Source: a virus
Reading direction: 5' to 3' (one strand)
Length of the DNA: 64,000 bases
IMG/VR virus record: IMGVR_UViG_3300021961_000025
Shown: piece by piece, positions 1 to 64,000 of the stretch
How the letters are laid out: every line of letters starts with the position of its first letter
How positions within the stretch are numbered: position 1 is the first letter of the stretch
The notes under the pieces: generated by a model
The model's input: only the letters and a program-made list of their open reading frames with translations
Told to the model about the DNA's origin: nothing
Database searches by the model: none
Position numbers and translations under genes: made by a program

Positions 1-2
1 AT

Positions 3-575
3 TTAGCTAATCATTTTCCTTACAAGGTTATTCATCTTGATAAGGCAGAGGCAGACGACATCGTTGGTGTTCTTGTTAAGATGACTAATGAGTTTGGAGA
101 ATTCCAACAGAATATGATTATCAGTAGCGACAAAGACTTTAAACAGCTACAAAAGTATGGTAATGTAAAACAGTTTTCACCTATGCAAAAGAAAAGCGTA
201 GTGTTGAAACAAAACGAATATGATACGTTTCTGATTGAGCATATTGTAAGAGGGGATCCAGGAGATGGTATTCCTAACATTTTATCGGAAGACGATATCA
301 TTATGCAAGAGGGTGCAAGACAGCGACCAATTACACAAAAGATTCTTAAACGATTTTTTGCGAAGGGACGTGATGCTTGTGAAACTGAAGAAGAACGTAC
401 TCGTTGGGATCGTAATGAACAACTAGTAGATCTTAATAAGATTCCTGAAGAGATCGAAAAGAACATCTTATCTCAGTACCTAAATAATAAACCAAAGGGT
501 GACAAAATGTCTGTATATAATTATCTTATACAGAATCGTTGTCGTTTGTTACTTGACGAGATTGAGGAGTTTTAA
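3..575 (+). CDS. rnh: RNase H / 5'-3' exonuclease (T4 rnh-like), 5'-truncated by window edge
   Basis: Frame is open from position 3 (LANHFPYKVIHLDKAEADDIVG); EADD, SSDKDFKQLQ and GDPGDGIPN motifs of the FEN/T4 RNase H family. Confidence 0.92.
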   Translation, partial: LANHFPYKVIHLDKAEADDIVGVLVKMTNEFGEFQQNMIISSDKDFKQLQKYGNVKQFSPMQKKSVVLKQNEYDTFLIEHIVRGDPGDGIPNILSEDDIIMQEGARQRPITQKILKRFFAKGRDACETEEERTRWDRNEQLVDLNKIPEEIEKNILSQYLNNKPKGDKMSVYNYLIQNRCRLLLDEIEEF

Positions 576-691
576 TGGGCGATGGTGGAAAAGGAAGTAA
601 ACCAAGACCGATTCCAGATCCTCAAAAGTTTGAAGAGAACTGGGACAGAATCTTCGGCAAGAAACCGAAAAAGATAATGGAGATACTATGA
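575..691 (+). CDS. Small conserved phage protein (38 aa, MGDGGKGSKPRP...FEENWDRIFGK)
   Basis: Not in ORF track; TAATG overlap with rnh stop and ATGA overlap with next gene. Confidence 0.7.
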   Translation: MGDGGKGSKPRPIPDPQKFEENWDRIFGKKPKKIMEIL

Positions 692-1074
692 GAAAAGAAG
701 CATGGGAAATACTAGAAGATATCAATAAAGATAATTCTGCTATTTCTAAATATAAAGAAAACACTATGTTGAAGTTGTTGCTACAAAATAACTTCGTTGA
801 AGAAAACAAATGGCTACTGCCAGAGGGAAATCCTCCATACAAATCATCTGTTGAACCAGAGGGTATGGCACCAAACAATCTCTATATGGAATGTGGTCGT
901 TTTTATGTTTTCCGTAGACAGGATTTGAAACCTGTAAGACGTGAAACAATTTTTATTGGAATGTTAGAGTCAGTTGATCCTAAAGAGGCAAAGATTTTGC
1001 TAGCAGTTAAAGATCAACAGTTAAGTAAACTCTATCCAAACATAACTAAAGAGGCAGTAAAGGAACTATTATAA
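688..1074 (+). CDS. Conserved T4-like phage protein (DUF6433-like)
   Basis: LPEGNPPY and RRETIFIGMLESVDPKEA motifs typical of the gene following rnh in aquatic T4-like phages; GGAG SD. Confidence 0.7.
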   Translation: MRKEAWEILEDINKDNSAISKYKENTMLKLLLQNNFVEENKWLLPEGNPPYKSSVEPEGMAPNNLYMECGRFYVFRRQDLKPVRRETIFIGMLESVDPKEAKILLAVKDQQLSKLYPNITKEAVKELL

Positions 1075-1076
1075 GT

Positions 1077-1283
1077 ATGCTGCACAAAGTCTCTGAATTC
1101 GTAGAACAAGTTAGAGCAATGAGTAAGTTGGCTGATCGATTGGAAGATTTGAAATATAATCAACCAAAGTCACCAGCACGAGATCTTCTTGTTGACGATC
1201 TAATTGCTCAAATAAAATACCTTGCTTTACTAATTCACAAAGACAATCAACCTTACGAGAAAAATAAAAATGAAGATTTGTAA
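1077..1283 (+). CDS. Hypothetical protein
   Basis: ORF packed between neighbours. Confidence 0.6.
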   Translation: MLHKVSEFVEQVRAMSKLADRLEDLKYNQPKSPARDLLVDDLIAQIKYLALLIHKDNQPYEKNKNEDL

Positions 1284-1512
1284 TCTAAAAGAAAAGGCAA
1301 CTGATCGCTTATTTCCTGCAGAGGTACGTCAGTGGGACAATGATAAGTTAGTTACTGTTCATCGTGGCTGGGATGATCCTCACCTTGTTGTGCAAGAATT
1401 TACCGAGTATAATGATGGTCAGTGGGAGAACGCAGAGTTTGTTGCGAACGTTGCAACTCCTGCCGAAGAAGAAAAAAAAGAAAAGCTAATTAAAATTTAT
1501 AAGAATCAATAA
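1270..1512 (+). CDS. Hypothetical protein
   Basis: ORF overlapping neighbours in operon fashion. Confidence 0.6.
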   Translation: MKICNLKEKATDRLFPAEVRQWDNDKLVTVHRGWDDPHLVVQEFTEYNDGQWENAEFVANVATPAEEEKKEKLIKIYKNQ

Positions 1513-1595
1513 TGATTATTGCGATACTAACTTATGTAGCTTTATTGCTACCAGCAGTCGTACTGCTGTATAAATGGAACAATGAGAAACTATGA
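1512..1595 (+). CDS. Small single-TM protein (27 aa)
   Basis: MIIAILTYVALLLPAVVLLYKWNNEKL; TAATG and ATGA overlaps on both sides. Confidence 0.5.
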   Translation: MIIAILTYVALLLPAVVLLYKWNNEKL

Positions 1596-2029
1596 ATGAT
1601 AATGTAATTACTTTACACGAAACACCAGTCCACAAGTTTGCGACGATGCGTGATCAGAAACTACTTTTTGAAATGAATGGTTTTCTATTTCGTACCACTG
1701 TTGATAAAATTGACGAAGTCCTACCCAACGACATTCAACGTTACTGCGTCAATCACGTACTTTATATGATGGACTGTCATCGTCAAGATGCGTTCGATGC
1801 AGACATGCCTATGCATATTGTGCAAATGAATAATACTGCAACTATCCACGGATCTCGTGTAGATATCGATGTTAAACTAGAGGACGAAACCGAACTACCA
1901 TCCTACATGGCTAAGGGTGTAAAAGGAACTTCTTGGTCTATTCATAACAATCCTGATCAAAACGAAGAGTCCATTAAGAAGATTAATTATGGCTCTATCA
2001 TTCACAATCTTACCGACTGCGAGGGGTAG
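1592..2029 (+). CDS. Hypothetical protein
   Basis: 145-aa ORF, operon-coupled. Confidence 0.65.
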   Translation: MNDNVITLHETPVHKFATMRDQKLLFEMNGFLFRTTVDKIDEVLPNDIQRYCVNHVLYMMDCHRQDAFDADMPMHIVQMNNTATIHGSRVDIDVKLEDETELPSYMAKGVKGTSWSIHNNPDQNEESIKKINYGSIIHNLTDCEG

Positions 2030-2323
2030 TAGTTGGGGTTCCCCATCCCTCTAATCCCTCTCTCCACGTCTCTAAAGCGTTCCTAAGGGCACTTTTAAGG
2101 GTGTTTTAAATGACTAGAAAAGAAGAATTTGAGTTTTGGTATGATCGGTGTTTCTTGCAAAACCCTAGTCTGTGGGAGGCATGGCAAGCAGGGTATAAAC
2201 AGGGTCGAAATAATGCCTTTGCAAGGAAAGATTGCCCACCAGAGATTTTCACTATTCCTAAAAAAGACAAATAAACTGTTGATTTTACAGGCAAAAAAAG
2301 TTTCAAAAAAGTGAAAATAAGTG

Positions 2324-2352
2324 TTGACTTCTTGCAAGAAATATGCTATAAT
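2324..2352 (+). promoter_or_regulatory. Early sigma70-type promoter
   Basis: TTGACT-N17-TATAAT with extended -10 TG and upstream A-tracts. Confidence 0.9.
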
Positions 2353-2358
2353 AGGTGT

Positions 2359-2661
2359 ATGAAAATTGAAAAAGAAGGAAATATTATGATTAGTTATGCA
2401 ACCTTTGATCCTGATAAGGATTACCCACCTACTACATTCTGTAAGTCTCTATGCGAGAAAGCAAATCTTGCATGGAAAGCGTATGCCGATGGCGAGATCG
2501 TTTCGGTCTATGCTGACGTAGAGTGTATGGGTACACCATACCAAGTTTCTGATTACTTTGCAAATCTTTGCACTGATGAGGAAAAACAAGATCCAAACTA
2601 TAACGATATCCTTGACGATATCGAATTGTTTGTTGACGAAAATAACGCAAGTTTGAACTAG
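2359..2661 (+). CDS. Hypothetical early protein (start 2359 or 2386)
   Basis: Track start 2311 lies upstream of the promoter; ATG 2359 at predicted +1, in-frame ATG 2386 with AAGGA SD. Confidence 0.7.
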   Translation: MKIEKEGNIMISYATFDPDKDYPPTTFCKSLCEKANLAWKAYADGEIVSVYADVECMGTPYQVSDYFANLCTDEEKQDPNYNDILDDIELFVDENNASLN

Positions 2662-2671
2662 GAGATACATT

Positions 2672-2884
2672 ATGAAATACGTTGCTTATATTTTTATTAT
2701 TGGTGGTTTGTTTACTGTTATGGGTGCTGTTGGAAACGATGATTTCCACCACATTGAGTTAGTTAAGGCTGGTGAATTTGTTGCAGAAGAAGCACCAAGT
2801 TTATTTCAAACTTTAATGCTTTCTGTGTCAGGTTTGTTAGCTATGGGAATCGGTGCTTTACTTTTAAATAAAACGGAGGCATAA
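2672..2884 (+). CDS. Hypothetical 2-TM membrane protein
   Basis: AGGAG SD, two hydrophobic segments. Confidence 0.7.
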   Translation: MKYVAYIFIIGGLFTVMGAVGNDDFHHIELVKAGEFVAEEAPSLFQTLMLSVSGLLAMGIGALLLNKTEA

Positions 2885-3069
2885 TGCATAGCGAGGACAT
2901 TAAACGAGCAAGAGAGATGGGTTGGAAACCTAACAATGATCCTTATTCAAAGAAACCGCAAACTGCAAAACTTGCTCCTGCAGAAGAATTGCAAGAGAAC
3001 GAAGAATTACAAAAACAGTACGAGATGATGTCTCGATTGGCAGATGAAGAGTATCAGGGAGGATACTAA
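2884..3069 (+). CDS. Hypothetical protein
   Basis: GGAGG SD, TAATG overlap. Confidence 0.65.
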   Translation: MHSEDIKRAREMGWKPNNDPYSKKPQTAKLAPAEELQENEELQKQYEMMSRLADEEYQGGY

Positions 3070-3083
3070 AGTGAAGAAAGTGC

Positions 3084-3112
3084 TTGACTTTTATAAAAAT
3101 TTCGAGTATAAT
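3084..3112 (+). promoter_or_regulatory. Early sigma70-type promoter
   Basis: TTGACT-N17-TATAAT. Confidence 0.88.
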
Positions 3113-3137
3113 AACAAGGTAACAAAAGAGGTATATT

Positions 3138-3311
3138 ATGGCTAAAGTGAAAAGTTGGTTGATGGATTTGGAAGATGATGCTACTTATATGAGCAAGTCT
3201 GAATTCGTTAAGACGCATGGTGAAAGATACGCAGATATCTGGGAAAGGGTTAATTATGAAATGTTAAATGATGAACCTTATTTCGATGAAAGTGATCGAG
3301 CACCTTTGTGA
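3138..3311 (+). CDS. Hypothetical early protein (57 aa, MAKVKSWLMDLEDDA...)
   Basis: Not in track; GAGG SD after the promoter, TGATG overlap with next gene. Confidence 0.7.
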   Translation: MAKVKSWLMDLEDDATYMSKSEFVKTHGERYADIWERVNYEMLNDEPYFDESDRAPL

Positions 3312-3730
3312 TGCAGTCTAAATTTCAACAACTGTTTATGAAATTTGCAGAAGAAACTGCTAAAGTCTCTTCTGCTACGAAACTGCAAGTTGGTGCAGTT
3401 ATAGTGAAGAACAATCGAGTTATTTCGATTGGATACAATGGTACTCCTGCTGGATGGGATAACGTTTGCGAGGATGCTGATGGTCACACTAAATCTGAGG
3501 TAATGCATGCTGAAGAGAATGCGATACTTAAACTTGCTAGAGATGGCGAGTCTGGTTTAGGAAGTTGGATGTTTTTAACCCACGCACCTTGCATACATTG
3601 TGCGAGAATGATACATGGAGTAGGAATAAATACTATTGTTTATGGACAAAAATACAAAAACGACGAAGGACTGGAATTTCTGGAAAAGTCAAATATACCG
3701 ACTTTCCACTTCCAACAATCTCATTCTTAG
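3311..3730 (+). CDS. cd: dCMP deaminase
   Basis: VGAVIVK, SIGYNGTPAG, HAEENAI and APCIHC Zn-binding motifs. Confidence 0.9.
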   Translation: MQSKFQQLFMKFAEETAKVSSATKLQVGAVIVKNNRVISIGYNGTPAGWDNVCEDADGHTKSEVMHAEENAILKLARDGESGLGSWMFLTHAPCIHCARMIHGVGINTIVYGQKYKNDEGLEFLEKSNIPTFHFQQSHS

Positions 3731-4457
3731 AATAGGCTACTATGGATTTCTTCATGCTCTTGCTCTTTATGGGATTATTAGTTGGGGGAGTTTGGGGTTT
3801 GTGGCGACTGCTCTCGGAATTTGGTTTGTGGGGGGGATTGCTGTTAGTGTTTATGTCCATCGTGGTTTGGCTCATGGAGTCGTTCAATTTCATCCAGTAA
3901 TAGAGTATATACTTTTAATTTTCTCAATAGGTAGTGGCATAGGTACACCAGTAGGATGGGCAGCAATCCATCGAATGCATCACGAATATTTGGACACGGA
4001 TCAAGATCCACATAGTCCTTGGCGTATAGGTTTTTGGAGAAGTTATTTTCATTTATGGAACTGGGAGGCAAAAGATGTGCCTTACCGAATGGCAAAAGGT
4101 TTGATTAGTAACAAACGTGCTATGATGTTTCATAATTGGGCAGTACCAATTCTAATTCTATTTTGGATTGGTTGTTTTAGTTTCGGTATGTGGTTTGCCA
4201 CTGCAGCAGCATTAGGTGCAGCATTTGGTGTTCACGGAATGGGATTAACAAATGCTTTTAGTCATCATGGCAAAGAGCGAAAAGAGATTCGAGATTTACC
4301 GAAGTGGTTATCTTGGGTTAACGTAGGTGAAGGACAGCACGAATATCATCATGCTCGTCCATGGGATTATAGTTTCGGAAAAGGGTACTCTGATATCGGT
4401 GCAAGATTTGTTGAGGTATTAGAGAAATTGGGTTTGGCTACTATCAAAAGGAAATGA
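3642..4457 (+). CDS. Membrane fatty-acid desaturase (delta-9/OLE1-like)
   Basis: Three His boxes HRGLAH, HRMHH, HEYHH plus DPHSP and TM segments; start uncertain (overlaps cd). Confidence 0.88.
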   Translation: MDKNTKTTKDWNFWKSQIYRLSTSNNLILRIGYYGFLHALALYGIISWGSLGFVATALGIWFVGGIAVSVYVHRGLAHGVVQFHPVIEYILLIFSIGSGIGTPVGWAAIHRMHHEYLDTDQDPHSPWRIGFWRSYFHLWNWEAKDVPYRMAKGLISNKRAMMFHNWAVPILILFWIGCFSFGMWFATAAALGAAFGVHGMGLTNAFSHHGKERKEIRDLPKWLSWVNVGEGQHEYHHARPWDYSFGKGYSDIGARFVEVLEKLGLATIKRK

Positions 4458-4465
4458 TATCCAGT

Positions 4466-4542
4466 GCGAGCATAGCCCAATCGGTAGAGGCAACAGACTT
4501 AAAATCTGTACAGTGTGGGTTCGAATCCCACTGCTCGTACCA
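4466..4542 (+). tRNA. tRNA-Leu(TAA), short variable arm
   Basis: Cloverleaf; anticodon arm ACAGA-CTTAAAA-TCTGT; TTCGAAT T-loop; encoded CCA. Confidence 0.88.
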
Positions 4543-4544
4543 TA

Positions 4545-4621
4545 GTCCCTTTAGTTCAGTTGGATAGAACAACAGTCTTCTAAACTGTAGGTCGCAGGTT
4601 CGAATCCTGCAGGGGACGCCA
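4545..4621 (+). tRNA. tRNA-Arg(TCT)
   Basis: Cloverleaf; ACAGT-CTTCTAA-ACTGT; encoded CCA. Confidence 0.95.
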
Positions 4622-4650
4622 TTTACTAAATAACAGATTAAGGAGAAATT

Positions 4651-4947
4651 ATGATCAAAAAAACATTGCTAAAGAATGATGATTATTCTCTGACTGTTAG
4701 TGTTTCTCGTACTATACCATCGGACTTGTATGAAGTTAAGTTTATTCAACAATACGAACTAGACGAGAGAATGAATACTTGCGACAGATTCTTTTTGACT
4801 AAAGAGAGTCTTGCCACTTTAAAAGAAGCATTAAACGTTGAAGAATTATATAACCCAAAATGTGAAGTGTGTGGGTTTATCAACAACATGGAGAAAGAAC
4901 CTCCTGTTATAATCTGTTCTTCATGCGGAAATATGCTTAAAAAATGA
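4651..4947 (+). CDS. Hypothetical protein with C-terminal Zn ribbon
   Basis: CEVC...CSSC; AGGAG SD; CTAAATA at 4626. Confidence 0.7.
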   Translation: MIKKTLLKNDDYSLTVSVSRTIPSDLYEVKFIQQYELDERMNTCDRFFLTKESLATLKEALNVEELYNPKCEVCGFINNMEKEPPVIICSSCGNMLKK

Positions 4948-5063
4948 GTTTTGGACGAGATCCATTTAAAGAACCAGACAAGGAAGTTAAGGGAATAGAA
5001 CCATTATTATTCGTAATGTTGTTTCTTTTTCTATGGTTATTACTTTCTTATTTGACTAAATAA
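4944..5063 (+). CDS. Small membrane protein (39 aa)
   Basis: MSFGRDPFKEPDKEVKGIEPLLFVMLFLFLWLLLSYLTK; ATGA overlap. Confidence 0.5.
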   Translation: MSFGRDPFKEPDKEVKGIEPLLFVMLFLFLWLLLSYLTK

Positions 5064-5068
5064 TATTA

Positions 5069-5117
5069 CACGTTCATCTCGAAAGAGACGGAAGTAAGCG
5101 AATGCTGAAGGAACGCA
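5069..5117 (+). ncRNA. Glutamine riboswitch (glnA RNA motif)
   Basis: CGTTC...GGAAGTAA...GAAGGAACG three-stem architecture with TCTC-GAAA-GAGA and AGC-GAAT-GCT hairpins, upstream of a small ORF. Confidence 0.85.
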
Positions 5118-5140
5118 CCCAACTAAACTAAGGAGGGTGT

Positions 5141-5332
5141 ATGGAAAGATTTACACATCTCTTAAAGTCTTACAGCGAGATCGCCGAAAAGCGTAAAAAA
5201 GATAAATTGTTATTTGCTGCAAGAAAAGAGATTGAGATAAATGGGAATGGTACCTCTGGATATATGATAAAACATGGTCCAAATAAAGGTAAAGTTCTAC
5301 AACATATTTCTATTAAAAAAAGAGATATATAA
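5141..5332 (+). CDS. Small protein downstream of the glutamine riboswitch
   Basis: AGGAGG SD; EINGNGTSGY..K.GPNKGK motif. Confidence 0.8.
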   Translation: MERFTHLLKSYSEIAEKRKKDKLLFAARKEIEINGNGTSGYMIKHGPNKGKVLQHISIKKRDI

Positions 5333-5350
5333 TTTATTTCTTGCAAATGC

Positions 5351-5379
5351 TTGACTAATTCTTCAAGTTGTAGTATAAT
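5351..5379 (+). promoter_or_regulatory. Early sigma70-type promoter
   Basis: TTGACT-N17-TATAAT with no ORF downstream before the tRNA. Confidence 0.85.
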
Positions 5380-5385
5380 GTATAA

Positions 5386-5580
5386 CCTAAATGATGGTTA
5401 TATACTAACTTGAGTTGAAGAGATTCTACCAGACGATGACAAACATCGTTGATCATTGACGATGCTTATACGCATCATGAGATCTCTCGTTCTGAGATTG
5501 GTAGGTGTGGTGGAGACGAATACCACTTGAATATAAACGTCAAAGGAGTGGGGTGCGCATACTCGTCCGATTGACATTCA
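5386..5580 (+). ncRNA. Candidate structured ncRNA of unknown family
   Basis: ORF-free ~195 nt after a strong promoter; nested helices CTACCA/TGGTAG enclosing three hairpins, plus GTGGT/ACCAC and TGAAT..GTCAA/TTGAC.ATTCA. Confidence 0.5.
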
Positions 5581-5645
5581 CGCACACTTTCTTTGCAACT
5601 AATCTTAAAGTATAATAATCCATATAAGACTACGGAGTGTTTTCT

Positions 5646-5721
5646 TCGCTCGTAGCTCAGTGGATAGAGCACTTGTCTACGGAACAAGGGGTCGCACGTT
5701 CGAATCGTGCCGAGCGAGCCA
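5646..5721 (+). tRNA. tRNA-Arg(ACG)
   Basis: TCGCTCG/CGAGCGA acceptor, CTTGT-CTACGGA-ACAAG anticodon arm, encoded CCA. Confidence 0.95.
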
Positions 5722-5752
5722 AGAAAACACTTCAGACAAGATAGGTGACAAC

Positions 5753-6208
5753 TTGTACAATACTGTTTCTGAAGATCATCCGTGGGGTATACTTTCGTAT
5801 AATCCCTCTTACAATCGACATCCTTACGAACGAATCTTCAAGCAATTAGAAGAACACGCTATACGCAACTATGGTGTACGTGATCAATTTAAACTTGCTG
5901 CAGGAGTTGTAAAGAAAAAGCAACTGATTACTATTGGCTATAATCAGTTAAAGTCCCATCCACTTCAGAGTCAGTTTGGTAAAAATTTCGATAGTGTTTT
6001 TCTCCATGCAGAAATAGACGCTATCCGTAAATCTTTACGACTACTAAATAGTAGTGAATTGTCAGACTGCGTTCTTTATGTTCTTAGGGTTAAGCGAGAT
6101 CCTAATGGTAATTGGATTCGAGGAATGTCAAAACCATGCGCAGGATGTTACAAAGCAATTAACAATTATGGTATAAAACGAGTTTATTATACCACAGATG
6201 GGGAATAA
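5753..6208 (+). CDS. Zn-dependent nucleoside/nucleotide deaminase (CDA superfamily)
   Basis: LHAEIDAI and SKPCAGC motifs; start reassigned to TTG 5753 (AGGTG SD) because the track start lies inside the tRNA. Confidence 0.82.
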   Translation: MYNTVSEDHPWGILSYNPSYNRHPYERIFKQLEEHAIRNYGVRDQFKLAAGVVKKKQLITIGYNQLKSHPLQSQFGKNFDSVFLHAEIDAIRKSLRLLNSSELSDCVLYVLRVKRDPNGNWIRGMSKPCAGCYKAINNYGIKRVYYTTDGE

Positions 6209-6213
6209 ATTAA

Positions 6214-7059
6214 ATGTTTGTAGCAACACATCCAAGAGAAGTTTTTAACTACACAGATGAAACTGTGATAGCAAACTCGCATCCACCTTACGCAGTAAAA
6301 CTCAAAGTCCCTTTCTCACGTCCATTCACTGACGAAGATTTCATTTCAAAACTACCTATTCCAAAATATTGGTTTGATCCAAAGCACATCCCTGAAAAGA
6401 TGACTTTGATTGATTACCTTATTCATCCTATTAAAAAAGATTATAATGCAGATGTAGGTTACTGTAGCGAGGGTAACTATCGTCAAGGAACTAACTTGGG
6501 TACGGATATTATTCGTATGCCAATGGATAAAATTGTTTGGAAAAACAAATACGAATTTTGGTGGTCTTGTATTGATATTATTAATAACGAAAATAGTTCA
6601 GATCTTGTTCATCCACGATTTACAAAATGGTTAAATGAAAGAGATCTTATTCTATTAGGTTGGGATATTTTTATTACACCACCTAATATGTGGTTGCTTT
6701 ATCACAAAGACACCTACAACGAATGCTGCAAATTAAACTTCGTATATCATTTTAATATGGATGGTTACTCTTGTCAAAGTTATTTTGACGATAATGCTAA
6801 AGGAGATGGTATTGTTTCTGGAGATCCAGATGTAAAATATCGTATTCCACCAGAAGTAAAACCAAAGATGATACACGAACATAATCTATCAAACGATTTA
6901 ACGATGCCATCACTAACCAACATTGGTAAGTGGCATTGTGTATATAACTCTACATCTGGACCAAGAGTTTGCCTTAGCTATATGATTGGTAAAAAAAATG
7001 GTAGAGATATAACTTGGGATAAAGTATATCCACAAGTTGAAAAGGATGTAATTTGGTAA
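6214..7059 (+). CDS. Cupin/Fe(II) oxygenase-like protein, family A copy 1
   Basis: YHKD...KLNF...SLTNIGKWH...R motif pattern shared with the next four ORFs. Confidence 0.65.
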   Translation: MFVATHPREVFNYTDETVIANSHPPYAVKLKVPFSRPFTDEDFISKLPIPKYWFDPKHIPEKMTLIDYLIHPIKKDYNADVGYCSEGNYRQGTNLGTDIIRMPMDKIVWKNKYEFWWSCIDIINNENSSDLVHPRFTKWLNERDLILLGWDIFITPPNMWLLYHKDTYNECCKLNFVYHFNMDGYSCQSYFDDNAKGDGIVSGDPDVKYRIPPEVKPKMIHEHNLSNDLTMPSLTNIGKWHCVYNSTSGPRVCLSYMIGKKNGRDITWDKVYPQVEKDVIW

Positions 7060-7664
7060 TGACTTACATCAAGCAAGTAAAGTTTCCATTCAATATACCT
7101 TATGACGATCCTATGATGATCCAATCTTTTCGTGAAGAAGCAAAGAAAGAGATTAAAAAAAATCCATTAGTTCAAAACTATGGCATCGATTATGACGCCA
7201 GTGGAGTTAGTGAAACTGCTCGTGCTTTCTTTAATCAACAGGGGTATGATGTAGTTGGATGCGAATACTTTTACTTTGAGCCAAATTTTAAAATGGGTAT
7301 TCATATTGATGGCAGTAAGTATTGCTACAAAGCAAAATTTAATTGGGTACTTAACGATAACGTAACGCATATCTTTAAATTCTTCGAGCCAATAGTAGAA
7401 GGAAAATCGGATGCTCACAACGATGGCAATAGTCCGTATAGTCTACAGTTTGATGAAAAAATGGTTGTCGAAAAAGAAGCAAATGTAATTGGCAAACCAA
7501 GTTTATGTATGGTGGGAGTTCCACACCAAGTAATTAATGGACCAAAAGAATTAGAATTATTTAATGTCTGTGTTTGGAAAAAAGGTGTAAAGAGATCTCA
7601 TCCAGATTTAGGTGGTATGGATATGCAAGATGCATTAAAGGATTTCAGTAAATATGTTATATAA
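7059..7664 (+). CDS. Cupin/Fe(II) oxygenase-like protein, family A copy 2
   Basis: IHIDG...KFNW...PSLCMVGVPH (HxD...H triad). Confidence 0.7.
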   Translation: MTYIKQVKFPFNIPYDDPMMIQSFREEAKKEIKKNPLVQNYGIDYDASGVSETARAFFNQQGYDVVGCEYFYFEPNFKMGIHIDGSKYCYKAKFNWVLNDNVTHIFKFFEPIVEGKSDAHNDGNSPYSLQFDEKMVVEKEANVIGKPSLCMVGVPHQVINGPKELELFNVCVWKKGVKRSHPDLGGMDMQDALKDFSKYVI

Positions 7665-8241
7665 AAGATTAAGACATCAAGAACACTTAGAACCAATTCC
7701 ACAACCATTAACACCTTTAGGTATGGCTTGGGCTAAAGACTATCCATTCGAAAAACAAACTAAAATATTTACTGAGAGGAATTTATTTAATCCTGAGTTT
7801 GAAGAATGGCTTTGGAAACATGGACAACTAAGAATTGCAGATATTGAATTGTTTTTAAATCCAGCTAATCACAGCATGCCTGTTCACATAGATGGTGAAA
7901 CAATTTGTGATGTCTGTAAAATAAACTTTGCATATTGCGATAGTCCTAGCTTTATGAAATGGTATAAACCTTTAGTTCCAGGAACTAGAGGAAACTTACC
8001 TTATGCAAATGGAAAACCAACCAACACTGTTGATATGTATTGGCAGTGGGATGGCGTAGAAGAATTAGAATCGGAAGAGATATCTATACATCTCGTGAAT
8101 GTAGGTGTTCCTCATAGTGTAACAACTACAGAAACTGAAAGGCGATGTTTATCTGTTAACCTAGATAAAATTATGCCTGATGGTACTGAAATTACTGAAG
8201 TGCCTTTTAGAATGGGTTTAGAATGTTTATCGCTCACTTAG
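7654..8241 (+). CDS. Cupin/Fe(II) oxygenase-like protein, family A copy 3
   Basis: VHIDG...KINF...LVNVGVPH...RRCLS. Confidence 0.7.
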   Translation: MLYKRLRHQEHLEPIPQPLTPLGMAWAKDYPFEKQTKIFTERNLFNPEFEEWLWKHGQLRIADIELFLNPANHSMPVHIDGETICDVCKINFAYCDSPSFMKWYKPLVPGTRGNLPYANGKPTNTVDMYWQWDGVEELESEEISIHLVNVGVPHSVTTTETERRCLSVNLDKIMPDGTEITEVPFRMGLECLSLT

Positions 8242-8789
8242 AAATACCACACAAACCATTTACTGAAGAGAACTGGCAACGTAGACTTCCATTGAAAGGA
8301 CACGTTCCTATTGATCAATCTTTGATTAATAAAGAAATGATTGATTGGTTTGAAATGAAAGGTATGTGGATTAAAAATGTGGATGTCTTTTGTAGTCCTC
8401 CAGGATTTAGATTACCTATTCACGTAGACGGAAAGAAAATTGATCATTGTTGCGCAATTAATTGGGCATATTGTGATGAGTTGGGTGCACTTATGGAGTG
8501 GTGGAAACCTAAATCAGATGTTATAAGAACAGTAACTCCAGGAACAGAAAAGACTGCATACAATATAACTACAACACCTTATGCATTTGCATGGTCAGAT
8601 GATGAGTGTGATAAAGTTTTTGAATCGGAAGTAAAGCAACCCTCTCTAGTTAATATTGGTCAACCACATGCTATGACCAATCATACAAACAGTCAGCGTT
8701 TTGCAATTAGTATTACTTTCCGTAATTTTAATGGAGTCGATATGCAATTTGAGGAAGCACATGCAAGATTACAACCACACCTACTTTAG
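8223..8789 (+). CDS. Cupin/Fe(II) oxygenase-like protein, family A copy 4
   Basis: IHVDG...AINW...PSLVNIGQPH...RFAIS. Confidence 0.7.
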   Translation: MFIAHLEIPHKPFTEENWQRRLPLKGHVPIDQSLINKEMIDWFEMKGMWIKNVDVFCSPPGFRLPIHVDGKKIDHCCAINWAYCDELGALMEWWKPKSDVIRTVTPGTEKTAYNITTTPYAFAWSDDECDKVFESEVKQPSLVNIGQPHAMTNHTNSQRFAISITFRNFNGVDMQFEEAHARLQPHLL

Positions 8790-9345
8790 AAATTTAAAAT
8801 TAGACTTTGATCCTTTTAGTGACAAGTACGTTTTTCCAGAAAGCCAAACTCAGAAAGCTAAATACACAGACCATATCGACAATCGAGAACTTATTAATCC
8901 AAAGTTAATTGATTGGGCGACGAGTATTGGTTTAGGTGTTACAAGAATAGAGAGATTCAGTAGCAATCCAAACTATCGTATGTATATACATACTGATAAT
9001 CATGATTGGATTGACAATTTGGTTAAGATCATTTGGTGTTATTGTCCTACCAATGATCATCGTATGACTTGGTACACACTTAAAGACGAATCGTGGTACG
9101 AAGTTATTACAAACAATGATAGTGGTGGAACCATGATGTTTCCAGACTTTAATTGCGTTGAAGAGGTAAGCACTACAATAATGCCCAACTCTCCAATACT
9201 TGCAAATACTGGTCAACCACACAATATAGAAAACGGACAAAATTACAGGCATGTTGTATGTGCATGGTTTCATACTTTAAAAAATCCACAGATTGACTTG
9301 CAATGGGATCTTGCGGTAAAATGTATGAAAGAATTTATTATTTAA
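8761..9345 (+). CDS. Cupin/Fe(II) oxygenase-like protein, family A copy 5
   Basis: IHTD...KIIW...LANTGQPH...RHVV; start at ATG 8761 with GAGG SD. Confidence 0.7.
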   Translation: MQDYNHTYFRNLKLDFDPFSDKYVFPESQTQKAKYTDHIDNRELINPKLIDWATSIGLGVTRIERFSSNPNYRMYIHTDNHDWIDNLVKIIWCYCPTNDHRMTWYTLKDESWYEVITNNDSGGTMMFPDFNCVEEVSTTIMPNSPILANTGQPHNIENGQNYRHVVCAWFHTLKNPQIDLQWDLAVKCMKEFII

Positions 9346-9355
9346 AGAGCAAATT

Positions 9356-10531
9356 ATGAAAAAATGTTATGTTGTTGGTTATGGGATGATTGATTCCTTA
9401 GGAAATAATCCAGTGGATTGTTTCGCTAAAATGCTTGATCCTATCGACTACTCGTCGGAACTACCAAGACTAAAAGAAGAAAATTTTCCAGTTTATCGTG
9501 GAGCGATTTTTGATCCAGAAACGATAGTTATGCCTGAGGACTTTGATCCAAAAATGGCGAGGACTTTGACTAACGCACAAAAGATGATGTTGCATGCTAC
9601 TGATCAAGCACTAGCAATGTCACGATTACCTCATCACTATGATGTAGCTGTGCTTATGTCGTCAGTTTCTAATGATACAGAATTCTTAGAGCAAAATTAT
9701 AATGCGATTAAGGATAACAGAAGAGTAAACCCAAGACAGTCTGCGAATCGAATTCCAGACATGGGATGTTCACACATAACATCACATTATCAATTCATGG
9801 GTTTATCGACCGCAGTATTTGCTAGTTGTGCAACTGGTTTGGTCGGTATCGATTATGCAATGCGTCTCGTAGATGAATACGAGTATGTTGTTGTAGGTGG
9901 TGCCGATGCTGGTTGCTTTCCGATGGCTATCAAATACTTTAACACTATGGGAGCAGTTGCCAATCATAGTATGCCTTTCGATGATAATCGTAAGGGATTT
10001 CTAATGGGAGATGGCTGTGGGGTTATGATTTTACAATCGGAGAAAAATGTAAAGAAATATGGTAGCACTGTCCATGCGACACTTTATCCAACTGGATGTG
10101 CTAGTGATGCTATGGATATGACGAGTCCTGCGAACGATGGTCGTGGTGCTAGAATCTCTATGGCAAAAGCAATGGAACACGTAGACAAAGTAGATTATGT
10201 ATGTGCGCATGCGACATCTACTTTTGTTGGCGATCCCATTGAATATGAAACTGTAGTTAGCTTTGTGGGTGATACTCCTATTTGGGCACCAAAGTCTAAG
10301 ATCGGACACACACTTGCTGCTGCTGGAATACTTGAGGGAATCTATTCCATTCTTGCGATGCAACATGGTATTGTACCTCATATTCAAAACCTCACAAATG
10401 CCTCTCTCGACACAAAGGACTTGCTCGTACGAGAGAATCAAACAAACTCGAACAAATGCTTGAGAACGCTTAACAATTCTTTTGGCTTTGGAGGTAAATG
10501 CGTTTCTCAGGTAATTGAGGTAAACAAATGA
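9356..10531 (+). CDS. Beta-ketoacyl synthase (FabF/FabB-like stand-alone ketosynthase)
   Basis: Catalytic Cys (ASCATG), His (AHATST), His (KSKIGHTL), PFD..RKGF, NSFGFGG. Confidence 0.93.
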   Translation: MKKCYVVGYGMIDSLGNNPVDCFAKMLDPIDYSSELPRLKEENFPVYRGAIFDPETIVMPEDFDPKMARTLTNAQKMMLHATDQALAMSRLPHHYDVAVLMSSVSNDTEFLEQNYNAIKDNRRVNPRQSANRIPDMGCSHITSHYQFMGLSTAVFASCATGLVGIDYAMRLVDEYEYVVVGGADAGCFPMAIKYFNTMGAVANHSMPFDDNRKGFLMGDGCGVMILQSEKNVKKYGSTVHATLYPTGCASDAMDMTSPANDGRGARISMAKAMEHVDKVDYVCAHATSTFVGDPIEYETVVSFVGDTPIWAPKSKIGHTLAAAGILEGIYSILAMQHGIVPHIQNLTNASLDTKDLLVRENQTNSNKCLRTLNNSFGFGGKCVSQVIEVNK

Positions 10532-10878
10532 GTTGGGGATATCACCTAATCATTGATTGTAAGGCATGCGAAAAAAACTTTAAAGAACCAGATATTATGA
10601 AAAAATTTGTCGCAACATTACTAGAAAAAATAAAAATGAATGCTTGGGGTGAGTGTCAAGTTGAACACTTCGCAGAAAAACCAGAGATTGCTGGTTGGAC
10701 TGTTATTCAACCATTGACGACAAGCACATTAACAATGCATTTCTTGGATAATTCAGGAGATCTATACTTTGATCTTTTCAGTTGTAAGAAATTTGATATT
10801 CAAGAAGTCGTGGATCACTTAGCTGAGTATTTTGCTCCAGTTAATATTCGTCCATTCTATCTTGAAAGGAGTGCCTAA
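10528..10878 (+). CDS. speD: S-adenosylmethionine decarboxylase proenzyme (pyruvoyl type)
   Basis: WGYHLIIDC, GWTVIQPLTTSTLTMH, YFDLFSCKKF typical of short phage/bacterial SAMDC. Confidence 0.82.
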   Translation: MSWGYHLIIDCKACEKNFKEPDIMKKFVATLLEKIKMNAWGECQVEHFAEKPEIAGWTVIQPLTTSTLTMHFLDNSGDLYFDLFSCKKFDIQEVVDHLAEYFAPVNIRPFYLERSA

Positions 10879-10880
10879 TT

Positions 10881-11351
10881 TTGCTAACACCAAAAGAAGC
10901 ACTAATGAGGTGGCTTAATAGAATCCAGATACCTCAAGAAAAGTTATCTGGATTTGCCATCTGTCCATTTAGTAAACAGATTCGTGGAGAACCTGCAATG
11001 ATCTCTACATTAGTAGAAGATATTGTTCCACCAAAAGTAAGCGAAATTAAAAAGATTCTAGTTTATCATATTCTTGATGAGGATATTACTATTGAAGAAC
11101 TAGAGAATGAAGTGTTTATATTGAATTCTAAATATAAACCAGAGTTACTATTTTTAGGCGATCATATGGATCGTGATACATATATTAATGGTGTTCAAAC
11201 TAATAATGGACATTATAACTTTATACTGTGCCAACCACTAGATGATTTGAGAAGTGCAAGAAAAGTACTTGCTAAAACTCCATATTACTCTTACTGGGAT
11301 GACGAGTATTTAAAAGAAATCTTAGGAGAAGATTATGGCAGTTTGGACTGA
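10881..11351 (+). CDS. DUF1415-like protein
   Basis: W......GFAICPF N-terminal motif; C-terminal L.KT.YY.YW. Confidence 0.55.
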   Translation: MLTPKEALMRWLNRIQIPQEKLSGFAICPFSKQIRGEPAMISTLVEDIVPPKVSEIKKILVYHILDEDITIEELENEVFILNSKYKPELLFLGDHMDRDTYINGVQTNNGHYNFILCQPLDDLRSARKVLAKTPYYSYWDDEYLKEILGEDYGSLD

Positions 11352-12423
11352 TTACGACCCACTAAAAGAAATTATTGTTGGTAGTTGCCCAACAGCAGAA
11401 TACTTCAAAGCATTCCTACCTGATGATGTAATTGCTGCACTTACACCAATCCTTAAAGAAACCAAAGAAGATCTAGATAATATGCAACGAGTGTTTGAAT
11501 CACTCGGTGTTAAAGTATATCGTCCTAAGATTTTACCATTTCAACAGAATTTAAAACTTCCTGGATTCTCAATTAAAAATGCTATTGCACCTATTGTTCC
11601 TCGTGATCAATACTTGGTGTATGGTGATACTATTATCCAATCATATACTTCAATGCCAGATCGTTGGCTTGAGGGATTATGTTTCTATGATATCTTCAAC
11701 GAAAAGTTTGACGAAGGATATAATTGGATAAGTGTACCACCACCTGTTATTAAAAACTTCCCTTCAAATACTTCTTGGTTTACTCATGGTGGCGATCGTT
11801 ATAAGATCGAAATGAAAGATAAACTACTCTGGCATGCAGCAACAATGTTTAAAATTGGCGACAGTTTAATTGTCAATAATCAAGGTCCAGGAACTCAAAA
11901 AGGATATGAGTGGTTTAAACGTCAGTTACCTCAAACCAAATTTGTAGATAACATTAAGAAACCACATCGTGGATGGGGACATATTGATCAATACTTCTTT
12001 TTAGTTAATGATACTACTTGTTTCTGTACTGATGAGAATTATGTTCCAGAAGCAATTAGACAAAATCCAAATATCAAAGTCCATTCATTTGGGCATTTGA
12101 TTAAAGATGTTGATCTTAACTCTTACGATGATAATCTAGTTGCAAGCGATGGTAAATTTACCAAAGGCTGGATTGATGAATGGGTTGGTGAATGGAGAGG
12201 GTTTGCACAAGACGTTGCTTTTGATAGTAACGTTGTTGTAGTAGATGAAAAGAATATCGTTATAAGTAACGAACAGCCAAAACTACAAGAGTGGTTATTA
12301 AAGAATCACGGAGTAACTGCTCACGTTGCAAAACAGAGACAAGGTGGTTTCTGGGATGGTGGCGTTCATTGTTTAACGCTAGATATTAAGCGTGATGGAG
12401 TATCAAGAAATGTCTTGGGTTAA
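11335..12423 (+). CDS. Amidinotransferase (glycine/inosamine amidinotransferase family)
   Basis: WTDYDPLKEIIVG, PRD, GHID, GGVHC.TLD pentein-fold motifs. Confidence 0.88.
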   Translation: MAVWTDYDPLKEIIVGSCPTAEYFKAFLPDDVIAALTPILKETKEDLDNMQRVFESLGVKVYRPKILPFQQNLKLPGFSIKNAIAPIVPRDQYLVYGDTIIQSYTSMPDRWLEGLCFYDIFNEKFDEGYNWISVPPPVIKNFPSNTSWFTHGGDRYKIEMKDKLLWHAATMFKIGDSLIVNNQGPGTQKGYEWFKRQLPQTKFVDNIKKPHRGWGHIDQYFFLVNDTTCFCTDENYVPEAIRQNPNIKVHSFGHLIKDVDLNSYDDNLVASDGKFTKGWIDEWVGEWRGFAQDVAFDSNVVVVDEKNIVISNEQPKLQEWLLKNHGVTAHVAKQRQGGFWDGGVHCLTLDIKRDGVSRNVLG

Positions 12424-13021
12424 CGCTAAAACCTATACACATTATGCAGATTTAGAAAAAGCAATTCCTATTGTTGTAGAAGAAACACAACAATGGATGA
12501 AGCATAATCACGATATTGTTGGTGTTACGGTAAATACCTTTGGAGTAAATAGTAAAGAAGATTTAACCGAAGTCCCTGTTACACCAGAAGAGTATAAGCA
12601 TATGGATGACTGGAGAGTTTTACCTATGCTTTATGCGAAAGAGTGGAATCGACATGTATTTCCAAAGTCGCACTTTTTGCTTGCTCCACTTCCAGGACTG
12701 TATCAAGCATTAGTAAATTTTGTTGTTCCTGGAGGAAGGATTGCGAAACATCGTGACACAGGAAACTGGGACAGGATTGAAGAACACTATGGGATTCGTA
12801 TTGATGGTTATAGTGTGGTACTTAATCTTAACATCGCTATGAGTGATAAGAAAGAAAAAACAGTAGGTATGGAAGTTGGTGGATTTGAAAAGTATCCACT
12901 AACTGGAGAGATCGTCGCATTTGATGGTCGTTCAACAGCACATAGTATGTGGAATTTAACAGATCAATGGCGAGTTACTGCTGTACTTGACTTTGATAAG
13001 AGGTATTTCAATGTGGATTAA
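12410..13021 (+). CDS. Asp/Asn beta-hydroxylase-like 2OG-Fe(II) dioxygenase, family B copy 1
   Basis: PGGRIAKHRD...FDGRSTAHSMWN.TDQWRVTAVLD. Confidence 0.78.
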   Translation: MSWVNAKTYTHYADLEKAIPIVVEETQQWMKHNHDIVGVTVNTFGVNSKEDLTEVPVTPEEYKHMDDWRVLPMLYAKEWNRHVFPKSHFLLAPLPGLYQALVNFVVPGGRIAKHRDTGNWDRIEEHYGIRIDGYSVVLNLNIAMSDKKEKTVGMEVGGFEKYPLTGEIVAFDGRSTAHSMWNLTDQWRVTAVLDFDKRYFNVD

Positions 13022-13724
13022 TGTAAAGAAGTATAAACACTACGACAAGTTATTGGAGATTATTCCATTAGCACAACAAGACTTTGCTAATTGGAAAGAC
13101 AAATACAAATACGAAGATCGTATGCAGGTATTAAAGTTTGAACATCCAGATGTTTATCCTGAATTAAAAGGAACATCTACAAGCAGTGATCTTTATCACC
13201 GACCAGAAAGTATTCCAGATCGACCAAATCCAAAAGAGAATTGGTTCTGCGATCCTTGCAGTACAGACACTGGTAAGAAGATTGGTCCAGCATTTCAAGA
13301 CTGGAAACTATCAGCACCTAAAATTTTAGAACTTCCAGGATTTGTTCAACACCTTGTTAACTTTGTTAAGCCACATAGTAGCTTACCACCACACGATGAC
13401 TTGGGTGGATGGGTAAGACTATCAAAAGATACTGGAAGAGAATTAAATGGATTTAGTGTAGTATTAGGACTAGATACAGTAAAGAATAAAGACCAAATGG
13501 GTATTATGTTTAATAACGTTTGGACTGGCAATAAAGATCCACGTGCATGGGGTATTGGCGAGTGGGTTGCATTTGAGGGTAAAACTCATTTTCACGATGT
13601 GTTTAATAGAACAGATCAATGGCGAGTTACTGTCGTTGTAGATATTGAATACGATCAGTTTGATTTAAGTGATGAAGAGTTAGACTATTTACAAAATCGT
13701 TGGAGAACTTATAAACCTGTATGA
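13011..13724 (+). CDS. Asp/Asn beta-hydroxylase-like dioxygenase, family B copy 2
   Basis: PHSSLPPHDD...W..GEWVAFEGKTHFHDVFN.TDQWRVTVVVD. Confidence 0.78.
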   Translation: MWINVKKYKHYDKLLEIIPLAQQDFANWKDKYKYEDRMQVLKFEHPDVYPELKGTSTSSDLYHRPESIPDRPNPKENWFCDPCSTDTGKKIGPAFQDWKLSAPKILELPGFVQHLVNFVKPHSSLPPHDDLGGWVRLSKDTGRELNGFSVVLGLDTVKNKDQMGIMFNNVWTGNKDPRAWGIGEWVAFEGKTHFHDVFNRTDQWRVTVVVDIEYDQFDLSDEELDYLQNRWRTYKPV

Positions 13725-13894
13725 AAAAAACAATAATAAAAATATTAGATGTAACTAAAGATATACTAGAGTGGTGGATTTACTGGGTGTTTTATGTAGT
13801 AGCTGTTCCACTTTTCTTCGGTGGACTAGCTGTAATATGGACGATAGATCAAGCGATGGAATTAATAAAGAAAATTTATAAACGTTATAGGTAG
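13721..13894 (+). CDS. Small membrane protein (57 aa) inside the cluster
   Basis: Not in track; ATGA overlap; MKKTIIKILDVTKDILEWWIYWVFYVVAVPLFFGGLAVIWTIDQAMELIKKIYKRYR; ends 3 nt before next ATG. Confidence 0.6.
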   Translation: MKKTIIKILDVTKDILEWWIYWVFYVVAVPLFFGGLAVIWTIDQAMELIKKIYKRYR

Positions 13895-13897
13895 AAA

Positions 13898-14482
13898 ATG
13901 TGGAGAAATTATAAAGATTATAAACACCATGGATTGCTTAGAGAAGTACATCAAGCAATGCATGCAGATTATCTAGATTGGATAAAAACTCATGATATTA
14001 GAAACAGTACTGTTAATGTGTTTAAGTATGAGTATCCTGAAGCAAAGCATCAATACGCAGACTCTTGGTGGGCGATACCTATTGCGCAGGGTGGTAAACT
14101 CGAACCCAATGACTGGAAAAGAACATCACCACTTGTAGAAAAACTTCCTGGATTACTACAGTGTGTTATTAATTTTATTGAACCACAAGGTGGACTACCA
14201 ATGCATAAAGACATGGGTAGTTGGCATCGTATTGAACAGGCTATCGGACGCAGAGTAACAGGATGGACGATTGGTATTGGTATCGATATGCCTAGTGAAT
14301 CACATAGAGAATTAGCAATTAAATTTCTTGAAGATGATATTGGAACATGCTATAAAAACGGAGAGTTCGTTTGTTTCGATGGACGTAATCATCTACACGA
14401 AGTTTGGAATAAAACAGACAAATGGCGAGTCAGTGCAGTAATTGATCTCGATGATAAGGAGTTTCGAAATGTGGTTGGGTGA
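13898..14482 (+). CDS. Asp/Asn beta-hydroxylase-like dioxygenase, family B copy 3
   Basis: PQGGLPMHKD...GEFVCFDGRNHLHEVWN.TDKWRVSAVID. Confidence 0.8.
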   Translation: MWRNYKDYKHHGLLREVHQAMHADYLDWIKTHDIRNSTVNVFKYEYPEAKHQYADSWWAIPIAQGGKLEPNDWKRTSPLVEKLPGLLQCVINFIEPQGGLPMHKDMGSWHRIEQAIGRRVTGWTIGIGIDMPSESHRELAIKFLEDDIGTCYKNGEFVCFDGRNHLHEVWNKTDKWRVSAVIDLDDKEFRNVVG

Positions 14483-15050
14483 TCCAATTCAATATAAGCA
14501 TTACACCAAATTACAAGATTTGATGACTGCGATGATGCAAGATCATCTTGAATGGAAAGAAAAATATACCATTGAGGAAAAATGCATTGACGCTGGATTG
14601 CGTTATAAAATGCCTGCAGAAAACACTGGTGGCTTTATGGCACTACCAGTAATTGACGCAAGAGAAATTAAAATGCCATGGGCAGAGGGATGGGATCGAA
14701 CTATGACTGCTGCCTTTGATTGTCCTGGAATGATTGATATGTGTATTAACTTCATTCGTCCAGGAATGATGTTACCTGTCCATCACGATGGGTATGTATG
14801 GGATTGGATTCGTAAATCGATGAACAATCCGAAATTATCTGGGTATACCATTTCTTTTGGTATTTCAATTCCTGAACCCAGTAAACAAGCACTAATCTTT
14901 GACGAAGAAAAACGTATTTGGAGTACTGGAGAGTTTCGTGCATTTAATGGGCACGACGTTCAACATCAACTTACAAATCGTTCGAAAGAACACTGGCGTG
15001 TAACTGCAGTGATGGAAGTCGAAGAAAAATATTTTGATCTGCAAGAGTAG
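14469..15050 (+). CDS. Asp/Asn beta-hydroxylase-like dioxygenase, family B copy 4
   Basis: PGMMLPVHHD...WSTGEFRAFNGHDVQH...WRVTAVME. Confidence 0.78.
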   Translation: MWLGDPIQYKHYTKLQDLMTAMMQDHLEWKEKYTIEEKCIDAGLRYKMPAENTGGFMALPVIDAREIKMPWAEGWDRTMTAAFDCPGMIDMCINFIRPGMMLPVHHDGYVWDWIRKSMNNPKLSGYTISFGISIPEPSKQALIFDEEKRIWSTGEFRAFNGHDVQHQLTNRSKEHWRVTAVMEVEEKYFDLQE

Positions 15051-15090
15051 CAAAACGTATAATCATACTAAATAATTTTATAGGAGTTTT

Positions 15091-15402
15091 ATGATGGCTT
15101 ATGTATTGGTAGATGCAATTTCTCAATTCCGTATTCGTTATGCAGTTAAAGTTCCTGATGAGATCTCTGACAAAGAGAAACTTGAATGGGCTAACGATTC
15201 AGTAACGTGTGAGGAATTAGAAGAGTTTAGTCAAGAGCATCTTGGTGAAGTGATTTCATCAACACGCATATTAACAGAGGGAGAAGTCTTATCAACATTT
15301 CGCTTAGATAATGATTATTTAAGTTCTTGGGGTGACGACTTAATCCTTAGTAAAATTCAATCAATTGATTCTGAAGGAACGTTGTCAAAACTCAAGACAT
15401 AA
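15091..15402 (+). CDS. Conserved hypothetical phage protein
   Basis: AGGAG SD; YVLVDAISQFRIRY, EFSQEHLGE. Confidence 0.7.
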   Translation: MMAYVLVDAISQFRIRYAVKVPDEISDKEKLEWANDSVTCEELEEFSQEHLGEVISSTRILTEGEVLSTFRLDNDYLSSWGDDLILSKIQSIDSEGTLSKLKT

Positions 15403-15432
15403 GAAAACCCATTAACTCACAAGAGGTTTAAA

Positions 15433-15660
15433 ATGTCTAAATCTGCTCGTAAAATAGATCTTACACCAACAGAAAAAGTAGCAATCTATGAATCTTTATT
15501 AATGTCAATAGATGAGGCTACTTGGAACAAGGAGAAATTAAATGACTATATCGCCAACATTTCGGACTGGGCAATGCAAAGAAAACTATATTACAGTGGA
15601 GAAGACAATACTAAGCGTGTTGAAGAATCAGTATACAATCTCTTAAAAACAAATCACTAA
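15433..15660 (+). CDS. Hypothetical protein
   Basis: GAGG SD. Confidence 0.65.
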   Translation: MSKSARKIDLTPTEKVAIYESLLMSIDEATWNKEKLNDYIANISDWAMQRKLYYSGEDNTKRVEESVYNLLKTNH

Positions 15661-15675
15661 AAACAAGGTTATATT

Positions 15676-15882
15676 ATGACACTACCGATTGAACGTCGTA
15701 ATGCAGTAATTAACACAGAAGCATTCTTGCTCGACTTATGTAATCCCAAAAGGACACCACGTGTTCCTAGCGAGATACGAAGTCGAGCAAGATCTTTATT
15801 AAGGCATTACCCACATCGTTACGATATGGAAATTGCTGGAGAGCAAGCACCTAAAGTATTTGGAGAACATTATGAAAGTTAA
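15676..15882 (+). CDS. Conserved hypothetical phage protein (MTLP.ER...TPRVP...LLRHYP family)
   Basis: Motif recognition; AAGG SD. Confidence 0.7.
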   Translation: MTLPIERRNAVINTEAFLLDLCNPKRTPRVPSEIRSRARSLLRHYPHRYDMEIAGEQAPKVFGEHYES

Positions 15883-16333
15883 CATTGGAAACTATACAAA
15901 TCGTTGGTATAGTGAGTCAGATATTTTACAGTGGATATATAATCATACCATTAATCTTTATCTTGACACAAGAGTTCAAAAAGTAAAAGTTCATATTGAT
16001 CGGTGGGACACTTGGAGTATGGATCATACTCTGGCACATATTGTTGTTCCAATGCTCGTGCAATTAAAAGAGTCCAAGCATGGTGCTCCCTTTGTAGATG
16101 ACAAAGACGTACCAGCAGAATTACGAAGCACTAATTGTCCACCAAAAGAAAACCCATGGGATACAGACGCCAATCACTTCAAACGTTGGGATTGGGTAAT
16201 GGATGAAATGATCCATGCTTTCCAAAGTAAACTAGATGATGATTATATGTGGCGTCCAACAGATAAACAATATAAAAGAATTAGGAATGGATTCCGTCTC
16301 TTTGGCAAATATTATGATGCACTTTGGGATTGA
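15872..16333 (+). CDS. Conserved hypothetical T4-like phage protein
   Basis: RWDTWSMDHTLA...LFGKYYDALWD; start at 15872 with GGAG SD. Confidence 0.75.
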   Translation: MKVNIGNYTNRWYSESDILQWIYNHTINLYLDTRVQKVKVHIDRWDTWSMDHTLAHIVVPMLVQLKESKHGAPFVDDKDVPAELRSTNCPPKENPWDTDANHFKRWDWVMDEMIHAFQSKLDDDYMWRPTDKQYKRIRNGFRLFGKYYDALWD

Positions 16334-16364
16334 ATTGCAAGAATGAAAGGAGTATAATACACTT

Positions 16365-16556
16365 ATGGATTGGTTAAAAGAAATAGAAAGACTTGAAGCG
16401 AGTGAAAGCGAAGAAACACGATCTGCTGCAATAGTACTAAGATCTCTATATCTAGAGAATCAAAGAATGAGAAAGTTTAATGCGGACATCTCTAAAGCGA
16501 ATCAAGATCTAAATGAAGAATTACAAAGAATTATTAAACAAGCACAATCGAGGTAA
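16365..16556 (+). CDS. Hypothetical coiled-coil protein
   Basis: ORF after a TATAAT box. Confidence 0.6.
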   Translation: MDWLKEIERLEASESEETRSAAIVLRSLYLENQRMRKFNADISKANQDLNEELQRIIKQAQSR

Positions 16557-16559
16557 CAA

Positions 16560-16928
16560 ATGATTAATGATGTACAAACGTGGATTGAAAATGCTGGGCA
16601 AACTACTAACACCGATAATGAAGCACAGCGTAATCTCTATGCAAAACTTATTACAGAGGAGTACGGAGAGTTCGTATCTGCTTTTGTAGATGGAGATGAT
16701 ACCGAACAACTAGATGCAGTTTGTGATCTTATCTGGGTAACTATCGGTTATGCACTATCTCGAGGATGGGATATCAATGGAGCGTTTCAAGAGGTAGTTC
16801 GAAGTAACTTCTCGAAGTTCGATCCAGCTACTGGAATGCCTATTAAGAACGAAGAAACAGGCAAAATTATGAAGTCCGAGTCGTTCTCTCCCCCAAATTT
16901 ATCACCTTTTTTGTCTAAAACCCTGTAA
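16560..16928 (+). CDS. MazG-like / PRA-PH family nucleotide pyrophosphohydrolase
   Basis: LITEEYGEF...EQLDAVCDL...EVVRSNFSK...GKIMK. Confidence 0.85.
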   Translation: MINDVQTWIENAGQTTNTDNEAQRNLYAKLITEEYGEFVSAFVDGDDTEQLDAVCDLIWVTIGYALSRGWDINGAFQEVVRSNFSKFDPATGMPIKNEETGKIMKSESFSPPNLSPFLSKTL

Positions 16929-16967
16929 ATACAGGCAAAAATAATTCAAAATATATGAAGAAAAGTG

Positions 16968-16996
16968 TTGACTTTTTGTAAATATTGTGGTATAAT
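16968..16996 (+). promoter_or_regulatory. Early sigma70-type promoter
   Basis: TTGACT-N17-TATAAT with extended -10. Confidence 0.9.
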
Positions 16997-17002
16997 ATAC
17001 TT

Positions 17003-17515
17003 ATGAAAATGGAAAATATGATGAAAAACGTGAAAAAAATATACTTAGACATGGATGGCGTTATCGCCGATTTTGATAAACATTACTTTGCAGGTGGTAA
17101 GTCATTCTTATACGATGACTTTAGGGATCAAGTCCTTAATAAAAATCTGTTTAGGCAACTACCTTTGATGCCTGATTATGAAAAGTTTATCGCAGGTGTG
17201 TTAGAGATTGCACACGATAATGGATTTGAAGTTGAAATCTGTTCTTCGACTCATACTTTAGATCCTGAAATGATGAAGATTGCTAGTGATCAAAAAAGCT
17301 GGTGGTTGAAAAATGTAGCGATGCTGAAGTCGATGCCTGCAAACTTTGTTGAACGTAGATCGGCAAAAGCGAAATTCGCAAATGAAAAAACGATTCTAAT
17401 TGACGATTCTATAGAATGTATTAACTACTTTAAAGAGGGTGGTGGTAATGCGATCTGTCATCAAGACGTAGATACTACTCTTACTCTTCTAAAAGAAATG
17501 GTGAAATCGATTTGA
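17003..17515 (+). CDS. HAD-family 5'(3')-deoxyribonucleotidase
   Basis: IYLDMDGVIADF...ILIDD motifs. Confidence 0.85.
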   Translation: MKMENMMKNVKKIYLDMDGVIADFDKHYFAGGKSFLYDDFRDQVLNKNLFRQLPLMPDYEKFIAGVLEIAHDNGFEVEICSSTHTLDPEMMKIASDQKSWWLKNVAMLKSMPANFVERRSAKAKFANEKTILIDDSIECINYFKEGGGNAICHQDVDTTLTLLKEMVKSI

Positions 17516-18111
17516 ACATATTCTACTTAGATCCTAATCCAAAACTATGTGCTGAATATCATTGCGACAAACACGTCGTTAAGATGATTATTGAATATGC
17601 ACAATTGCTTTCCACTGCACATCGTGTTATTGATGGTACGCAATGGGAAGGTAAATCTATTAGTGGAAGACGTATTGCTCGTTGGAAACATCCAGATCCA
17701 ATAATGGATTCAGAGTTATATTTGGCATCACACATTAAACATCCTAGTGGTATTTGGTGTCGTGAAAACGAAAAGAATTATACTTGGTTGTATACTCTTT
17801 GGATTAATCTTTGCCACGAATATACTCATCGTTATGGTAAGGTGCATCTTACTGAACAAAAACTTTCAAAACATTTAATTAGTATTCCAAAGAATATAAA
17901 ACAGGGTGTATGGTGTGAACCCTATCCTGCAATGGCACATTATCCTCAATGTATTGTTAAAAATGATAGTTTGAAATCCTATCATAACTATTATATTGCT
18001 GACAAGGTTAGATTTGCAAAATGGACAAAACGAGATATTCCTAAATGGTTTAAAGATATGCTTGTTACTGCAATGTCAAATACACATCAGATAGTAGGAA
18101 TTCGTTCCTAA
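17512..18111 (+). CDS. Pyrimidine-dimer DNA glycosylase-like protein
   Basis: MNIFYLD...HCDKHVVKMI.E.AQLLSTAH, H..HP..W, EYT.RYGK.H. Confidence 0.75.
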   Translation: MNIFYLDPNPKLCAEYHCDKHVVKMIIEYAQLLSTAHRVIDGTQWEGKSISGRRIARWKHPDPIMDSELYLASHIKHPSGIWCRENEKNYTWLYTLWINLCHEYTHRYGKVHLTEQKLSKHLISIPKNIKQGVWCEPYPAMAHYPQCIVKNDSLKSYHNYYIADKVRFAKWTKRDIPKWFKDMLVTAMSNTHQIVGIRS

Positions 18112-18140
18112 ATAAATAATAGTTAATTAGAGAGTACAAT

Positions 18141-18392
18141 ATGCCAACTTACAGTTTTAGAGACAACGATACAGGAAAAGAATTTGATGTCGTAATGTCA
18201 ATCTCCGAAAGAGATGAGTATGTAAAGAAAAACAAAAACCATACTCAAATATTAAAATCAGCACCAATGGTAGTACAAGGACATCGTTCTGGTAATACCG
18301 ATCTCGGAAAGAATAAAGGATTTAAGGAAGTCTTGAATAACATTCATAAACGGACTCCTGGATCTGTTCTTAATAAAACAACAGACTTATAA
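18141..18392 (+). CDS. FmdB-like small protein (Cys-less variant)
   Basis: MPTYSF...TG.EFDV.MSISE; usually precedes phoH in T4-like phages. Confidence 0.65.
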   Translation: MPTYSFRDNDTGKEFDVVMSISERDEYVKKNKNHTQILKSAPMVVQGHRSGNTDLGKNKGFKEVLNNIHKRTPGSVLNKTTDL

Positions 18393-18403
18393 GTAAGGAT
18401 TAA

Positions 18404-19150
18404 ATGGCTAGAGCATCTAGACGTAAAGAGGATGATCACGTAAATCCCTCAACTGGCAGAAAGCCAGCACCACCCAAAATTAAAATTGATCAGTTAGAAG
18501 TAATTAAACCTCTAACAAAGAATCAAGAACTCTTTTTTGATTCATACAAATCAAACAAAGAATTGATTGTACTGCACGGAGTTGCTGGTACAGGTAAATC
18601 TTTTATCGCAGTATACAAAGGTTTAGAAGAAGTATTAAATAGAGCAACTCACTATGATAAATTGATCATTATTAGATCGGCTGTTCAAACAAGAGAAATT
18701 GGACATCTTCCTGGAGATCTAGCTGAGAAGTTAGAGCAGTATCAATTACCATATAAACAGATTTGTACTCATCTATTCGGTAGACGTGATGCTTATAGTT
18801 TATTGGCTGATCAAGGAACAGTAGAATTCGCAAGTACTTCTTTTGTAAGAGGGTTGACGTTTGATGACGCAGTTATTATTGTAGATGAATGTCAAAATAT
18901 GACTTGGGAAGAACTCGATACTATTACTACTCGAGTAGGCGATAGATCCAGAATTATTTTTTGTGGAGACTATCGACAAACAGATTTGAAGAAGACTGGT
19001 GATAAATCAGGACTCTTTAAATTTTTAGATGTATTAAAACTCATGAAGAGTTATGCTCGTATTGAGTTTGATGCAAATGATATCGTGCGAAGTAATCTCG
19101 TTAAAGAGTATATCTTAGCACGTATTGATTACGAAGATAAAGAAAAATAG
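18404..19150 (+). CDS. phoH: PhoH family ATPase
   Basis: GVAGTGKS, IGHLPG, RGLTFD, IIVDECQN, GDYRQTDL, DIVRS. Confidence 0.95.
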   Translation: MARASRRKEDDHVNPSTGRKPAPPKIKIDQLEVIKPLTKNQELFFDSYKSNKELIVLHGVAGTGKSFIAVYKGLEEVLNRATHYDKLIIIRSAVQTREIGHLPGDLAEKLEQYQLPYKQICTHLFGRRDAYSLLADQGTVEFASTSFVRGLTFDDAVIIVDECQNMTWEELDTITTRVGDRSRIIFCGDYRQTDLKKTGDKSGLFKFLDVLKLMKSYARIEFDANDIVRSNLVKEYILARIDYEDKEK

Positions 19151-19153
19151 GAG

Positions 19154-19279
19154 ATGAAAACTATGCTTACATGGTTAATCGTTGGACTTTTTATTGGTTG
19201 GAATTTACCACAACCAGTCTGGGCAAAAGCTGTTCAGGATAAAGTGGTAGCAACAGTAAAATCTTGGGTTGCAAAATAA
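19154..19279 (+). CDS. Small single-TM protein (start 19154 or 19163)
   Basis: Not in track; MKTMLTWLIVGLFIGWNLPQPVWAKAVQDKVVATVKSWVAK; AGGAG SD. Confidence 0.65.
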   Translation: MKTMLTWLIVGLFIGWNLPQPVWAKAVQDKVVATVKSWVAK

Positions 19280-19289
19280 GGAATAAACA

Positions 19290-19742
19290 ATGACATTTAA
19301 ATTATCACAAAGATCGTTAGACAGACTAGACGGAGTTGATGAATCCCTAGTCAATGTGGTCAAGCGAGCAATTGAATTAACTGATGTAGACTTTGGTGTT
19401 ACCGAAGGACTACGTTCAGAAGAAACTCAACGAAAGTATGTTGAGGCTGGCAAATCACAGACTATGAAGTCTAAGCATCTTGAGGGTAAAGCAGTCGATC
19501 TAGTTGCATACGTAGATGGTGCTGTTACTTGGGAATTAAACGTATATGATAATATTGCAGATGCTATGAAGAAAGCAGCAGACGAACAAGGTGTATCTGT
19601 TCGTTGGGGTGCAGCATGGCATATCAATAACATTTGCGACTTCTCAGGCACTATGGATGATGCAATGATGGAGTATATCGATAAACGTAGGGCAGAGGGC
19701 AAGCGTCCTTTTATTGACGCACCACACTTCGAACTTACATAA
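19290..19742 (+). CDS. M15 family peptidase endolysin (L-Ala-D-Glu peptidase-like)
   Basis: FKLSQRS..RL.GV, EGLRS...Q, SKHLEGKAVD, DAPHFEL. Confidence 0.9.
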   Translation: MTFKLSQRSLDRLDGVDESLVNVVKRAIELTDVDFGVTEGLRSEETQRKYVEAGKSQTMKSKHLEGKAVDLVAYVDGAVTWELNVYDNIADAMKKAADEQGVSVRWGAAWHINNICDFSGTMDDAMMEYIDKRRAEGKRPFIDAPHFELT

Positions 19743-19774
19743 TTGCTTTGCAATTTATTATGTAGTATAATATT

Positions 19775-20431
19775 ATGATGAAATTTACACACATTGAACA
19801 TAACTTTCCTACGTTACAAAGAATAGACGGAGAACATGGTAGGGTTTATCAGACACCATCTGGTAAATCCTATCCATCCGTAACTTCTGTAACTGGATTA
19901 CTAAACAAAAAAGCCATTCAAGAATGGCGAGATAGAGTTGGTGCCAAAGTTGCGAACGAGATATCTACTCGTGCAGCAAAACGTGGGACAAGCATTCACA
20001 AACTGTGTGAAGATTATCTATCTAATAAAGGTGATACTTCGGACATCTTTGATCAAGAAGAATTCACACATATTAAACCTTACCTCCACAAAATCAATAA
20101 CATTCACTGCTTAGAAGATAAGCTGTACAGCGATCACTTAGGTGTTGCTGGAACAGTGGATTGTATTGCTGAGTATGAGGGTAAGTTATCAGTCATTGAC
20201 TTTAAAACTTCTTCAAAACCAAAAACGAGGGAGATGATTGCGAACTACTTTATGCAAACATCTGCTTATGCTGTTTGTTTTGAAGAATTATTTGGAAGAC
20301 CCATTGAAAGAATGTTAATTATTATGTCTGTCAAAGATCAAGGCATTGACATCTTTGAGGGTAAGCGAGATGACTATATCGATGGCTTTAAAAAGCTGAG
20401 AATTGAATATAAACAATGGAAGGGAATATAA
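19775..20431 (+). CDS. PD-(D/E)XK exonuclease (Cas4-like phage nuclease)
   Basis: YPSVT, RGT.IH, AGTVDCI, VIDFKTS, YFMQ..AY. Confidence 0.88.
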   Translation: MMKFTHIEHNFPTLQRIDGEHGRVYQTPSGKSYPSVTSVTGLLNKKAIQEWRDRVGAKVANEISTRAAKRGTSIHKLCEDYLSNKGDTSDIFDQEEFTHIKPYLHKINNIHCLEDKLYSDHLGVAGTVDCIAEYEGKLSVIDFKTSSKPKTREMIANYFMQTSAYAVCFEELFGRPIERMLIIMSVKDQGIDIFEGKRDDYIDGFKKLRIEYKQWKGI

Positions 20432-20432
20432 G

Positions 20433-20954
20433 ATGAAACTACAAGATGTTTTATTCTACATGCGAGAGCGTGATGAATCGATCGGTGGAGACAATCCTTA
20501 CAAGTGGGTTTATAAGCATACAAATGATTTGTTTGCGAATAAGAAAGTTGTAATTTTTGGTCTTCCTGGAGCATTCACACCTACCTGTTCCAACTCACAA
20601 CTACCTGAATATGAACAACGTCATCAAGAGTTTAAAGATCTTGGTGTTGACGAAGTTTGGTGTACGTCTGTTAATGATGCGTTTGTAATGCATCAATGGG
20701 CGAAGTCACAAAACCTTGTTCATACAAAGTTGTTGCCTGATGGAAATGGAGACTTTGCGAAGTCTATGGGTATGCTAGTAGATAAACGTAATCTTGGATT
20801 CGGACATCGTAGCTGGAGATATTCTATGTTGGTTGACAACATGGAAGTCAAAGCGATTTTCAAAGAACCAGATCTAATGGATAACTGTCCATACGATCCA
20901 TTCTTTGTATCAGATGCTGACCAAATGATTGCGCATTTAAAAACAGTATGCTAA
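20433..20954 (+). CDS. Peroxiredoxin (Prx5 type)
   Basis: FGLPGAFTPTCS, SVNDAFVM, PDGNG, GFG.RSWRY. Confidence 0.93.
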   Translation: MKLQDVLFYMRERDESIGGDNPYKWVYKHTNDLFANKKVVIFGLPGAFTPTCSNSQLPEYEQRHQEFKDLGVDEVWCTSVNDAFVMHQWAKSQNLVHTKLLPDGNGDFAKSMGMLVDKRNLGFGHRSWRYSMLVDNMEVKAIFKEPDLMDNCPYDPFFVSDADQMIAHLKTVC

Positions 20955-22228
20955 ACAACGAACTAAAACCTTTTAGTCTTGGTGAGAGCAATAAGAAAGT
21001 TATTGCTACATACGATTATTGGATTGAATACGAGGGAGGTTCTAAATCCCTCGAAATTCAATCTGGTAATGCTGCATTTACTTTAGGGTATAATCATAAT
21101 AAACTAAAACAACACATCTTTGACAATAAGGTTGATTTTGTTCGAGGTAATACTGGAGAGTCTTCTGAATTAGTAGATTCTCTTTCAGATTTATTATGCA
21201 ATATTTCTAATATGAAATCTATTGCTTATGCTGTAAGTGGTAGTGATGCTAACGAATCAGCAATTAATGCTGTGGATCGTTACTGGACTTCTAAAGGTGC
21301 ACATCGTCCATACATTATATCAATTGCTCCTTGTTATCACGGAACAACGTATACCACAAAGACATTATCAACAGAATTAGAAAGACCAAACTATAGTGGA
21401 TGGTCTGAGTTTAATAGAACAAGAGTTATTCTTGGTAAACGTTGGGAGGATGTTAAAGACCAACGTGCAAACGAATTATATAAGATAGCCAAACTTAAAG
21501 AGTATCTACAAACACACAGTAAAGAGACAGGTGCGATTATATTAGAATCGATACCTTGGAATGATCAAATTGCTCCCTACAGTAAAGAGTTTTGGCTAGA
21601 CATTGAAGCACTTGTAGACGAATACGATATTCTTTTTATATTGGATGATGTAGCTGGATGTTTCGGTAAGAACGAAAGACTATTTACACATCAGTATTTG
21701 TCTATTCGACCAGATATTATTACCATTGGTAAATCACTTACGAATGGTTATGTTCCTTTAAGTGCTAGTTTACATAATGATAAAGTTTCAAGTATGATTG
21801 CTAGTAAGACATGGGAACACGGACATACGTGGCAACCTACAATGAATGGTGTAGTTGCTGCACATATTTGTTTGATGGAACATATTCAACACATTGAAGA
21901 TAACAAACATAAGTATATTGGCGAACAGTTAGATGCATTAGGTAATGAGTTAGTACAAAAAGGTTTATCCGATGGATTCGTAAGACAAGGATCTTTTATG
22001 GGTATTAATACCTTTGGTATTGACGTAAGTTTAGCTAAACTATCAAATGCTGGTCTTGCAGCAACAACTGCAGCAGATCAAATAAAATTGGTAGTACCAA
22101 CTATTGCCAATGATAACTATTTTACAGAATTAAAAACCAGAGTTTATAATTTACTAGATGATGTTTATGCTTCTAAAAGAGCAATGGAAGAAACACTCAA
22201 AGGTTATATGAACTCAACGAGAGTATAG
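20948..22228 (+). CDS. Class-III PLP aminotransferase (BioA/omega-amine type)
   Basis: SGSDANE, YHGTT, ILDDVAGCFG, PDIITIGKSLTNGY.PLS, HGHTW. Confidence 0.88.
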   Translation: MLNNELKPFSLGESNKKVIATYDYWIEYEGGSKSLEIQSGNAAFTLGYNHNKLKQHIFDNKVDFVRGNTGESSELVDSLSDLLCNISNMKSIAYAVSGSDANESAINAVDRYWTSKGAHRPYIISIAPCYHGTTYTTKTLSTELERPNYSGWSEFNRTRVILGKRWEDVKDQRANELYKIAKLKEYLQTHSKETGAIILESIPWNDQIAPYSKEFWLDIEALVDEYDILFILDDVAGCFGKNERLFTHQYLSIRPDIITIGKSLTNGYVPLSASLHNDKVSSMIASKTWEHGHTWQPTMNGVVAAHICLMEHIQHIEDNKHKYIGEQLDALGNELVQKGLSDGFVRQGSFMGINTFGIDVSLAKLSNAGLAATTAADQIKLVVPTIANDNYFTELKTRVYNLLDDVYASKRAMEETLKGYMNSTRV

Positions 22229-22236
22229 GAGATACA

Positions 22237-22725
22237 ATGACAGATAATGTAAATATCAAAGAACAAGAAGTGGAATCGTTTGATCCATGGTATATTAATT
22301 ATTCCGTAGGAATCCCAACCTTTGCACATAAATTAAAAGATAGATTAATTGCATTTGAAAACTATGATCATGCAAATGAGATTGGTTTGGTAACTGCAGT
22401 TTGTAATCATCAAATTGAGATGATGCACGATATCACACAAGATTACTTTGATGACTCATTAGTAGAAGAACGTGATACAGTAATGACTATTATCTCAGAA
22501 ACTATTCCTGCATTAATGAAAAACGATATGCATGGATTTGTTTCAGGCACACCACAAGAACTAAGAATTAGATATGCTTGTGCTTTATGTTTTAATAAAG
22601 CAGATATGCTAGACAGTCAATTCCTAGAACAATTAAATAGAGTGTCAGAAGAGTCCCTCGGACACGTGTCAAAAGAGATTGATGAAATTGTTGCTGTGAC
22701 TACTACTATTATCAAGTTAGCATAA
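22237..22725 (+). CDS. Hypothetical protein, possibly degenerate AhpD/CMD-like
   Basis: AGGAG SD; weak resemblance of N-terminus (IPTFAHKLK) to AhpD; no CxxC catalytic motif at the expected place. Confidence 0.45.
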   Translation: MTDNVNIKEQEVESFDPWYINYSVGIPTFAHKLKDRLIAFENYDHANEIGLVTAVCNHQIEMMHDITQDYFDDSLVEERDTVMTIISETIPALMKNDMHGFVSGTPQELRIRYACALCFNKADMLDSQFLEQLNRVSEESLGHVSKEIDEIVAVTTTIIKLA

Positions 22726-22729
22726 TTGT

Positions 22730-22867
22730 GTGGAGAAAGAGATACAAGAGTTTCTATCATATTGGGAAAGACGTGGAATTAAACTTCCTAATCCAGAAAT
22801 GTATCCTAAGTGTTTTGAATATTACGTTAAGATTTACAAGTATTACAAGAGCAGAGGAACTGCCTGA
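22730..22867 (+). CDS. Small conserved phage protein (45 aa, LPNPEMYPKCFEYYVKIYKY)
   Basis: Not in track; GTG start; fills the gap before tmRNA. Confidence 0.55.
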   Translation: MEKEIQEFLSYWERRGIKLPNPEMYPKCFEYYVKIYKYYKSRGTA

Positions 22868-22906
22868 TTTACTTGCAAGAAATTAAAGAATATACTAAAT
22901 AATATG

Positions 22907-23145
22907 CTTGAGTTGATGACTCTGCTTGGAAGATACTTGGACGTGGGTGCGATTCCCACCACCTCCACCATAAACACATTTACTGAGTGTGCTTATGATG
23001 GGGGTGATTTTAGGTTCGACAGGTTTACGAAGATCAGACGAGATGACAGCAAAACACAAACGCAAACGAAAACTTTGCACTTGCTGCCTAATTTAGGCTG
23101 ACGGAGTTTCGGTAGGTTTCTTGGCAACAGAATAACCTACCACTT
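22907..23145 (+). ncRNA. ssrA: Two-piece (circularly permuted) tmRNA, tag ANENFALAA
   Basis: 3' tRNA-like half (GTGGG-TGCGATT-CCCAC-CACCTCC-A-CCA, ends 22970) precedes 5' half GGGGGTG (23000) with G3.U70; tag ORF 23062-23091; terminal hairpin 23111-23141. Outer ends approximate. Confidence 0.92.
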
Positions 23146-23170
23146 TATTAACTTTTATAATAGGAGAACG

Positions 23171-23470
23171 ATGAGACCAAATAATAGAAACTTTCGAGGT
23201 GGAAACAAATTCGGCAACAAACATTTCGACAACAAGAGAAATAGCCGACCAGAAAGACCGAGAGAGCAAGGACTCATGGTTTATGTTGAAGATAATAACA
23301 TTGAAAAAGCGATCCGTAAATTAAGACGTAAAGTAGATCGTTCAGGTTTGATGCGTGATATTAGAGAAAAACAATATTATTCTAAACCTAGCGAAATACG
23401 TAAAGAGGCAAAGAAACAAGCCATCAAACGTTTTAAGAAAAACCAAAAACTTAGAGAAGAATTGAGATAA
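23171..23470 (+). CDS. rpsU: Phage-encoded ribosomal protein bS21 with N-terminal extension
   Basis: V.V...NIEKAIRKLRRKV...G...D.R...YY.KPSE.R. Confidence 0.9.
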   Translation: MRPNNRNFRGGNKFGNKHFDNKRNSRPERPREQGLMVYVEDNNIEKAIRKLRRKVDRSGLMRDIREKQYYSKPSEIRKEAKKQAIKRFKKNQKLREELR

Positions 23471-23476
23471 GAAATT

Positions 23477-23770
23477 ATGGCAGACAAAGACAAACAGGTA
23501 GATGTTTCTCAGCTGAAATTCAATAAAGATATGAATCTTGGTAAGAAAGATCCTAAGAAATACTCCCCTACTGCTATTATGCGTCCTAAAACTAGAACGT
23601 ATCCTGTTGAAGAAATTTTCTTTGACATTGAGGGAGATCCTGAACACGTCATTATGAAAATTCCTGAAGCGATTGCAGAAGATGCAGATTGGAAAGAGGG
23701 TGATACTATCTCTCTAACCATGTTGCCTGATCGTCAAGGATTTGTAATGAAGAAGATAAAGGTAAAGTAG
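23477..23770 (+). CDS. Hypothetical protein with AbrB/MazE-like C-terminal domain
   Basis: IMKIPEAIAEDADWKEGDTI. Confidence 0.6.
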   Translation: MADKDKQVDVSQLKFNKDMNLGKKDPKKYSPTAIMRPKTRTYPVEEIFFDIEGDPEHVIMKIPEAIAEDADWKEGDTISLTMLPDRQGFVMKKIKVK

Positions 23771-23850
23771 AAAAGAAGTGACAGCCACCTCTACTATGCG
23801 AATAAAAAGAAACAAGTTGAAGCAATTGACCAACACAGAAAGGAAACTGT

Positions 23851-24444
23851 ATGTGGAAAACGAGAACTTTAATAATGCCTTTGATAGCGACAGTAATATT
23901 ATCGATGGTTTTATATTATCCACCAAATCAAGCGAGTGCGGACACCAATCCCGATCTTGATCTAGTCTATCCCAAGTATAAAAAGAATGTAAGTGCTTGG
24001 ACTTATGAAGATGTAGAATGTTTAGCAAAAAACATCTACTTTGAATCTGGTACTGAATCCATGACAGGAAAGATAGCTGTCGGATTAGTTACTTTAAATA
24101 GAGTCAACGACTCACGATTCCCCAATAGCGTATGCGAAGTCATTTACCAAGGACCAACCAGTAAATGGCATAAAGAAAATTCTGGTAAGATCGTACCTAT
24201 CAAAAACAAATGCCAATTCAGTTGGTATTGTGATGGTAAGTCCGATGAAATATCAGAACGAACTCGTATGTCTTATAATTTTCAACAAAGTTTAGATGCT
24301 GCCTATAAGGTGCTGTCTGGATACTACTCTGGTATGGTTGAGGGTGCTACGCACTATCACGCAGACTATGTTAAACCTTATTGGAGAACAGAATTAACGT
24401 ATGTAGCTAAGATTGATAGGCATATTTTCTATCGACACGACTAA
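23851..24444 (+). CDS. Cell wall hydrolase (SleB / Hydrolase_2)
   Basis: CLAKNIYFES, AVG.VTLNRV...FPNSVC.VIYQ, CQFSW, GATHYHA.YV.P.W; N-terminal TM. Confidence 0.92.
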   Translation: MWKTRTLIMPLIATVILSMVLYYPPNQASADTNPDLDLVYPKYKKNVSAWTYEDVECLAKNIYFESGTESMTGKIAVGLVTLNRVNDSRFPNSVCEVIYQGPTSKWHKENSGKIVPIKNKCQFSWYCDGKSDEISERTRMSYNFQQSLDAAYKVLSGYYSGMVEGATHYHADYVKPYWRTELTYVAKIDRHIFYRHD

Positions 24445-24465
24445 AAAAGACTAAAAAACTTGCAG

Positions 24466-24492
24466 AAAACCCTCTTTTTTGGAGGGTTTTTT
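24466..24492 (+). terminator. Intrinsic terminator
   Basis: AAAACCCTC-loop-GAGGGTTTT followed by T-run. Confidence 0.85.
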
Positions 24493-24566
24493 GTTATTAT
24501 TTTATAAAACGTTGATTTTACAGGGTTTTTTTCTGAAAAAAAGATGAAAAAAGTTGAAGAAAAGTG

Positions 24567-24595
24567 TTGACTTTTATGTTGACTTGTAGTATAAT
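24567..24595 (+). promoter_or_regulatory. Early sigma70-type promoter
   Basis: TTGACT-N17-TATAAT, A-tract UP element. Confidence 0.9.
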
Positions 24596-24646
24596 AGTCG
24601 GTGTTAGGGTTGAAGAATTCCTAATTAACACATAACAAAAGGATAT

Positions 24647-24880
24647 ATGATGATAAACGTGAAAAAGAAAATTGAAAAGTTGTTGAATCAAGGATACGAT
24701 TCCTTTGAGATCGCAGAGAAAATGTCGATCGATGTTAACGAAGTAGAAAAGCTGATTGCTGATATCTATGATGCTAATGATGAAGCACCGATTCTTGCCT
24801 ATGAAGAAGACGATACTTCTATAAACGATATACTTTACGAAAACGGATTTGATCTACCGAACAACTCATACTATGAATAG
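24647..24880 (+). CDS. Hypothetical acidic early protein, HTH-like N-terminus
   Basis: QGYDSFEIAEKMSI...EV; AAGGA SD. Confidence 0.65.
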   Translation: MMINVKKKIEKLLNQGYDSFEIAEKMSIDVNEVEKLIADIYDANDEAPILAYEEDDTSINDILYENGFDLPNNSYYE

Positions 24881-25160
24881 ACTAATAGCTGTGAAGAATT
24901 GGGTAGTTTCGGACTTCAGAGCCTACCCACTAAGATTTACATTAGAAGTTCTAGCATGGGCATGTTCTATAGGTGTATCAATTGGAATGGCAGTAACAGT
25001 TCCAAACCCTCCTCTAATTATATTTTATCCTATCTGGATCGTAAGCTGTGCTACGTATGCATGGTGTGCCTATACACGTAAATCTTTTGGACTCCTAGCA
25101 AACTATATCTTTCTAACAGGGATTGATATGGTAGGGTTAACAAGGTTAATTTTAGCATAA
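24873..25160 (+). CDS. Hypothetical 3-TM membrane protein
   Basis: Hydrophobic segments; start ATG 24873. Confidence 0.7.
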   Translation: MNRLIAVKNWVVSDFRAYPLRFTLEVLAWACSIGVSIGMAVTVPNPPLIIFYPIWIVSCATYAWCAYTRKSFGLLANYIFLTGIDMVGLTRLILA

Positions 25161-25168
25161 AATAAGTG

Positions 25169-25197
25169 TTGACTTTTGCAAAAAAGTGTAGTATAAT
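25169..25197 (+). promoter_or_regulatory. Early sigma70-type promoter
   Basis: TTGACT-N17-TATAAT. Confidence 0.9.
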
Positions 25198-25203
25198 AGT
25201 AGT

Positions 25204-25746
25204 ATGAAAATTGAAAATGAGGTTTATATGATGGACTTGACTACTTATATCGCAGAACAAAATGCAAAGACTCAAGCATGGATCGATGAAGATCCTGCTA
25301 ATCGTTGGGCAAGTATGATCATTACAGATATACAATTCTGGAATGATCAAGGTATCTACACTGTTGAAGATATGAAACGTCACGATTTAGAAACATACAT
25401 TTGGGATGCTTACAAAGATGCTAATGGCATTCGTCCTCGTTTTATGAATTTCTCTGCTATGTCTACAGAAGAGTTGCAAGCTGAAGCAGACTATCTTTCA
25501 AATCAAATCAAAAAACAAATCGAAGAAGAAAAGAAAGAACAATCTCTTGCAAAAGAGCAGTTCGAAGAACACATTAACTGTATGATTACTAATCATAACG
25601 TAGATGAGAAAACTGCTATTCGTTGGGATATGCAAGCTGAGAACACTGATCCAGTTAACGAACAAGACGTTGAACACTATTACTGGAACAAAGGATTGTC
25701 CATGGAAGAGATTCGATCTTACATGGCTAAATATAAATACATATGA
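25204..25746 (+). CDS. Conserved hypothetical early phage protein
   Basis: YIWDAYKDANGIRPR motif; directly after promoter. Confidence 0.75.
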   Translation: MKIENEVYMMDLTTYIAEQNAKTQAWIDEDPANRWASMIITDIQFWNDQGIYTVEDMKRHDLETYIWDAYKDANGIRPRFMNFSAMSTEELQAEADYLSNQIKKQIEEEKKEQSLAKEQFEEHINCMITNHNVDEKTAIRWDMQAENTDPVNEQDVEHYYWNKGLSMEEIRSYMAKYKYI

Positions 25747-25976
25747 AAATAAAATATACGTTTTTTATACTATTAATCGGCATTGGACTTTACATAGTTT
25801 GCGATTGGTATAAATACAAAAAAGCAAGACTGTTCTACTACGACAAAACCGATTGTTTAGTATCAGCTAAATATAAAGACGTACCACTTGAGCAAGGATG
25901 GGGAGTTTACATTTGCAAACGTGGTGATGAAGTAAAAACAGAAATTTTAATGGATCCAGCTAAATTAGAGAGGTAA
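25743..25976 (+). CDS. Hypothetical protein with N-terminal TM
   Basis: ATGA overlap. Confidence 0.6.
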   Translation: MKIKYTFFILLIGIGLYIVCDWYKYKKARLFYYDKTDCLVSAKYKDVPLEQGWGVYICKRGDEVKTEILMDPAKLER

Positions 25977-25982
25977 TAATCT

Positions 25983-26417
25983 ATGGAAGAAGAAATGAAG
26001 ACTATGGTTGAAACGACTACAATTGTAGAGAATGACGAAGTTGAAACAACCGAACCTGTAAGAAACTTGTATCGTTATACATTTATTCTAAAAGGTAAAA
26101 AGACTTGGACTACTGACGCAGAGTCAGAAGAAGAGGCAAAACAAAGATTCGAAGAAGATACTTTTATCAATGGTAATCCGATTATCGATATTATTGAAAA
26201 CGAACTTCCTGTTCCAGAACCAGTTGATCTTGGTTACAGAGAAATGAAATCTACTAAGGTAATCTTAGAAAAAGGTGAAGAATATCTAACCGATCAGAAA
26301 GCACAATTTGCTAAAATGTTTGCTGAAGCATCTAAACAAAAGGTTGATGGTGCGACAGAGAACGTTGCTGTAGAGATCGAAACTGCTGTAAAGAAAACAA
26401 CAAAAAAGAAAAAATAG
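25983..26417 (+). CDS. Hypothetical acidic protein
   Basis: GAGG SD. Confidence 0.7.
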   Translation: MEEEMKTMVETTTIVENDEVETTEPVRNLYRYTFILKGKKTWTTDAESEEEAKQRFEEDTFINGNPIIDIIENELPVPEPVDLGYREMKSTKVILEKGEEYLTDQKAQFAKMFAEASKQKVDGATENVAVEIETAVKKTTKKKK

Positions 26418-26420
26418 TTG

Positions 26421-26449
26421 TTGACTTTTGAGTGAACCTGTAGTATAAT
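26421..26449 (+). promoter_or_regulatory. Early sigma70-type promoter
   Basis: TTGACT-N17-TATAAT. Confidence 0.88.
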
Positions 26450-26462
26450 AGGTTTTTAGATT

Positions 26463-26687
26463 ATGGAGAATATTATGTTTAAACTAGCTTACTGTGACTA
26501 TATTGCTGCTACGATTAGTAAGGCTCTACTTGGTGAAGCAAAACAAGTAACATCGCTTATTAAGAGTGCATCACATCCTCAAATGGATTTACATCCAGAT
26601 GAAGGGTACTTCCTTTCTACCAAAAAGACCATTGAAGTCGAAGACGTCCATGGTAAACAATATCGTGTTACGGTAGAGGAACTATAA
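26463..26687 (+). CDS. Hypothetical protein
   Basis: After promoter; internal GGAG SD for ATG 26475. Confidence 0.7.
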   Translation: MENIMFKLAYCDYIAATISKALLGEAKQVTSLIKSASHPQMDLHPDEGYFLSTKKTIEVEDVHGKQYRVTVEEL

Positions 26688-26688
26688 T

Positions 26689-27072
26689 ATGGGACTAATG
26701 CCTGCATGGTTTTCGACTACCAACAATGGTCGTAAAAAAGTGAAAATCAAGAAAAAACCTGGATGGGAAAAACGACAAGCAGAACACGATGCTTGGCTAC
26801 GAAAACACAATGCTCATCCTGATCAGTTAAAAGGCAAAGAACTAAGGGGAGTGGTAACACTTCCATGGGAGGCAAGTGGGTATGTCGTACGAGAGACACC
26901 TCACTATCCTAGTCGATCAACAGGTGGGTTTGCACCTTGTACAAAAAAAGAACCAATGGTTTACAGTGGCGAACGAAAACTACTTGGTATAGCTACAATG
27001 CATAAGTCGAATATGGTTCCAGTTTTTGAGGAGCAGGATGCAAAAGACATCGCTAGAATGCGAAGAGGTTAA
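26689..27072 (+). CDS. Conserved T4-like hypothetical protein (GIATMHKSN family)
   Basis: YSGE..LLGIATMHKSNMVPVF...AKDIARMRR. Confidence 0.75.
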   Translation: MGLMPAWFSTTNNGRKKVKIKKKPGWEKRQAEHDAWLRKHNAHPDQLKGKELRGVVTLPWEASGYVVRETPHYPSRSTGGFAPCTKKEPMVYSGERKLLGIATMHKSNMVPVFEEQDAKDIARMRRG

Positions 27073-27076
27073 ACAT

Positions 27077-27265
27077 ATGTTTATAGACATGGGATATGTT
27101 GCAGTATTTTTTGCATCACTCATTGGCTACTTGGGTTATCTAATGGGTAAATGGAAATACAGAGATCTAGTCGAAACAGTCGTCAATCAATTAATTGAAG
27201 ATGGCTATCTTAAGTTAGATGAACAGACAGACGAACTGATTCCGTGGAAAGAGTGGAAAAAATAA
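27077..27265 (+). CDS. Small membrane protein
   Basis: GAGG SD before ATG 27077; N-terminal TM. Confidence 0.65.
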   Translation: MFIDMGYVAVFFASLIGYLGYLMGKWKYRDLVETVVNQLIEDGYLKLDEQTDELIPWKEWKK

Positions 27266-27266
27266 G

Positions 27267-27295
27267 TTGACTTTCAAGACAAAATAGAGTATAAT
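27267..27295 (+). promoter_or_regulatory. Early sigma70-type promoter
   Basis: TTGACT-N17-TATAAT. Confidence 0.85.
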
Positions 27296-27306
27296 ATATT
27301 ATAACA

Positions 27307-27597
27307 ATGGAGAAAAATATGATGGTTGAGTTGAGTAAGATCCAAAGCGAATTGCCAATGCTTTCGCTACAGCGTGATGTGAAAAAGATTAACGAGTACA
27401 AGACGTTCTTGACAACTCAGCGTGAGAAACTTGATCGTTGGTTTGACAAGTATCTTGATATGTTCGATAAAGATATGAAACCAGAAGAAGGAACTACTCC
27501 TGTCTGGAATATGTATCGTAAGAAGTATAAAGAGTATGAGAGCATTGATTATATGATTAAGACAACTGAGTTTTATCTCTCGAAAGCACGAGTATGA
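27307..27597 (+). CDS. Hypothetical protein
   Basis: After promoter, coupled to gp33. Confidence 0.7.
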   Translation: MEKNMMVELSKIQSELPMLSLQRDVKKINEYKTFLTTQREKLDRWFDKYLDMFDKDMKPEEGTTPVWNMYRKKYKEYESIDYMIKTTEFYLSKARV

Positions 27598-27824
27598 TTT
27601 TTAAAGATGCTCAAAACTTTGCAATGTATATCGAAAAGGAAGTTATCAACAAAGGTAAGAATGGTGGCTTTACTCATTTAGATGCAATCATTGCGTACTG
27701 TGAAGTAAATTTTATCGAACCCTCTGATATCAAACATCTAATCAAAGGACCACTTAAAGAGAAATTAGAAGTTTGTTATCAGGACTTGAACTACTTACCT
27801 AAAACAGCTAAGCTGGATATGTAA
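27594..27824 (+). CDS. 33: Late transcription coactivator gp33
   Basis: FAMYIE...LDAII.YCE.N.IEP...LI...LKEKLE; synteny 33-59-32. Confidence 0.85.
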   Translation: MIFKDAQNFAMYIEKEVINKGKNGGFTHLDAIIAYCEVNFIEPSDIKHLIKGPLKEKLEVCYQDLNYLPKTAKLDM

Positions 27825-28441
27825 TGAATGGTTATGAAGTATACAAATTACACCTACGTATTAAACTGCATTATCGGAACTACTCCTTTGATGCCTTTAC
27901 GACAAATGTAGGGAGAAAACCTTATGCTAGTTACACGCAACGAAATGATATGGGTTTATATGAAAAACTTGGTAAAAGATTTAAGACACCATTTGAATGT
28001 ATTGAGTATTTCGTTTCCAATTTATCTTATGGAAATGATAGCGTACTCTATACTGGTAGTGTCGGTGATGATTACTGGAAGTCTTGGTTAAAATACAAGG
28101 AATCATTATCTCAAAGTTTCCAAAACGATCTCGATGTAATTACATTACATTGTGAAAAGAATCGAAAAGAGATTACTTCTCTATTTGATTTTGAGGAAAA
28201 GGGAATACCAGAAGTGTTTAAACTGTTACTTGGACGAAAGGTAGCAGTGCAAAGTTTGGTAATCCTTAACAGTTACAGACCATTCTTTGATAACTGGAAG
28301 TCTAGCGATATCATCTTTGAAGATGATGCTAAACGAGTTGTCAAAACAAGTGGCTTTGTAAAATTCCCTAGTGCAAAGCTGGGAAAAGGTTTCGATATTT
28401 TTCGTCGTGATTTATCGGAACTAAATATTATGGGTATGTGA
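27824..28441 (+). CDS. 59: Helicase loader gp59
   Basis: GYEVYK....IKLH....FD, YFVSN; synteny. Confidence 0.82.
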   Translation: MNGYEVYKLHLRIKLHYRNYSFDAFTTNVGRKPYASYTQRNDMGLYEKLGKRFKTPFECIEYFVSNLSYGNDSVLYTGSVGDDYWKSWLKYKESLSQSFQNDLDVITLHCEKNRKEITSLFDFEEKGIPEVFKLLLGRKVAVQSLVILNSYRPFFDNWKSSDIIFEDDAKRVVKTSGFVKFPSAKLGKGFDIFRRDLSELNIMGM

Positions 28442-28506
28442 TTTGCTTTGCAAGAAACATACTAATATAATAACAACATACGACATATTAACATACGGAG
28501 AAACAT

Positions 28507-29427
28507 ATGGATATTAATACACTTAAGAAACTTCGCAATGATGACTTCAGCAAAATTGCTGGCGAATTCGAAAAACTTGCGAACCCTCAAGCAACACAAT
28601 CCCAAAACTCAAACGAAGATACTAGATTCTGGAGACTTGATCCAGATAAAGCTGGTAATGCAACTGCAGTAATTCGTTTCCTACCTCGAGTTGAGGGTGA
28701 CGAACTACCATGGGTACGAGTATTTTCTCATGGATTCCAAGGACCAACTGGTAAGTGGTACATTGAAAACTCATTGACTACTATCGGTGGAAAAGATCCT
28801 GTCGGAGAATTAAATTCAAAACTATGGAACTCTGGTATTGAAGCAAATAAAGAGATCGCTCGAAAACAAAAGAGACGTCTTGGTTATATTGCTAACGTAC
28901 TAGTGATTTCAGATCCTAAACATCCAGAAAACGAAGGACAAGTAAAACTGTTCAAGTTTGGTAAGAAAATCTTTGATAAGATTATGGACAAAGCACGTCC
29001 AACTTTCGAAGATGAAAAGCCAGTAAACGTTTTCGATCTTTGGGAAGGTGCTGACTTTAAAATCAGAATGCGTAAAGTAGATGGTTATTCTAACTATGAT
29101 CAGTCTGCGTTTATGGAACCTGCTGCATTACACAGTGGTGAAGAATCTGCACTATTGGAAGTTGTAGGAAAACAACATAAACTTTCTGAATTTGTCTCAC
29201 CTGATAAGTTCAAATCTTTCGAAGAACTTCAAAAACGTCTTAACGATGTGTTAAGTGGTGAGTCGGCTCCAAGCACTAAACGTGCTGCAGATATGGATGA
29301 CGAACCAGTAGCTGTCGCTAAACCTGCACCGAGCAAACCTGCTCCTGCTTTGGCAACAAAGAATGCAGATTCTGACGATGACGCTGACGTGATGTCTTAC
29401 TTCCAGAAAATTGCTGAAGCAGAATAA
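28507..29427 (+). CDS. 32: Single-stranded DNA-binding protein gp32
   Basis: DKAGNATAVIRFLP, HGFQGPTGKWYIENS.TT, FGKKIFDKI, acidic tail. Confidence 0.96.
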   Translation: MDINTLKKLRNDDFSKIAGEFEKLANPQATQSQNSNEDTRFWRLDPDKAGNATAVIRFLPRVEGDELPWVRVFSHGFQGPTGKWYIENSLTTIGGKDPVGELNSKLWNSGIEANKEIARKQKRRLGYIANVLVISDPKHPENEGQVKLFKFGKKIFDKIMDKARPTFEDEKPVNVFDLWEGADFKIRMRKVDGYSNYDQSAFMEPAALHSGEESALLEVVGKQHKLSEFVSPDKFKSFEELQKRLNDVLSGESAPSTKRAADMDDEPVAVAKPAPSKPAPALATKNADSDDDADVMSYFQKIAEAE

Positions 29428-29458
29428 TCAGTAATAGACTTATCGTTATATAATTAAA

Positions 29459-29487
29459 GTGGGGGACTTTCGTCCCCCATTTTTTTA
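29459..29487. terminator. Intrinsic terminator between convergent operons
   Basis: TGGGGGAC-TTTC-GTCCCCCA followed by T-run. Confidence 0.88.
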
Positions 29488-29670
29488 ATTTCTTCTTCTC
29501 CACCTTTTGTTCCATATCCAATTATTAAACTTACTGGCATATTTCTCGACTTTATTCCAAAACCAGCCGAAGATACCTCTATGCCAAAACCAATGATCAT
29601 ATCGTTTGTGGTGGAATAAGAACTTCTTTTCCTTATTCATATTTTGCATTAACTCCCACATTGTCAGCAT
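29485..29670 (-). CDS. Small Trp-rich cationic protein
   Basis: Abuts upstream gene stop; ends at terminator. Confidence 0.55.
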   Translation of the reverse strand: MLTMWELMQNMNKEKKFLFHHKRYDHWFWHRGIFGWFWNKVEKYASKFNNWIWNKRWRRRN

Positions 29671-30309
29671 TTATTGTTTTATCGTCCTAATAGATCCATC
29701 TTCAAGTGCAAGATACGCACTGAATTGTATAGTAGGGAACATTCTTTTCATTTTCAAAAATTCTCTTAGATTATTCAAATCATCATCAATCATTCTTACT
29801 CGTGCATATCGCTTAGTCATTAAGTAAGCACGAATAATTAACATCTTCTTTATCGCAGGTACATCAATGTCGCCAATCATACCTGCTCTTTCAACACGAA
29901 CTTTGTCGATGTCGAAACCATATTTCCTAAAAGTCGCTAAAAACTTATCACGATGATCGAAGTTATTTCGAGCAGTGATAATAATTACTCGGCTTAAAGG
30001 ATTCTTAATACTGTTCGCTAGAATTGCTTTAGCTTTCGCCATCATCTTTGCAATTGGAACAGATTCTTTATAAAACTTAGCAGCATCTTTAAACTGCTTA
30101 TAATCGTATACTTCACCTTGCTTCAGTTTGTAGCTATTATATTCAGAAGTCGATAACTCTCGAGTTACTTTTTGTAACTTCGTATCATAGACCGCAATTT
30201 TAGCCGTAGTACGAAATAAAGTATCATCAATATCAAAGACAGTAAGTCCACCATTTTGATATTCCTCCGATTCCTTCAAGAAACCTTTTAGTGAGAGCAA
30301 TTTGGACAT
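29671..30309 (-). CDS. HAD-superfamily phosphatase-like protein
   Basis: VFDIDDTLF, IIITAR, K, MIDDD motifs I-IV. Confidence 0.8.
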   Translation of the reverse strand: MSKLLSLKGFLKESEEYQNGGLTVFDIDDTLFRTTAKIAVYDTKLQKVTRELSTSEYNSYKLKQGEVYDYKQFKDAAKFYKESVPIAKMMAKAKAILANSIKNPLSRVIIITARNNFDHRDKFLATFRKYGFDIDKVRVERAGMIGDIDVPAIKKMLIIRAYLMTKRYARVRMIDDDLNNLREFLKMKRMFPTIQFSAYLALEDGSIRTIKQ

Positions 30310-30311
30310 TA

Positions 30312-32219
30312 CTAAAATGCTCCCACGTATGCTCTACTGCTATTGTATTGACTACGTACAGTAGAATCAGTATTTCTTACAGGGATCGACACAGTATTAA
30401 CTGATGTCGATACATTGTTGTTAGAAGTAGGTGCAACGACTGTATTTACGTTACCACCTCCACCAGCAGATTCATCTCTTGCTGCTGATGTCATTGCTGA
30501 AGCATTAGTAACTATTGTTCCATCGGAATTCATATAGCCACCAGCTTGAACAAATGATGTCATTCTACGCCATGGAGCCTCACCGAGTGCATCCATTGCT
30601 TTTTCTAATTTGTCTGCGTCAACGTCTGCGAAAGACGCCATTGATAAACCGAGTTGATCTAATCCTGCTGCTGCTGCTTGAATACCTGCACCAGCTTCAC
30701 CAATCTTAATTAATTGTTCAACAGGAGTATCCTGTCCGAAAGAAAGTAATTTTGTAACTAGATTACCCAAGCCAGCAAGAACGTTACCTGCAGCAAACGC
30801 AACCATTGATGCACCAATTGCTGTAATACCTGCAGCAACAGCTAATAGATTACCACCATCAAGTTCTCCTAGTCTTTCTAGACCAGTAGTCATTGAGTTC
30901 ATACCCTCGCCGATTGCTTGCATTGCTTCGCCGATAATCCAAAGAGCACCACCCATTAAGCCAAGAGCAACTGCACCAGCGATAATTAGTGGAGCAGCAG
31001 TACCTGCGATTGCACCAATAACACCCACACCTGCGAGAGTTAATAAACCTTTAGCAACAGTATCCCATCCGATACCTTCAAATGCTTCAAGTGCTTTACT
31101 TGCTAACCACATTACACCTGTAATTGCTGCAAGTCCTAATGCACCCATTAACATAGATCCAGATGCTTTACCTGCGATAACTCCAATAACAGCAAGTGCA
31201 CCTATTGTACCTACACCTTTAGCTAGAGTTTCCCAATCTAGATCTTCAAAATTACTTAATGCTTTACTTACAATCCATAAAGCACCTGCGATACCGACTA
31301 AACCTAATGCACCTTTAAGCAATGATCCAGCCATACCACCGAAACCTTTAATTCCTTCTCCAATTTTACCCATAAGTCCACCACCACCTCCAGCAGCAGG
31401 TTGTGGATTTCCTGGAGTGCCACCTCCAGCAGATGCTCTAGTGTTGGCTTCAATTTTTTCTAGGATGTCATTTTGACTATCCATTTGACGAACATTTTCC
31501 AAGTGCTGTTCTTTTTCTTCTGCACTTGGTGCTGGACCAACTTCTTCTCCAGTAGCACTATCTACCTTTTCAGGTTGAATAGTTGAGAAGTTTTGGTCTG
31601 TAGCAAACCTTGCACGAATGTCAGTATTACCGACAACTTGTAGCATTTCATCTCTGCTTGCTAAAAGTTTAGAACCTTGTTCTGTACGAGCAATTTGCTC
31701 TTCATTCATCCCAGCATCTTTAAAGTACTGGAGTTCTTTATTTGTTTTAGATAAATTTCTTCTTGCGTCGTAGTTCGCTCCAAAGTCTAAAGCGAGTTCT
31801 TCATTAGATTTGGTCGATCCTAATCTCTTTTGTTGTTCTACGAATTCTGATTTGGCAATTGATTTATTAAAGAGACCACCGAAGTTAAATGCTTTCATTA
31901 AACCTCGTCCTGGATTTTTAATAAAATCACCGAAAGGTTTTACGAATCCTTTAATGCCATCGACCATTCTTGCGATTGGACCACGAATCTCTTGTATTCC
32001 GTCAGTCAAATCTTTAATCGCAGCAAGAGATTTCTCATCAAACTCGATTTGATCTTTTCTAAGTTTTAACATTTCAATGTTACTTCTTAGAAGTTTTTCG
32101 TCTAAAATCGATGCCTTTGATGCGATCTCTTTTACAGTTGTGGTTTTATTCTGTTCAAGAGCACGTGACTGCTCTAACAGAATAGTACCCATACCTGCGT
32201 TGTTTGGTTCGATAGCCAT
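30312..32219 (-). CDS. Tail tape measure / baseplate hub (gp29-like)
   Basis: Ala/Gly-rich amphipathic repeats, C-terminal VVAPTSNNN motif, downstream of gp26/gp51. Confidence 0.7.
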   Translation of the reverse strand: MAIEPNNAGMGTILLEQSRALEQNKTTTVKEIASKASILDEKLLRSNIEMLKLRKDQIEFDEKSLAAIKDLTDGIQEIRGPIARMVDGIKGFVKPFGDFIKNPGRGLMKAFNFGGLFNKSIAKSEFVEQQKRLGSTKSNEELALDFGANYDARRNLSKTNKELQYFKDAGMNEEQIARTEQGSKLLASRDEMLQVVGNTDIRARFATDQNFSTIQPEKVDSATGEEVGPAPSAEEKEQHLENVRQMDSQNDILEKIEANTRASAGGGTPGNPQPAAGGGGGLMGKIGEGIKGFGGMAGSLLKGALGLVGIAGALWIVSKALSNFEDLDWETLAKGVGTIGALAVIGVIAGKASGSMLMGALGLAAITGVMWLASKALEAFEGIGWDTVAKGLLTLAGVGVIGAIAGTAAPLIIAGAVALGLMGGALWIIGEAMQAIGEGMNSMTTGLERLGELDGGNLLAVAAGITAIGASMVAFAAGNVLAGLGNLVTKLLSFGQDTPVEQLIKIGEAGAGIQAAAAGLDQLGLSMASFADVDADKLEKAMDALGEAPWRRMTSFVQAGGYMNSDGTIVTNASAMTSAARDESAGGGGNVNTVVAPTSNNNVSTSVNTVSIPVRNTDSTVRSQYNSSRAYVGAF

Positions 32220-32228
32220 CTAATTACC

Positions 32229-32396
32229 TTATCGTTTTTTCATCTTTTGTTGTTCGTAACGTTGTTTTTCTTCCTCGAGATGTTTGACTAACATATGCAC
32301 ATAAATCTCTCTCTCGAAAGGCATCATTTCTTCCACCTCAGTCAACGAATATTTATGATATTGCATCATTGCAAAGTTAGTCTTGTAATGATTCAT
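32229..32396 (-). CDS. 51: Baseplate hub assembly protein gp51-like (55 aa)
   Basis: Not in track; MNHYKTNFAMMQYHKYSLTEVEEMMPFEREIY. Confidence 0.85.
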   Translation of the reverse strand: MNHYKTNFAMMQYHKYSLTEVEEMMPFEREIYVHMLVKHLEEEKQRYEQQKMKKR

Positions 32397-32419
32397 TAAA
32401 GACTCGTGGCTGAGGTTAA

Positions 32420-33157
32420 TTAAAAAAAACTTTGTAACCCTTCCAGCTTCGAGACGTTATGATGTTTACATACAGGACAATCGTACTCAACTGTCTTAGT
32501 TAACTTCGGCATAGTGTTGAAAAACTTTTGTAGTTTCGCAAACTGTTCAGAAGTTAAATTCTCTACGAATTGTAACAACTCTTCTTTTGTAGAATCTTTA
32601 GAGTGGTATACTTCCTCGCCTTTATAAATTTGATCAATACTCTCAGCCATAATGCCGAAAATACTAGCGATCAACTCAGCGTTTTTACCATCTGTTTGTT
32701 TCTGAATACTAGTCAGAGCCTCAACTGATGGATACTTCATTACCACACCTACATCGTCAAACAAACTAATCTTGCTAGTATGTTCTAGATTCTTTTCTAC
32801 TGTAATTCCTGTAATGTCGATGCTAACCTTTACTTTTGCTTTATCGTTATCTTTACACGATGGTTGCTGACAGCTAAAGATTAACTCAACTAATTCTCCT
32901 ACTGACTTCGCACGAATTTGAGTAAACAAATACTCTAGATCGAACGTAGCTAGTTTTTCTGTATTTACATCCTTATCAATTATGCAATTTGTAATTACAT
33001 TCCTCAGAGTGTTGACCATAACTTTAGGATCTTCTGACTGCTGAGCAATAAGTAATGCTTTTTCATCTTTTACTAGAAAAGGACGGAACTTAACTTCCTT
33101 CTCTAAACTTGGTACAACTACGGTATACGTAGGAGTACTCGAAATAGGCAAAGCCAT
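32420..33157 (-). CDS. 26: Baseplate hub subunit gp26-like
   Basis: MALP....PTY....PS, FRPFLVKDEKALL, FDLEYLF..IRAKSVGE, GLQSFF. Confidence 0.88.
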   Translation of the reverse strand: MALPISSTPTYTVVVPSLEKEVKFRPFLVKDEKALLIAQQSEDPKVMVNTLRNVITNCIIDKDVNTEKLATFDLEYLFTQIRAKSVGELVELIFSCQQPSCKDNDKAKVKVSIDITGITVEKNLEHTSKISLFDDVGVVMKYPSVEALTSIQKQTDGKNAELIASIFGIMAESIDQIYKGEEVYHSKDSTKEELLQFVENLTSEQFAKLQKFFNTMPKLTKTVEYDCPVCKHHNVSKLEGLQSFF

Positions 33158-33160
33158 AAT

Positions 33161-33586
33161 TTATTCTCCTTTTAATTTACCAATCATTTTATTTAATTCA
33201 GATGTAGATCCAACAAAGATTGCGTTGTTGGTTACACTTCTCGCATCAGATCCCTTGTCTTTTTTATCATCAAAGGATTGTCGTTGCTTATGTAATTCCA
33301 TTAATTGTTGGTTTACATCAGCTAGTTGCTTGATCATATTACCCACCACTTCAAATGCTCTTGGGTGTTCTGATTGTTTTGCAACTTCTAAAGCGTGAAG
33401 TAATGCTTCTTCACCCTTTTCTAGTAGATTGTGTAAATTACCACGACTGTCGTTATAATCACTATCAATCTTATCTAAATTCTTATCAACTGGAGCCACC
33501 TCACGTTTAGGCATTACTTCAATTGGATTCTCTATTGGTTTTTCTAAACCAAATGTTTCACTTAAATTATTATCTATTTTTGTCAT
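33161..33586 (-). CDS. 16: Terminase small subunit gp16-like
   Basis: DY..SR.NL, SEHPRAFEV, VTNNAIFVGSTSEL. Confidence 0.8.
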   Translation of the reverse strand: MTKIDNNLSETFGLEKPIENPIEVMPKREVAPVDKNLDKIDSDYNDSRGNLHNLLEKGEEALLHALEVAKQSEHPRAFEVVGNMIKQLADVNQQLMELHKQRQSFDDKKDKGSDARSVTNNAIFVGSTSELNKMIGKLKGE

Positions 33587-33596
33587 TTTTTATACC

Positions 33597-34448
33597 TTAT
33601 GCACTAACGTCTAGTGGATTCGCTGCTGCCCATTGAGCCATAGGATCAGTTGTTGGTTCTTCTTGCCCCACTGGAGTTGCTGAAGAAATTGGATTATTAA
33701 ATTGGTTTTCTTGCTGTACTGCTAGATTATTAAAACTTTCTTGGTAGTTATCCCATGCATTCATATAATCATTCGGAACAGAAGTTGTCTGTGCAGTAAT
33801 TTGTGATGCAACATCGCCAATTGAAGTAGAAAATATTGCTGCTTGTTCTATTTGTTCATTATTAGGTTTTCCGAAGAATGTTGTCGTAAAATATTTATAT
33901 TGAATCGTTACGGAAATTTTTAATAGATCACGTGATGTACTATCTAACTGCATTGATGCAACTGTTTTTGGATATGCTTCGTGTAAAGTAATAGCATAAC
34001 GATGTAAATTTTGAACATCATATACGTGAATAGTAATAGGTGCGACATAGTCGTTGTAGTAACTCATGTGTCTTGTATACGGATCTTGAATTACGTTTAG
34101 CCATCCTTCCCAAAATCTACGAACATGCATTTGATTGTCAACAAAAAAAGTAAGAGTTACTGTATCAAACAATTTCTCGTATGGCATTTCACGATATTCG
34201 CCAAACGTTCTTGCTTGTGTTGATGCAAAGTTAAGTCCAGGAAGTTGGGCTGAATCACAAAATAAAAATAGATCACGAGTAGTGAAATCTGTATTAATAA
34301 CACGACCACGTGATGGAGATCTTACAACTTCTAATGATCGTGGTGGAGTTATAACTACACCAAATCTATTTGCACGTGCTAGTCCTCCAGTTTTTACCTT
34401 AGAGATAAAATCGGATAAATTTAATACTGGTGCTTCGTTAACTGACAT
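33597..34448 (-). CDS. Tail tube / tube-initiator protein (gp19/gp54 family)
   Basis: GLARANRF, CDSAQLPG, FE/WEGW, L..AYP..V; start ATG 34448. Confidence 0.8.
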   Translation of the reverse strand: MSVNEAPVLNLSDFISKVKTGGLARANRFGVVITPPRSLEVVRSPSRGRVINTDFTTRDLFLFCDSAQLPGLNFASTQARTFGEYREMPYEKLFDTVTLTFFVDNQMHVRRFWEGWLNVIQDPYTRHMSYYNDYVAPITIHVYDVQNLHRYAITLHEAYPKTVASMQLDSTSRDLLKISVTIQYKYFTTTFFGKPNNEQIEQAAIFSTSIGDVASQITAQTTSVPNDYMNAWDNYQESFNNLAVQQENQFNNPISSATPVGQEEPTTDPMAQWAAANPLDVSA

Positions 34449-35047
34449 TATACTCTCCCAAAACTTTCTGCCCATACTGCTTGTTTGCTAGCACCTGTAA
34501 ATCTTTCTACAGGTAACATCATCGCAGTAAACCACTGGCTTGCGTCTACTTCTAAAAATTGACTCTTAACGTGGCTAATTAAATACTTATGAACACAAGG
34601 TTTGGCTAAAGCAAGTCTACTTGCTGATTTAACAGTTGCCCATTGAAACTTTAATCGAGTTGTTTGATCCATCTTTGTGTTTGTTGAATACGATAATAAA
34701 CGATCTAATAAACGAACACGAAGTATATAAGGCAAGTAATGCATATTTAACCCTATAAAACTATCTGCTGTTCTATCAAAAGGAAATACCAAAGGGAACT
34801 GATCCCAATAAGGAAGATCGTCCTTACCTTTTGCTTCATAAAAGAACATGTATAACTTTCCAGGCATTACACGATTCTTTAATTGTGCGTCTGAGCCACC
34901 TCCTGCTCGCATCAACTTATTAGGTTGAATACGTGCACGATTTAGTTCAACAGCTTGTTTGTTGAACCAACTTTGTGCTTTCTTTGCTATGTTTCGATCT
35001 TGCTGATACTTTGCAAAGACGTCTGATGCTGTTTGTGCTTTTGCCAT
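34448..35047 (-). CDS. 2: DNA end protector gp2
   Basis: PGKLYMFFY.AK....LPYWD.FPL, GLNMHYLP. Confidence 0.92.
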   Translation of the reverse strand: MAKAQTASDVFAKYQQDRNIAKKAQSWFNKQAVELNRARIQPNKLMRAGGGSDAQLKNRVMPGKLYMFFYEAKGKDDLPYWDQFPLVFPFDRTADSFIGLNMHYLPYILRVRLLDRLLSYSTNTKMDQTTRLKFQWATVKSASRLALAKPCVHKYLISHVKSQFLEVDASQWFTAMMLPVERFTGASKQAVWAESFGRV

Positions 35048-35064
35048 ATTATTATTTAGTTATC

Positions 35065-35502
35065 CTATGCTAATCCTAATTCGTTTTCTGTAAGAACTAT
35101 AAACTGATACCCTCTATCTTCAGCGTATTTACGAGCAAACTCCCATTTCGCTTGGTTTATTACGTAATCCTTTGCTTCATTTAGGTATCTAACAGTCCTT
35201 CTTCCAGGAAAAATAGGTGGTTTTGTTTGATTAAATGGTTTAATTTCTACTAAATAAGTCTTGAGTAGTCCATCTTTATCACGGACTTGTATTTGAAAGT
35301 CTACGAAATAACGATGTATACGATTGTCGATCGGTGACCGATAAGGTATAATCGTCTCTTCGGACTTCCAACTTATAACAGATGAGGTTCTGTCGCACCA
35401 GTTTGCAAATCTGGTCTCCCACGAACTTCGCATTATAATACTAGTAGGATCCCCTTTATATTTTTCAGGGAACATGGGTTTATATTTTCGTTTATGATAC
35501 AT
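35065..35502 (-). CDS. 4: Head completion nuclease gp4
   Basis: KYKGDP..I..RSSWE, HRYFVDF, VEIKP, NQAKW..A. Confidence 0.93.
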   Translation of the reverse strand: MYHKRKYKPMFPEKYKGDPTSIIMRSSWETRFANWCDRTSSVISWKSEETIIPYRSPIDNRIHRYFVDFQIQVRDKDGLLKTYLVEIKPFNQTKPPIFPGRRTVRYLNEAKDYVINQAKWEFARKYAEDRGYQFIVLTENELGLA

Positions 35503-35589
35503 CGCCTAAATAATCTATGTAGTTAAGAAAAAACAATTCGCATTCTATTTAGTTCATGCGTAAACATATTTAGTAGGAATAACTAACAA
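35503..35589. promoter_or_regulatory. Divergent late promoter region
   Basis: CTAAATA on + (35506) and on - (35546-35552, 35567-35573) between divergent structural operons. Confidence 0.7.
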
Positions 35590-36762
35590 ATGGCATTTCT
35601 AGATCCAATTTCAGACGCTAACATCGGCAATACCTCTTCAGGTAGTGCAGCAGAATCATATAAACCAGAGGAACATACGTATCCTTCGGATTTGCTAGGT
35701 GTAGGTGAAAATGGAGTTAATCAATATGGTAACAACTATGTTATGTTCTATATTAATGTTCAAGAAGATTCTAAGTTAGTTAGAGACAATCCTGGATCTA
35801 CAATTCCGAATGTAACAAGTCGAGTTGGTAGAGATCTAAATGGAAGAGGATATACGAATGCAGCAGTTATCGGAGCAAATACTGGCGCAAGTTTAATAGC
35901 TGGTACTTTTATTGGTGATGCTTTAGGAGTTCGAGGTGGTGGACCAATTGGAGCAGCAATAGGATTTGGAACAAGTACTTATCTATCTGATATGACTGCA
36001 TCAGATGTTACAAATGGTTTAGACACTGCCAGTGCAGCAGCACAAAGAGAATTTAGTAAGCCACTTAAAAGACTTAAAACAGCAATCGCATTACACTTAC
36101 CAAATAACTGGGCTATTCGTTACGGTGTTAATTACGAAGATACCGATACAATGGGTGCACAAGCAATGATGGCAGGTGGTACTGCTCTTGTTAATGCTGG
36201 GGTAAATACTGTCGGTGCATTTTCTGAGGGTGGTATAACTGGAGCAGCATCATCTCTTGGTAGAGATTTAGCTAGAGATCTTGGACCAATTGCAGCATCT
36301 GCAGGACTTGCAGCAAGTCCATTAGGAGATTCTTTATCTGCTCTTTCTGGTGTCGCATCAAACCCTAAAAAAGAACAAGTGTTCAAAGGTGTTGATTTTA
36401 GATCATTCACTTTTGATTATCAGTTTTATCCTCGTGATTTAACAGAAACAGACAACGTTAAAAGAATTATAGACGAATTCAAGTACCATATGCATCCTGA
36501 GTTTAAAGATGCTAGTGGTTTCTTATTTACTTATCCATCTGAATTTGATATTTACTATTATGCAGGTGGAAACGAAAACGATTATGTGCATAGACACACA
36601 GCTTGTGTATTAACATCAATGAACGTAAACTATTCTCCACAAGGACAGTTTACTTCTTTTGCTAATGGTGCACCTACTCAAATCAACTTAACGCTTGAGT
36701 TTAAAGAACTTACAATTATGACTAGAGAAACTTTAGCAGCAACTGGTGAGGTAGTTAAATAA
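35590..36762 (+). CDS. 48: Baseplate tail tube cap gp48
   Basis: NPKKEQVFKGVDFRSFTF.Y.F.P, YPSEF.I, CVLTSM.VNY. Confidence 0.88.
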   Translation: MAFLDPISDANIGNTSSGSAAESYKPEEHTYPSDLLGVGENGVNQYGNNYVMFYINVQEDSKLVRDNPGSTIPNVTSRVGRDLNGRGYTNAAVIGANTGASLIAGTFIGDALGVRGGGPIGAAIGFGTSTYLSDMTASDVTNGLDTASAAAQREFSKPLKRLKTAIALHLPNNWAIRYGVNYEDTDTMGAQAMMAGGTALVNAGVNTVGAFSEGGITGAASSLGRDLARDLGPIAASAGLAASPLGDSLSALSGVASNPKKEQVFKGVDFRSFTFDYQFYPRDLTETDNVKRIIDEFKYHMHPEFKDASGFLFTYPSEFDIYYYAGGNENDYVHRHTACVLTSMNVNYSPQGQFTSFANGAPTQINLTLEFKELTIMTRETLAATGEVVK

Positions 36763-37253
36763 TGGCTTACTTCCAAAAATTCCCTAAGATTTATTATCAG
36801 TTAAAAGAAAACAATAAAGATGTATTGAAAGTTTTATCTGATATTACTACAAATGTTAGAGTTAAAAAGCAAGCACTTTCTGGCTTAACAATGTGGCAAT
36901 ACTACGATATGAAAGATGGTGAAACACCAGAAATCGTAGCAGAAAAGTTTTATAAGAATGCAGAACTACACTGGGTAATTATGTTAGTTAATGATCGTTA
37001 TGATGTTTATAATGATTTTCCTTTAACAGCTACAAACTTAGAATCACTTATTATTAGTAAGTATACTAATCCTAGTGCAACAAAGCATTATGTTAAAGAT
37101 GGTCTTGTTGTTGATTCATCAACACAAGGTGCTATTCCATTAAGTTATAGAGATTGGGAAATAGCAGAGAACGAGAAAAAAAGAAGAATTAAAATGGTTG
37201 AGCCAAATTTAGTATTTGGATTATTGGAACAATTTGATAGATTGATTAAGTAG
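36762..37253 (+). CDS. 53: Baseplate wedge gp53
   Basis: YFQKFP.I.Y, GETPE.VA...Y....LHWVI...N, E..ENEKKR.IK. Confidence 0.9.
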   Translation: MAYFQKFPKIYYQLKENNKDVLKVLSDITTNVRVKKQALSGLTMWQYYDMKDGETPEIVAEKFYKNAELHWVIMLVNDRYDVYNDFPLTATNLESLIISKYTNPSATKHYVKDGLVVDSSTQGAIPLSYRDWEIAENEKKRRIKMVEPNLVFGLLEQFDRLIK

Positions 37254-37254
37254 T

Positions 37255-38538
37255 ATGCCTAGTAATTTACGATTTGCAGGAGACGTCTCAGTTTCCCAGC
37301 TAGAAATAGTTGGTAAAAAAGGTAAAGTAGACGTTCGAATGCTAATGATGAATATGACGATCTTTGAGGATCTATTCTCTCCTTTTATATCAGGGAATAT
37401 CGTTCTTAATGAATCGTTAGATTTAATTAATCAACTCCCACTTATCGGTGAAGAGTATCTGGAGATGCACGTCTATACTCCAGGATTCGAAGGATCCCCA
37501 GAAAAAGAATTCAAAGGTAGATATTACGTCTACAAACTATCAGAACGTATGAGTGCAAATGATCGTTCTGTTGCCTACACACTTCATTTTATTTCTACTG
37601 AAGCAATTAAAGATGTAAACTTAAGATTACGTTCGGCACAATCTGGCTATTGTCACGATATTATTAAAAGAATTTTAGTTGAAGATCCAATAGGACTTAC
37701 TTCAATTAAATCAGTAAACATTGAAGATACTGCAAATGGTATTAAGTTTGTTGCTAATGATTGGAGTCCTGTTGACTGTATACAATACACTTGTGCACAA
37801 TCAGTAAGTAAAAGAAACATTGGTTCATTTTTATTCTTTGAAAACAGAGATGGATTTAACTTCCTATCATTAAACACTTTGTATCGTCAATCAACTATGC
37901 AAAGTTTTATTCAAGATAACTATCGTCGTGATATTGATAGTCAAGGTAAAGGTAGTCGTAATCCAAACGAAGATTATAAACGTGTTACGAATATGCTAAT
38001 TCCAGAGGGATTTAATTTTATTGAACGTATTAATATGGGTATGTATAGATCTAATTTAACCTCTTATGACTTCGTAACGAAAAGATTTAAAACATTTAAG
38101 TATGATGGTTATACTAACTTTAATGCTTATCCTCATTTAAATAACTTTCCATTAATGAGTGGTAATGCCTTAGCAACAGCAGAGGCAGCACACTTTAATA
38201 ACTTTACTCATTATGGTTTACACAATGGTTATGGCGATACTTCTAATACGCCATTCTATTTACAAAGAAGAAGTTTATTAGCACAAGCTGAAGCATTTAG
38301 AGTAGAAATTACTGTTCCAGGAAGAACAGATTATACTGTCGGTAAAGTAGTTGATTTAACAACTTATCGTGCACAGCCAGTTAGTAATCGTCCTGGAGAA
38401 AATGCAGAAGATGTTGATCCAACTATTTCAGGTAAGTATATGGTTGGTACAGTAACTCATCGAATTAATGCGAAAGAACATACTTGCGTAATGCAACTAA
38501 TTAAAGATTCATATGTAACTGACGTGGAGAATTTATAA
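37255..38538 (+). CDS. Baseplate hub protein (gp27-like)
   Basis: IFEDLFSPFISG, LPLIGEE, FLFFENRDGFNF, SGKY.V; lies between gp53 and gp5. Confidence 0.75.
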   Translation: MPSNLRFAGDVSVSQLEIVGKKGKVDVRMLMMNMTIFEDLFSPFISGNIVLNESLDLINQLPLIGEEYLEMHVYTPGFEGSPEKEFKGRYYVYKLSERMSANDRSVAYTLHFISTEAIKDVNLRLRSAQSGYCHDIIKRILVEDPIGLTSIKSVNIEDTANGIKFVANDWSPVDCIQYTCAQSVSKRNIGSFLFFENRDGFNFLSLNTLYRQSTMQSFIQDNYRRDIDSQGKGSRNPNEDYKRVTNMLIPEGFNFIERINMGMYRSNLTSYDFVTKRFKTFKYDGYTNFNAYPHLNNFPLMSGNALATAEAAHFNNFTHYGLHNGYGDTSNTPFYLQRRSLLAQAEAFRVEITVPGRTDYTVGKVVDLTTYRAQPVSNRPGENAEDVDPTISGKYMVGTVTHRINAKEHTCVMQLIKDSYVTDVENL

Positions 38539-38539
38539 T

Positions 38540-41005
38540 ATGATGTTATATACAGGTAAAGTAGAAAACAGAAACGATCCTCTTAAACTTGGTAGATGTC
38601 AAGTTCGAGTAATGGGAGTTCACACTTCTGATGCTTCGGTATTACCAACTCACGATCTTCCATGGTCACATCCAGTAAACCCTGTTGCCTCAAGTTCAGT
38701 AGGTGGCGTGGGTATTTCAAGTACAGGTATTCAAGAAGGAAGTATTGTTATTGTTTGGTTTGCTGATGGCGATAAGAGTCAACAGCTACCAATTATTCTA
38801 GGATCTGTTGCTGGTATTCCTCAAGATGATTCAGCAAATCCTTTATCAGTTCAACAAAGCGAAATTACCTTTGATGAAAATACACAACAGGCTGTAATTC
38901 CTAACGTTCCTGAACCAGATGTTACTGGAGAGCCAGCAGATCTTAACAATCAATTAACAGGTGCAAGACCAGCAAGAACATTTACTTTGTCTGATGCTGG
39001 TGTAAATTTAATTAAACAATTCGAAGGATTTAGTGCAACTGCTTATGTTGACAACACACAATATTCTATCGGTTATGGTTCTGGTACTTGGAGAGGACAA
39101 CCTGTCACTCCATCATATCCTGGAACAGTAACTGAGGCAGAGGCTGCACAAGAATTAAAATCATTAGCTGAAAAAACTTTTGGTTCAGCAGTTAAACGTA
39201 ATGTTCGTGCATTAATTACACAACAAATGTATGATGCGATGGTTTCGCTTTCATACAATATTGGTACAGGTGGCTTTGGTCGTTCAACTGTTGTCGCTGA
39301 AATTAATAGACAAAATTATGAAGCATCTGCGTCTGCATTTAATATGTGGAACAAATCTGCTGGTAACGTTTTACCTGCATTAGTTCGTAGACGTAGAGCC
39401 GAAGAACAATTTTTCTTAAGTGGTGGTATACCAAACGGATCTGGTGATACAGTTCCTGCTGCTGGTTATGAAGGTAATACTGGAAACACAGCTGTAGGTG
39501 ATGCAGCACCAGATGGTGGAATTATTGGTAATCCTACTTCAGTTCAATCAGGTAACTATGGTGCAAGTACTGGAGTTCCAAGTTATTTTAATGAACCAGA
39601 TACCAACCGACTAGCAAGACACGAAGATATTGATAAGACTTCTGTCTATCAAAAAGAAGCAGGACGTTGGAGAGGTGCAGAAAGATTTGATGGAACAACT
39701 TGGAATCAACCTGAGATTCCTTACAACTCAGATTATCCATTTAATAAAGTAACTGCGACAGAATCAGGACACGTATTCGAATTAGACGATACACCTCGTG
39801 CTGAACGTATTAATTTATATCATCGTACAGGTTCATACTATGAAATCGATCACAATGGTACTCAAATAAATCGAACAGTTGGAGATCGTTATGACTTCAA
39901 CGAAAGAAATCACTATGAAGCATTACATGGTTCTAAGATTATGTATGTTGAGGGTGAAGTCGATGTTGTAGTTAAGAATGGCGCAAAATTAAATATTCAA
40001 GGACAATGTGATATCGTTGTCAACGGAAACGCTAACGTAACTGTTGGTGGAAATATGGATGCTCGTGTGCAAGGTAATACCGATTTACAAGTCGGTGGTG
40101 ATATGAGCACAGCAGTTAAGGGAGATTATAGAGTTCGTGCTGATAGTATTTACTTAGAGGCAAGAGGAACATACAACGTTAATGGTGATGCTGGAGTTAA
40201 AATTGATGGCTCTAGAATTGACATTGGTAATGGTGCTCCAAGAACTGGACTTGGTACTCCTGTAATTGACGTTGACGCAAAAGATAACGAAATGCCAGAG
40301 TTTACTCCATTGATTGTTAACTCACGTAGCGCAAGACAAAGAGAATCGTATGAGGTTCCAGAAGAGGGTAACTCTACACCATTCAGAGACTTTAACGTTA
40401 ATCGTGGCTTGTATGATGCTGATGAATTAGATCAAGGAACAATTAGTAATCAATCTAATCCTGTGGCTAATGCAGAAACACAAGAAGTCGTTCAAAGTTG
40501 TGATGTTATCTACAATATGGATAACTTTGCAAATAGTTTACAACTTTCTTCGCACTTCCAGTTAGGTGCGTTTACGAAAAACGGATCACGTCCACCTGTC
40601 AATCAACAGGGATTAACTAAACAACAAATAGTTTGTAATCTAAAAGGACTTTCTGAGAATATACTTGAACACGTATTATCATTATATCCTAATATGACAA
40701 TTACCTCTGGCTTTAGACGTCCAGGAGATGTAGCGAATTCTTCTAGAACATCACAGCATTATCTTGGTCAAGCAGTTGATATTGTATTGTCAGGTTTTAC
40801 TAGACAACAGCACTTTGATGCTGCTGCAAGATTAGTTGAAACTTTACCTGCTGGATTTGATCAGGTTATTTTAGAATATGCTGGAACGAGAACAGTATGG
40901 ATTCACCTAAGTTGGAAATACGATGGTAATCGTAAATCTTTCTTTACGATGAGAGACCATAGAACTGTTGCTCAGAACTTTGCTTATATTGCGGAAACTG
41001 CTTAA
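38540..41005 (+). CDS. 5: Baseplate spike gp5 with lysozyme and C-terminal M15 peptidase domains
   Basis: OB-fold DPLKLGRCQVRV; GH24-type IKQFEG..IGYG..RRR.E; ESGHVFELDDTP beta-helix; ITSGFR..SQH..GQAVD..WIH. Confidence 0.92.
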   Translation: MMLYTGKVENRNDPLKLGRCQVRVMGVHTSDASVLPTHDLPWSHPVNPVASSSVGGVGISSTGIQEGSIVIVWFADGDKSQQLPIILGSVAGIPQDDSANPLSVQQSEITFDENTQQAVIPNVPEPDVTGEPADLNNQLTGARPARTFTLSDAGVNLIKQFEGFSATAYVDNTQYSIGYGSGTWRGQPVTPSYPGTVTEAEAAQELKSLAEKTFGSAVKRNVRALITQQMYDAMVSLSYNIGTGGFGRSTVVAEINRQNYEASASAFNMWNKSAGNVLPALVRRRRAEEQFFLSGGIPNGSGDTVPAAGYEGNTGNTAVGDAAPDGGIIGNPTSVQSGNYGASTGVPSYFNEPDTNRLARHEDIDKTSVYQKEAGRWRGAERFDGTTWNQPEIPYNSDYPFNKVTATESGHVFELDDTPRAERINLYHRTGSYYEIDHNGTQINRTVGDRYDFNERNHYEALHGSKIMYVEGEVDVVVKNGAKLNIQGQCDIVVNGNANVTVGGNMDARVQGNTDLQVGGDMSTAVKGDYRVRADSIYLEARGTYNVNGDAGVKIDGSRIDIGNGAPRTGLGTPVIDVDAKDNEMPEFTPLIVNSRSARQRESYEVPEEGNSTPFRDFNVNRGLYDADELDQGTISNQSNPVANAETQEVVQSCDVIYNMDNFANSLQLSSHFQLGAFTKNGSRPPVNQQGLTKQQIVCNLKGLSENILEHVLSLYPNMTITSGFRRPGDVANSSRTSQHYLGQAVDIVLSGFTRQQHFDAAARLVETLPAGFDQVILEYAGTRTVWIHLSWKYDGNRKSFFTMRDHRTVAQNFAYIAETA

Positions 41006-41538
41006 TGGCTGTCGTTGTAAGTATAAGCGAAACTGGATTTCCTGGAGTAGCTGATCCTGGAAGTCATGGCTTATATAACTTTAGTCCAGTAAGAGAATAT
41101 CTTGATAAAACTTGGGTTGGAACAGCAACTTTATCCTCTACGATCGTTGGTGGTAGCCTAAATATAACTGATATTAGTATTAGTCCATACTCTGAAATGG
41201 TGACTTATACTATTAATGGGAATAGCGTATCGATTGAAGGAGAGTTTGTAGAGATCTTTTTAAATAAGAAGTGGGACTTTCGTATGTTAAATGGAACTAT
41301 CCAAACAGACGTAAATCTCAATACTCTTAAAGACGAGTTTGGTGTTATCTATTATACACCTGATTCTTTGACACATAAAACTATAACCTATACTATAAAT
41401 TATAGCGAAACCGATCCATTAGCTGGATCAACGAGTGGCTCAGTTTCTATTACACAATCGATTGTTAATGATTGGGATACTGGAAAAGAACTACTTGCGT
41501 CTTATGTTAATAAAAGTATTGTAAACGAGATAAAATAA
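41005..41538 (+). CDS. Hypothetical baseplate-region protein
   Basis: Coupled between gp5 and PAAR. Confidence 0.65.
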   Translation: MAVVVSISETGFPGVADPGSHGLYNFSPVREYLDKTWVGTATLSSTIVGGSLNITDISISPYSEMVTYTINGNSVSIEGEFVEIFLNKKWDFRMLNGTIQTDVNLNTLKDEFGVIYYTPDSLTHKTITYTINYSETDPLAGSTSGSVSITQSIVNDWDTGKELLASYVNKSIVNEIK

Positions 41539-41837
41539 TGCCAGCTACTGCAATTAAACAAGGACAATCTACTGGGCACGGATGTTTTCCTCCGACTGCT
41601 GCGATTGGTGCTTTTGCAGTTAAAACCTTTGTTACTGGTAAGGAATGTCAACTCACTGGCGTAACGACTTATCAATCTCATAGCTGTGGAACAACAACCC
41701 ATAGTGGAGGAGCGAGAAAGGTTAGTTCTGGTAGCAGTATAGTATTCATAGAGGGCAAACCTGCAGTCCGTATTGGCGATAGTATTGCTTGTGGTGATAA
41801 AGTTGCAGGTGGTAATCCAAAAGTCTTTATGGGATGA
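41538..41837 (+). CDS. PAAR-repeat spike tip (gp5.4-like)
   Basis: GHGCFPP, H.C...H, VFIEGKPAVRIGD...CG. Confidence 0.9.
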   Translation: MPATAIKQGQSTGHGCFPPTAAIGAFAVKTFVTGKECQLTGVTTYQSHSCGTTTHSGGARKVSSGSSIVFIEGKPAVRIGDSIACGDKVAGGNPKVFMG

Positions 41838-41849
41838 CTAAATAATTAG

Positions 41850-42242
41850 ATGGCAAACACAACACGTATATTTAAAGATCTCGACTTAATGTTTACTGCT
41901 CACCCAGTAACTGGAGACGTCGCACGTAAATATGACGAGAATGCCATTAAACAGGCAGTTAAGAATTTAATTCTTACACAGAATTACGAGCGTCCTTTTC
42001 ATAGCGAAATAGGATCTCAAGTAAGAGCATTGCTATTCGAAAACGCAACACCGATGACGAAAGCATTGCTAAAGAAAACGATTACGGATGTAATTAATAA
42101 CTTTGAACCAAGAGTAAATTTACTAGATGTGGGAGTGCAGTTTTTAGAGGACAGAAACGCAGTTAATATTGAGATTTTATTTAAGATTAAAAATACCTTT
42201 ACTCCACTAACAGTTAATCTTGTCCTAGAGAGAACACGATAA
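41850..42242 (+). CDS. 25: Baseplate wedge gp25
   Basis: AIKQAVKNLILT..YERPF..EIGS, FEPRV. Confidence 0.92.
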   Translation: MANTTRIFKDLDLMFTAHPVTGDVARKYDENAIKQAVKNLILTQNYERPFHSEIGSQVRALLFENATPMTKALLKKTITDVINNFEPRVNLLDVGVQFLEDRNAVNIEILFKIKNTFTPLTVNLVLERTR

Positions 42243-44092
42243 TGGCAACTGATAACAAAAGAATAAAAGTTACAGAATTAGACTTTGATCAAATTAAGTC
42301 TAATCTAAAAAACTATTTAAAGGCACAAAATCAATTTAGCGATTATGATTTTGAAGGCTCTGGTATGTCTGTATTATTAGACGTCCTAGCTTACAACACA
42401 CACTATAATGCGTTGTATCATAATATGACAGTAAACGAAATGTTCCTTGATTCTGCTGTTAAACGTTCAAGCGTAGTATCTCTTGCCAAGATGCTAGGTT
42501 ATACTCCTCGTTCTGCTCGTGCTCCTCGTGCAACTCTAAGTATTACTGCATCAAGCGTACCAAACAATCCTAACATTTTAACTCTACCACGTGGCTCTTC
42601 TTTTAGAACTACTGTGGATGGAGTCAATTATATTTTCAATACTGATACACCTTACAGCGTTACTCGTTCTGCTACTAATACTTACGTATTTAATAACGTA
42701 GAAATTATTGAAGGAACTTTAGTATTAAACAAATATACTGTTTCTGCTGCAGCACAATATATCGTTGATAACGCTAACGCAGATTTATCTACTCTTAAAG
42801 TAGTTGTTCAAGAAGATCCAAACTCTTCATCAGTTGTAACTTATATTTCTGATATTGGTTTAACTGAAATCAAACCAGAAACTCGTGCATTCTTTATTAA
42901 AGAAGTTGACGAGAATAAATTTGAAATTTATTTTGGTGATGGTCTTGTTGGATATAAACCACCTAATGGTGCAATCGTATCTTTAGAATATGTTGTAACA
43001 AATAAAGGTAATGGAAACCAAGCAAGAATCTTTACTTACACAGGAAGTGCTTTTGGTTCTGGTGCTAACGTAAACATTACAACTGTATCTCGTGCACAAG
43101 GTGGACAAGATGAAGAAGGAATTGATTCAATTAAATATAATGCATCAAGAAGTTATGCTGCACAAAACAGAGCAGTAACTGCTGATGACTATAAAGTTAT
43201 TCTACCAAAACTCTTTAGTAATATTGAAGCCATTTCAGTTTGGGGTGGAGAAGAAAACGATCCACCAATTTATGGTAAAGCATATATTTGTGTCAAGCCA
43301 ATTAGTGGCGCAACCCTAACAAACGACACAAAAGAAAAAATTAAAAACAATCTATTAAAATCAAAGAACGTCGTTTCTATTTTACCTGAAATAGTCGATC
43401 CTGACTATCTAAGTATTATAGTTGATTCAACAGTTTATTATAACTCGTCTGCAACTTCTAGATCTGCAGCAAGTATCAAAGCGATCGCAGTTGATATTAT
43501 TAAGCGTTATAATCAAGAAACATTAAATAAGTTTGACTCTGTATTTCGTCATTCTCGTTTAGTGCGTGACATCGATGGTGCTGAGGAGAGTATTGTTTCG
43601 AACGTCACAAAAATTGATTTGCGCTATGAAGTTACACCAAACTTTAACACTGTGTCAAAATATAGGGTGTCTTTGAACAACCCAATCTACCACGAAGCAA
43701 GTTCGGTGATCAACTCATATGTCGCAATTACATCATCTGGCTTTAAAATATCTGGTAATACTAATACATTCTTCTTAGAAGATAATAGTGTTGGTCAGAT
43801 TCGTATGTTCTATTTGACTGCAGGAAATGAAAAGATTTACAATCCAACTTCTGTTGGAACTGTAAATTATGCAAATGGAATTATTGAATTAAACAATCTA
43901 TCAATCTCTTCAGGTAATGCTGATGGTAAAATAGTATTATTTATTGAGCCAGCATCTTATGATGTTGTTTCTGTGAGAAATCAATTAACTAATATTCGTG
44001 AACAGGATATTGTAGTTAATGTTATTGCTGATAGAGTTGCGAGTGGAGAAAGTCCATCTGGTAACGAATACATCCATACTGTAAGTAGGTAA
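42242..44092 (+). CDS. 6: Baseplate wedge gp6
   Basis: LDFDQIK, FSDYDFEGSG, LAYNTHY, QNRAVTADDY. Confidence 0.95.
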   Translation: MATDNKRIKVTELDFDQIKSNLKNYLKAQNQFSDYDFEGSGMSVLLDVLAYNTHYNALYHNMTVNEMFLDSAVKRSSVVSLAKMLGYTPRSARAPRATLSITASSVPNNPNILTLPRGSSFRTTVDGVNYIFNTDTPYSVTRSATNTYVFNNVEIIEGTLVLNKYTVSAAAQYIVDNANADLSTLKVVVQEDPNSSSVVTYISDIGLTEIKPETRAFFIKEVDENKFEIYFGDGLVGYKPPNGAIVSLEYVVTNKGNGNQARIFTYTGSAFGSGANVNITTVSRAQGGQDEEGIDSIKYNASRSYAAQNRAVTADDYKVILPKLFSNIEAISVWGGEENDPPIYGKAYICVKPISGATLTNDTKEKIKNNLLKSKNVVSILPEIVDPDYLSIIVDSTVYYNSSATSRSAASIKAIAVDIIKRYNQETLNKFDSVFRHSRLVRDIDGAEESIVSNVTKIDLRYEVTPNFNTVSKYRVSLNNPIYHEASSVINSYVAITSSGFKISGNTNTFFLEDNSVGQIRMFYLTAGNEKIYNPTSVGTVNYANGIIELNNLSISSGNADGKIVLFIEPASYDVVSVRNQLTNIREQDIVVNVIADRVASGESPSGNEYIHTVSR

Positions 44093-44094
44093 CA

Positions 44095-46725
44095 ATGGCT
44101 TTAGTTAAGGCAACAGCATCCACCGTAGTAAAGGATCAAGTCCCTGAGTTTATCAGAGACGAGAATGAGAATTTTACTGCCTTTTTAAAAGCATACTACG
44201 AGTGGTATGAGGACGTTTACATTCCTCAAAATAGTATTGAGGATATTCGTGACGTTGACGAAACTATTGATCAATTTGTTCAATATTTCAAAAGCGAAAT
44301 TATGTCGCCTATTCCTCAGGCAGTACTTTCGGATAAAAGATTTTTAGCAAAACAAATTAAACAACTATACCTTACTAAAGGTACAGTAGATTCTTATAAG
44401 TTTTTATTTCGAATTCTATTTAATGAAGACTCTGAATTATATTTCCCAAAAGTGGATATGTTACGAGTCTCGGATGGTAAATGGGATGAGAAACCTATTT
44501 TACGTATTGAAGTTACACAGGGTGAGCCAAGTGATTTAATTGGTCTAACAATTAATCAAGCAATTCCTGTTGCTGGTGGAACAACACTTAGAAGTTCTGC
44601 TCGAGTAGAAAACGTTATTCAAACTCGAATTGCAGCAACACAAGTTACTGACTTAGTTCTAGCGAATGAAAGTATTAAAGGTAATATTCTTGCTGAAACA
44701 GATGACAGAACATATGAAGTTACTGCAACTACATCTAATGGTTCAGTTATTCGTGGTAATGTTTTATCAATTCTAAAAGGATTCACTATTAAGAATGGTG
44801 GATCTTATTATAAGATTGGTGATTTAGTTGACGTATCAGACAGTGGACAAAATAATACCACTGCTCGTGCTGAGGTTGCTGAAATTGGAACTGGTAGCGT
44901 AGATAAAATTACTATCGCTTCAGGTGGTAGTGGATATGAAGTAGGTGATGAAGTTATTTTCGATAACACTAACACTGGTGGACCAGCAAATAGTCCTACT
45001 CTTTCTGCTCGTGCGAGAGTTAGTGAAGTAGATAGAGATTCTATATTACTAGAAGATGGTAGTAAACTTTTAGGCGAAGCAAGACACGAATTAGATATTG
45101 AAACATCAAACACTGGTGCGATTGTTACAGTAGACATTTTATATGGTGGTGACTTTTATAAAACACTACCTGTTCTTAGTTTACCAACAAACAATGGACG
45201 TACAGGTGGTAAACTTTTAGCGACTTCAACTACGATTGGTCGTATTACAAAAATTATCGTTCCTGACTTTGGTATCGATTATATTAATCCACCTAAAGTT
45301 ATTACACCACTTTATGCAGTTATTAAAAACCCAACTGGATTATTCCTTGTTGGCGAAACTGTTAGTGCACTTCCTCAATTACTTGTTTCTGAATCAGGAG
45401 ATGAAGATAATATCGTTTTGGAAACTGGGGAAAAGTTTGTATTAGAAAAACAACAAAACGCTACAGGTATTGTAGAAGATTTAGATGACGTATTACATTT
45501 AGTTAAGATTAAAAATGCAACGTCATTAGATAGAGTTTTATTAGAAGATGGCTCAGGTTATCTTTTAGATTCTGACGAAGATGTAATCGTACAAGAATCA
45601 AGTGGACAGTTTACAGATCGTATGAGAATACGTTCTAACATAACTTCTTATGAAGCAACAGTTACAAGTGTTAATGAACCTAACATTGTTGCAAAAGTAG
45701 GATCAGTTGGTTATACTGTTGGTAACTTTATTGGTGCTGATGGTAAGATCTCTGAAAGTTCTAAGAGAATTCAAGATAGTAAATATTATCAAGATTACTC
45801 TTATGTAATTAAGATTGGTCAATCAATTAATATCTATCGTGATGCAGTTAAGAAACTCTTGCATCCGATTGGCTTGGCTCTATTCGGTGAAGTTCAGATT
45901 CAAAGTATTTTAGATGCTTCTGTTCCTCAATTCCAACCTGGAGCAGCACTTAGACGTAATCTGTTTAGTCAGGTTATTAAGGGTATAATTGATGCAAAAG
46001 TGAAAGCTGTGGGTAATTATCGAACTGCAGGGGAAGACTTACCGAATGTCGATAAAGAAAAAATTACACTTTACATCACAGATTTCATTACAAGTGTGCT
46101 AAATATATACGTATCGGCTAGTGAATTCTTGCCAATATTACATATACCGAATCTAACACCATTAGAAGTTTATTTGTTAGATTTAAGAACCGAAGTTAGA
46201 CAAAGTCAAAAGACAGTAGTAAATGTTAAGAAACTAGAGTCTTTTGCTTCGTTACAAACTACAGCTAAGATTCTATATCAAAGAGTCTTGCAAGATCCTT
46301 CCAGTGTTTCTGGAACATTCTTGAAAGACTTAGAAAGATATAAGTTTACCTATAAACCCTCTGCAGCAGGGACTAAATATGCTAATGAGGGTGGTACTCC
46401 AGCATTTACTACAAATGCGTATGGAGTGGCTGGGACTTACCCAAGTCCTAACTATAACTACTTTACTATTGGCAACACGCAAATTAAAGACTTTGCGAAT
46501 TTGACTGTAGCAGAGATAATAAATAATCCTTATAAGCGAGTAAATTATGCTATCGAAACTGAATTGGGAATTGTCAAGTTACCTGCAAGTGCATTGCGAT
46601 TCTCTACAGACGATATTAGATTTACTTGGGATGACACGTTTACGATGGATGCAGATTCAGTAACAATCGACTCTGAACAATACACCATGGATAACGATGT
46701 CCTAAAATTTGACTTATACACTTAA
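44095..46725 (+). CDS. 7: Baseplate wedge initiator gp7-like
   Basis: VPEFI, FLKAYYEW, KGT..SYKFLFRILF, IQDSKYYQDYSYV, LLHPIG. Confidence 0.82.
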   Translation: MALVKATASTVVKDQVPEFIRDENENFTAFLKAYYEWYEDVYIPQNSIEDIRDVDETIDQFVQYFKSEIMSPIPQAVLSDKRFLAKQIKQLYLTKGTVDSYKFLFRILFNEDSELYFPKVDMLRVSDGKWDEKPILRIEVTQGEPSDLIGLTINQAIPVAGGTTLRSSARVENVIQTRIAATQVTDLVLANESIKGNILAETDDRTYEVTATTSNGSVIRGNVLSILKGFTIKNGGSYYKIGDLVDVSDSGQNNTTARAEVAEIGTGSVDKITIASGGSGYEVGDEVIFDNTNTGGPANSPTLSARARVSEVDRDSILLEDGSKLLGEARHELDIETSNTGAIVTVDILYGGDFYKTLPVLSLPTNNGRTGGKLLATSTTIGRITKIIVPDFGIDYINPPKVITPLYAVIKNPTGLFLVGETVSALPQLLVSESGDEDNIVLETGEKFVLEKQQNATGIVEDLDDVLHLVKIKNATSLDRVLLEDGSGYLLDSDEDVIVQESSGQFTDRMRIRSNITSYEATVTSVNEPNIVAKVGSVGYTVGNFIGADGKISESSKRIQDSKYYQDYSYVIKIGQSINIYRDAVKKLLHPIGLALFGEVQIQSILDASVPQFQPGAALRRNLFSQVIKGIIDAKVKAVGNYRTAGEDLPNVDKEKITLYITDFITSVLNIYVSASEFLPILHIPNLTPLEVYLLDLRTEVRQSQKTVVNVKKLESFASLQTTAKILYQRVLQDPSSVSGTFLKDLERYKFTYKPSAAGTKYANEGGTPAFTTNAYGVAGTYPSPNYNYFTIGNTQIKDFANLTVAEIINNPYKRVNYAIETELGIVKLPASALRFSTDDIRFTWDDTFTMDADSVTIDSEQYTMDNDVLKFDLYT

Positions 46726-46742
46726 AACCAGGAGAAACTAAA

Positions 46743-48143
46743 GTGGCAGCAATTATCACATCCAAGTTCCGAATTCATAATGCGGAACAGTTCAAAGAGG
46801 CTTTCGGCGAAACCTCTGCGACTAATATGTATCTCGGAATTGGTCGTCCTCAATCATGGACGGACGATAATCTTCCAGATACTCCAAAAGACACAGTTAG
46901 TGACGAATTCTACTATTGGGACGATATGATCGCTCTCAAGAGAATTCAAGAGTCTGACGTAACCCTTGCAATTCCAAGAAGAGATTGGACTTCAGGTAAG
47001 TACTACGACATCTATCGTCACGACTACAATGGCACTACAGCTGGAGTTAACATTGACTCTGGTGGTGCTACAACTCCAAGCACTTTGTTTGGCGCAAACT
47101 TCTTTGTCATTACAGACGAATATAACGTTTACAAATGTGTTGACAACGCAGGAGGTTCTGCTTCTACAGACAAACCAACAGGACAAGGAACAACTGTTAT
47201 TACCACTAACGATAACTACAAGTGGAAATATATGTACAGTGTTTCTCCTTCTGATGTGCTGAAGTTCGTTTCAACAGATTTTATTCCAGTTAAAAAACTA
47301 GGTACAAATCCTGGAGCAACTGATGCTTACTACAATCAATACTTGGTTGAGCAAGCAGCAATCGATGGTAAATTAGATCACATCGTTATGACTAACGTTG
47401 GATCTGGTTATACCTCTGTTCCTACAGTAACTATTACTGGTGATGGTACTGGTGCGACAGCAACTGCTGTTCGTGACGCAGGTACTGACACAATCACAGG
47501 TATTACAATTACTGCTGGTGGTTCAGGTTATACTTACGCAACTATCACTGTAACAGGTGGTGGTGGATCTAATGCTACAGCTACAGCTATCGTATCACCA
47601 AAAGGTGGACATGGTGCTGACGCAGTAGAAGAATTAGGTGGTTTTTATGTTCTTATGAACGTTCGTTTAGAATATTCAGATGGACAAGGCGACTTCCCAG
47701 TAGATAACGACTATCGTAGAATCATGCTTGTTCGTGATCCAACCAACTTTGGCGTTTCAACTATTGCAACTCTATCAACTCGTACTGCTACTTCCTCAAT
47801 GGGCTACAGCGCATTGTCAGGTACAATCGTAAATGATAGAACGTTTACAGGTGGAACATCTAACGCAGTTGGACGTATCGTTTCTATTGATACTGCAACT
47901 AACACTGTTCGTTACATCCAAACTGGAACTGACAACCCATCAGGTGTTGCTTTCCAAACTGGTGAAACAATTACAATGAATGATGTTAATGGTGCACCTA
48001 CTGTAACAACATGGACTTCTGGTACTTTAACTAATCCAGAAATTCAACCAGATTCTGGTGATGTAATCTATGTTGAAAACCGTAGACCAATCAATCGTGC
48101 AGATGATCAAATCGAAGATATTAAAATTATCGTCGAGATGTAA
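46743..48143 (+). CDS. 8: Baseplate wedge gp8
   Basis: AIITSKFR..NA, YNVYKC, YKWKYMY, YVENR.PI.R..DQIEDIK. Confidence 0.88.
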   Translation: MAAIITSKFRIHNAEQFKEAFGETSATNMYLGIGRPQSWTDDNLPDTPKDTVSDEFYYWDDMIALKRIQESDVTLAIPRRDWTSGKYYDIYRHDYNGTTAGVNIDSGGATTPSTLFGANFFVITDEYNVYKCVDNAGGSASTDKPTGQGTTVITTNDNYKWKYMYSVSPSDVLKFVSTDFIPVKKLGTNPGATDAYYNQYLVEQAAIDGKLDHIVMTNVGSGYTSVPTVTITGDGTGATATAVRDAGTDTITGITITAGGSGYTYATITVTGGGGSNATATAIVSPKGGHGADAVEELGGFYVLMNVRLEYSDGQGDFPVDNDYRRIMLVRDPTNFGVSTIATLSTRTATSSMGYSALSGTIVNDRTFTGGTSNAVGRIVSIDTATNTVRYIQTGTDNPSGVAFQTGETITMNDVNGAPTVTTWTSGTLTNPEIQPDSGDVIYVENRRPINRADDQIEDIKIIVEM

Positions 48144-48192
48144 TGCTAAATATCTTTGGATATTTTATAATTAACAGGTAAGAGACAAACGA

Positions 48193-51100
48193 ATGGCAAT
48201 CAATTTTAACGTAGCACCATATTTTGACGACTATCAAGATGCGAAGAAATTTCTTCGTGTCCTGTTTCGTCCAGGATATTCAGTTCAGGCTAGAGAATTA
48301 ACACAACTACAAACTATTTTACAAGATCAAGTATCACGTTTTGGTGATCACGTCTTCAAGAATGGTTCAATGGTTGTTCCTGGATCAGTTAACGTTGATA
48401 ATCAAGTCCACTTCGCTAAACTCGAAGATTTGTATAATAACGAATCTGTTAGATCTTACCTAACACAGTTCCGTAGTAAAATTGTCACTGGAGTAACTTC
48501 AGGTGTGAAAGCACTTGTTGTTGATACATCTGAGTGCGGATGTATGGTTGCTGGAGACAGCGATATTGCTACGTTGTATTTCAAAATTGAAAGCACAGCT
48601 GATGATGGAGTAACTAAGAGATTCATTCCTGGAGAAACTCTTACTGCACTTGCAAGCGACAATACAACGACTGCTAACTATCGTTTAACCACAAGCCAAG
48701 TTGGTGACATTTCTGTTCAAATTAGAACATTCGGTGACACTGGTAACGTTGGTACTTCATACACAGAAAATGAAGCATCAGATGTACTAGGTTATGGCTA
48801 CGCTGTTGAAGTAAAACAAGGTATTTACTTTATTGATGGATTCTTCGTTCAAAACGATGAATTACACTTATACATTGGTAGATTTAATAATAAACCTACA
48901 GCACGTGTTGGATTTGAAGTACTTGAACAAATCGTAACACCAGAAGATGATACTTCATTAAACGACAACGCACAAGGATCAAATAACTATGCTGCTCCTG
49001 GAGCACATCGTTATAAAATTGATTTAGCTTTAAAACGACTAGCACTTAATACTACCGACTCAGTTAAATTTATTGAGTTGCTACGTGTAGTTGATGGTCG
49101 TGTTCAGCACAAAGTTGAAAAGACAAGTTATGCTGAATTAGAAAAAACTTTTGCTCGTCGTACCTATGACGAATCTGGTAACTACGAAGTTAACAAGTTC
49201 CGTTTATCTGTTCGTGAACATTTAGACGATGGAGTTAACAATGGTGTTTATGATGCACGTCCATCAAGTGGTGCATTAACCGATAAGACTTACGGTAACA
49301 CTAATCAAATCGCATTAGTTGTAGATCCTGGAAAAGCATACGTACAAGGTTACGAAGTTGAAGGAACAATTACACAATACGTTGCAGTTAATAAAGCAAG
49401 ACCAATTAATGGTGTTGAGAATGGACATATTGTTCGTTTAGATGATCAACCTATTGGTACTCCAGTTGGTAACTACGCATTAGTTGATACTATTCGTGGT
49501 GTTCCAGATCTTGTAAACTTTGAAACAGTTTACTTATGGAATGGTACTGATCCATGGGGTTCACCTCCAACAGTTGGTACTTCTACAAACGTAGGCAAAA
49601 CTGGTTTAGTTGGTACAGCTAGAGTTAGATCTTTCCAATTACACAGTTCAGCTTATTCCAATAGTGCTCACTACAAAATGTCTTTCTTCGATATTCAAAT
49701 GGAAGAAGGATTTACTTTTGAGCGTGATGCAAAATGGATTACTGACGCTGGCAATACTGGCACAATCGATTTCTATGCAAACCTAGCACAATATGGCTCA
49801 GGTGGTGTATTAGTTAATGGTACTGCTGCTGGAACATCTGGCAGTGCAACAATTACTGGTTTCGGTACTAAATTCCTAACTGATTTTAAAGTTGGTGATG
49901 CTATCGTTCTTGGTGGTAACTTCGTTGGTTTCGTAACTAACATCGCAAGTCAAACAGAATTAACTATTGATTCAAACCTAACTGCTCCACAAGCAGGTAC
50001 TGGTGGTGCTCAAACTTTAACTCGTGGTGATTCAAGACTCTACGATGTTGAATACGATACACTCCTATTTAAAACAGGTTATCAAAATACAAAAACATTA
50101 CGTGGAAAAGATAATCTAACAGGACAAGATACTGTTAAGTCAAGTACACAAACTGTTCGTCGTACAATCACTGCTTCAGCTGATTCAGTAACGACTGACT
50201 GGTCATTTACTTTGACCAATACAAACGAATTCTTCTTGAGCGATCAAGACTTAGCAAACTTTACATTGTTCGATAATGTTACTGATCAAATCGTAAACAT
50301 TACTTCAGCAATGATTAGTTTTGATGACGACGCAAATAGAAAAACAATTACTATTTCTGGCTCATTAGCTAGTTTAACTGCAAGTCGTTCATACACTTTA
50401 ATTGCTTCAATTCTACAAATCGGTGTTCAAGCAGCAGAGAAAATTAAAACTGCAACTGCTTACACTGCTACTGTTACAACTAAGAAATCTGTAACTGCGA
50501 AGAATGTTATTCTTCCTCATGCTGATATTTTAGAAGTCACTGAAGTTTTAATGACTCCAGGAGACTATGCTACATTTAATGCAGCAAACTCTGTAGATAT
50601 TACTAATAACTTTACGTTAGACAGTGGTCAACGTTCAACTCACTATCAAGCTGGTGCTTTAGTACTTAAAGAGGGTGCTTCTGTTCCTACTGGTGCTTTA
50701 CAAGTTAAGTATCGTTATTTTGCTTATAGTAGTTCTGGTAACTATTTCTCTGCAGACTCTTACAATACTACAATTGATTACGAAGATATTCCTTCATTCA
50801 AAGTTCGTGCTAATGATGGCACAGTTGAAGAAGTATACTTACACGACGTAATTGATTATCGTCCAGTAATTAGTGGACTAAACAGTTTCAAACCAGAGAT
50901 TCCAAAAATTGGAACGGACTTCAATACTTCTCTTGCTTACTATCTACCAAGATTTGATAAGGTTGTATTAGATTCAGTCGGTCGTATTAATGTTATCGCT
51001 GGTGTTCCTGCTCTTGATCCTAAAGAGCCAGAAGATCCAAAAGAGGGTATGGTATTAGCAACTGTTATGCTACCTGCCTACACTAAATCTGCATCTGATG

Positions 51101-54100
51101 TAAAAGTTTATCAAAGAGATAATCGTCGTTACACAATGCGTGATATTGGTCATCTAGAAAGAAGAATTAAGAATCTAGAATACTATGTTTCTCTAAACTT
51201 ACTTGAAAGAGAAACAGAGCAACTATCAATTAAAGATGGTACTACTGGTATTGATAGATTTAAAAACGGATTTATTGTAGATCAATTTACTGGTCACGGA
51301 ATTGGTGACGTAAAACATCCTGACTATAAAATTGCAGTTGATATAGGCAGACGTGAATTACGTCCAATGCACTTTACTTCTGCTTTAGAAGTTATTGAGG
51401 ATTTAGAATCTGCACAACAAAGAGCGACTAGAGATTATCAGCGTACTGGTGATTTAATTACTTTACCTTACACTGAAGAATTGTTTATCTTTAATCCAAA
51501 CTCTTCTCGTTCAATTGATATTAACCCTTACAAAATTGGTGCGTTCAAAGGTGAGGTAATTCTTTCACCAGAGGGCGACAACTGGAAAGACACTGATCGT
51601 CGTCCAGACTTACAAGTTACAGATGACAATGGCTATGATGCTATTCGATTCATGGCAGAACAATTAGGCGTAACAGGAACTCAATGGGGTGAATGGCAGA
51701 ATAACTGGACAGGATCTAGTAGTTCTACTCGTACTTTCCAAACTGGTAATCCAAACCAGCGTCGTCAAACAGTTCGTGGATATCAAGAAACTGTTAGAAC
51801 AGACACTGGTATTTCATCACGTGAAGGAATTAGAACTTCATTAAGTGGCGAAACTAACTCAATCGATTACGGTGATCGTGTAGTAGATATTTCTTATCTA
51901 CCTTACATGCGTCCACGTCCAGTATTGTTTGCAGTTAAGAACCTAAAATCTGATACAAGATTCTATGCTTTCTTTGATGATAAGAGAGTAGATGCTGATA
52001 ATATTCGTCCAGCTGATGTATTTAAAGTTACACAAATTGTTGGTTCAACTAATATTAACTTTGATCCAACTTTTGTTAGCCAAACTATTCTAGCTGACGA
52101 TCCAGCAAGATCATACAATGGTGTAATCGAGCCAGCATTTGGTAGTGGTGATATTGTTAAAAACAGTACACATACTCCAACTGTAGTTCAAACTATTACA
52201 CACATTACTGATCCTTTAGGAGCAAGTTCATTTACAATGACAGTTGCTGATGCTGCTGGTATTCTTCCAGGACATCACGTGTTCTTGTATAACTTTGATG
52301 CTGCAAGACCAAGTCCAAATGTAAGTTCATACTTTACTGAACAAAACAGAACACAGACTACTTTAACAGCTGTCGATACTACTCACTCTAAACAATTAAA
52401 CAGACGTTACTTTAAAGTAAGTGCTGTTAATGGAACTACTTTAACTTTAACAAGCACAGATGGTTCAACTATCTCTGCGTTTGATTCTTATGCAACTACT
52501 AATTACCCTGCTGGTGATGGTGGTCGTTTATTAAGATTACAAGCAAGTGGTGTTGTTGCGTTTAGTGGTGTTGAAGATTCTTCTACTGTTATTGATGTTC
52601 ACGTAGTTAATATTAAGAATGGTTTCGCTATTGGCGAACAATTAACTGGTGAAGCAGATCTTGGCTCTGGTGCAAGAAACCGAGTAACGATTACTTCAAT
52701 CAATGGTGGAACATCAACTACAACTGCTCCAACTATGAAAGCGATCGGCGATGCTGTTCGTACTGATTCATGGGGATCTGCTGTAGGTATCTTCTATCTA
52801 CCTGAAAATACTTTCCGTACTGGTGAGAGATCATTTAAACTTATTGACAACGTTAGCAACAGTGATGCCAACTTTGACTCAAAAGGTTTTGCTACTTACT
52901 ACTCAACTGGTATGAGTTTACAAAAAGAACGTACTGTTGTTAACTCACGAGATGTTAGATTCGTACAAGATCGTTTATATGAATCGATTCCAATTCGTAG
53001 AACAACTACTTCAACAAGATTACTATACAGCTATTGGACAGGACACGATCCAGTTGCACAAACCTTTGTAGTATCATCACTAGGTGGTGCATTTATTTCT
53101 AGCGTAGATTTATTCTTCCAAGAAACAGGTAATCGTCCAGTAACTGTTGAATTAAGAACAACTAACAATGGTGTTCCTACTTCTAAGATTTTACCATTTA
53201 CAACTGTAACTAAAGATCCTTCACAGATTAATATTTCAGAAAATGGTTCAGTTTCTACTACCTTTACATTCGATGCTCCTGTATACTTACAGGACAATGA
53301 AACTTATGCTCTTGTCGTTAAGACTGACGAACCTGGAGCGAAGTTATTCATCTCTGAATTAGGTAAAACTGATTTACAAACAAACAATATTATTACAAGT
53401 CAGCCATTAACTGGCTCATTATACCTATCACAAAACTCAAGAGAATTTGAGATCAATCCTTTATTAGATCTTAAATTCAATATGAAGAAATGTAAGTTTG
53501 ATACTGATGCAAGTGCTAACGTTGAATTAAAAGCAAGTGCTCCAGTGGTAATGAATTTACCTGAGAATCCATTTGAGTTCACACCTAACACTACAACTGT
53601 TCGTGTGTCTCATTCAAACCATGGATTTGCTGCAGGTGATCTAGTTGTTATCTCTGGTGTAGCTGATGGATTGTATGGTGCTAACAGTACTACCAATGGT
53701 GCAAGTGATGATCTATTAAATGGTTCACACACTGTACTAGCTACTGGTATTACTAAAGACTCATACCTAATCGCACTACAAACTACAGATTCTTCTGGAA
53801 ACAGTTTACTAAGTGGAACTACTGCCAACTTTGTAAAAGGTAATTATGGTGGACAAAGTGTAAAAGCGACTAGACAATTATTCATGGATTATATGTTCTT
53901 GAAGTCAAACGATCTAAACTTCCAAGATACTTCTATCACTTGGTATGTGAATGCTGAGGACACAAGTGGTACTCGTACTGGAACATTACCGATCGTTGCA
54001 AACGAAGATTATGTGTTTGACTCTCGTAAAGTTATTAAATCTTTTGAAAATCAAAGAGTGGTGACAACGACTCCATTGTTGAAGTCACCATCTCTACAAC

Positions 54101-55437
54101 TTCACGCAGTAATTAGTTCAGATAACGAAAACGTATCTCCAGTAATTGATATGCAAAAACTTTCTGTTTATGCAATTCAAAACCTAGTTGGTAATAAAAC
54201 TGCTTCTGATCTAAACGTTCCTGCGATTGATACGCTAACACTTATTGAAGATAGTTCAGTTGTTGATACTGATACCTATGTAATTGGTAGTGGTACTATT
54301 ACAGTTAACACTGCAAGCGACAATGTAACTGGTTCAGGTACACAATTTACAACTCAAGTTAAAGTTGGAGAAACTCTACGTATCGGTAACGATGCAGTGG
54401 GTGTTGTTCTAACAATTAACTCAGACACCGATCTAGATCTAACTACAGTATCATTGATAACTTCTAGCAACTCAGCTTACAAGATTGTAGCACGTGGTTG
54501 GTTAGAGTTTGAAAACGTCAATGGTGCTGGTGTAATTAGAACATGGGTTGATGCTGCAGACAATATTTTACAAAACGCACAAATCGGATCTCAATTAACT
54601 ATCAATGGTGTTTGGTCTTCTAAAATTGACGGAACATATTTGATAAATAATGTTACAGAGTCTTCTGATTCTTCACGTTTCGCAGGTAGTGCTGATGGTA
54701 ACAAAGTAGAAATTACTTTAGCAAGTCCTTTCTATACTTTCCCATCTATTGCTTATCTAAATCTAGTAAATGACTGGATTGAATTACAATTAGGTGGTTC
54801 ACAAACTTCTAGTACTTCTAGCACAAGCATTTCCTCAACGAATGATAATACTGCTTATATTACAGCAGGAGATCAGATTGTATCATCTACTGTTTACGAA
54901 GTTGTAAATCCAGATGGTGGTAGTGAAGAAAGATTAGAAAGAAAAGTAGTTGGTACTGTTCAGTCAGTTGCTGCAGGATCTATTACGTTGACTTCAAATG
55001 CAACGATTGCTATTACTGAGGCGATGTTCGTACGTAAACCAAATCTAAACTGGTCAGTGAATCAGCTTAAGAGTTTCGTAGATGACTTTGCTCCTACTGG
55101 CTCTTCAAACTTGGCTAACTATGTAACAAGACCATTAACGCTTTCTACTTCAGCTGACAGTGTTCGTATGTTGTTTGATGCTACGATTCCACAAAATACA
55201 GATATTATAGTTTACTATCGTGTATGGAATGGTGACCAAGATTTAAGCAAATTAAAATGGACTAATGCAGGATTTACATCTTTATCTAAATCTGCAGTAG
55301 ACTTCTTTACTGAAAGAGAAGTAAATGTAAATGATATTACTGACTTTACAAATTTACAAGTTAAGTTTGTGATGAAGTCTAGCAATACGACTTACATTCC
55401 TAAGATTAAAAATTTAAGAGTGGTGGCTCATAGTTAA
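48193..55437 (+). CDS. Large virion structural protein (VrlC/DUF4815-like)
   Basis: FNVAPYFDD, VLFRPG..VQARELTQLQ, APGAHR, RRYTMRDIG.LE.RI, DPVAQTF. Confidence 0.85.
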   Translation: MAINFNVAPYFDDYQDAKKFLRVLFRPGYSVQARELTQLQTILQDQVSRFGDHVFKNGSMVVPGSVNVDNQVHFAKLEDLYNNESVRSYLTQFRSKIVTGVTSGVKALVVDTSECGCMVAGDSDIATLYFKIESTADDGVTKRFIPGETLTALASDNTTTANYRLTTSQVGDISVQIRTFGDTGNVGTSYTENEASDVLGYGYAVEVKQGIYFIDGFFVQNDELHLYIGRFNNKPTARVGFEVLEQIVTPEDDTSLNDNAQGSNNYAAPGAHRYKIDLALKRLALNTTDSVKFIELLRVVDGRVQHKVEKTSYAELEKTFARRTYDESGNYEVNKFRLSVREHLDDGVNNGVYDARPSSGALTDKTYGNTNQIALVVDPGKAYVQGYEVEGTITQYVAVNKARPINGVENGHIVRLDDQPIGTPVGNYALVDTIRGVPDLVNFETVYLWNGTDPWGSPPTVGTSTNVGKTGLVGTARVRSFQLHSSAYSNSAHYKMSFFDIQMEEGFTFERDAKWITDAGNTGTIDFYANLAQYGSGGVLVNGTAAGTSGSATITGFGTKFLTDFKVGDAIVLGGNFVGFVTNIASQTELTIDSNLTAPQAGTGGAQTLTRGDSRLYDVEYDTLLFKTGYQNTKTLRGKDNLTGQDTVKSSTQTVRRTITASADSVTTDWSFTLTNTNEFFLSDQDLANFTLFDNVTDQIVNITSAMISFDDDANRKTITISGSLASLTASRSYTLIASILQIGVQAAEKIKTATAYTATVTTKKSVTAKNVILPHADILEVTEVLMTPGDYATFNAANSVDITNNFTLDSGQRSTHYQAGALVLKEGASVPTGALQVKYRYFAYSSSGNYFSADSYNTTIDYEDIPSFKVRANDGTVEEVYLHDVIDYRPVISGLNSFKPEIPKIGTDFNTSLAYYLPRFDKVVLDSVGRINVIAGVPALDPKEPEDPKEGMVLATVMLPAYTKSASDVKVYQRDNRRYTMRDIGHLERRIKNLEYYVSLNLLERETEQLSIKDGTTGIDRFKNGFIVDQFTGHGIGDVKHPDYKIAVDIGRRELRPMHFTSALEVIEDLESAQQRATRDYQRTGDLITLPYTEELFIFNPNSSRSIDINPYKIGAFKGEVILSPEGDNWKDTDRRPDLQVTDDNGYDAIRFMAEQLGVTGTQWGEWQNNWTGSSSSTRTFQTGNPNQRRQTVRGYQETVRTDTGISSREGIRTSLSGETNSIDYGDRVVDISYLPYMRPRPVLFAVKNLKSDTRFYAFFDDKRVDADNIRPADVFKVTQIVGSTNINFDPTFVSQTILADDPARSYNGVIEPAFGSGDIVKNSTHTPTVVQTITHITDPLGASSFTMTVADAAGILPGHHVFLYNFDAARPSPNVSSYFTEQNRTQTTLTAVDTTHSKQLNRRYFKVSAVNGTTLTLTSTDGSTISAFDSYATTNYPAGDGGRLLRLQASGVVAFSGVEDSSTVIDVHVVNIKNGFAIGEQLTGEADLGSGARNRVTITSINGGTSTTTAPTMKAIGDAVRTDSWGSAVGIFYLPENTFRTGERSFKLIDNVSNSDANFDSKGFATYYSTGMSLQKERTVVNSRDVRFVQDRLYESIPIRRTTTSTRLLYSYWTGHDPVAQTFVVSSLGGAFISSVDLFFQETGNRPVTVELRTTNNGVPTSKILPFTTVTKDPSQINISENGSVSTTFTFDAPVYLQDNETYALVVKTDEPGAKLFISELGKTDLQTNNIITSQPLTGSLYLSQNSREFEINPLLDLKFNMKKCKFDTDASANVELKASAPVVMNLPENPFEFTPNTTTVRVSHSNHGFAAGDLVVISGVADGLYGANSTTNGASDDLLNGSHTVLATGITKDSYLIALQTTDSSGNSLLSGTTANFVKGNYGGQSVKATRQLFMDYMFLKSNDLNFQDTSITWYVNAEDTSGTRTGTLPIVANEDYVFDSRKVIKSFENQRVVTTTPLLKSPSLQLHAVISSDNENVSPVIDMQKLSVYAIQNLVGNKTASDLNVPAIDTLTLIEDSSVVDTDTYVIGSGTITVNTASDNVTGSGTQFTTQVKVGETLRIGNDAVGVVLTINSDTDLDLTTVSLITSSNSAYKIVARGWLEFENVNGAGVIRTWVDAADNILQNAQIGSQLTINGVWSSKIDGTYLINNVTESSDSSRFAGSADGNKVEITLASPFYTFPSIAYLNLVNDWIELQLGGSQTSSTSSTSISSTNDNTAYITAGDQIVSSTVYEVVNPDGGSEERLERKVVGTVQSVAAGSITLTSNATIAITEAMFVRKPNLNWSVNQLKSFVDDFAPTGSSNLANYVTRPLTLSTSADSVRMLFDATIPQNTDIIVYYRVWNGDQDLSKLKWTNAGFTSLSKSAVDFFTEREVNVNDITDFTNLQVKFVMKSSNTTYIPKIKNLRVVAHS

Positions 55438-55655
55438 TGGCTTTAGCTAAGATTAAAGACTACACTCATTTAAGAAAAGATTCTTCTAATGGTGGTGTAA
55501 TTAATGTGGACAACGAGGCATATGTTGCGTATAAGCGACAGAAAGCATTGTTAGTAGACTCAGTAAAAGAAAAAGAGTCTATGAGAAGTGAAATAAATAG
55601 TATGAAGAAGGATTTAGAAGAGATTAAGAATCTTCTACATAAACTAGTTGGATAA
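55437..55655 (+). CDS. Conserved small coiled-coil protein
   Basis: L.KD...GGVIN...Y...EIKNLL; usual neighbour of the VrlC-like gene. Confidence 0.7.
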   Translation: MALAKIKDYTHLRKDSSNGGVINVDNEAYVAYKRQKALLVDSVKEKESMRSEINSMKKDLEEIKNLLHKLVG

Positions 55656-55660
55656 CTAAA

Positions 55661-55870
55661 ATGGCAAAACAAACAACAATAACAGAAGTTACACAGGCAA
55701 ACACTTTTGATCAGTGGAGGCAGAGAACTAACGAAGTTATTACTCATACCAATAATCAAGAAGATTACATTGGTGATATCGCTCAAATCGAATCAGGTAA
55801 TAATAACTTAGTTGATGCAGTCAATGAAGCAAGAGGTTATTCTGTAGCAATTTCTATCGCACTGGGGTAA
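55661..55870 (+). CDS. Small structural/fibre-associated protein
   Basis: TFDQWR..TNE N-terminus, NLVDAVNE, C-terminal AISIALG. Confidence 0.65.
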   Translation: MAKQTTITEVTQANTFDQWRQRTNEVITHTNNQEDYIGDIAQIESGNNNLVDAVNEARGYSVAISIALG

Positions 55871-55874
55871 ATAA

Positions 55875-56198
55875 ATGGCAAACGTATTTAAGAACGCACT
55901 TGCTCGAGACATTGGAACTTCTGCAGTAACACTTTACAGTGCTCCTGCTACGAAGAATTCTATTTGTATCGAACTAGATGTATGTAATACGACTAACTCC
56001 GCAGTATCTTGTAGTGCTTTCATTACTAAAGGGGGAGCCGATTATTACATCGTAAAAAATGCTCCAGTCCCAGTAGGTGGAACTTTACAGATTATCTCTG
56101 GACAAAAGATCGTGTTAGCAGACAATGACACAATAAAAATAATTTCAACAGCGACCACATCTTTAGATGCAGTTGCTTCAATTTTAGAAGACGTATAA
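55875..56198 (+). CDS. Conserved virion-associated protein (MANVFKN family)
   Basis: PVPVGGTL.....KIVL...D.I.....SLD...SILE. Confidence 0.7.
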   Translation: MANVFKNALARDIGTSAVTLYSAPATKNSICIELDVCNTTNSAVSCSAFITKGGADYYIVKNAPVPVGGTLQIISGQKIVLADNDTIKIISTATTSLDAVASILEDV

Positions 56199-56200
56199 AC

Positions 56201-58042
56201 ATGGCTTATATTGGTTCATCAGTTATTGAAAAACTCAATACACAGATTCGTCCACGTGACGAGTTCAGCTGTAATGGTTATCAAAAAGACTATTTGTTAG
56301 CACAAGAAATTCCTGGAGGATTTGAGTCTAATCTATTAGTCGTTATCGACAACGTAATACAGGAACCTGTAACTGCGTATACTGTTGAACATGCCTATCG
56401 TTTAGTTATCTCTGGTATTCAAGAAAACAACGTTACAACTATTCCCCTTGCTAAAAGATCAAACACTGGTGTAACTGCACCATTTGAATTGTATGATCTT
56501 GCCACTGTTTTTGCCACAGCTGGAACTATTTTATTACAACAAGTAAATATTTCGACTAACATAGTTAATGCTGAAATGACTATCGATAAAATTGATAGTT
56601 CAAATTATACTGTTGTTGGTCTAGTTAATAGTGGATCGTTTACTGCAAATTCAACCACTGATTATCTAAGATTTAGAATTTCAGGTGGAGATTATATTTT
56701 TATAACTGCTTATGGTGGTGCTTCACAACAAGCATCAGATGTTCCTCCAATTGGAGTAGGTGCAGATTATTACGTTGCAGCATCTATTGGTGTTGAGGTT
56801 GAGATTCCTAAAATCTCTGATAGAATTGTACAAGGTGCAGTAACTGGTGTAGTTGCAAATGCGACTTCTAGTTATATTGACATCTTTAAAGAAACAGACG
56901 GACAGTTTCAAACTGGCGCAACAGAATACTTTGAACCAAAATCAGTAAACTATGCTAATACTGGAACAGTAACTTATGAAAATTTAAAAGGTGGTGATTT
57001 TAATATTGTAAGTATTGAACCACTTTCATATCAGTTACTTCATTTAAATGGTATTCCAGAATTAAACCAAAAAATTTATATCAGTCACTTAGGTGGAGCA
57101 ACCTATCAAACTGCACCATCAGCTGGATCAGTAACTGACTTAGCACTGTCTGATAATTTAAAAACGTTTACTGTTGATAAATACTTATCGACAACAAACC
57201 AAACAGATTTCCTTTTAAGTAAAGAGCCAGTTTCAGTTCAAGCAATTATCGTTACAATTAACGGACAGGTGCAAACTGATACTGTTGACTATCAATTAAT
57301 TGGTGGAACAACATTAAGACTTTCCGCACCACTTGTTGCTGGTATTAAAGTTAATGTTATTCACTTAGGGTTTAGTACTGTATCAAGAAACTCTTTCGTT
57401 GATGGATCTTTAACAACAGGATCTTTACAAGATAGAGCAGTAACTGGTGCTAAGATTGCTTTAAATACTATTAAAGCCAATAACATCGAGAACGCACAAG
57501 CGATTACTGATGCTCTTGGAGCAATGCCACTGTATACTGATACTTTTGGTACACAAATTATTCAATCACCAATTCAATTTGACTCTAGTTCTATTTTCTT
57601 AGCTGGTGGTCAACTTAAATTTCCAGGTGTACCAGTTCTTTCGACAGACGCAAATACACTAGACAGTTATTCTGAAGGAACATTTACACCAAACTTCCAT
57701 ATTGGTGCCTCTTCTGCTGGTATTACATGGACTACAAATGAGGGTAACTACGTTAAGATTGGTAGAATGGTTCACGTTTGTATGACGTTTAATGCTACTA
57801 CCTTTGGTGGATTAACTGGAGATGTTGTTATTGACGACTTGCCTGCAATTACAAACAACACTGCAGTTCAATGCGTTGGCACAATTCAAATGGATACTGG
57901 AACGACTACATTTTATAGTAAAGGTATTCCAAACACTACAACTTGTCATATTGTTAAAGAAGATGGCTCTTTAATGCAGCATTCTGACTTAATCACTGGA
58001 CAAGATATTAACGTTACGATTACATATATCTCTAAAACGTAA
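56201..58042 (+). CDS. Tail fibre-like structural protein
   Basis: MAYIG start, V.IDNVIQEP, AVTGAKIA, ANTLDSYSEGTFTP..YVKIGRMV tip domain. Confidence 0.72.
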   Translation: MAYIGSSVIEKLNTQIRPRDEFSCNGYQKDYLLAQEIPGGFESNLLVVIDNVIQEPVTAYTVEHAYRLVISGIQENNVTTIPLAKRSNTGVTAPFELYDLATVFATAGTILLQQVNISTNIVNAEMTIDKIDSSNYTVVGLVNSGSFTANSTTDYLRFRISGGDYIFITAYGGASQQASDVPPIGVGADYYVAASIGVEVEIPKISDRIVQGAVTGVVANATSSYIDIFKETDGQFQTGATEYFEPKSVNYANTGTVTYENLKGGDFNIVSIEPLSYQLLHLNGIPELNQKIYISHLGGATYQTAPSAGSVTDLALSDNLKTFTVDKYLSTTNQTDFLLSKEPVSVQAIIVTINGQVQTDTVDYQLIGGTTLRLSAPLVAGIKVNVIHLGFSTVSRNSFVDGSLTTGSLQDRAVTGAKIALNTIKANNIENAQAITDALGAMPLYTDTFGTQIIQSPIQFDSSSIFLAGGQLKFPGVPVLSTDANTLDSYSEGTFTPNFHIGASSAGITWTTNEGNYVKIGRMVHVCMTFNATTFGGLTGDVVIDDLPAITNNTAVQCVGTIQMDTGTTTFYSKGIPNTTTCHIVKEDGSLMQHSDLITGQDINVTITYISKT

Positions 58043-58067
58043 CCTAAATAAAGAATAGAGGAAACAA

Positions 58068-58298
58068 ATGGCACTAAGTAAAGTTAAATCAAAGGGGATC
58101 CAAGACAACATTGAGTTGCAAGGTAATAACACTACGCTTGCAGTTGGACCTCAGACTGATCGTCCATTGGTTCCTAAAAAAGGGGATATTCGTTTTAACG
58201 AAACGTTAAATCGACAAGAGATTTACGATGGATTAAAATGGGATCCAATCAATGCTCAATCGCTATCTATTGCATTAAATGTGGCATTAGGTGGTTAA
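58068..58298 (+). CDS. Small fibre-associated protein
   Basis: G...RP....GDIRFN....EIYDG..W motif; C-terminal IALNVALGG. Confidence 0.65.
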   Translation: MALSKVKSKGIQDNIELQGNNTTLAVGPQTDRPLVPKKGDIRFNETLNRQEIYDGLKWDPINAQSLSIALNVALGG

Positions 58299-58327
58299 AG
58301 ATTACTAAATAAAGGTGTGATTATACT

Positions 58328-58990
58328 ATGATTGTACAATCGGTTGACGAATGGCAATGGGAAGTCGTGGCGATATCTAGACACGAGCATTTCATTTTAC
58401 AAAAGGCAACAGGTAAACAAGGCAAAGAAGGATGGATTGGTATACCAGCTGTCGAACTTTGCACCTTTACAGTTCTCAAAACAGGTCTATTATCTATCTG
58501 TGATTGGGACAGCAAAAAAGAATTAGGAGTTATGGGACCAAACGTGAGGTTTCATTACTCTTATCTGATGGACGGATACGAGGGACGTGTCGATTATTTT
58601 GGCAAACCTCTACCACCAAAAGAGGAAATACTTGCAACAGCGAGTAAAACTCACGTTAGACTTAAAACCGTAAGTGATGAGAGTGTATTTTATTGCATCT
58701 CCGATCCTTACGACAATATTATTTGGGATGGTGATTCTTATGTGGTCGATAAAGAAGATTACAAACATACTATCCAGCCAAGTAATACTTTGAAATTTGT
58801 TCCATTAGACGATGGAATAAAACTAAATAATAAAAGTACCGAAAGGTATAAGATTATAAACTTAGCGATCTTTGATAAACCAATCGAGATTACAGGAAAG
58901 CTAAATAGAATGTATGCTATTGTAGCACCTAATGGTGTATACAAGAAACCTGTATCTACGCAAGATGTTCCTAGATACGTTAACGATTAA
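58328..58990 (+). CDS. Hypothetical protein
   Basis: 220-aa ORF after CTAAATA and AGGTG SD. Confidence 0.65.
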   Translation: MIVQSVDEWQWEVVAISRHEHFILQKATGKQGKEGWIGIPAVELCTFTVLKTGLLSICDWDSKKELGVMGPNVRFHYSYLMDGYEGRVDYFGKPLPPKEEILATASKTHVRLKTVSDESVFYCISDPYDNIIWDGDSYVVDKEDYKHTIQPSNTLKFVPLDDGIKLNNKSTERYKIINLAIFDKPIEITGKLNRMYAIVAPNGVYKKPVSTQDVPRYVND

Positions 58991-59019
58991 GAACCAGAAA
59001 TTTTGAACCGAGGATAAAA

Positions 59020-62000
59020 ATGCCAAAGAAACTCATTCCATTTGGATACGAAATTAACCTTGCTAATAATACCATTGGGATTCCAGGGAATTATCCAGCA
59101 GAACGTATCTTACTGATTACGAACGTAACCAAAAATAAAATTTTATATAACTTCGCAGATCCAACTGCAGGTTATACTTCAGTCATTTATGACGTAGACG
59201 ATGACTACACACAGGTAAATACTGTATTGTCATTGAACGATACTGCGAACATGTCTTCGACAGCTGACGATATTCTTCAAATTTTCGTAGAAGAAGACTT
59301 CGCACGAATCGGCTTTGAAGAAGCAATGATCGACCCAGTTAACAAGTTGCGTGTATCGAATCCAGAAAACTTGATCGATACCGACTTCGAATACGGTCTA
59401 CAGTCATCTAAATGGGAAACACTACAAACAGTGTTAAACATTCCTACAATCTATTCAACTTCAGGTGACACTCCACTTGAAGATTTGGTTTCTATTATTA
59501 CAACAGATGGTTCGAAACAAGTTAAAGTTACTGTTGGCGTCGACATGGATCTTAAACTCGGTGATCCTGTTGCTGTTCAAGGTACAACTAACATTTCTGC
59601 TGAAGGATACTTCCTAGTTTCTGGTATTGCTAGTACGAAGATCTTCTTCTATGAAATGGACAAAGAAGCAGTTACTTCAGAGGATATTTCTGGTTCATAT
59701 TCTACTGTAATTCCTGCAAAATTCTTTGAAGGTTCTAATCTTAACCTCGATCTATCAACATCTGCTATTGTAACTGATGAAGCAAATCCTTCAAACATTA
59801 CAATTACTACTTCTGAAACTCACGGATTAAACGTTGGTACAAAAGTTTACTTACGTAATACTATCGGACCAAAAATTCTTGAGATTGCTGATCCAACATT
59901 GACTGCTCCTGATGGACGTCCTTATGTTGACTCAGTTGCAGAATTAACAGTTACAAACACAGTTGATGCTACTACTCCAATCGGTGGTGGTGGATACCTA
60001 GAATTCCCTGTTGTTACATGGGACTGGGAACCAACTTATGTTAAGTATCTTTCTGCTGTTGACATTGACACAACACTAGATCAAATTACTTGGACTGCAC
60101 ACGGATTGTCTGCAAACGCAGCAATTCTTTTCCAAACTCAGGTTCGTGGTCAAACCAATGCTGGTTTAGTAGATGGTACAGTTTACTACGCTAATCCAAT
60201 CGATGCTGACACAATCGAACTTTACACAGACTATCAAACTCTAGCATCTAGAGTAAACTTAACTGGTCTAGACATTACTCGTGGTCATCCACGTATTGGT
60301 CTAGTTTACAAAGTTGAGGGTAACTCTGGTAACGATCGTTACACTTCATTCTATATGCGTAATATTCGTTCAAACGTTACTGGTTCTTATGATATTGGAA
60401 ACGTAAACAATACAAACTCTAACTCATTCACTTGGGATATTACCAACCATATGGGCACTGGACGTGTTCCAGTTGAATCAATTGTATACAACATCTACCA
60501 CAGTGGTAACTTAGCTGGTGGTGGTAACTACGTTTCAACTACATTTACTGGAAGAAACTATCTTGGTTTAGGTTCAGGTAACGTTAGTTACAACGTTGGT
60601 GGTAAAGGTTCTAACACTGCAACAGAATCACCAAACTTAGACGTTACACGTTGTATCTACTTGTCTTCATCTAGATACTACATTAGTGTGACTTACCAAG
60701 CAACTGGTTCTGTTATTACTCGAGACAAATTCGGTAACCCAACAAACAGTTTCCGTATTATTTACTATATCAGATTCCGTGACGTTCCTACTACAATGAA
60801 CGCTGACCATTCTGGTTCTGACTTATCGCAAGCTACATTCGGTTTAGGTCGTGATGCTGGAGCAAGAGTTTTTGCTTTCCAATCACGTACTCCTGGAACT
60901 GCATATCAAAACGCTGCAGATAACTATTCATATCTTGTTAACCAAAGAAACAATGGTCGTTACGGTACTGGTATTATTAGATACAACTATCAAGTAACTA
61001 CTTCTAATGGTCTTGGTATTCTTACTACAAACTATAACGATCCAAACAGAGAAGAATACTCAAGCAACAGTACTCACATTTACTACGGTATGGCAAAAGA
61101 CTTGTCATCTTTCCGTAACTTGATCTACGCTCAAGCACACGGACTAGAAGATGGCGATTCTGCTCTTGTTACAGTAACAAACTATTCAACTACAAACAGA
61201 TTTGCGTTTGTTGATGGTAATGGTAACTCAGTTGCTATTGCTCAAACAACATTCAATGCTACTGTTTCTGTAGTTTCTGATAACTACTTCAGATTACAGA
61301 TTAATCAGACACCAAACACTGATGATATTTCTGAATTCCCTGAAGAGTTCTCAATCGAAACACAAAAAGTTAACCCACTTTACAACTCTATCTACATCCA
61401 AAACCATAAGATCGTAGGTACTGCTACTGCACGTTATACTACTGCTGGTACTGTAATTGGTGGATTAACAAACAACACAATCTACTCACTACAATATCTA
61501 AACGACTCTCGTTTGATTGTTAAAGATGCATCTGTTGCTGACAACAGTAACTCTGCAACTACAACTGCATTTGGTTCAAGTTCTAACGCACAGAACCAAG
61601 CGTTTACTATTGATGTTGAAACACCTATCGGATTCTTACCAGCTAACGTAACAATTACTGGTGTTCAGTTCCGTGGTGACTTCTCTGCTCGAAACGAGTT
61701 CGTAACTCTTAACTTTGCAGACGCAACATCATACAGTATTGGTAGATCTGGTGGTCAGGATACTAGCGTATGGCTAGACGATCCAACTTGGGTTGCTAAA
61801 AACGTTTCTGCGTTGTTAGTAAACAGTGGTTCACCTGCTAAAAAATCTATTCAAGTTACTGCGTCTCCAACTTCTGCGATTAACTTTACAGTTTCTGGTA
61901 TGTCACGTTGGTGGGAAATTCGTTTCCAAATCAGTGCTGTCTCTGGTGATATTCTATTATCTTCAGCTGGTAGTGGATTACAAACGTTTACTGTTAACTC

Positions 62001-64000
62001 TCTTGAAGGAGCATACGATGGTGTTTATAACATCACTTCGATTCCTACAACAAACCAATTCGTAGTTTCTGCAGACTTTGAGATTCCAAAACGACAATAC
62101 GAATTTGATGCGTTTAACGATGTGTCACAGGGTACTGACGCTATTACGTTGGGAGTTTCCTCTCCTTATACACCACACAACTTGTATCAAGGTGAGCAAT
62201 TAACTTACAATCAAAACAGTCAGGCGACTGATATTATCAATAACGTCAACGTTACTGCATTGTATGCGATTCCAATTAACCAATACGAAACTCTAATTGC
62301 AGAATCTTATGCTTCTGCTCTAGCTGGACAACGTATTCAGTTAACTCCTGCTTCAGCTACTGAAACACAATATCTAGAAACTACTTCTCTTGTTAAGTCT
62401 ACAATTCAAGAGGGTTCAGTTGCTGGTGCAATCAATGGAAACAGATTAACTGGTTCTGGTACTAAGTTCTTATCAGACTACAAACGTGGTGATACAATTT
62501 GGATCGTGGTTGATGGTCGTTTACAAGGATTTACTGTAGACGTTATTACTACTGATGAACAGTTGTACATTACTGGTACTTTCCCAGCTGCATTTGCAAA
62601 TGCGGAATACTTCTTGTTAACTCAGTCTAACTTACGTCCTGATGGATACTCTCTACACAAATCATTCGATGGTGGTGTGGATATTACTGCTGGTACTTCA
62701 CCAAACAGTAAGATTGTTCGTCAATCTCGTAAGTACTTCCGTTATCAGTCTGGTAAAGGTATTCAAAACTCATACGCAATTAACTTCTCACCTGCGAAAA
62801 CAGTTGCTTCATTGACTTTCTCTGATGCTACTGGTGCTAACGTAGTGACAGTTAGATGTCAAGAGCCACATAACTTAAAACTGAACGATCAGATTATTAT
62901 GTCTGAAGCTGTAGTTACTACTGGTAACAACGTATACAACGGAACATTCTCTGTTGCATCAGTTAGTGACTTGTTTACTTACACTTACCTCGTTGGTTCT
63001 GTTCCTACTCAGCAAAAAGCTGCAGGATTCCCAGAGTACTCTCGTGACTCTTGGCGTGACTCTGCAATTCGTGCAGGTATGTTCGATGATCAAAACGGAT
63101 TCTTCTTTGAATACGATGGTCAAGATCTATACGCAGTAAGACGTTCTTCAACACTACAGTTATCTGGTACAGTTAATGCGTCATTCGGTTCACAGGTTAT
63201 CACTGGTAACAATACTTCGTTTACTACTCAGCTAAACGCTGGTAATAACATTGTTATTCGTGGACAGTCTTATCGAATCGTTGAAATTTCTTCAGATAAC
63301 CGATTAGTTGTTCAACCAGCTTACAAAGGTGTAACTGCAAGAAACATTAAGATTACAAAAACTGTTGATGTGAAAACACCAAGTACTGAATTCTCAGTCG
63401 ACCCAATGGATGGAACTGGTCCAACTGGATACGTGTTTAACGTACACAAAATTCAGATGGCATACCACGACTACTCATGGTATGGTGCTGGTAAGATTCG
63501 TTACGGATTCAAGGATAGAAAAGGACACGTCCATTACTTCCACGAATATATTCACAACAACAAATTGAACGAATCATACTTCCGTTCTGGTAACTTACCT
63601 GGAAGATACGAGATTGAAAATGGTAATAACCCATCTTCTGCTCCTACTCTATTCCACTTTGGTACTTCTATCATTATGGATGGTACGTTCGATGACGACG
63701 AATCATACTTGTTTACTGCTAACTCTAAACCAATGGTGTTTGCACAGGGTGCTGCTCAGTCCTTTACGACTGCTGGTGCTTCTACTTTCGAAGAAATTAC
63801 ATTAAACGCTAATCGTGTTTACGTGTATGCTCTTCCAGTAAGTGCTGCAAATGCTGCATTAGTCAAAGTGGGTCAGTTAATTTCTGACGCTAGCGACATT
63901 CTTCCTGAGAAATCTTATGTTACTCAGGTTATTGTTTCTGGTGCAAACTCTAAAGTCTATGCTTCATACCCTGCAACTAAAGTGGTTCCAGTTGGATACT
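59020..64000 (+). CDS. Very large virion structural protein, 3'-truncated by window edge
   Basis: Absent from track (no stop before window end); GAGG SD; MPKKLIP...LLITNVT..ILYNFAD...PVNKLRVSNPENLIDTDFEYGLQ...RQSRKYFRYQSGKG...YSWYGAG. Confidence 0.85.
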   Translation, partial: MPKKLIPFGYEINLANNTIGIPGNYPAERILLITNVTKNKILYNFADPTAGYTSVIYDVDDDYTQVNTVLSLNDTANMSSTADDILQIFVEEDFARIGFEEAMIDPVNKLRVSNPENLIDTDFEYGLQSSKWETLQTVLNIPTIYSTSGDTPLEDLVSIITTDGSKQVKVTVGVDMDLKLGDPVAVQGTTNISAEGYFLVSGIASTKIFFYEMDKEAVTSEDISGSYSTVIPAKFFEGSNLNLDLSTSAIVTDEANPSNITITTSETHGLNVGTKVYLRNTIGPKILEIADPTLTAPDGRPYVDSVAELTVTNTVDATTPIGGGGYLEFPVVTWDWEPTYVKYLSAVDIDTTLDQITWTAHGLSANAAILFQTQVRGQTNAGLVDGTVYYANPIDADTIELYTDYQTLASRVNLTGLDITRGHPRIGLVYKVEGNSGNDRYTSFYMRNIRSNVTGSYDIGNVNNTNSNSFTWDITNHMGTGRVPVESIVYNIYHSGNLAGGGNYVSTTFTGRNYLGLGSGNVSYNVGGKGSNTATESPNLDVTRCIYLSSSRYYISVTYQATGSVITRDKFGNPTNSFRIIYYIRFRDVPTTMNADHSGSDLSQATFGLGRDAGARVFAFQSRTPGTAYQNAADNYSYLVNQRNNGRYGTGIIRYNYQVTTSNGLGILTTNYNDPNREEYSSNSTHIYYGMAKDLSSFRNLIYAQAHGLEDGDSALVTVTNYSTTNRFAFVDGNGNSVAIAQTTFNATVSVVSDNYFRLQINQTPNTDDISEFPEEFSIETQKVNPLYNSIYIQNHKIVGTATARYTTAGTVIGGLTNNTIYSLQYLNDSRLIVKDASVADNSNSATTTAFGSSSNAQNQAFTIDVETPIGFLPANVTITGVQFRGDFSARNEFVTLNFADATSYSIGRSGGQDTSVWLDDPTWVAKNVSALLVNSGSPAKKSIQVTASPTSAINFTVSGMSRWWEIRFQISAVSGDILLSSAGSGLQTFTVNSLEGAYDGVYNITSIPTTNQFVVSADFEIPKRQYEFDAFNDVSQGTDAITLGVSSPYTPHNLYQGEQLTYNQNSQATDIINNVNVTALYAIPINQYETLIAESYASALAGQRIQLTPASATETQYLETTSLVKSTIQEGSVAGAINGNRLTGSGTKFLSDYKRGDTIWIVVDGRLQGFTVDVITTDEQLYITGTFPAAFANAEYFLLTQSNLRPDGYSLHKSFDGGVDITAGTSPNSKIVRQSRKYFRYQSGKGIQNSYAINFSPAKTVASLTFSDATGANVVTVRCQEPHNLKLNDQIIMSEAVVTTGNNVYNGTFSVASVSDLFTYTYLVGSVPTQQKAAGFPEYSRDSWRDSAIRAGMFDDQNGFFFEYDGQDLYAVRRSSTLQLSGTVNASFGSQVITGNNTSFTTQLNAGNNIVIRGQSYRIVEISSDNRLVVQPAYKGVTARNIKITKTVDVKTPSTEFSVDPMDGTGPTGYVFNVHKIQMAYHDYSWYGAGKIRYGFKDRKGHVHYFHEYIHNNKLNESYFRSGNLPGRYEIENGNNPSSAPTLFHFGTSIIMDGTFDDDESYLFTANSKPMVFAQGAAQSFTTAGASTFEEITLNANRVYVYALPVSAANAALVKVGQLISDASDILPEKSYVTQVIVSGANSKVYASYPATKVVPVGY

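Follow-up and report, generated by a model that had tools for sequence, protein, structure and literature searches.

Linked enzyme modules, including a probable guanidino/polyamine-type core, in the accessory island of a T4-like myophage

We tentatively propose that the accessory island of an uncultured T4-like myophage from freshwater comprises separable modules and not one 14-gene pathway. A core module would amidinate an amine and a 156-amino-acid protein, p156, would oxidize the product, with a ketosynthase (KS) and a desaturase representing lineage additions. The probable product of the conserved core, which consists of an arginine-type amidinotransferase, p156 and a SpeD-like decarboxylase, is an oxidized guanidino/polyamine-like compound. 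The KS and most of the oxygenase copies in the island are lineage-specific additions and not proven pathway members. These proposals draw on the observed enzyme families, intact catalytic residues and linkage statistics.

Organization and predicted expression of the island

The window, a 64,000-nucleotide stretch of viral DNA, carries PHROG matches to gp5, gp6, gp7 and gp48-type baseplate/tail proteins of T4-like myophages at 35–48 kb. An earlier note, made from the sequence alone, had described 14 co-oriented, tightly packed ORFs at 6214–15050, and ORF calls recover all of them on the plus strand, exactly where that note had placed them. Neighboring ORFs overlap by 4–32 nt or sit 2–10 nt apart. 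Because T4-like genes are always tightly packed, overlap of the island genes alone is little evidence.

A candidate sigma-70-like early promoter (5351..5379, plus strand; TTGACT-17-TATAAT, 11/12 match) occupies an intergenic gap, and the same motif recurs at 3084 and 16968. The late-promoter motif TATAAATA is absent throughout 1–25 kb. This promoter pattern suggests that the island is expressed early rather than late. A possible internal promoter, proposed from its consensus match (TTGACT-18-TAAAAT, 10/12), lies directly 5' of the KS gene (9293..9322, plus strand).

Enzymes of the conserved core

The amidinotransferase (11335..12423, plus strand) is a virus-specific member of the AGAT/StrB1/HsvA superfamily that occurs at 185 or more viral loci and is only 20–29% identical to its cellular relatives. 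It has no Pfam match; the assignment is borne out by profile matches against PDB to HsvA (1.5e-25), StrB1 (9e-24), SxtG and AGAT, which overall range from 1e-25 to 1e-20. The phage enzyme shares with these proteins the His-x-Asp and His-Cys motifs (His216-Ile-Asp218 and His345-Cys346, all invariant), and arginine is likewise its presumed donor. Its best solved relative is HsvA, which amidinates spermidine (PMC6187163) in the phevamine pathway. However, the middle third of the phage protein (residues ~219–296) does not align with HsvA and, in contrast to the HsvA pathway, ATP-grasp partners are lacking.

The gene for p156 (10881..11351, plus strand) overlaps the amidinotransferase gene by 17 nt. 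Its product is probably a small Cys-ligated heme mono-oxygenase with the fold of AglA and cytochrome P422, as judged from an AF2 model (pLDDT 93.2; four strands flanked by helices), a structural match and a conserved Cys-Pro pair. AglA (9ub3) is the sole VIA match above Z 5 for this model (145 of 156 residues aligned; runner-up 3.9), with a Z of 6.3 that falls in the range where the tool warns of a common arrangement. AglA, a YqcI/YcgG family member (PF08892) from argolaphos biosynthesis, is a guanidine N-hydroxylase whose heme is ligated by Cys44 and whose four-stranded sandwich fold resembles nothing else (PMC12866846), whereas cytochrome P422 (DUF6875, PF21780) binds heme via RxGxVCP (bioRxiv 10.64898/2025.12.11.692455). 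Like these proteins, p156 is modelled as a small alpha/beta sandwich built on a sheet of four strands. In both, an N-terminal Cys followed by Pro is the heme ligand, and p156 keeps this pair within a conserved G-x-x-I-C-P motif (Cys28 invariant, Pro29 invariant or nearly so), such that heme binding is predicted. In p156 the motif glycine stands one position farther from the Cys than in P422, and the protein is shorter (156 amino acids) than the AglA chain (243) or the 180–300 amino acid window used for P422.

No significant HMM match links p156 to the YqcI/YcgG, DUF6875 or DUF1415 models, and the former label ‘DUF1415-like’ is not upheld, as the protein has no Pfam match of its own. Matches to DUF1415 and DUF6875 are sub-threshold, come from distant family members only and cover the N-terminal G-x-x-I-C-P region. 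The family (551 representative clusters) is essentially confined to viruses, and a search of 185,579 species genomes found no close relative. AglA, DcsA and GntA N-hydroxylate guanidines, and the p156 gene adjoins that of a predicted guanidine-forming enzyme. However, the majority of p156 homologues are found by themselves at a site upstream of gp25/gp6, with no amidinotransferase, and p156 may therefore have a general substrate.

The SpeD-like pyruvoyl decarboxylase (10528..10878, plus strand; phrog_3125) has the class 1b AdoMetDC fold. Its PF02675 match (55.7 bits, 7e-15) and intact catalytic residues (Thr65-Ser66, His71 and Cys86, all invariant) agree with the previous assignment to the SAM decarboxylase family. 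In freshwater myophages, SpeD homologues have been neofunctionalized as pyruvoyl ornithine or arginine decarboxylases (Li et al. 2023, PMC9992855). The protein studied here resembles these in fold, size (~116 amino acids), freshwater myophage origin and retention of the processing Ser, His and Cys, but its cleavage motif is Thr-Ser instead of Glu-Ser. No isolate-phage SpeD is more than 35% identical to it. The nearest, from phage phiN3 (35%), is a true AdoMetDC, and the enzyme may thus simply feed host spermidine synthesis. A natural protein, P0138, fuses a SpeD-like domain to a p156 homologue; linkage and fusion of SpeD to a heme-enzyme-like protein are not described in PMC9992855.

A class III (omega-type) aminotransferase (20948..22228, plus strand; PF00202, 142.7 bits) is a likely distal member of the module. 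Among solved structures, it is closest to omega-, GABA-, putrescine- and polyamine:pyruvate transaminases. In the window it lies 8.5 kb off, behind phoH, nuclease and peroxiredoxin genes. Its earlier designation as an outlying member is well supported by the linkage census, which covers 32 independent amidinotransferase lineages clustered at 80% identity: the aminotransferase lies within 6 kb of the amidinotransferase in 19 of these, and within two genes in 15. The corresponding counts are 24 and 22 for p156, which is not nearby in the remaining eight lineages, and 10 and eight for the SpeD-like gene. A and B oxygenases stay near in 11 and 10 lineages, respectively, whereas KS and desaturase are each found in two. 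The two KS-bearing lineages are really one clade. The linkage of p156, the aminotransferase and the SpeD-like gene to the amidinotransferase survives altered order and strand (for example in L077, L159, L174 and L175).

Oxygenase arrays, ketosynthase and desaturase

Upstream of the KS gene lie five plus-strand paralogues resembling 2OG/Fe(II) oxygenases, the A family, none of which has a Pfam match. All align with one another and carry an HxD..H..R motif in which H67, D69 and H149 show no variation and R159 almost none. They comprise A1 (6214..7059; motif kept, long N-terminal extension), A2 (7053..7664; 56% identical to its L001 orthologue), A3 (7654..8241; orthologues in all KS-lineage loci), A4 (8223..8789) and A5 (8701..9345; orthologues 56–64% identical). 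The AF2 model of A4 (pLDDT 90.6) is a double-stranded beta-helix with VIA Z scores of 10.6 to proline 3-hydroxylase (1e5r) and 9.3 to AspH; Foldseek matches include NO66, MINA53, YcfD, CDO and AlkB. This motif and model substantiate the five HxD...H cupins reported before as double-stranded beta-helix oxygenases.

Downstream of the amidinotransferase gene, the four AspH-like dioxygenases of the earlier note all match PF05118 and conserve H, D, H and R. Two of these B-family proteins score above the Pfam cut-off (B1, 12392..13021, 27.3 bits; B3, 13898..14482, 32.0 bits) and two below it (B2, 12987..13724, 20.4 bits; B4, 14442..15050, 17.8 bits, orthologues 57–62% identical), all on the plus strand. 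For A5, B2 and B4 (TTG) and for B1 (GTG), the start given by the longest ORF is probably too far upstream; A5 itself probably begins at ~8761–8785. The reported small membrane peptide is present as a 57-amino-acid plus-strand ORF (13721..13894) with a hydrophobic core suggesting a single membrane pass. However, its membership in the cluster is doubtful, as it has no homology to the 57-amino-acid ORFs of relatives and is missing at that position in L001.

Comparable islands of T4-like aquatic cyanophages (e.g. S-SCSM2R, PMC12801897) contain arrays of 2OG-Fe(II) oxygenase paralogues, halogenases and ‘antibiotic synthesis’ genes, with an amidinotransferase beside aminotransferase and radical SAM genes. 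Such reports merely list these genes, and describe neither the p156–amidinotransferase–aminotransferase linkage nor the SpeD fusion or KS.

The KS (9356..10531, plus strand; PF00109 and PF02801) is FabF/FabB-like and of the elongating type. Alignment to FabF structures confirms the intact Cys-His-His triad claimed for it, with Cys (ASCATG), His (AHATST), Lys/His (KSKIGHTLAAAG) and NSFGFGG all retained. Although it shares both domains, the triad, the active-site Lys and NSFGFGG with bacterial FabF/FabB (KAS II/I), it is only ~27–30% identical to them and is encoded by a lytic phage lacking its own ACP. Its best NCBIfam match, fabF (218 bits), is far under the equivalog cut-off of 493.75. KS proteins are 74–78% identical in 15 viral contigs, and a true homologue is absent from GenBank phages. 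The delta-9-type membrane fatty-acid desaturase (3636..4457, plus strand; PF00487, 33.1 bits, above cut-off; NCBIfam DesA family, 3e-15) has three His boxes (HRGLAH, HRMHH and HEYHH), and its place 5' of the A array is conserved across the KS lineage. Together, the KS and desaturase appear to form a lipid module of their own that depends on host ACP. The KS is set apart from the core because of the low lineage counts of both genes and because one complete relative's genome contains no ACP; that genome also lacks an acyl ligase and an aminopropyltransferase.

Alternative explanations and proposed chemistry

The earlier note had envisaged a dedicated pathway to a hydroxylated acyl/guanidino/polyamine product. 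In such a scheme, the KS would extend or condense an acyl chain that is then joined to an aminopropyl/guanidino unit and hydroxylated by the nine oxygenases, giving an acyl-guanidino-polyamine lipid or metabolite. The envelope, virion or DNA targets suggested in that note are speculative. The core linkage upholds its guanidino/polyamine portion, but not the acyl portion, given the rarity of KS and the missing ACP, and we consider the complete pathway unlikely. The genes are not scattered in relatives, as the order desaturase, A array, KS, SpeD-like gene, p156, amidinotransferase, B array and, farther on, aminotransferase is strictly preserved in each of the 15 related contigs from IMG/VR that are long enough to span it. 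However, these contigs belong to a single lineage and count as one observation. In the window, the gene for the catalytically intact KS immediately precedes the SpeD-like gene and overlaps it by 4 nt, yet in relatives ~150–220 nt and a small ORF part the two, and the promoter-like site precedes KS. The desaturase adjoins p156–amidinotransferase in one other lineage, L152, and the saxitoxin, phaseolotoxin and like bacterial guanidino-toxin clusters pair an amidinotransferase with desaturase-like genes. An opposite reading, also improbable in our estimation, is that the region is hyperplastic and accumulates auxiliary genes that have nothing to do with one another, alongside rapidly evolving oxygenase paralogues, with p156 and the amidinotransferase forming a mobile cassette or sharing a hotspot, but no substrate. 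Consistent with this, the hotspot upstream of gp25/gp6 hosts either gene alone in other T4-like contigs, neighboring genes vary widely by lineage (halogenases, radical SAM enzymes, other oxygenases), and phoH, nuclease, peroxiredoxin and weakly denV-like genes are interspersed downstream of the cluster. Arguing against it are the adjacency that outlasts rearrangement in many lineages, the P0138 fusion, and the fitting chemistry of a protein whose top structural match acts on guanidines beside an enzyme predicted to make them.

The island might instead modify macromolecules, with the oxygenases hydroxylating virion proteins or host translation-factor or ribosomal proteins, and with the amidinotransferase, decarboxylase and aminotransferase tailoring not a free metabolite but the amine side chain of a phage protein or of phage DNA. 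We assign this a low probability. To our knowledge, all characterized AGAT-family enzymes act on small molecules. In its favor, prolyl hydroxylases and the ribosomal oxygenases NO66, MINA53 and YcfD are among the structural neighbors of the A family, and the B family is AspH-type; the best A-family matches, however, are enzymes that hydroxylate free amino acids and antibiotics. A TET/JBP gene is present in the complete relative, albeit ~40 kb from the cluster; four further large contigs that bear the amidinotransferase, themselves incomplete, lack it. A cyanomyovirus virion preparation did contain an amidinotransferase and a prolyl hydroxylase (PMC12801897), whereas the promoter pattern here suggests early, not late, expression. 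Plain polyamine boosting is similarly doubtful. In this scheme, the amidinotransferase would substitute for arginase (arginine to ornithine), the SpeD-like enzyme would be either a genuine AdoMetDC or an ornithine decarboxylase of the pyruvoyl type, and putrescine or spermidine would be raised for phage replication, with the guanidino by-product and p156 incidental. Ornithine supply can limit putrescine synthesis, phages have no known arginase, and freshwater myophage SpeD homologues include ornithine decarboxylases (PMC9992855); the catalytic residues of the SpeD-like protein are intact. However, far fewer amidinotransferase lineages have the SpeD-like gene nearby than have p156 (10/32 versus 24/32), P0138 joins SpeD to p156 and not to the amidinotransferase, and the conserved aminotransferase and oxygenases are left unexplained.

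A guanidino/polyamine-type module is supported by the linkage of the amidinotransferase to p156 and the aminotransferase and, less often, to the SpeD-like gene and the A and B oxygenases. Its polyamine flavor is suggested by HsvA as the nearest solved relative, by the putrescine, polyamine and GABA transaminases near the aminotransferase, and by the ornithine/arginine decarboxylase activities of freshwater myophage SpeD proteins. For this module (10528–12423 plus the aminotransferase at 20948–22228), we presume a benefit to the phage and infer a donor, acceptor and order of steps as follows. The amidinotransferase would transfer an amidino group from host L-arginine to a primary amine and release ornithine; the likeliest acceptors are diamines, polyamines and omega-amino compounds. 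The SpeD-like decarboxylase and the omega-type aminotransferase may supply the acceptor amine or remove ornithine. The p156 protein would then oxidize the product. N-hydroxylation of the guanidine or of the amine is the likeliest reaction, and host ferredoxin would provide the electrons. Counting against this scheme, the relatives carry no ferredoxin gene. The A and B paralogues, which often travel with the core, may serve as tailoring or diversifying enzymes, while the KS and delta-9 desaturase would most likely reshape host fatty acids via host ACP.

Layout and surroundings of the island

Judging by matches at 35-48 kb to a tail-tube cap protein, a gp5-type hub/lysozyme and gp6/gp7-type baseplate wedge proteins (E-values down to 1e-178), the window comes from a T4-like myophage. 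Its GC content stays near 36% along the whole length, and no near-identical DNA was found among GenBank phages. The 14 co-oriented ORFs at 6214-15050 are as the earlier note described them: all lie on the plus strand, with adjacent ORFs overlapping by 4-32 nt or lying 2-10 nt apart. No published description of this cluster was found in the literature.

Three identical TTGACT-17-TATAAT sites (3084-3112, 5351-5379 and 16968-16996, plus strand), all intergenic, are likely to be early promoters of this phage, and the island is probably expressed early. Weaker promoter-like sites precede the ketosynthase gene (9293) and follow the last oxygenase gene, B4 (15034); like the three identical sites, these are consensus matches only. 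The motif TATAAATA was not found in the first 25 kb of the window.

Upstream of the island are plus-strand genes for tRNA Leu-TAA (4466-4542), tRNA Arg-TCT (4545-4621) and tRNA Arg-ACG (5646-5721). The last of these runs into the longest ORF for a dCMP deaminase (5660-6208) and covers its first 20 codons, so that the real start of the deaminase gene is probably further downstream. The region 17512-22228 encodes, between the island and a class III aminotransferase gene, a weakly DenV-like protein, PhoH (18404-19150), a PD-(D/E)XK nuclease and a peroxiredoxin (20403-20954), and the 3' end of the peroxiredoxin gene overlaps the start of the aminotransferase gene. A permuted (two-piece) tmRNA with the tag ANENFALAA was predicted by ARAGORN at 22878-23182 (plus strand). 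This permuted style occurs in alphaproteobacteria and a few other groups, and is therefore a possible clue to the host.

A 57-aa membrane ORF of the island differs from the conserved 57-aa ORF of related phages; it was considered as a precursor peptide or pathway member and rejected. The ORFs of the relatives (L004:8628-8801 and its orthologues) sit between A-type oxygenase paralogues, carry a Cys..HP..CxxCG pattern that resembles a small zinc-finger, and are unrelated to the membrane ORF of the window.

Linkage across viral lineages

The earlier note proposed that the island encodes one dedicated pathway, with the desaturase and the aminotransferase as possible outlying members. A homologue of the ketosynthase with 74-78% identity is present on 15 IMG/VR contigs, and every contig that is long enough has the identical order: desaturase, three to six A-type oxygenases, ketosynthase, a SpeD-like protein, p156 (a 156-aa protein), amidinotransferase, four to six B-type oxygenases, denV-like gene and nuclease, and aminotransferase. 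The scattering of homologous genes in related phages that would have spoken against a cluster was not seen, and these 15 contigs are one lineage only.

For independent observations, loci surrounding homologues of p156 and of the amidinotransferase were collected (80 of each). Their ORFs were labelled by profile HMMs, and the loci were collapsed to 32 lineages at 80% amidinotransferase identity. p156 lies within 6 kb of the amidinotransferase in 24 of the 32 lineages and within two genes of it in 22. The corresponding counts are 19 and 15 for the class III aminotransferase, 11 and 3 for A-type oxygenases, 10 and 8 for B-type oxygenases, 10 and 8 for the SpeD-like protein, and 2 and 0 for the ketosynthase and likewise for the desaturase. 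Linkage of every member, as expected of a single biosynthetic cluster with one product, was not seen across these lineages: the amidinotransferase, p156 and the aminotransferase stay linked, the SpeD-like protein and the two oxygenase families do so in part, and the ketosynthase and the desaturase do not.

Gene order and strand differ between lineages, so the linkage goes beyond inherited synteny. For example, the order is p156, amidinotransferase, SpeD-like, aminotransferase at one locus (L077) and p156, A-type oxygenase, aminotransferase, amidinotransferase at another (L175), whereas a third (L159) carries amidinotransferase, aminotransferase, B-type oxygenase, another gene and p156 on opposite strands. 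Two observations speak against such a linkage. The majority of p156 homologues are solitary and lie just upstream of gp25/gp6, in the fixed order 255-aa protein, p156, 85-aa protein, gp25, gp6 (L057:7001-10096 and about 20 similar loci), and at this hotspot, ahead of gp25-like genes, a subgroup of amidinotransferases (L151-L172) is found without p156.

In other lineages, the core is surrounded by genes for two tryptophan-halogenase-like flavoenzymes, a 2OG-FeII_Oxy_5 protein, a B12-binding radical SAM protein and further radical SAM proteins. Halogenase-like or radical SAM genes flank the p156-amidinotransferase-aminotransferase core at L118:10920-12404 (minus strand), L118:13751-15298 (plus strand) and L134:10140-13216 (plus strand). 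Proteins of 470-530 aa and about 204 aa regularly precede p156 in lineages that lack the ketosynthase and SpeD-like genes (L118:5593-7005 and L118:6981-7595, both plus strand, and relatives); neither matches a Pfam or PDB entry, and the window encodes no homologue of either.

The earlier note had also suggested looking in the rest of the genome for an acyl carrier protein (ACP) or an aminopropyltransferase. Neither was found in G001, a relative from this lineage whose genome is complete (144,834 bp, with terminal repeats) and which has no ACP (PF00550), no spermidine synthase and no 2Fe-2S ferredoxin. G001 does carry a TET/JBP gene, at a distance of about 40 kb from the cluster; TET/JBP was considered as a constant companion of the module and rejected. 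Because this gene is absent from four other large, albeit incomplete, contigs that bear the amidinotransferase, a link to DNA hypermodification was not adopted.

Enzyme families of the island

Profile matches identify the 362-aa protein (11335-12423) as an amidinotransferase. A profile built from this protein and five orthologues matches HsvA (1.5e-25), StrB1 (9e-24), SxtG and human AGAT, with E-values ranging to 4e-20, although no Pfam family, PF02274 included, is matched at E ≤ 0.01. His345-Cys346 aligns with the FHC motif of HsvA, and neither this pair nor His216-Ile-Asp218 varies among 24 diverse homologues. The closest cellular relatives, from Bdellovibrionota, Streptomyces (StrB1-like) and Pseudomonas/Erwinia (HsvA- or AmtA-like), are only 20-29% identical. 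HsvA amidinates spermidine (PMC6187163), and a 2025 paper lists cyanomyovirus amidinotransferase genes as 'antibiotic synthesis genes' without a function (PMC12801897).

Among isolate phages, relatives of the amidinotransferase were found only in Campylobacter phages CP220 and F379 (27% identity). At the CP220 locus (L096, 70923-81966), the genes around the amidinotransferase comprise five paralogues of the radical SAM type, two glycosyltransferase-like genes and one for a PAP2 phosphatase, a setting that could represent an anaerobic equivalent of the oxygenase arrays. The protein encoded upstream of the Campylobacter phage amidinotransferase, CP220 gp085, was considered as a p156 homologue and rejected.

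The aminotransferase (20948-22228) scores 142.7 bits against PF00202, above the cut-off, and reaches no equivalog cut-off in NCBIfam. The enzymes that it most resembles are omega-, GABA-, putrescine- and polyamine:pyruvate transaminases.

The SpeD-like protein (10528-10878) scores 55.7 bits against PF02675 (cut-off 25). Its Thr65-Ser66, His71 and Cys86 are invariant among 10 sequences (the window protein and its relatives), a pattern that would be expected of a self-processing pyruvoyl enzyme. By analogy with the Thermotoga enzyme, we take Ser66, His71 and Cys86 to have self-processing and catalytic roles. The earlier note named this protein an S-adenosylmethionine decarboxylase; it belongs to the AdoMet_dc fold, but the SAM-specific equivalog model TIGR03330 gives only 28 bits (cut-off 75.65). 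A metagenomic protein of 265 aa (P0138) is a natural fusion of a SpeD-like domain (1-115) and a p156-like domain (123-261). Phage SpeD homologues can be AdoMet, ornithine or arginine decarboxylases, and several from freshwater myophages are ornithine decarboxylases (PMC9992855).

p156 (10881-11351) belongs to phrog_10325. Its family is large and almost exclusively viral, with at least 551 representative clusters at E ≤ 0.001, and is labelled 'T4-like GC 824' in one source. A search of 185,579 species genomes turned up no close relative. The DUF1415-like identity given to it by the earlier note was not upheld, as a Pfam search with the window protein yielded no match. The PF08892 HMM found nothing in three related phage records. 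HMMs that include YqcI/YcgG, DUF6875 and DUF1415 gave no significant match to p156, and a p156 profile searched against PDB sequences returned chance matches only. In a detailed scan, distant family members gave sub-threshold matches to DUF1415 (20.4 bits, cut-off 26) and DUF6875 (17.9 bits, cut-off 24.5). Among family members, the best DUF6875 E-value was 5.8e-4. These matches land exactly on the Cys-Pro N-terminal region.

The predicted structure of p156 (pLDDT 93.2) has four strands with flanking helices. Foldseek returned no PDB match at E ≤ 0.001, whereas an exhaustive structural scan yielded a sole match above Z 5, AglA (9ub3; the next score is 3.9). That alignment covers 145 of 156 residues with an rmsd of 4.1 Å and a Z of 6.3, which lies in a possibly generic range. 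AglA of Streptomyces monomycini, the first solved YqcI/YcgG structure, is a Cys44-ligated heme enzyme that N-hydroxylates a guanidine, and its four-stranded 'sandwich' is unlike any other fold according to its authors (PMC12866846). The recently described cytochrome P422 (formerly DUF6875, PF21780) folds in a similar way and uses an RxGxVCP motif to bind heme (bioRxiv 10.64898/2025.12.11.692455). The p156 motif G-x-x-I-C-P shares the N-terminal Cys-Pro with this heme motif. Cys28 is invariant in both p156 alignments (35 and 44 sequences), and Pro29 is invariant in the first and at least 90% conserved in the second, which holds distant members. The modelled fold and the conserved cysteine suggest that p156 is probably a miniature thiolate-heme mono-oxygenase, an assignment that we hold with moderate confidence.

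The count of nine iron-oxygenase paralogues in the earlier note is correct, with five A-type and four B-type proteins that carry conserved triads. The A-type proteins (6214-9345) have no Pfam match, and their profile finds nothing among PDB sequences. Their H67, D69 and H149 are invariant, and R159, about ten residues past H149, is at least 90% conserved. The model of A4 (pLDDT 90.6) is a double-stranded beta-helix with NO66, MINA53, YcfD, cysteine dioxygenase and AlkB as Foldseek neighbours. A structural scan with this model gave Z scores of 10.6 for proline 3-hydroxylase, 10.6 for a nucleoside-antibiotic hydroxylase, and also 9.6 and 9.3 (AspH), all of them 2OG oxygenases. By predicted fold, the A paralogues are 2OG/Fe(II) oxygenases.

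The B-type, AspH-like proteins (within 12392-15050) match PF05118 (cut-off 22.6) above the cut-off for B1 (27.3 bits) and B3 (32.0) and below it for B2 (20.4) and B4 (17.8). H184 is invariant and H120, D122 and R194 are nearly so, corresponding to the HxD...H iron triad and the arginine that binds 2OG. No relation between the A and B profiles was detectable. The B1 orthologues L001:13216-14259 and L002:9206-10204 are extended at the C terminus by about 130 aa, which B1 of the window (209 aa) lacks.

The ketosynthase (9356-10531) is a two-domain protein (PF00109, 89.4 bits; PF02801, 79.4 bits) in which, as the earlier note stated, the Cys-His-His triad is intact: ASCATG, AHATST and KSKIGHTLAAAG are kept in an alignment to the FabF structures 1j3n and 1b3n, as are the active-site Lys and the NSFGFGG motif. 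It scores 218 bits against the fabF equivalog TIGR03150 (cut-off 493.75) and falls below the cut-off of all remaining ketosynthase equivalog models. Among GenBank phages, the protein matched only host-like fabF/fabB genes (about 27% identity), and these lie in records that are contaminated or represent prophages. Since the complete relative G001 lacks an ACP, we argue that this enzyme would have to draw on the host ACP. The desaturase (3636-4457) has a Pfam fatty-acid desaturase match and three His boxes of the kind that characterises delta-9 desaturases, and its closest isolate-phage relative is in Pelagibacter phage Mosig. The ketosynthase and the desaturase would be better explained as a pair of enzymes that remodel lipids, working on host acyl-ACP and lipids.

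Proposed chemistry and significance

The observation made in the earlier note is confirmed, and its interpretation is partly supported. What is new is a recurrent, virus-specific p156-amidinotransferase-aminotransferase module, with or without the SpeD-like protein, whose two key families are both essentially virus-specific. The probable identity of the large viral p156 family as miniature heme enzymes is new as well, and we count the phage-borne FabF-like synthase among the novelties.

For three of the four core enzymes, the nearest characterised relatives act in polyamine or omega-amine metabolism. Beyond family assignment and linkage, we infer the steps, in the most economical scheme, as follows. 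The amidinotransferase would convert arginine and an amine to ornithine and a guanidino compound, and the decarboxylase and/or the transaminase would provide the amine or drive the reaction by using up ornithine. p156 would then oxidise the guanidine or amine in the manner of AglA, and the 2OG oxygenases would carry out further hydroxylations.

It is possible, although we consider it unlikely, that aquatic T4-like phages run a hitherto unrecognised pathway. In it, the virus-specific amidinotransferase would install a guanidine on an amine resembling a polyamine, p156, from a new family of very small Cys-ligated heme enzymes, would N-hydroxylate it, and the iron oxygenases would continue to a reactive N-hydroxyguanidine-type or N-N-bonded metabolite produced during infection. 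If true, secondary-metabolite-like chemistry of this kind would for the first time be assigned to lytic phages.

Aquatic T4-like phages are rich in oxygenase, halogenase and radical SAM genes, from which a recurrent, testable core is now singled out: an amidinotransferase, a probable miniature heme mono-oxygenase, and an omega-aminotransferase and/or a SpeD-like decarboxylase. The phage-borne FabF-like synthase and delta-9 desaturase offer a separate, second lead on viral control of host membrane lipids. If the chemistry of the core were confirmed, it would constitute a new branch of viral arginine/polyamine metabolism, yield compact new biocatalysts, and give a biological context to a large unannotated viral family, T4-like gene cluster 824.
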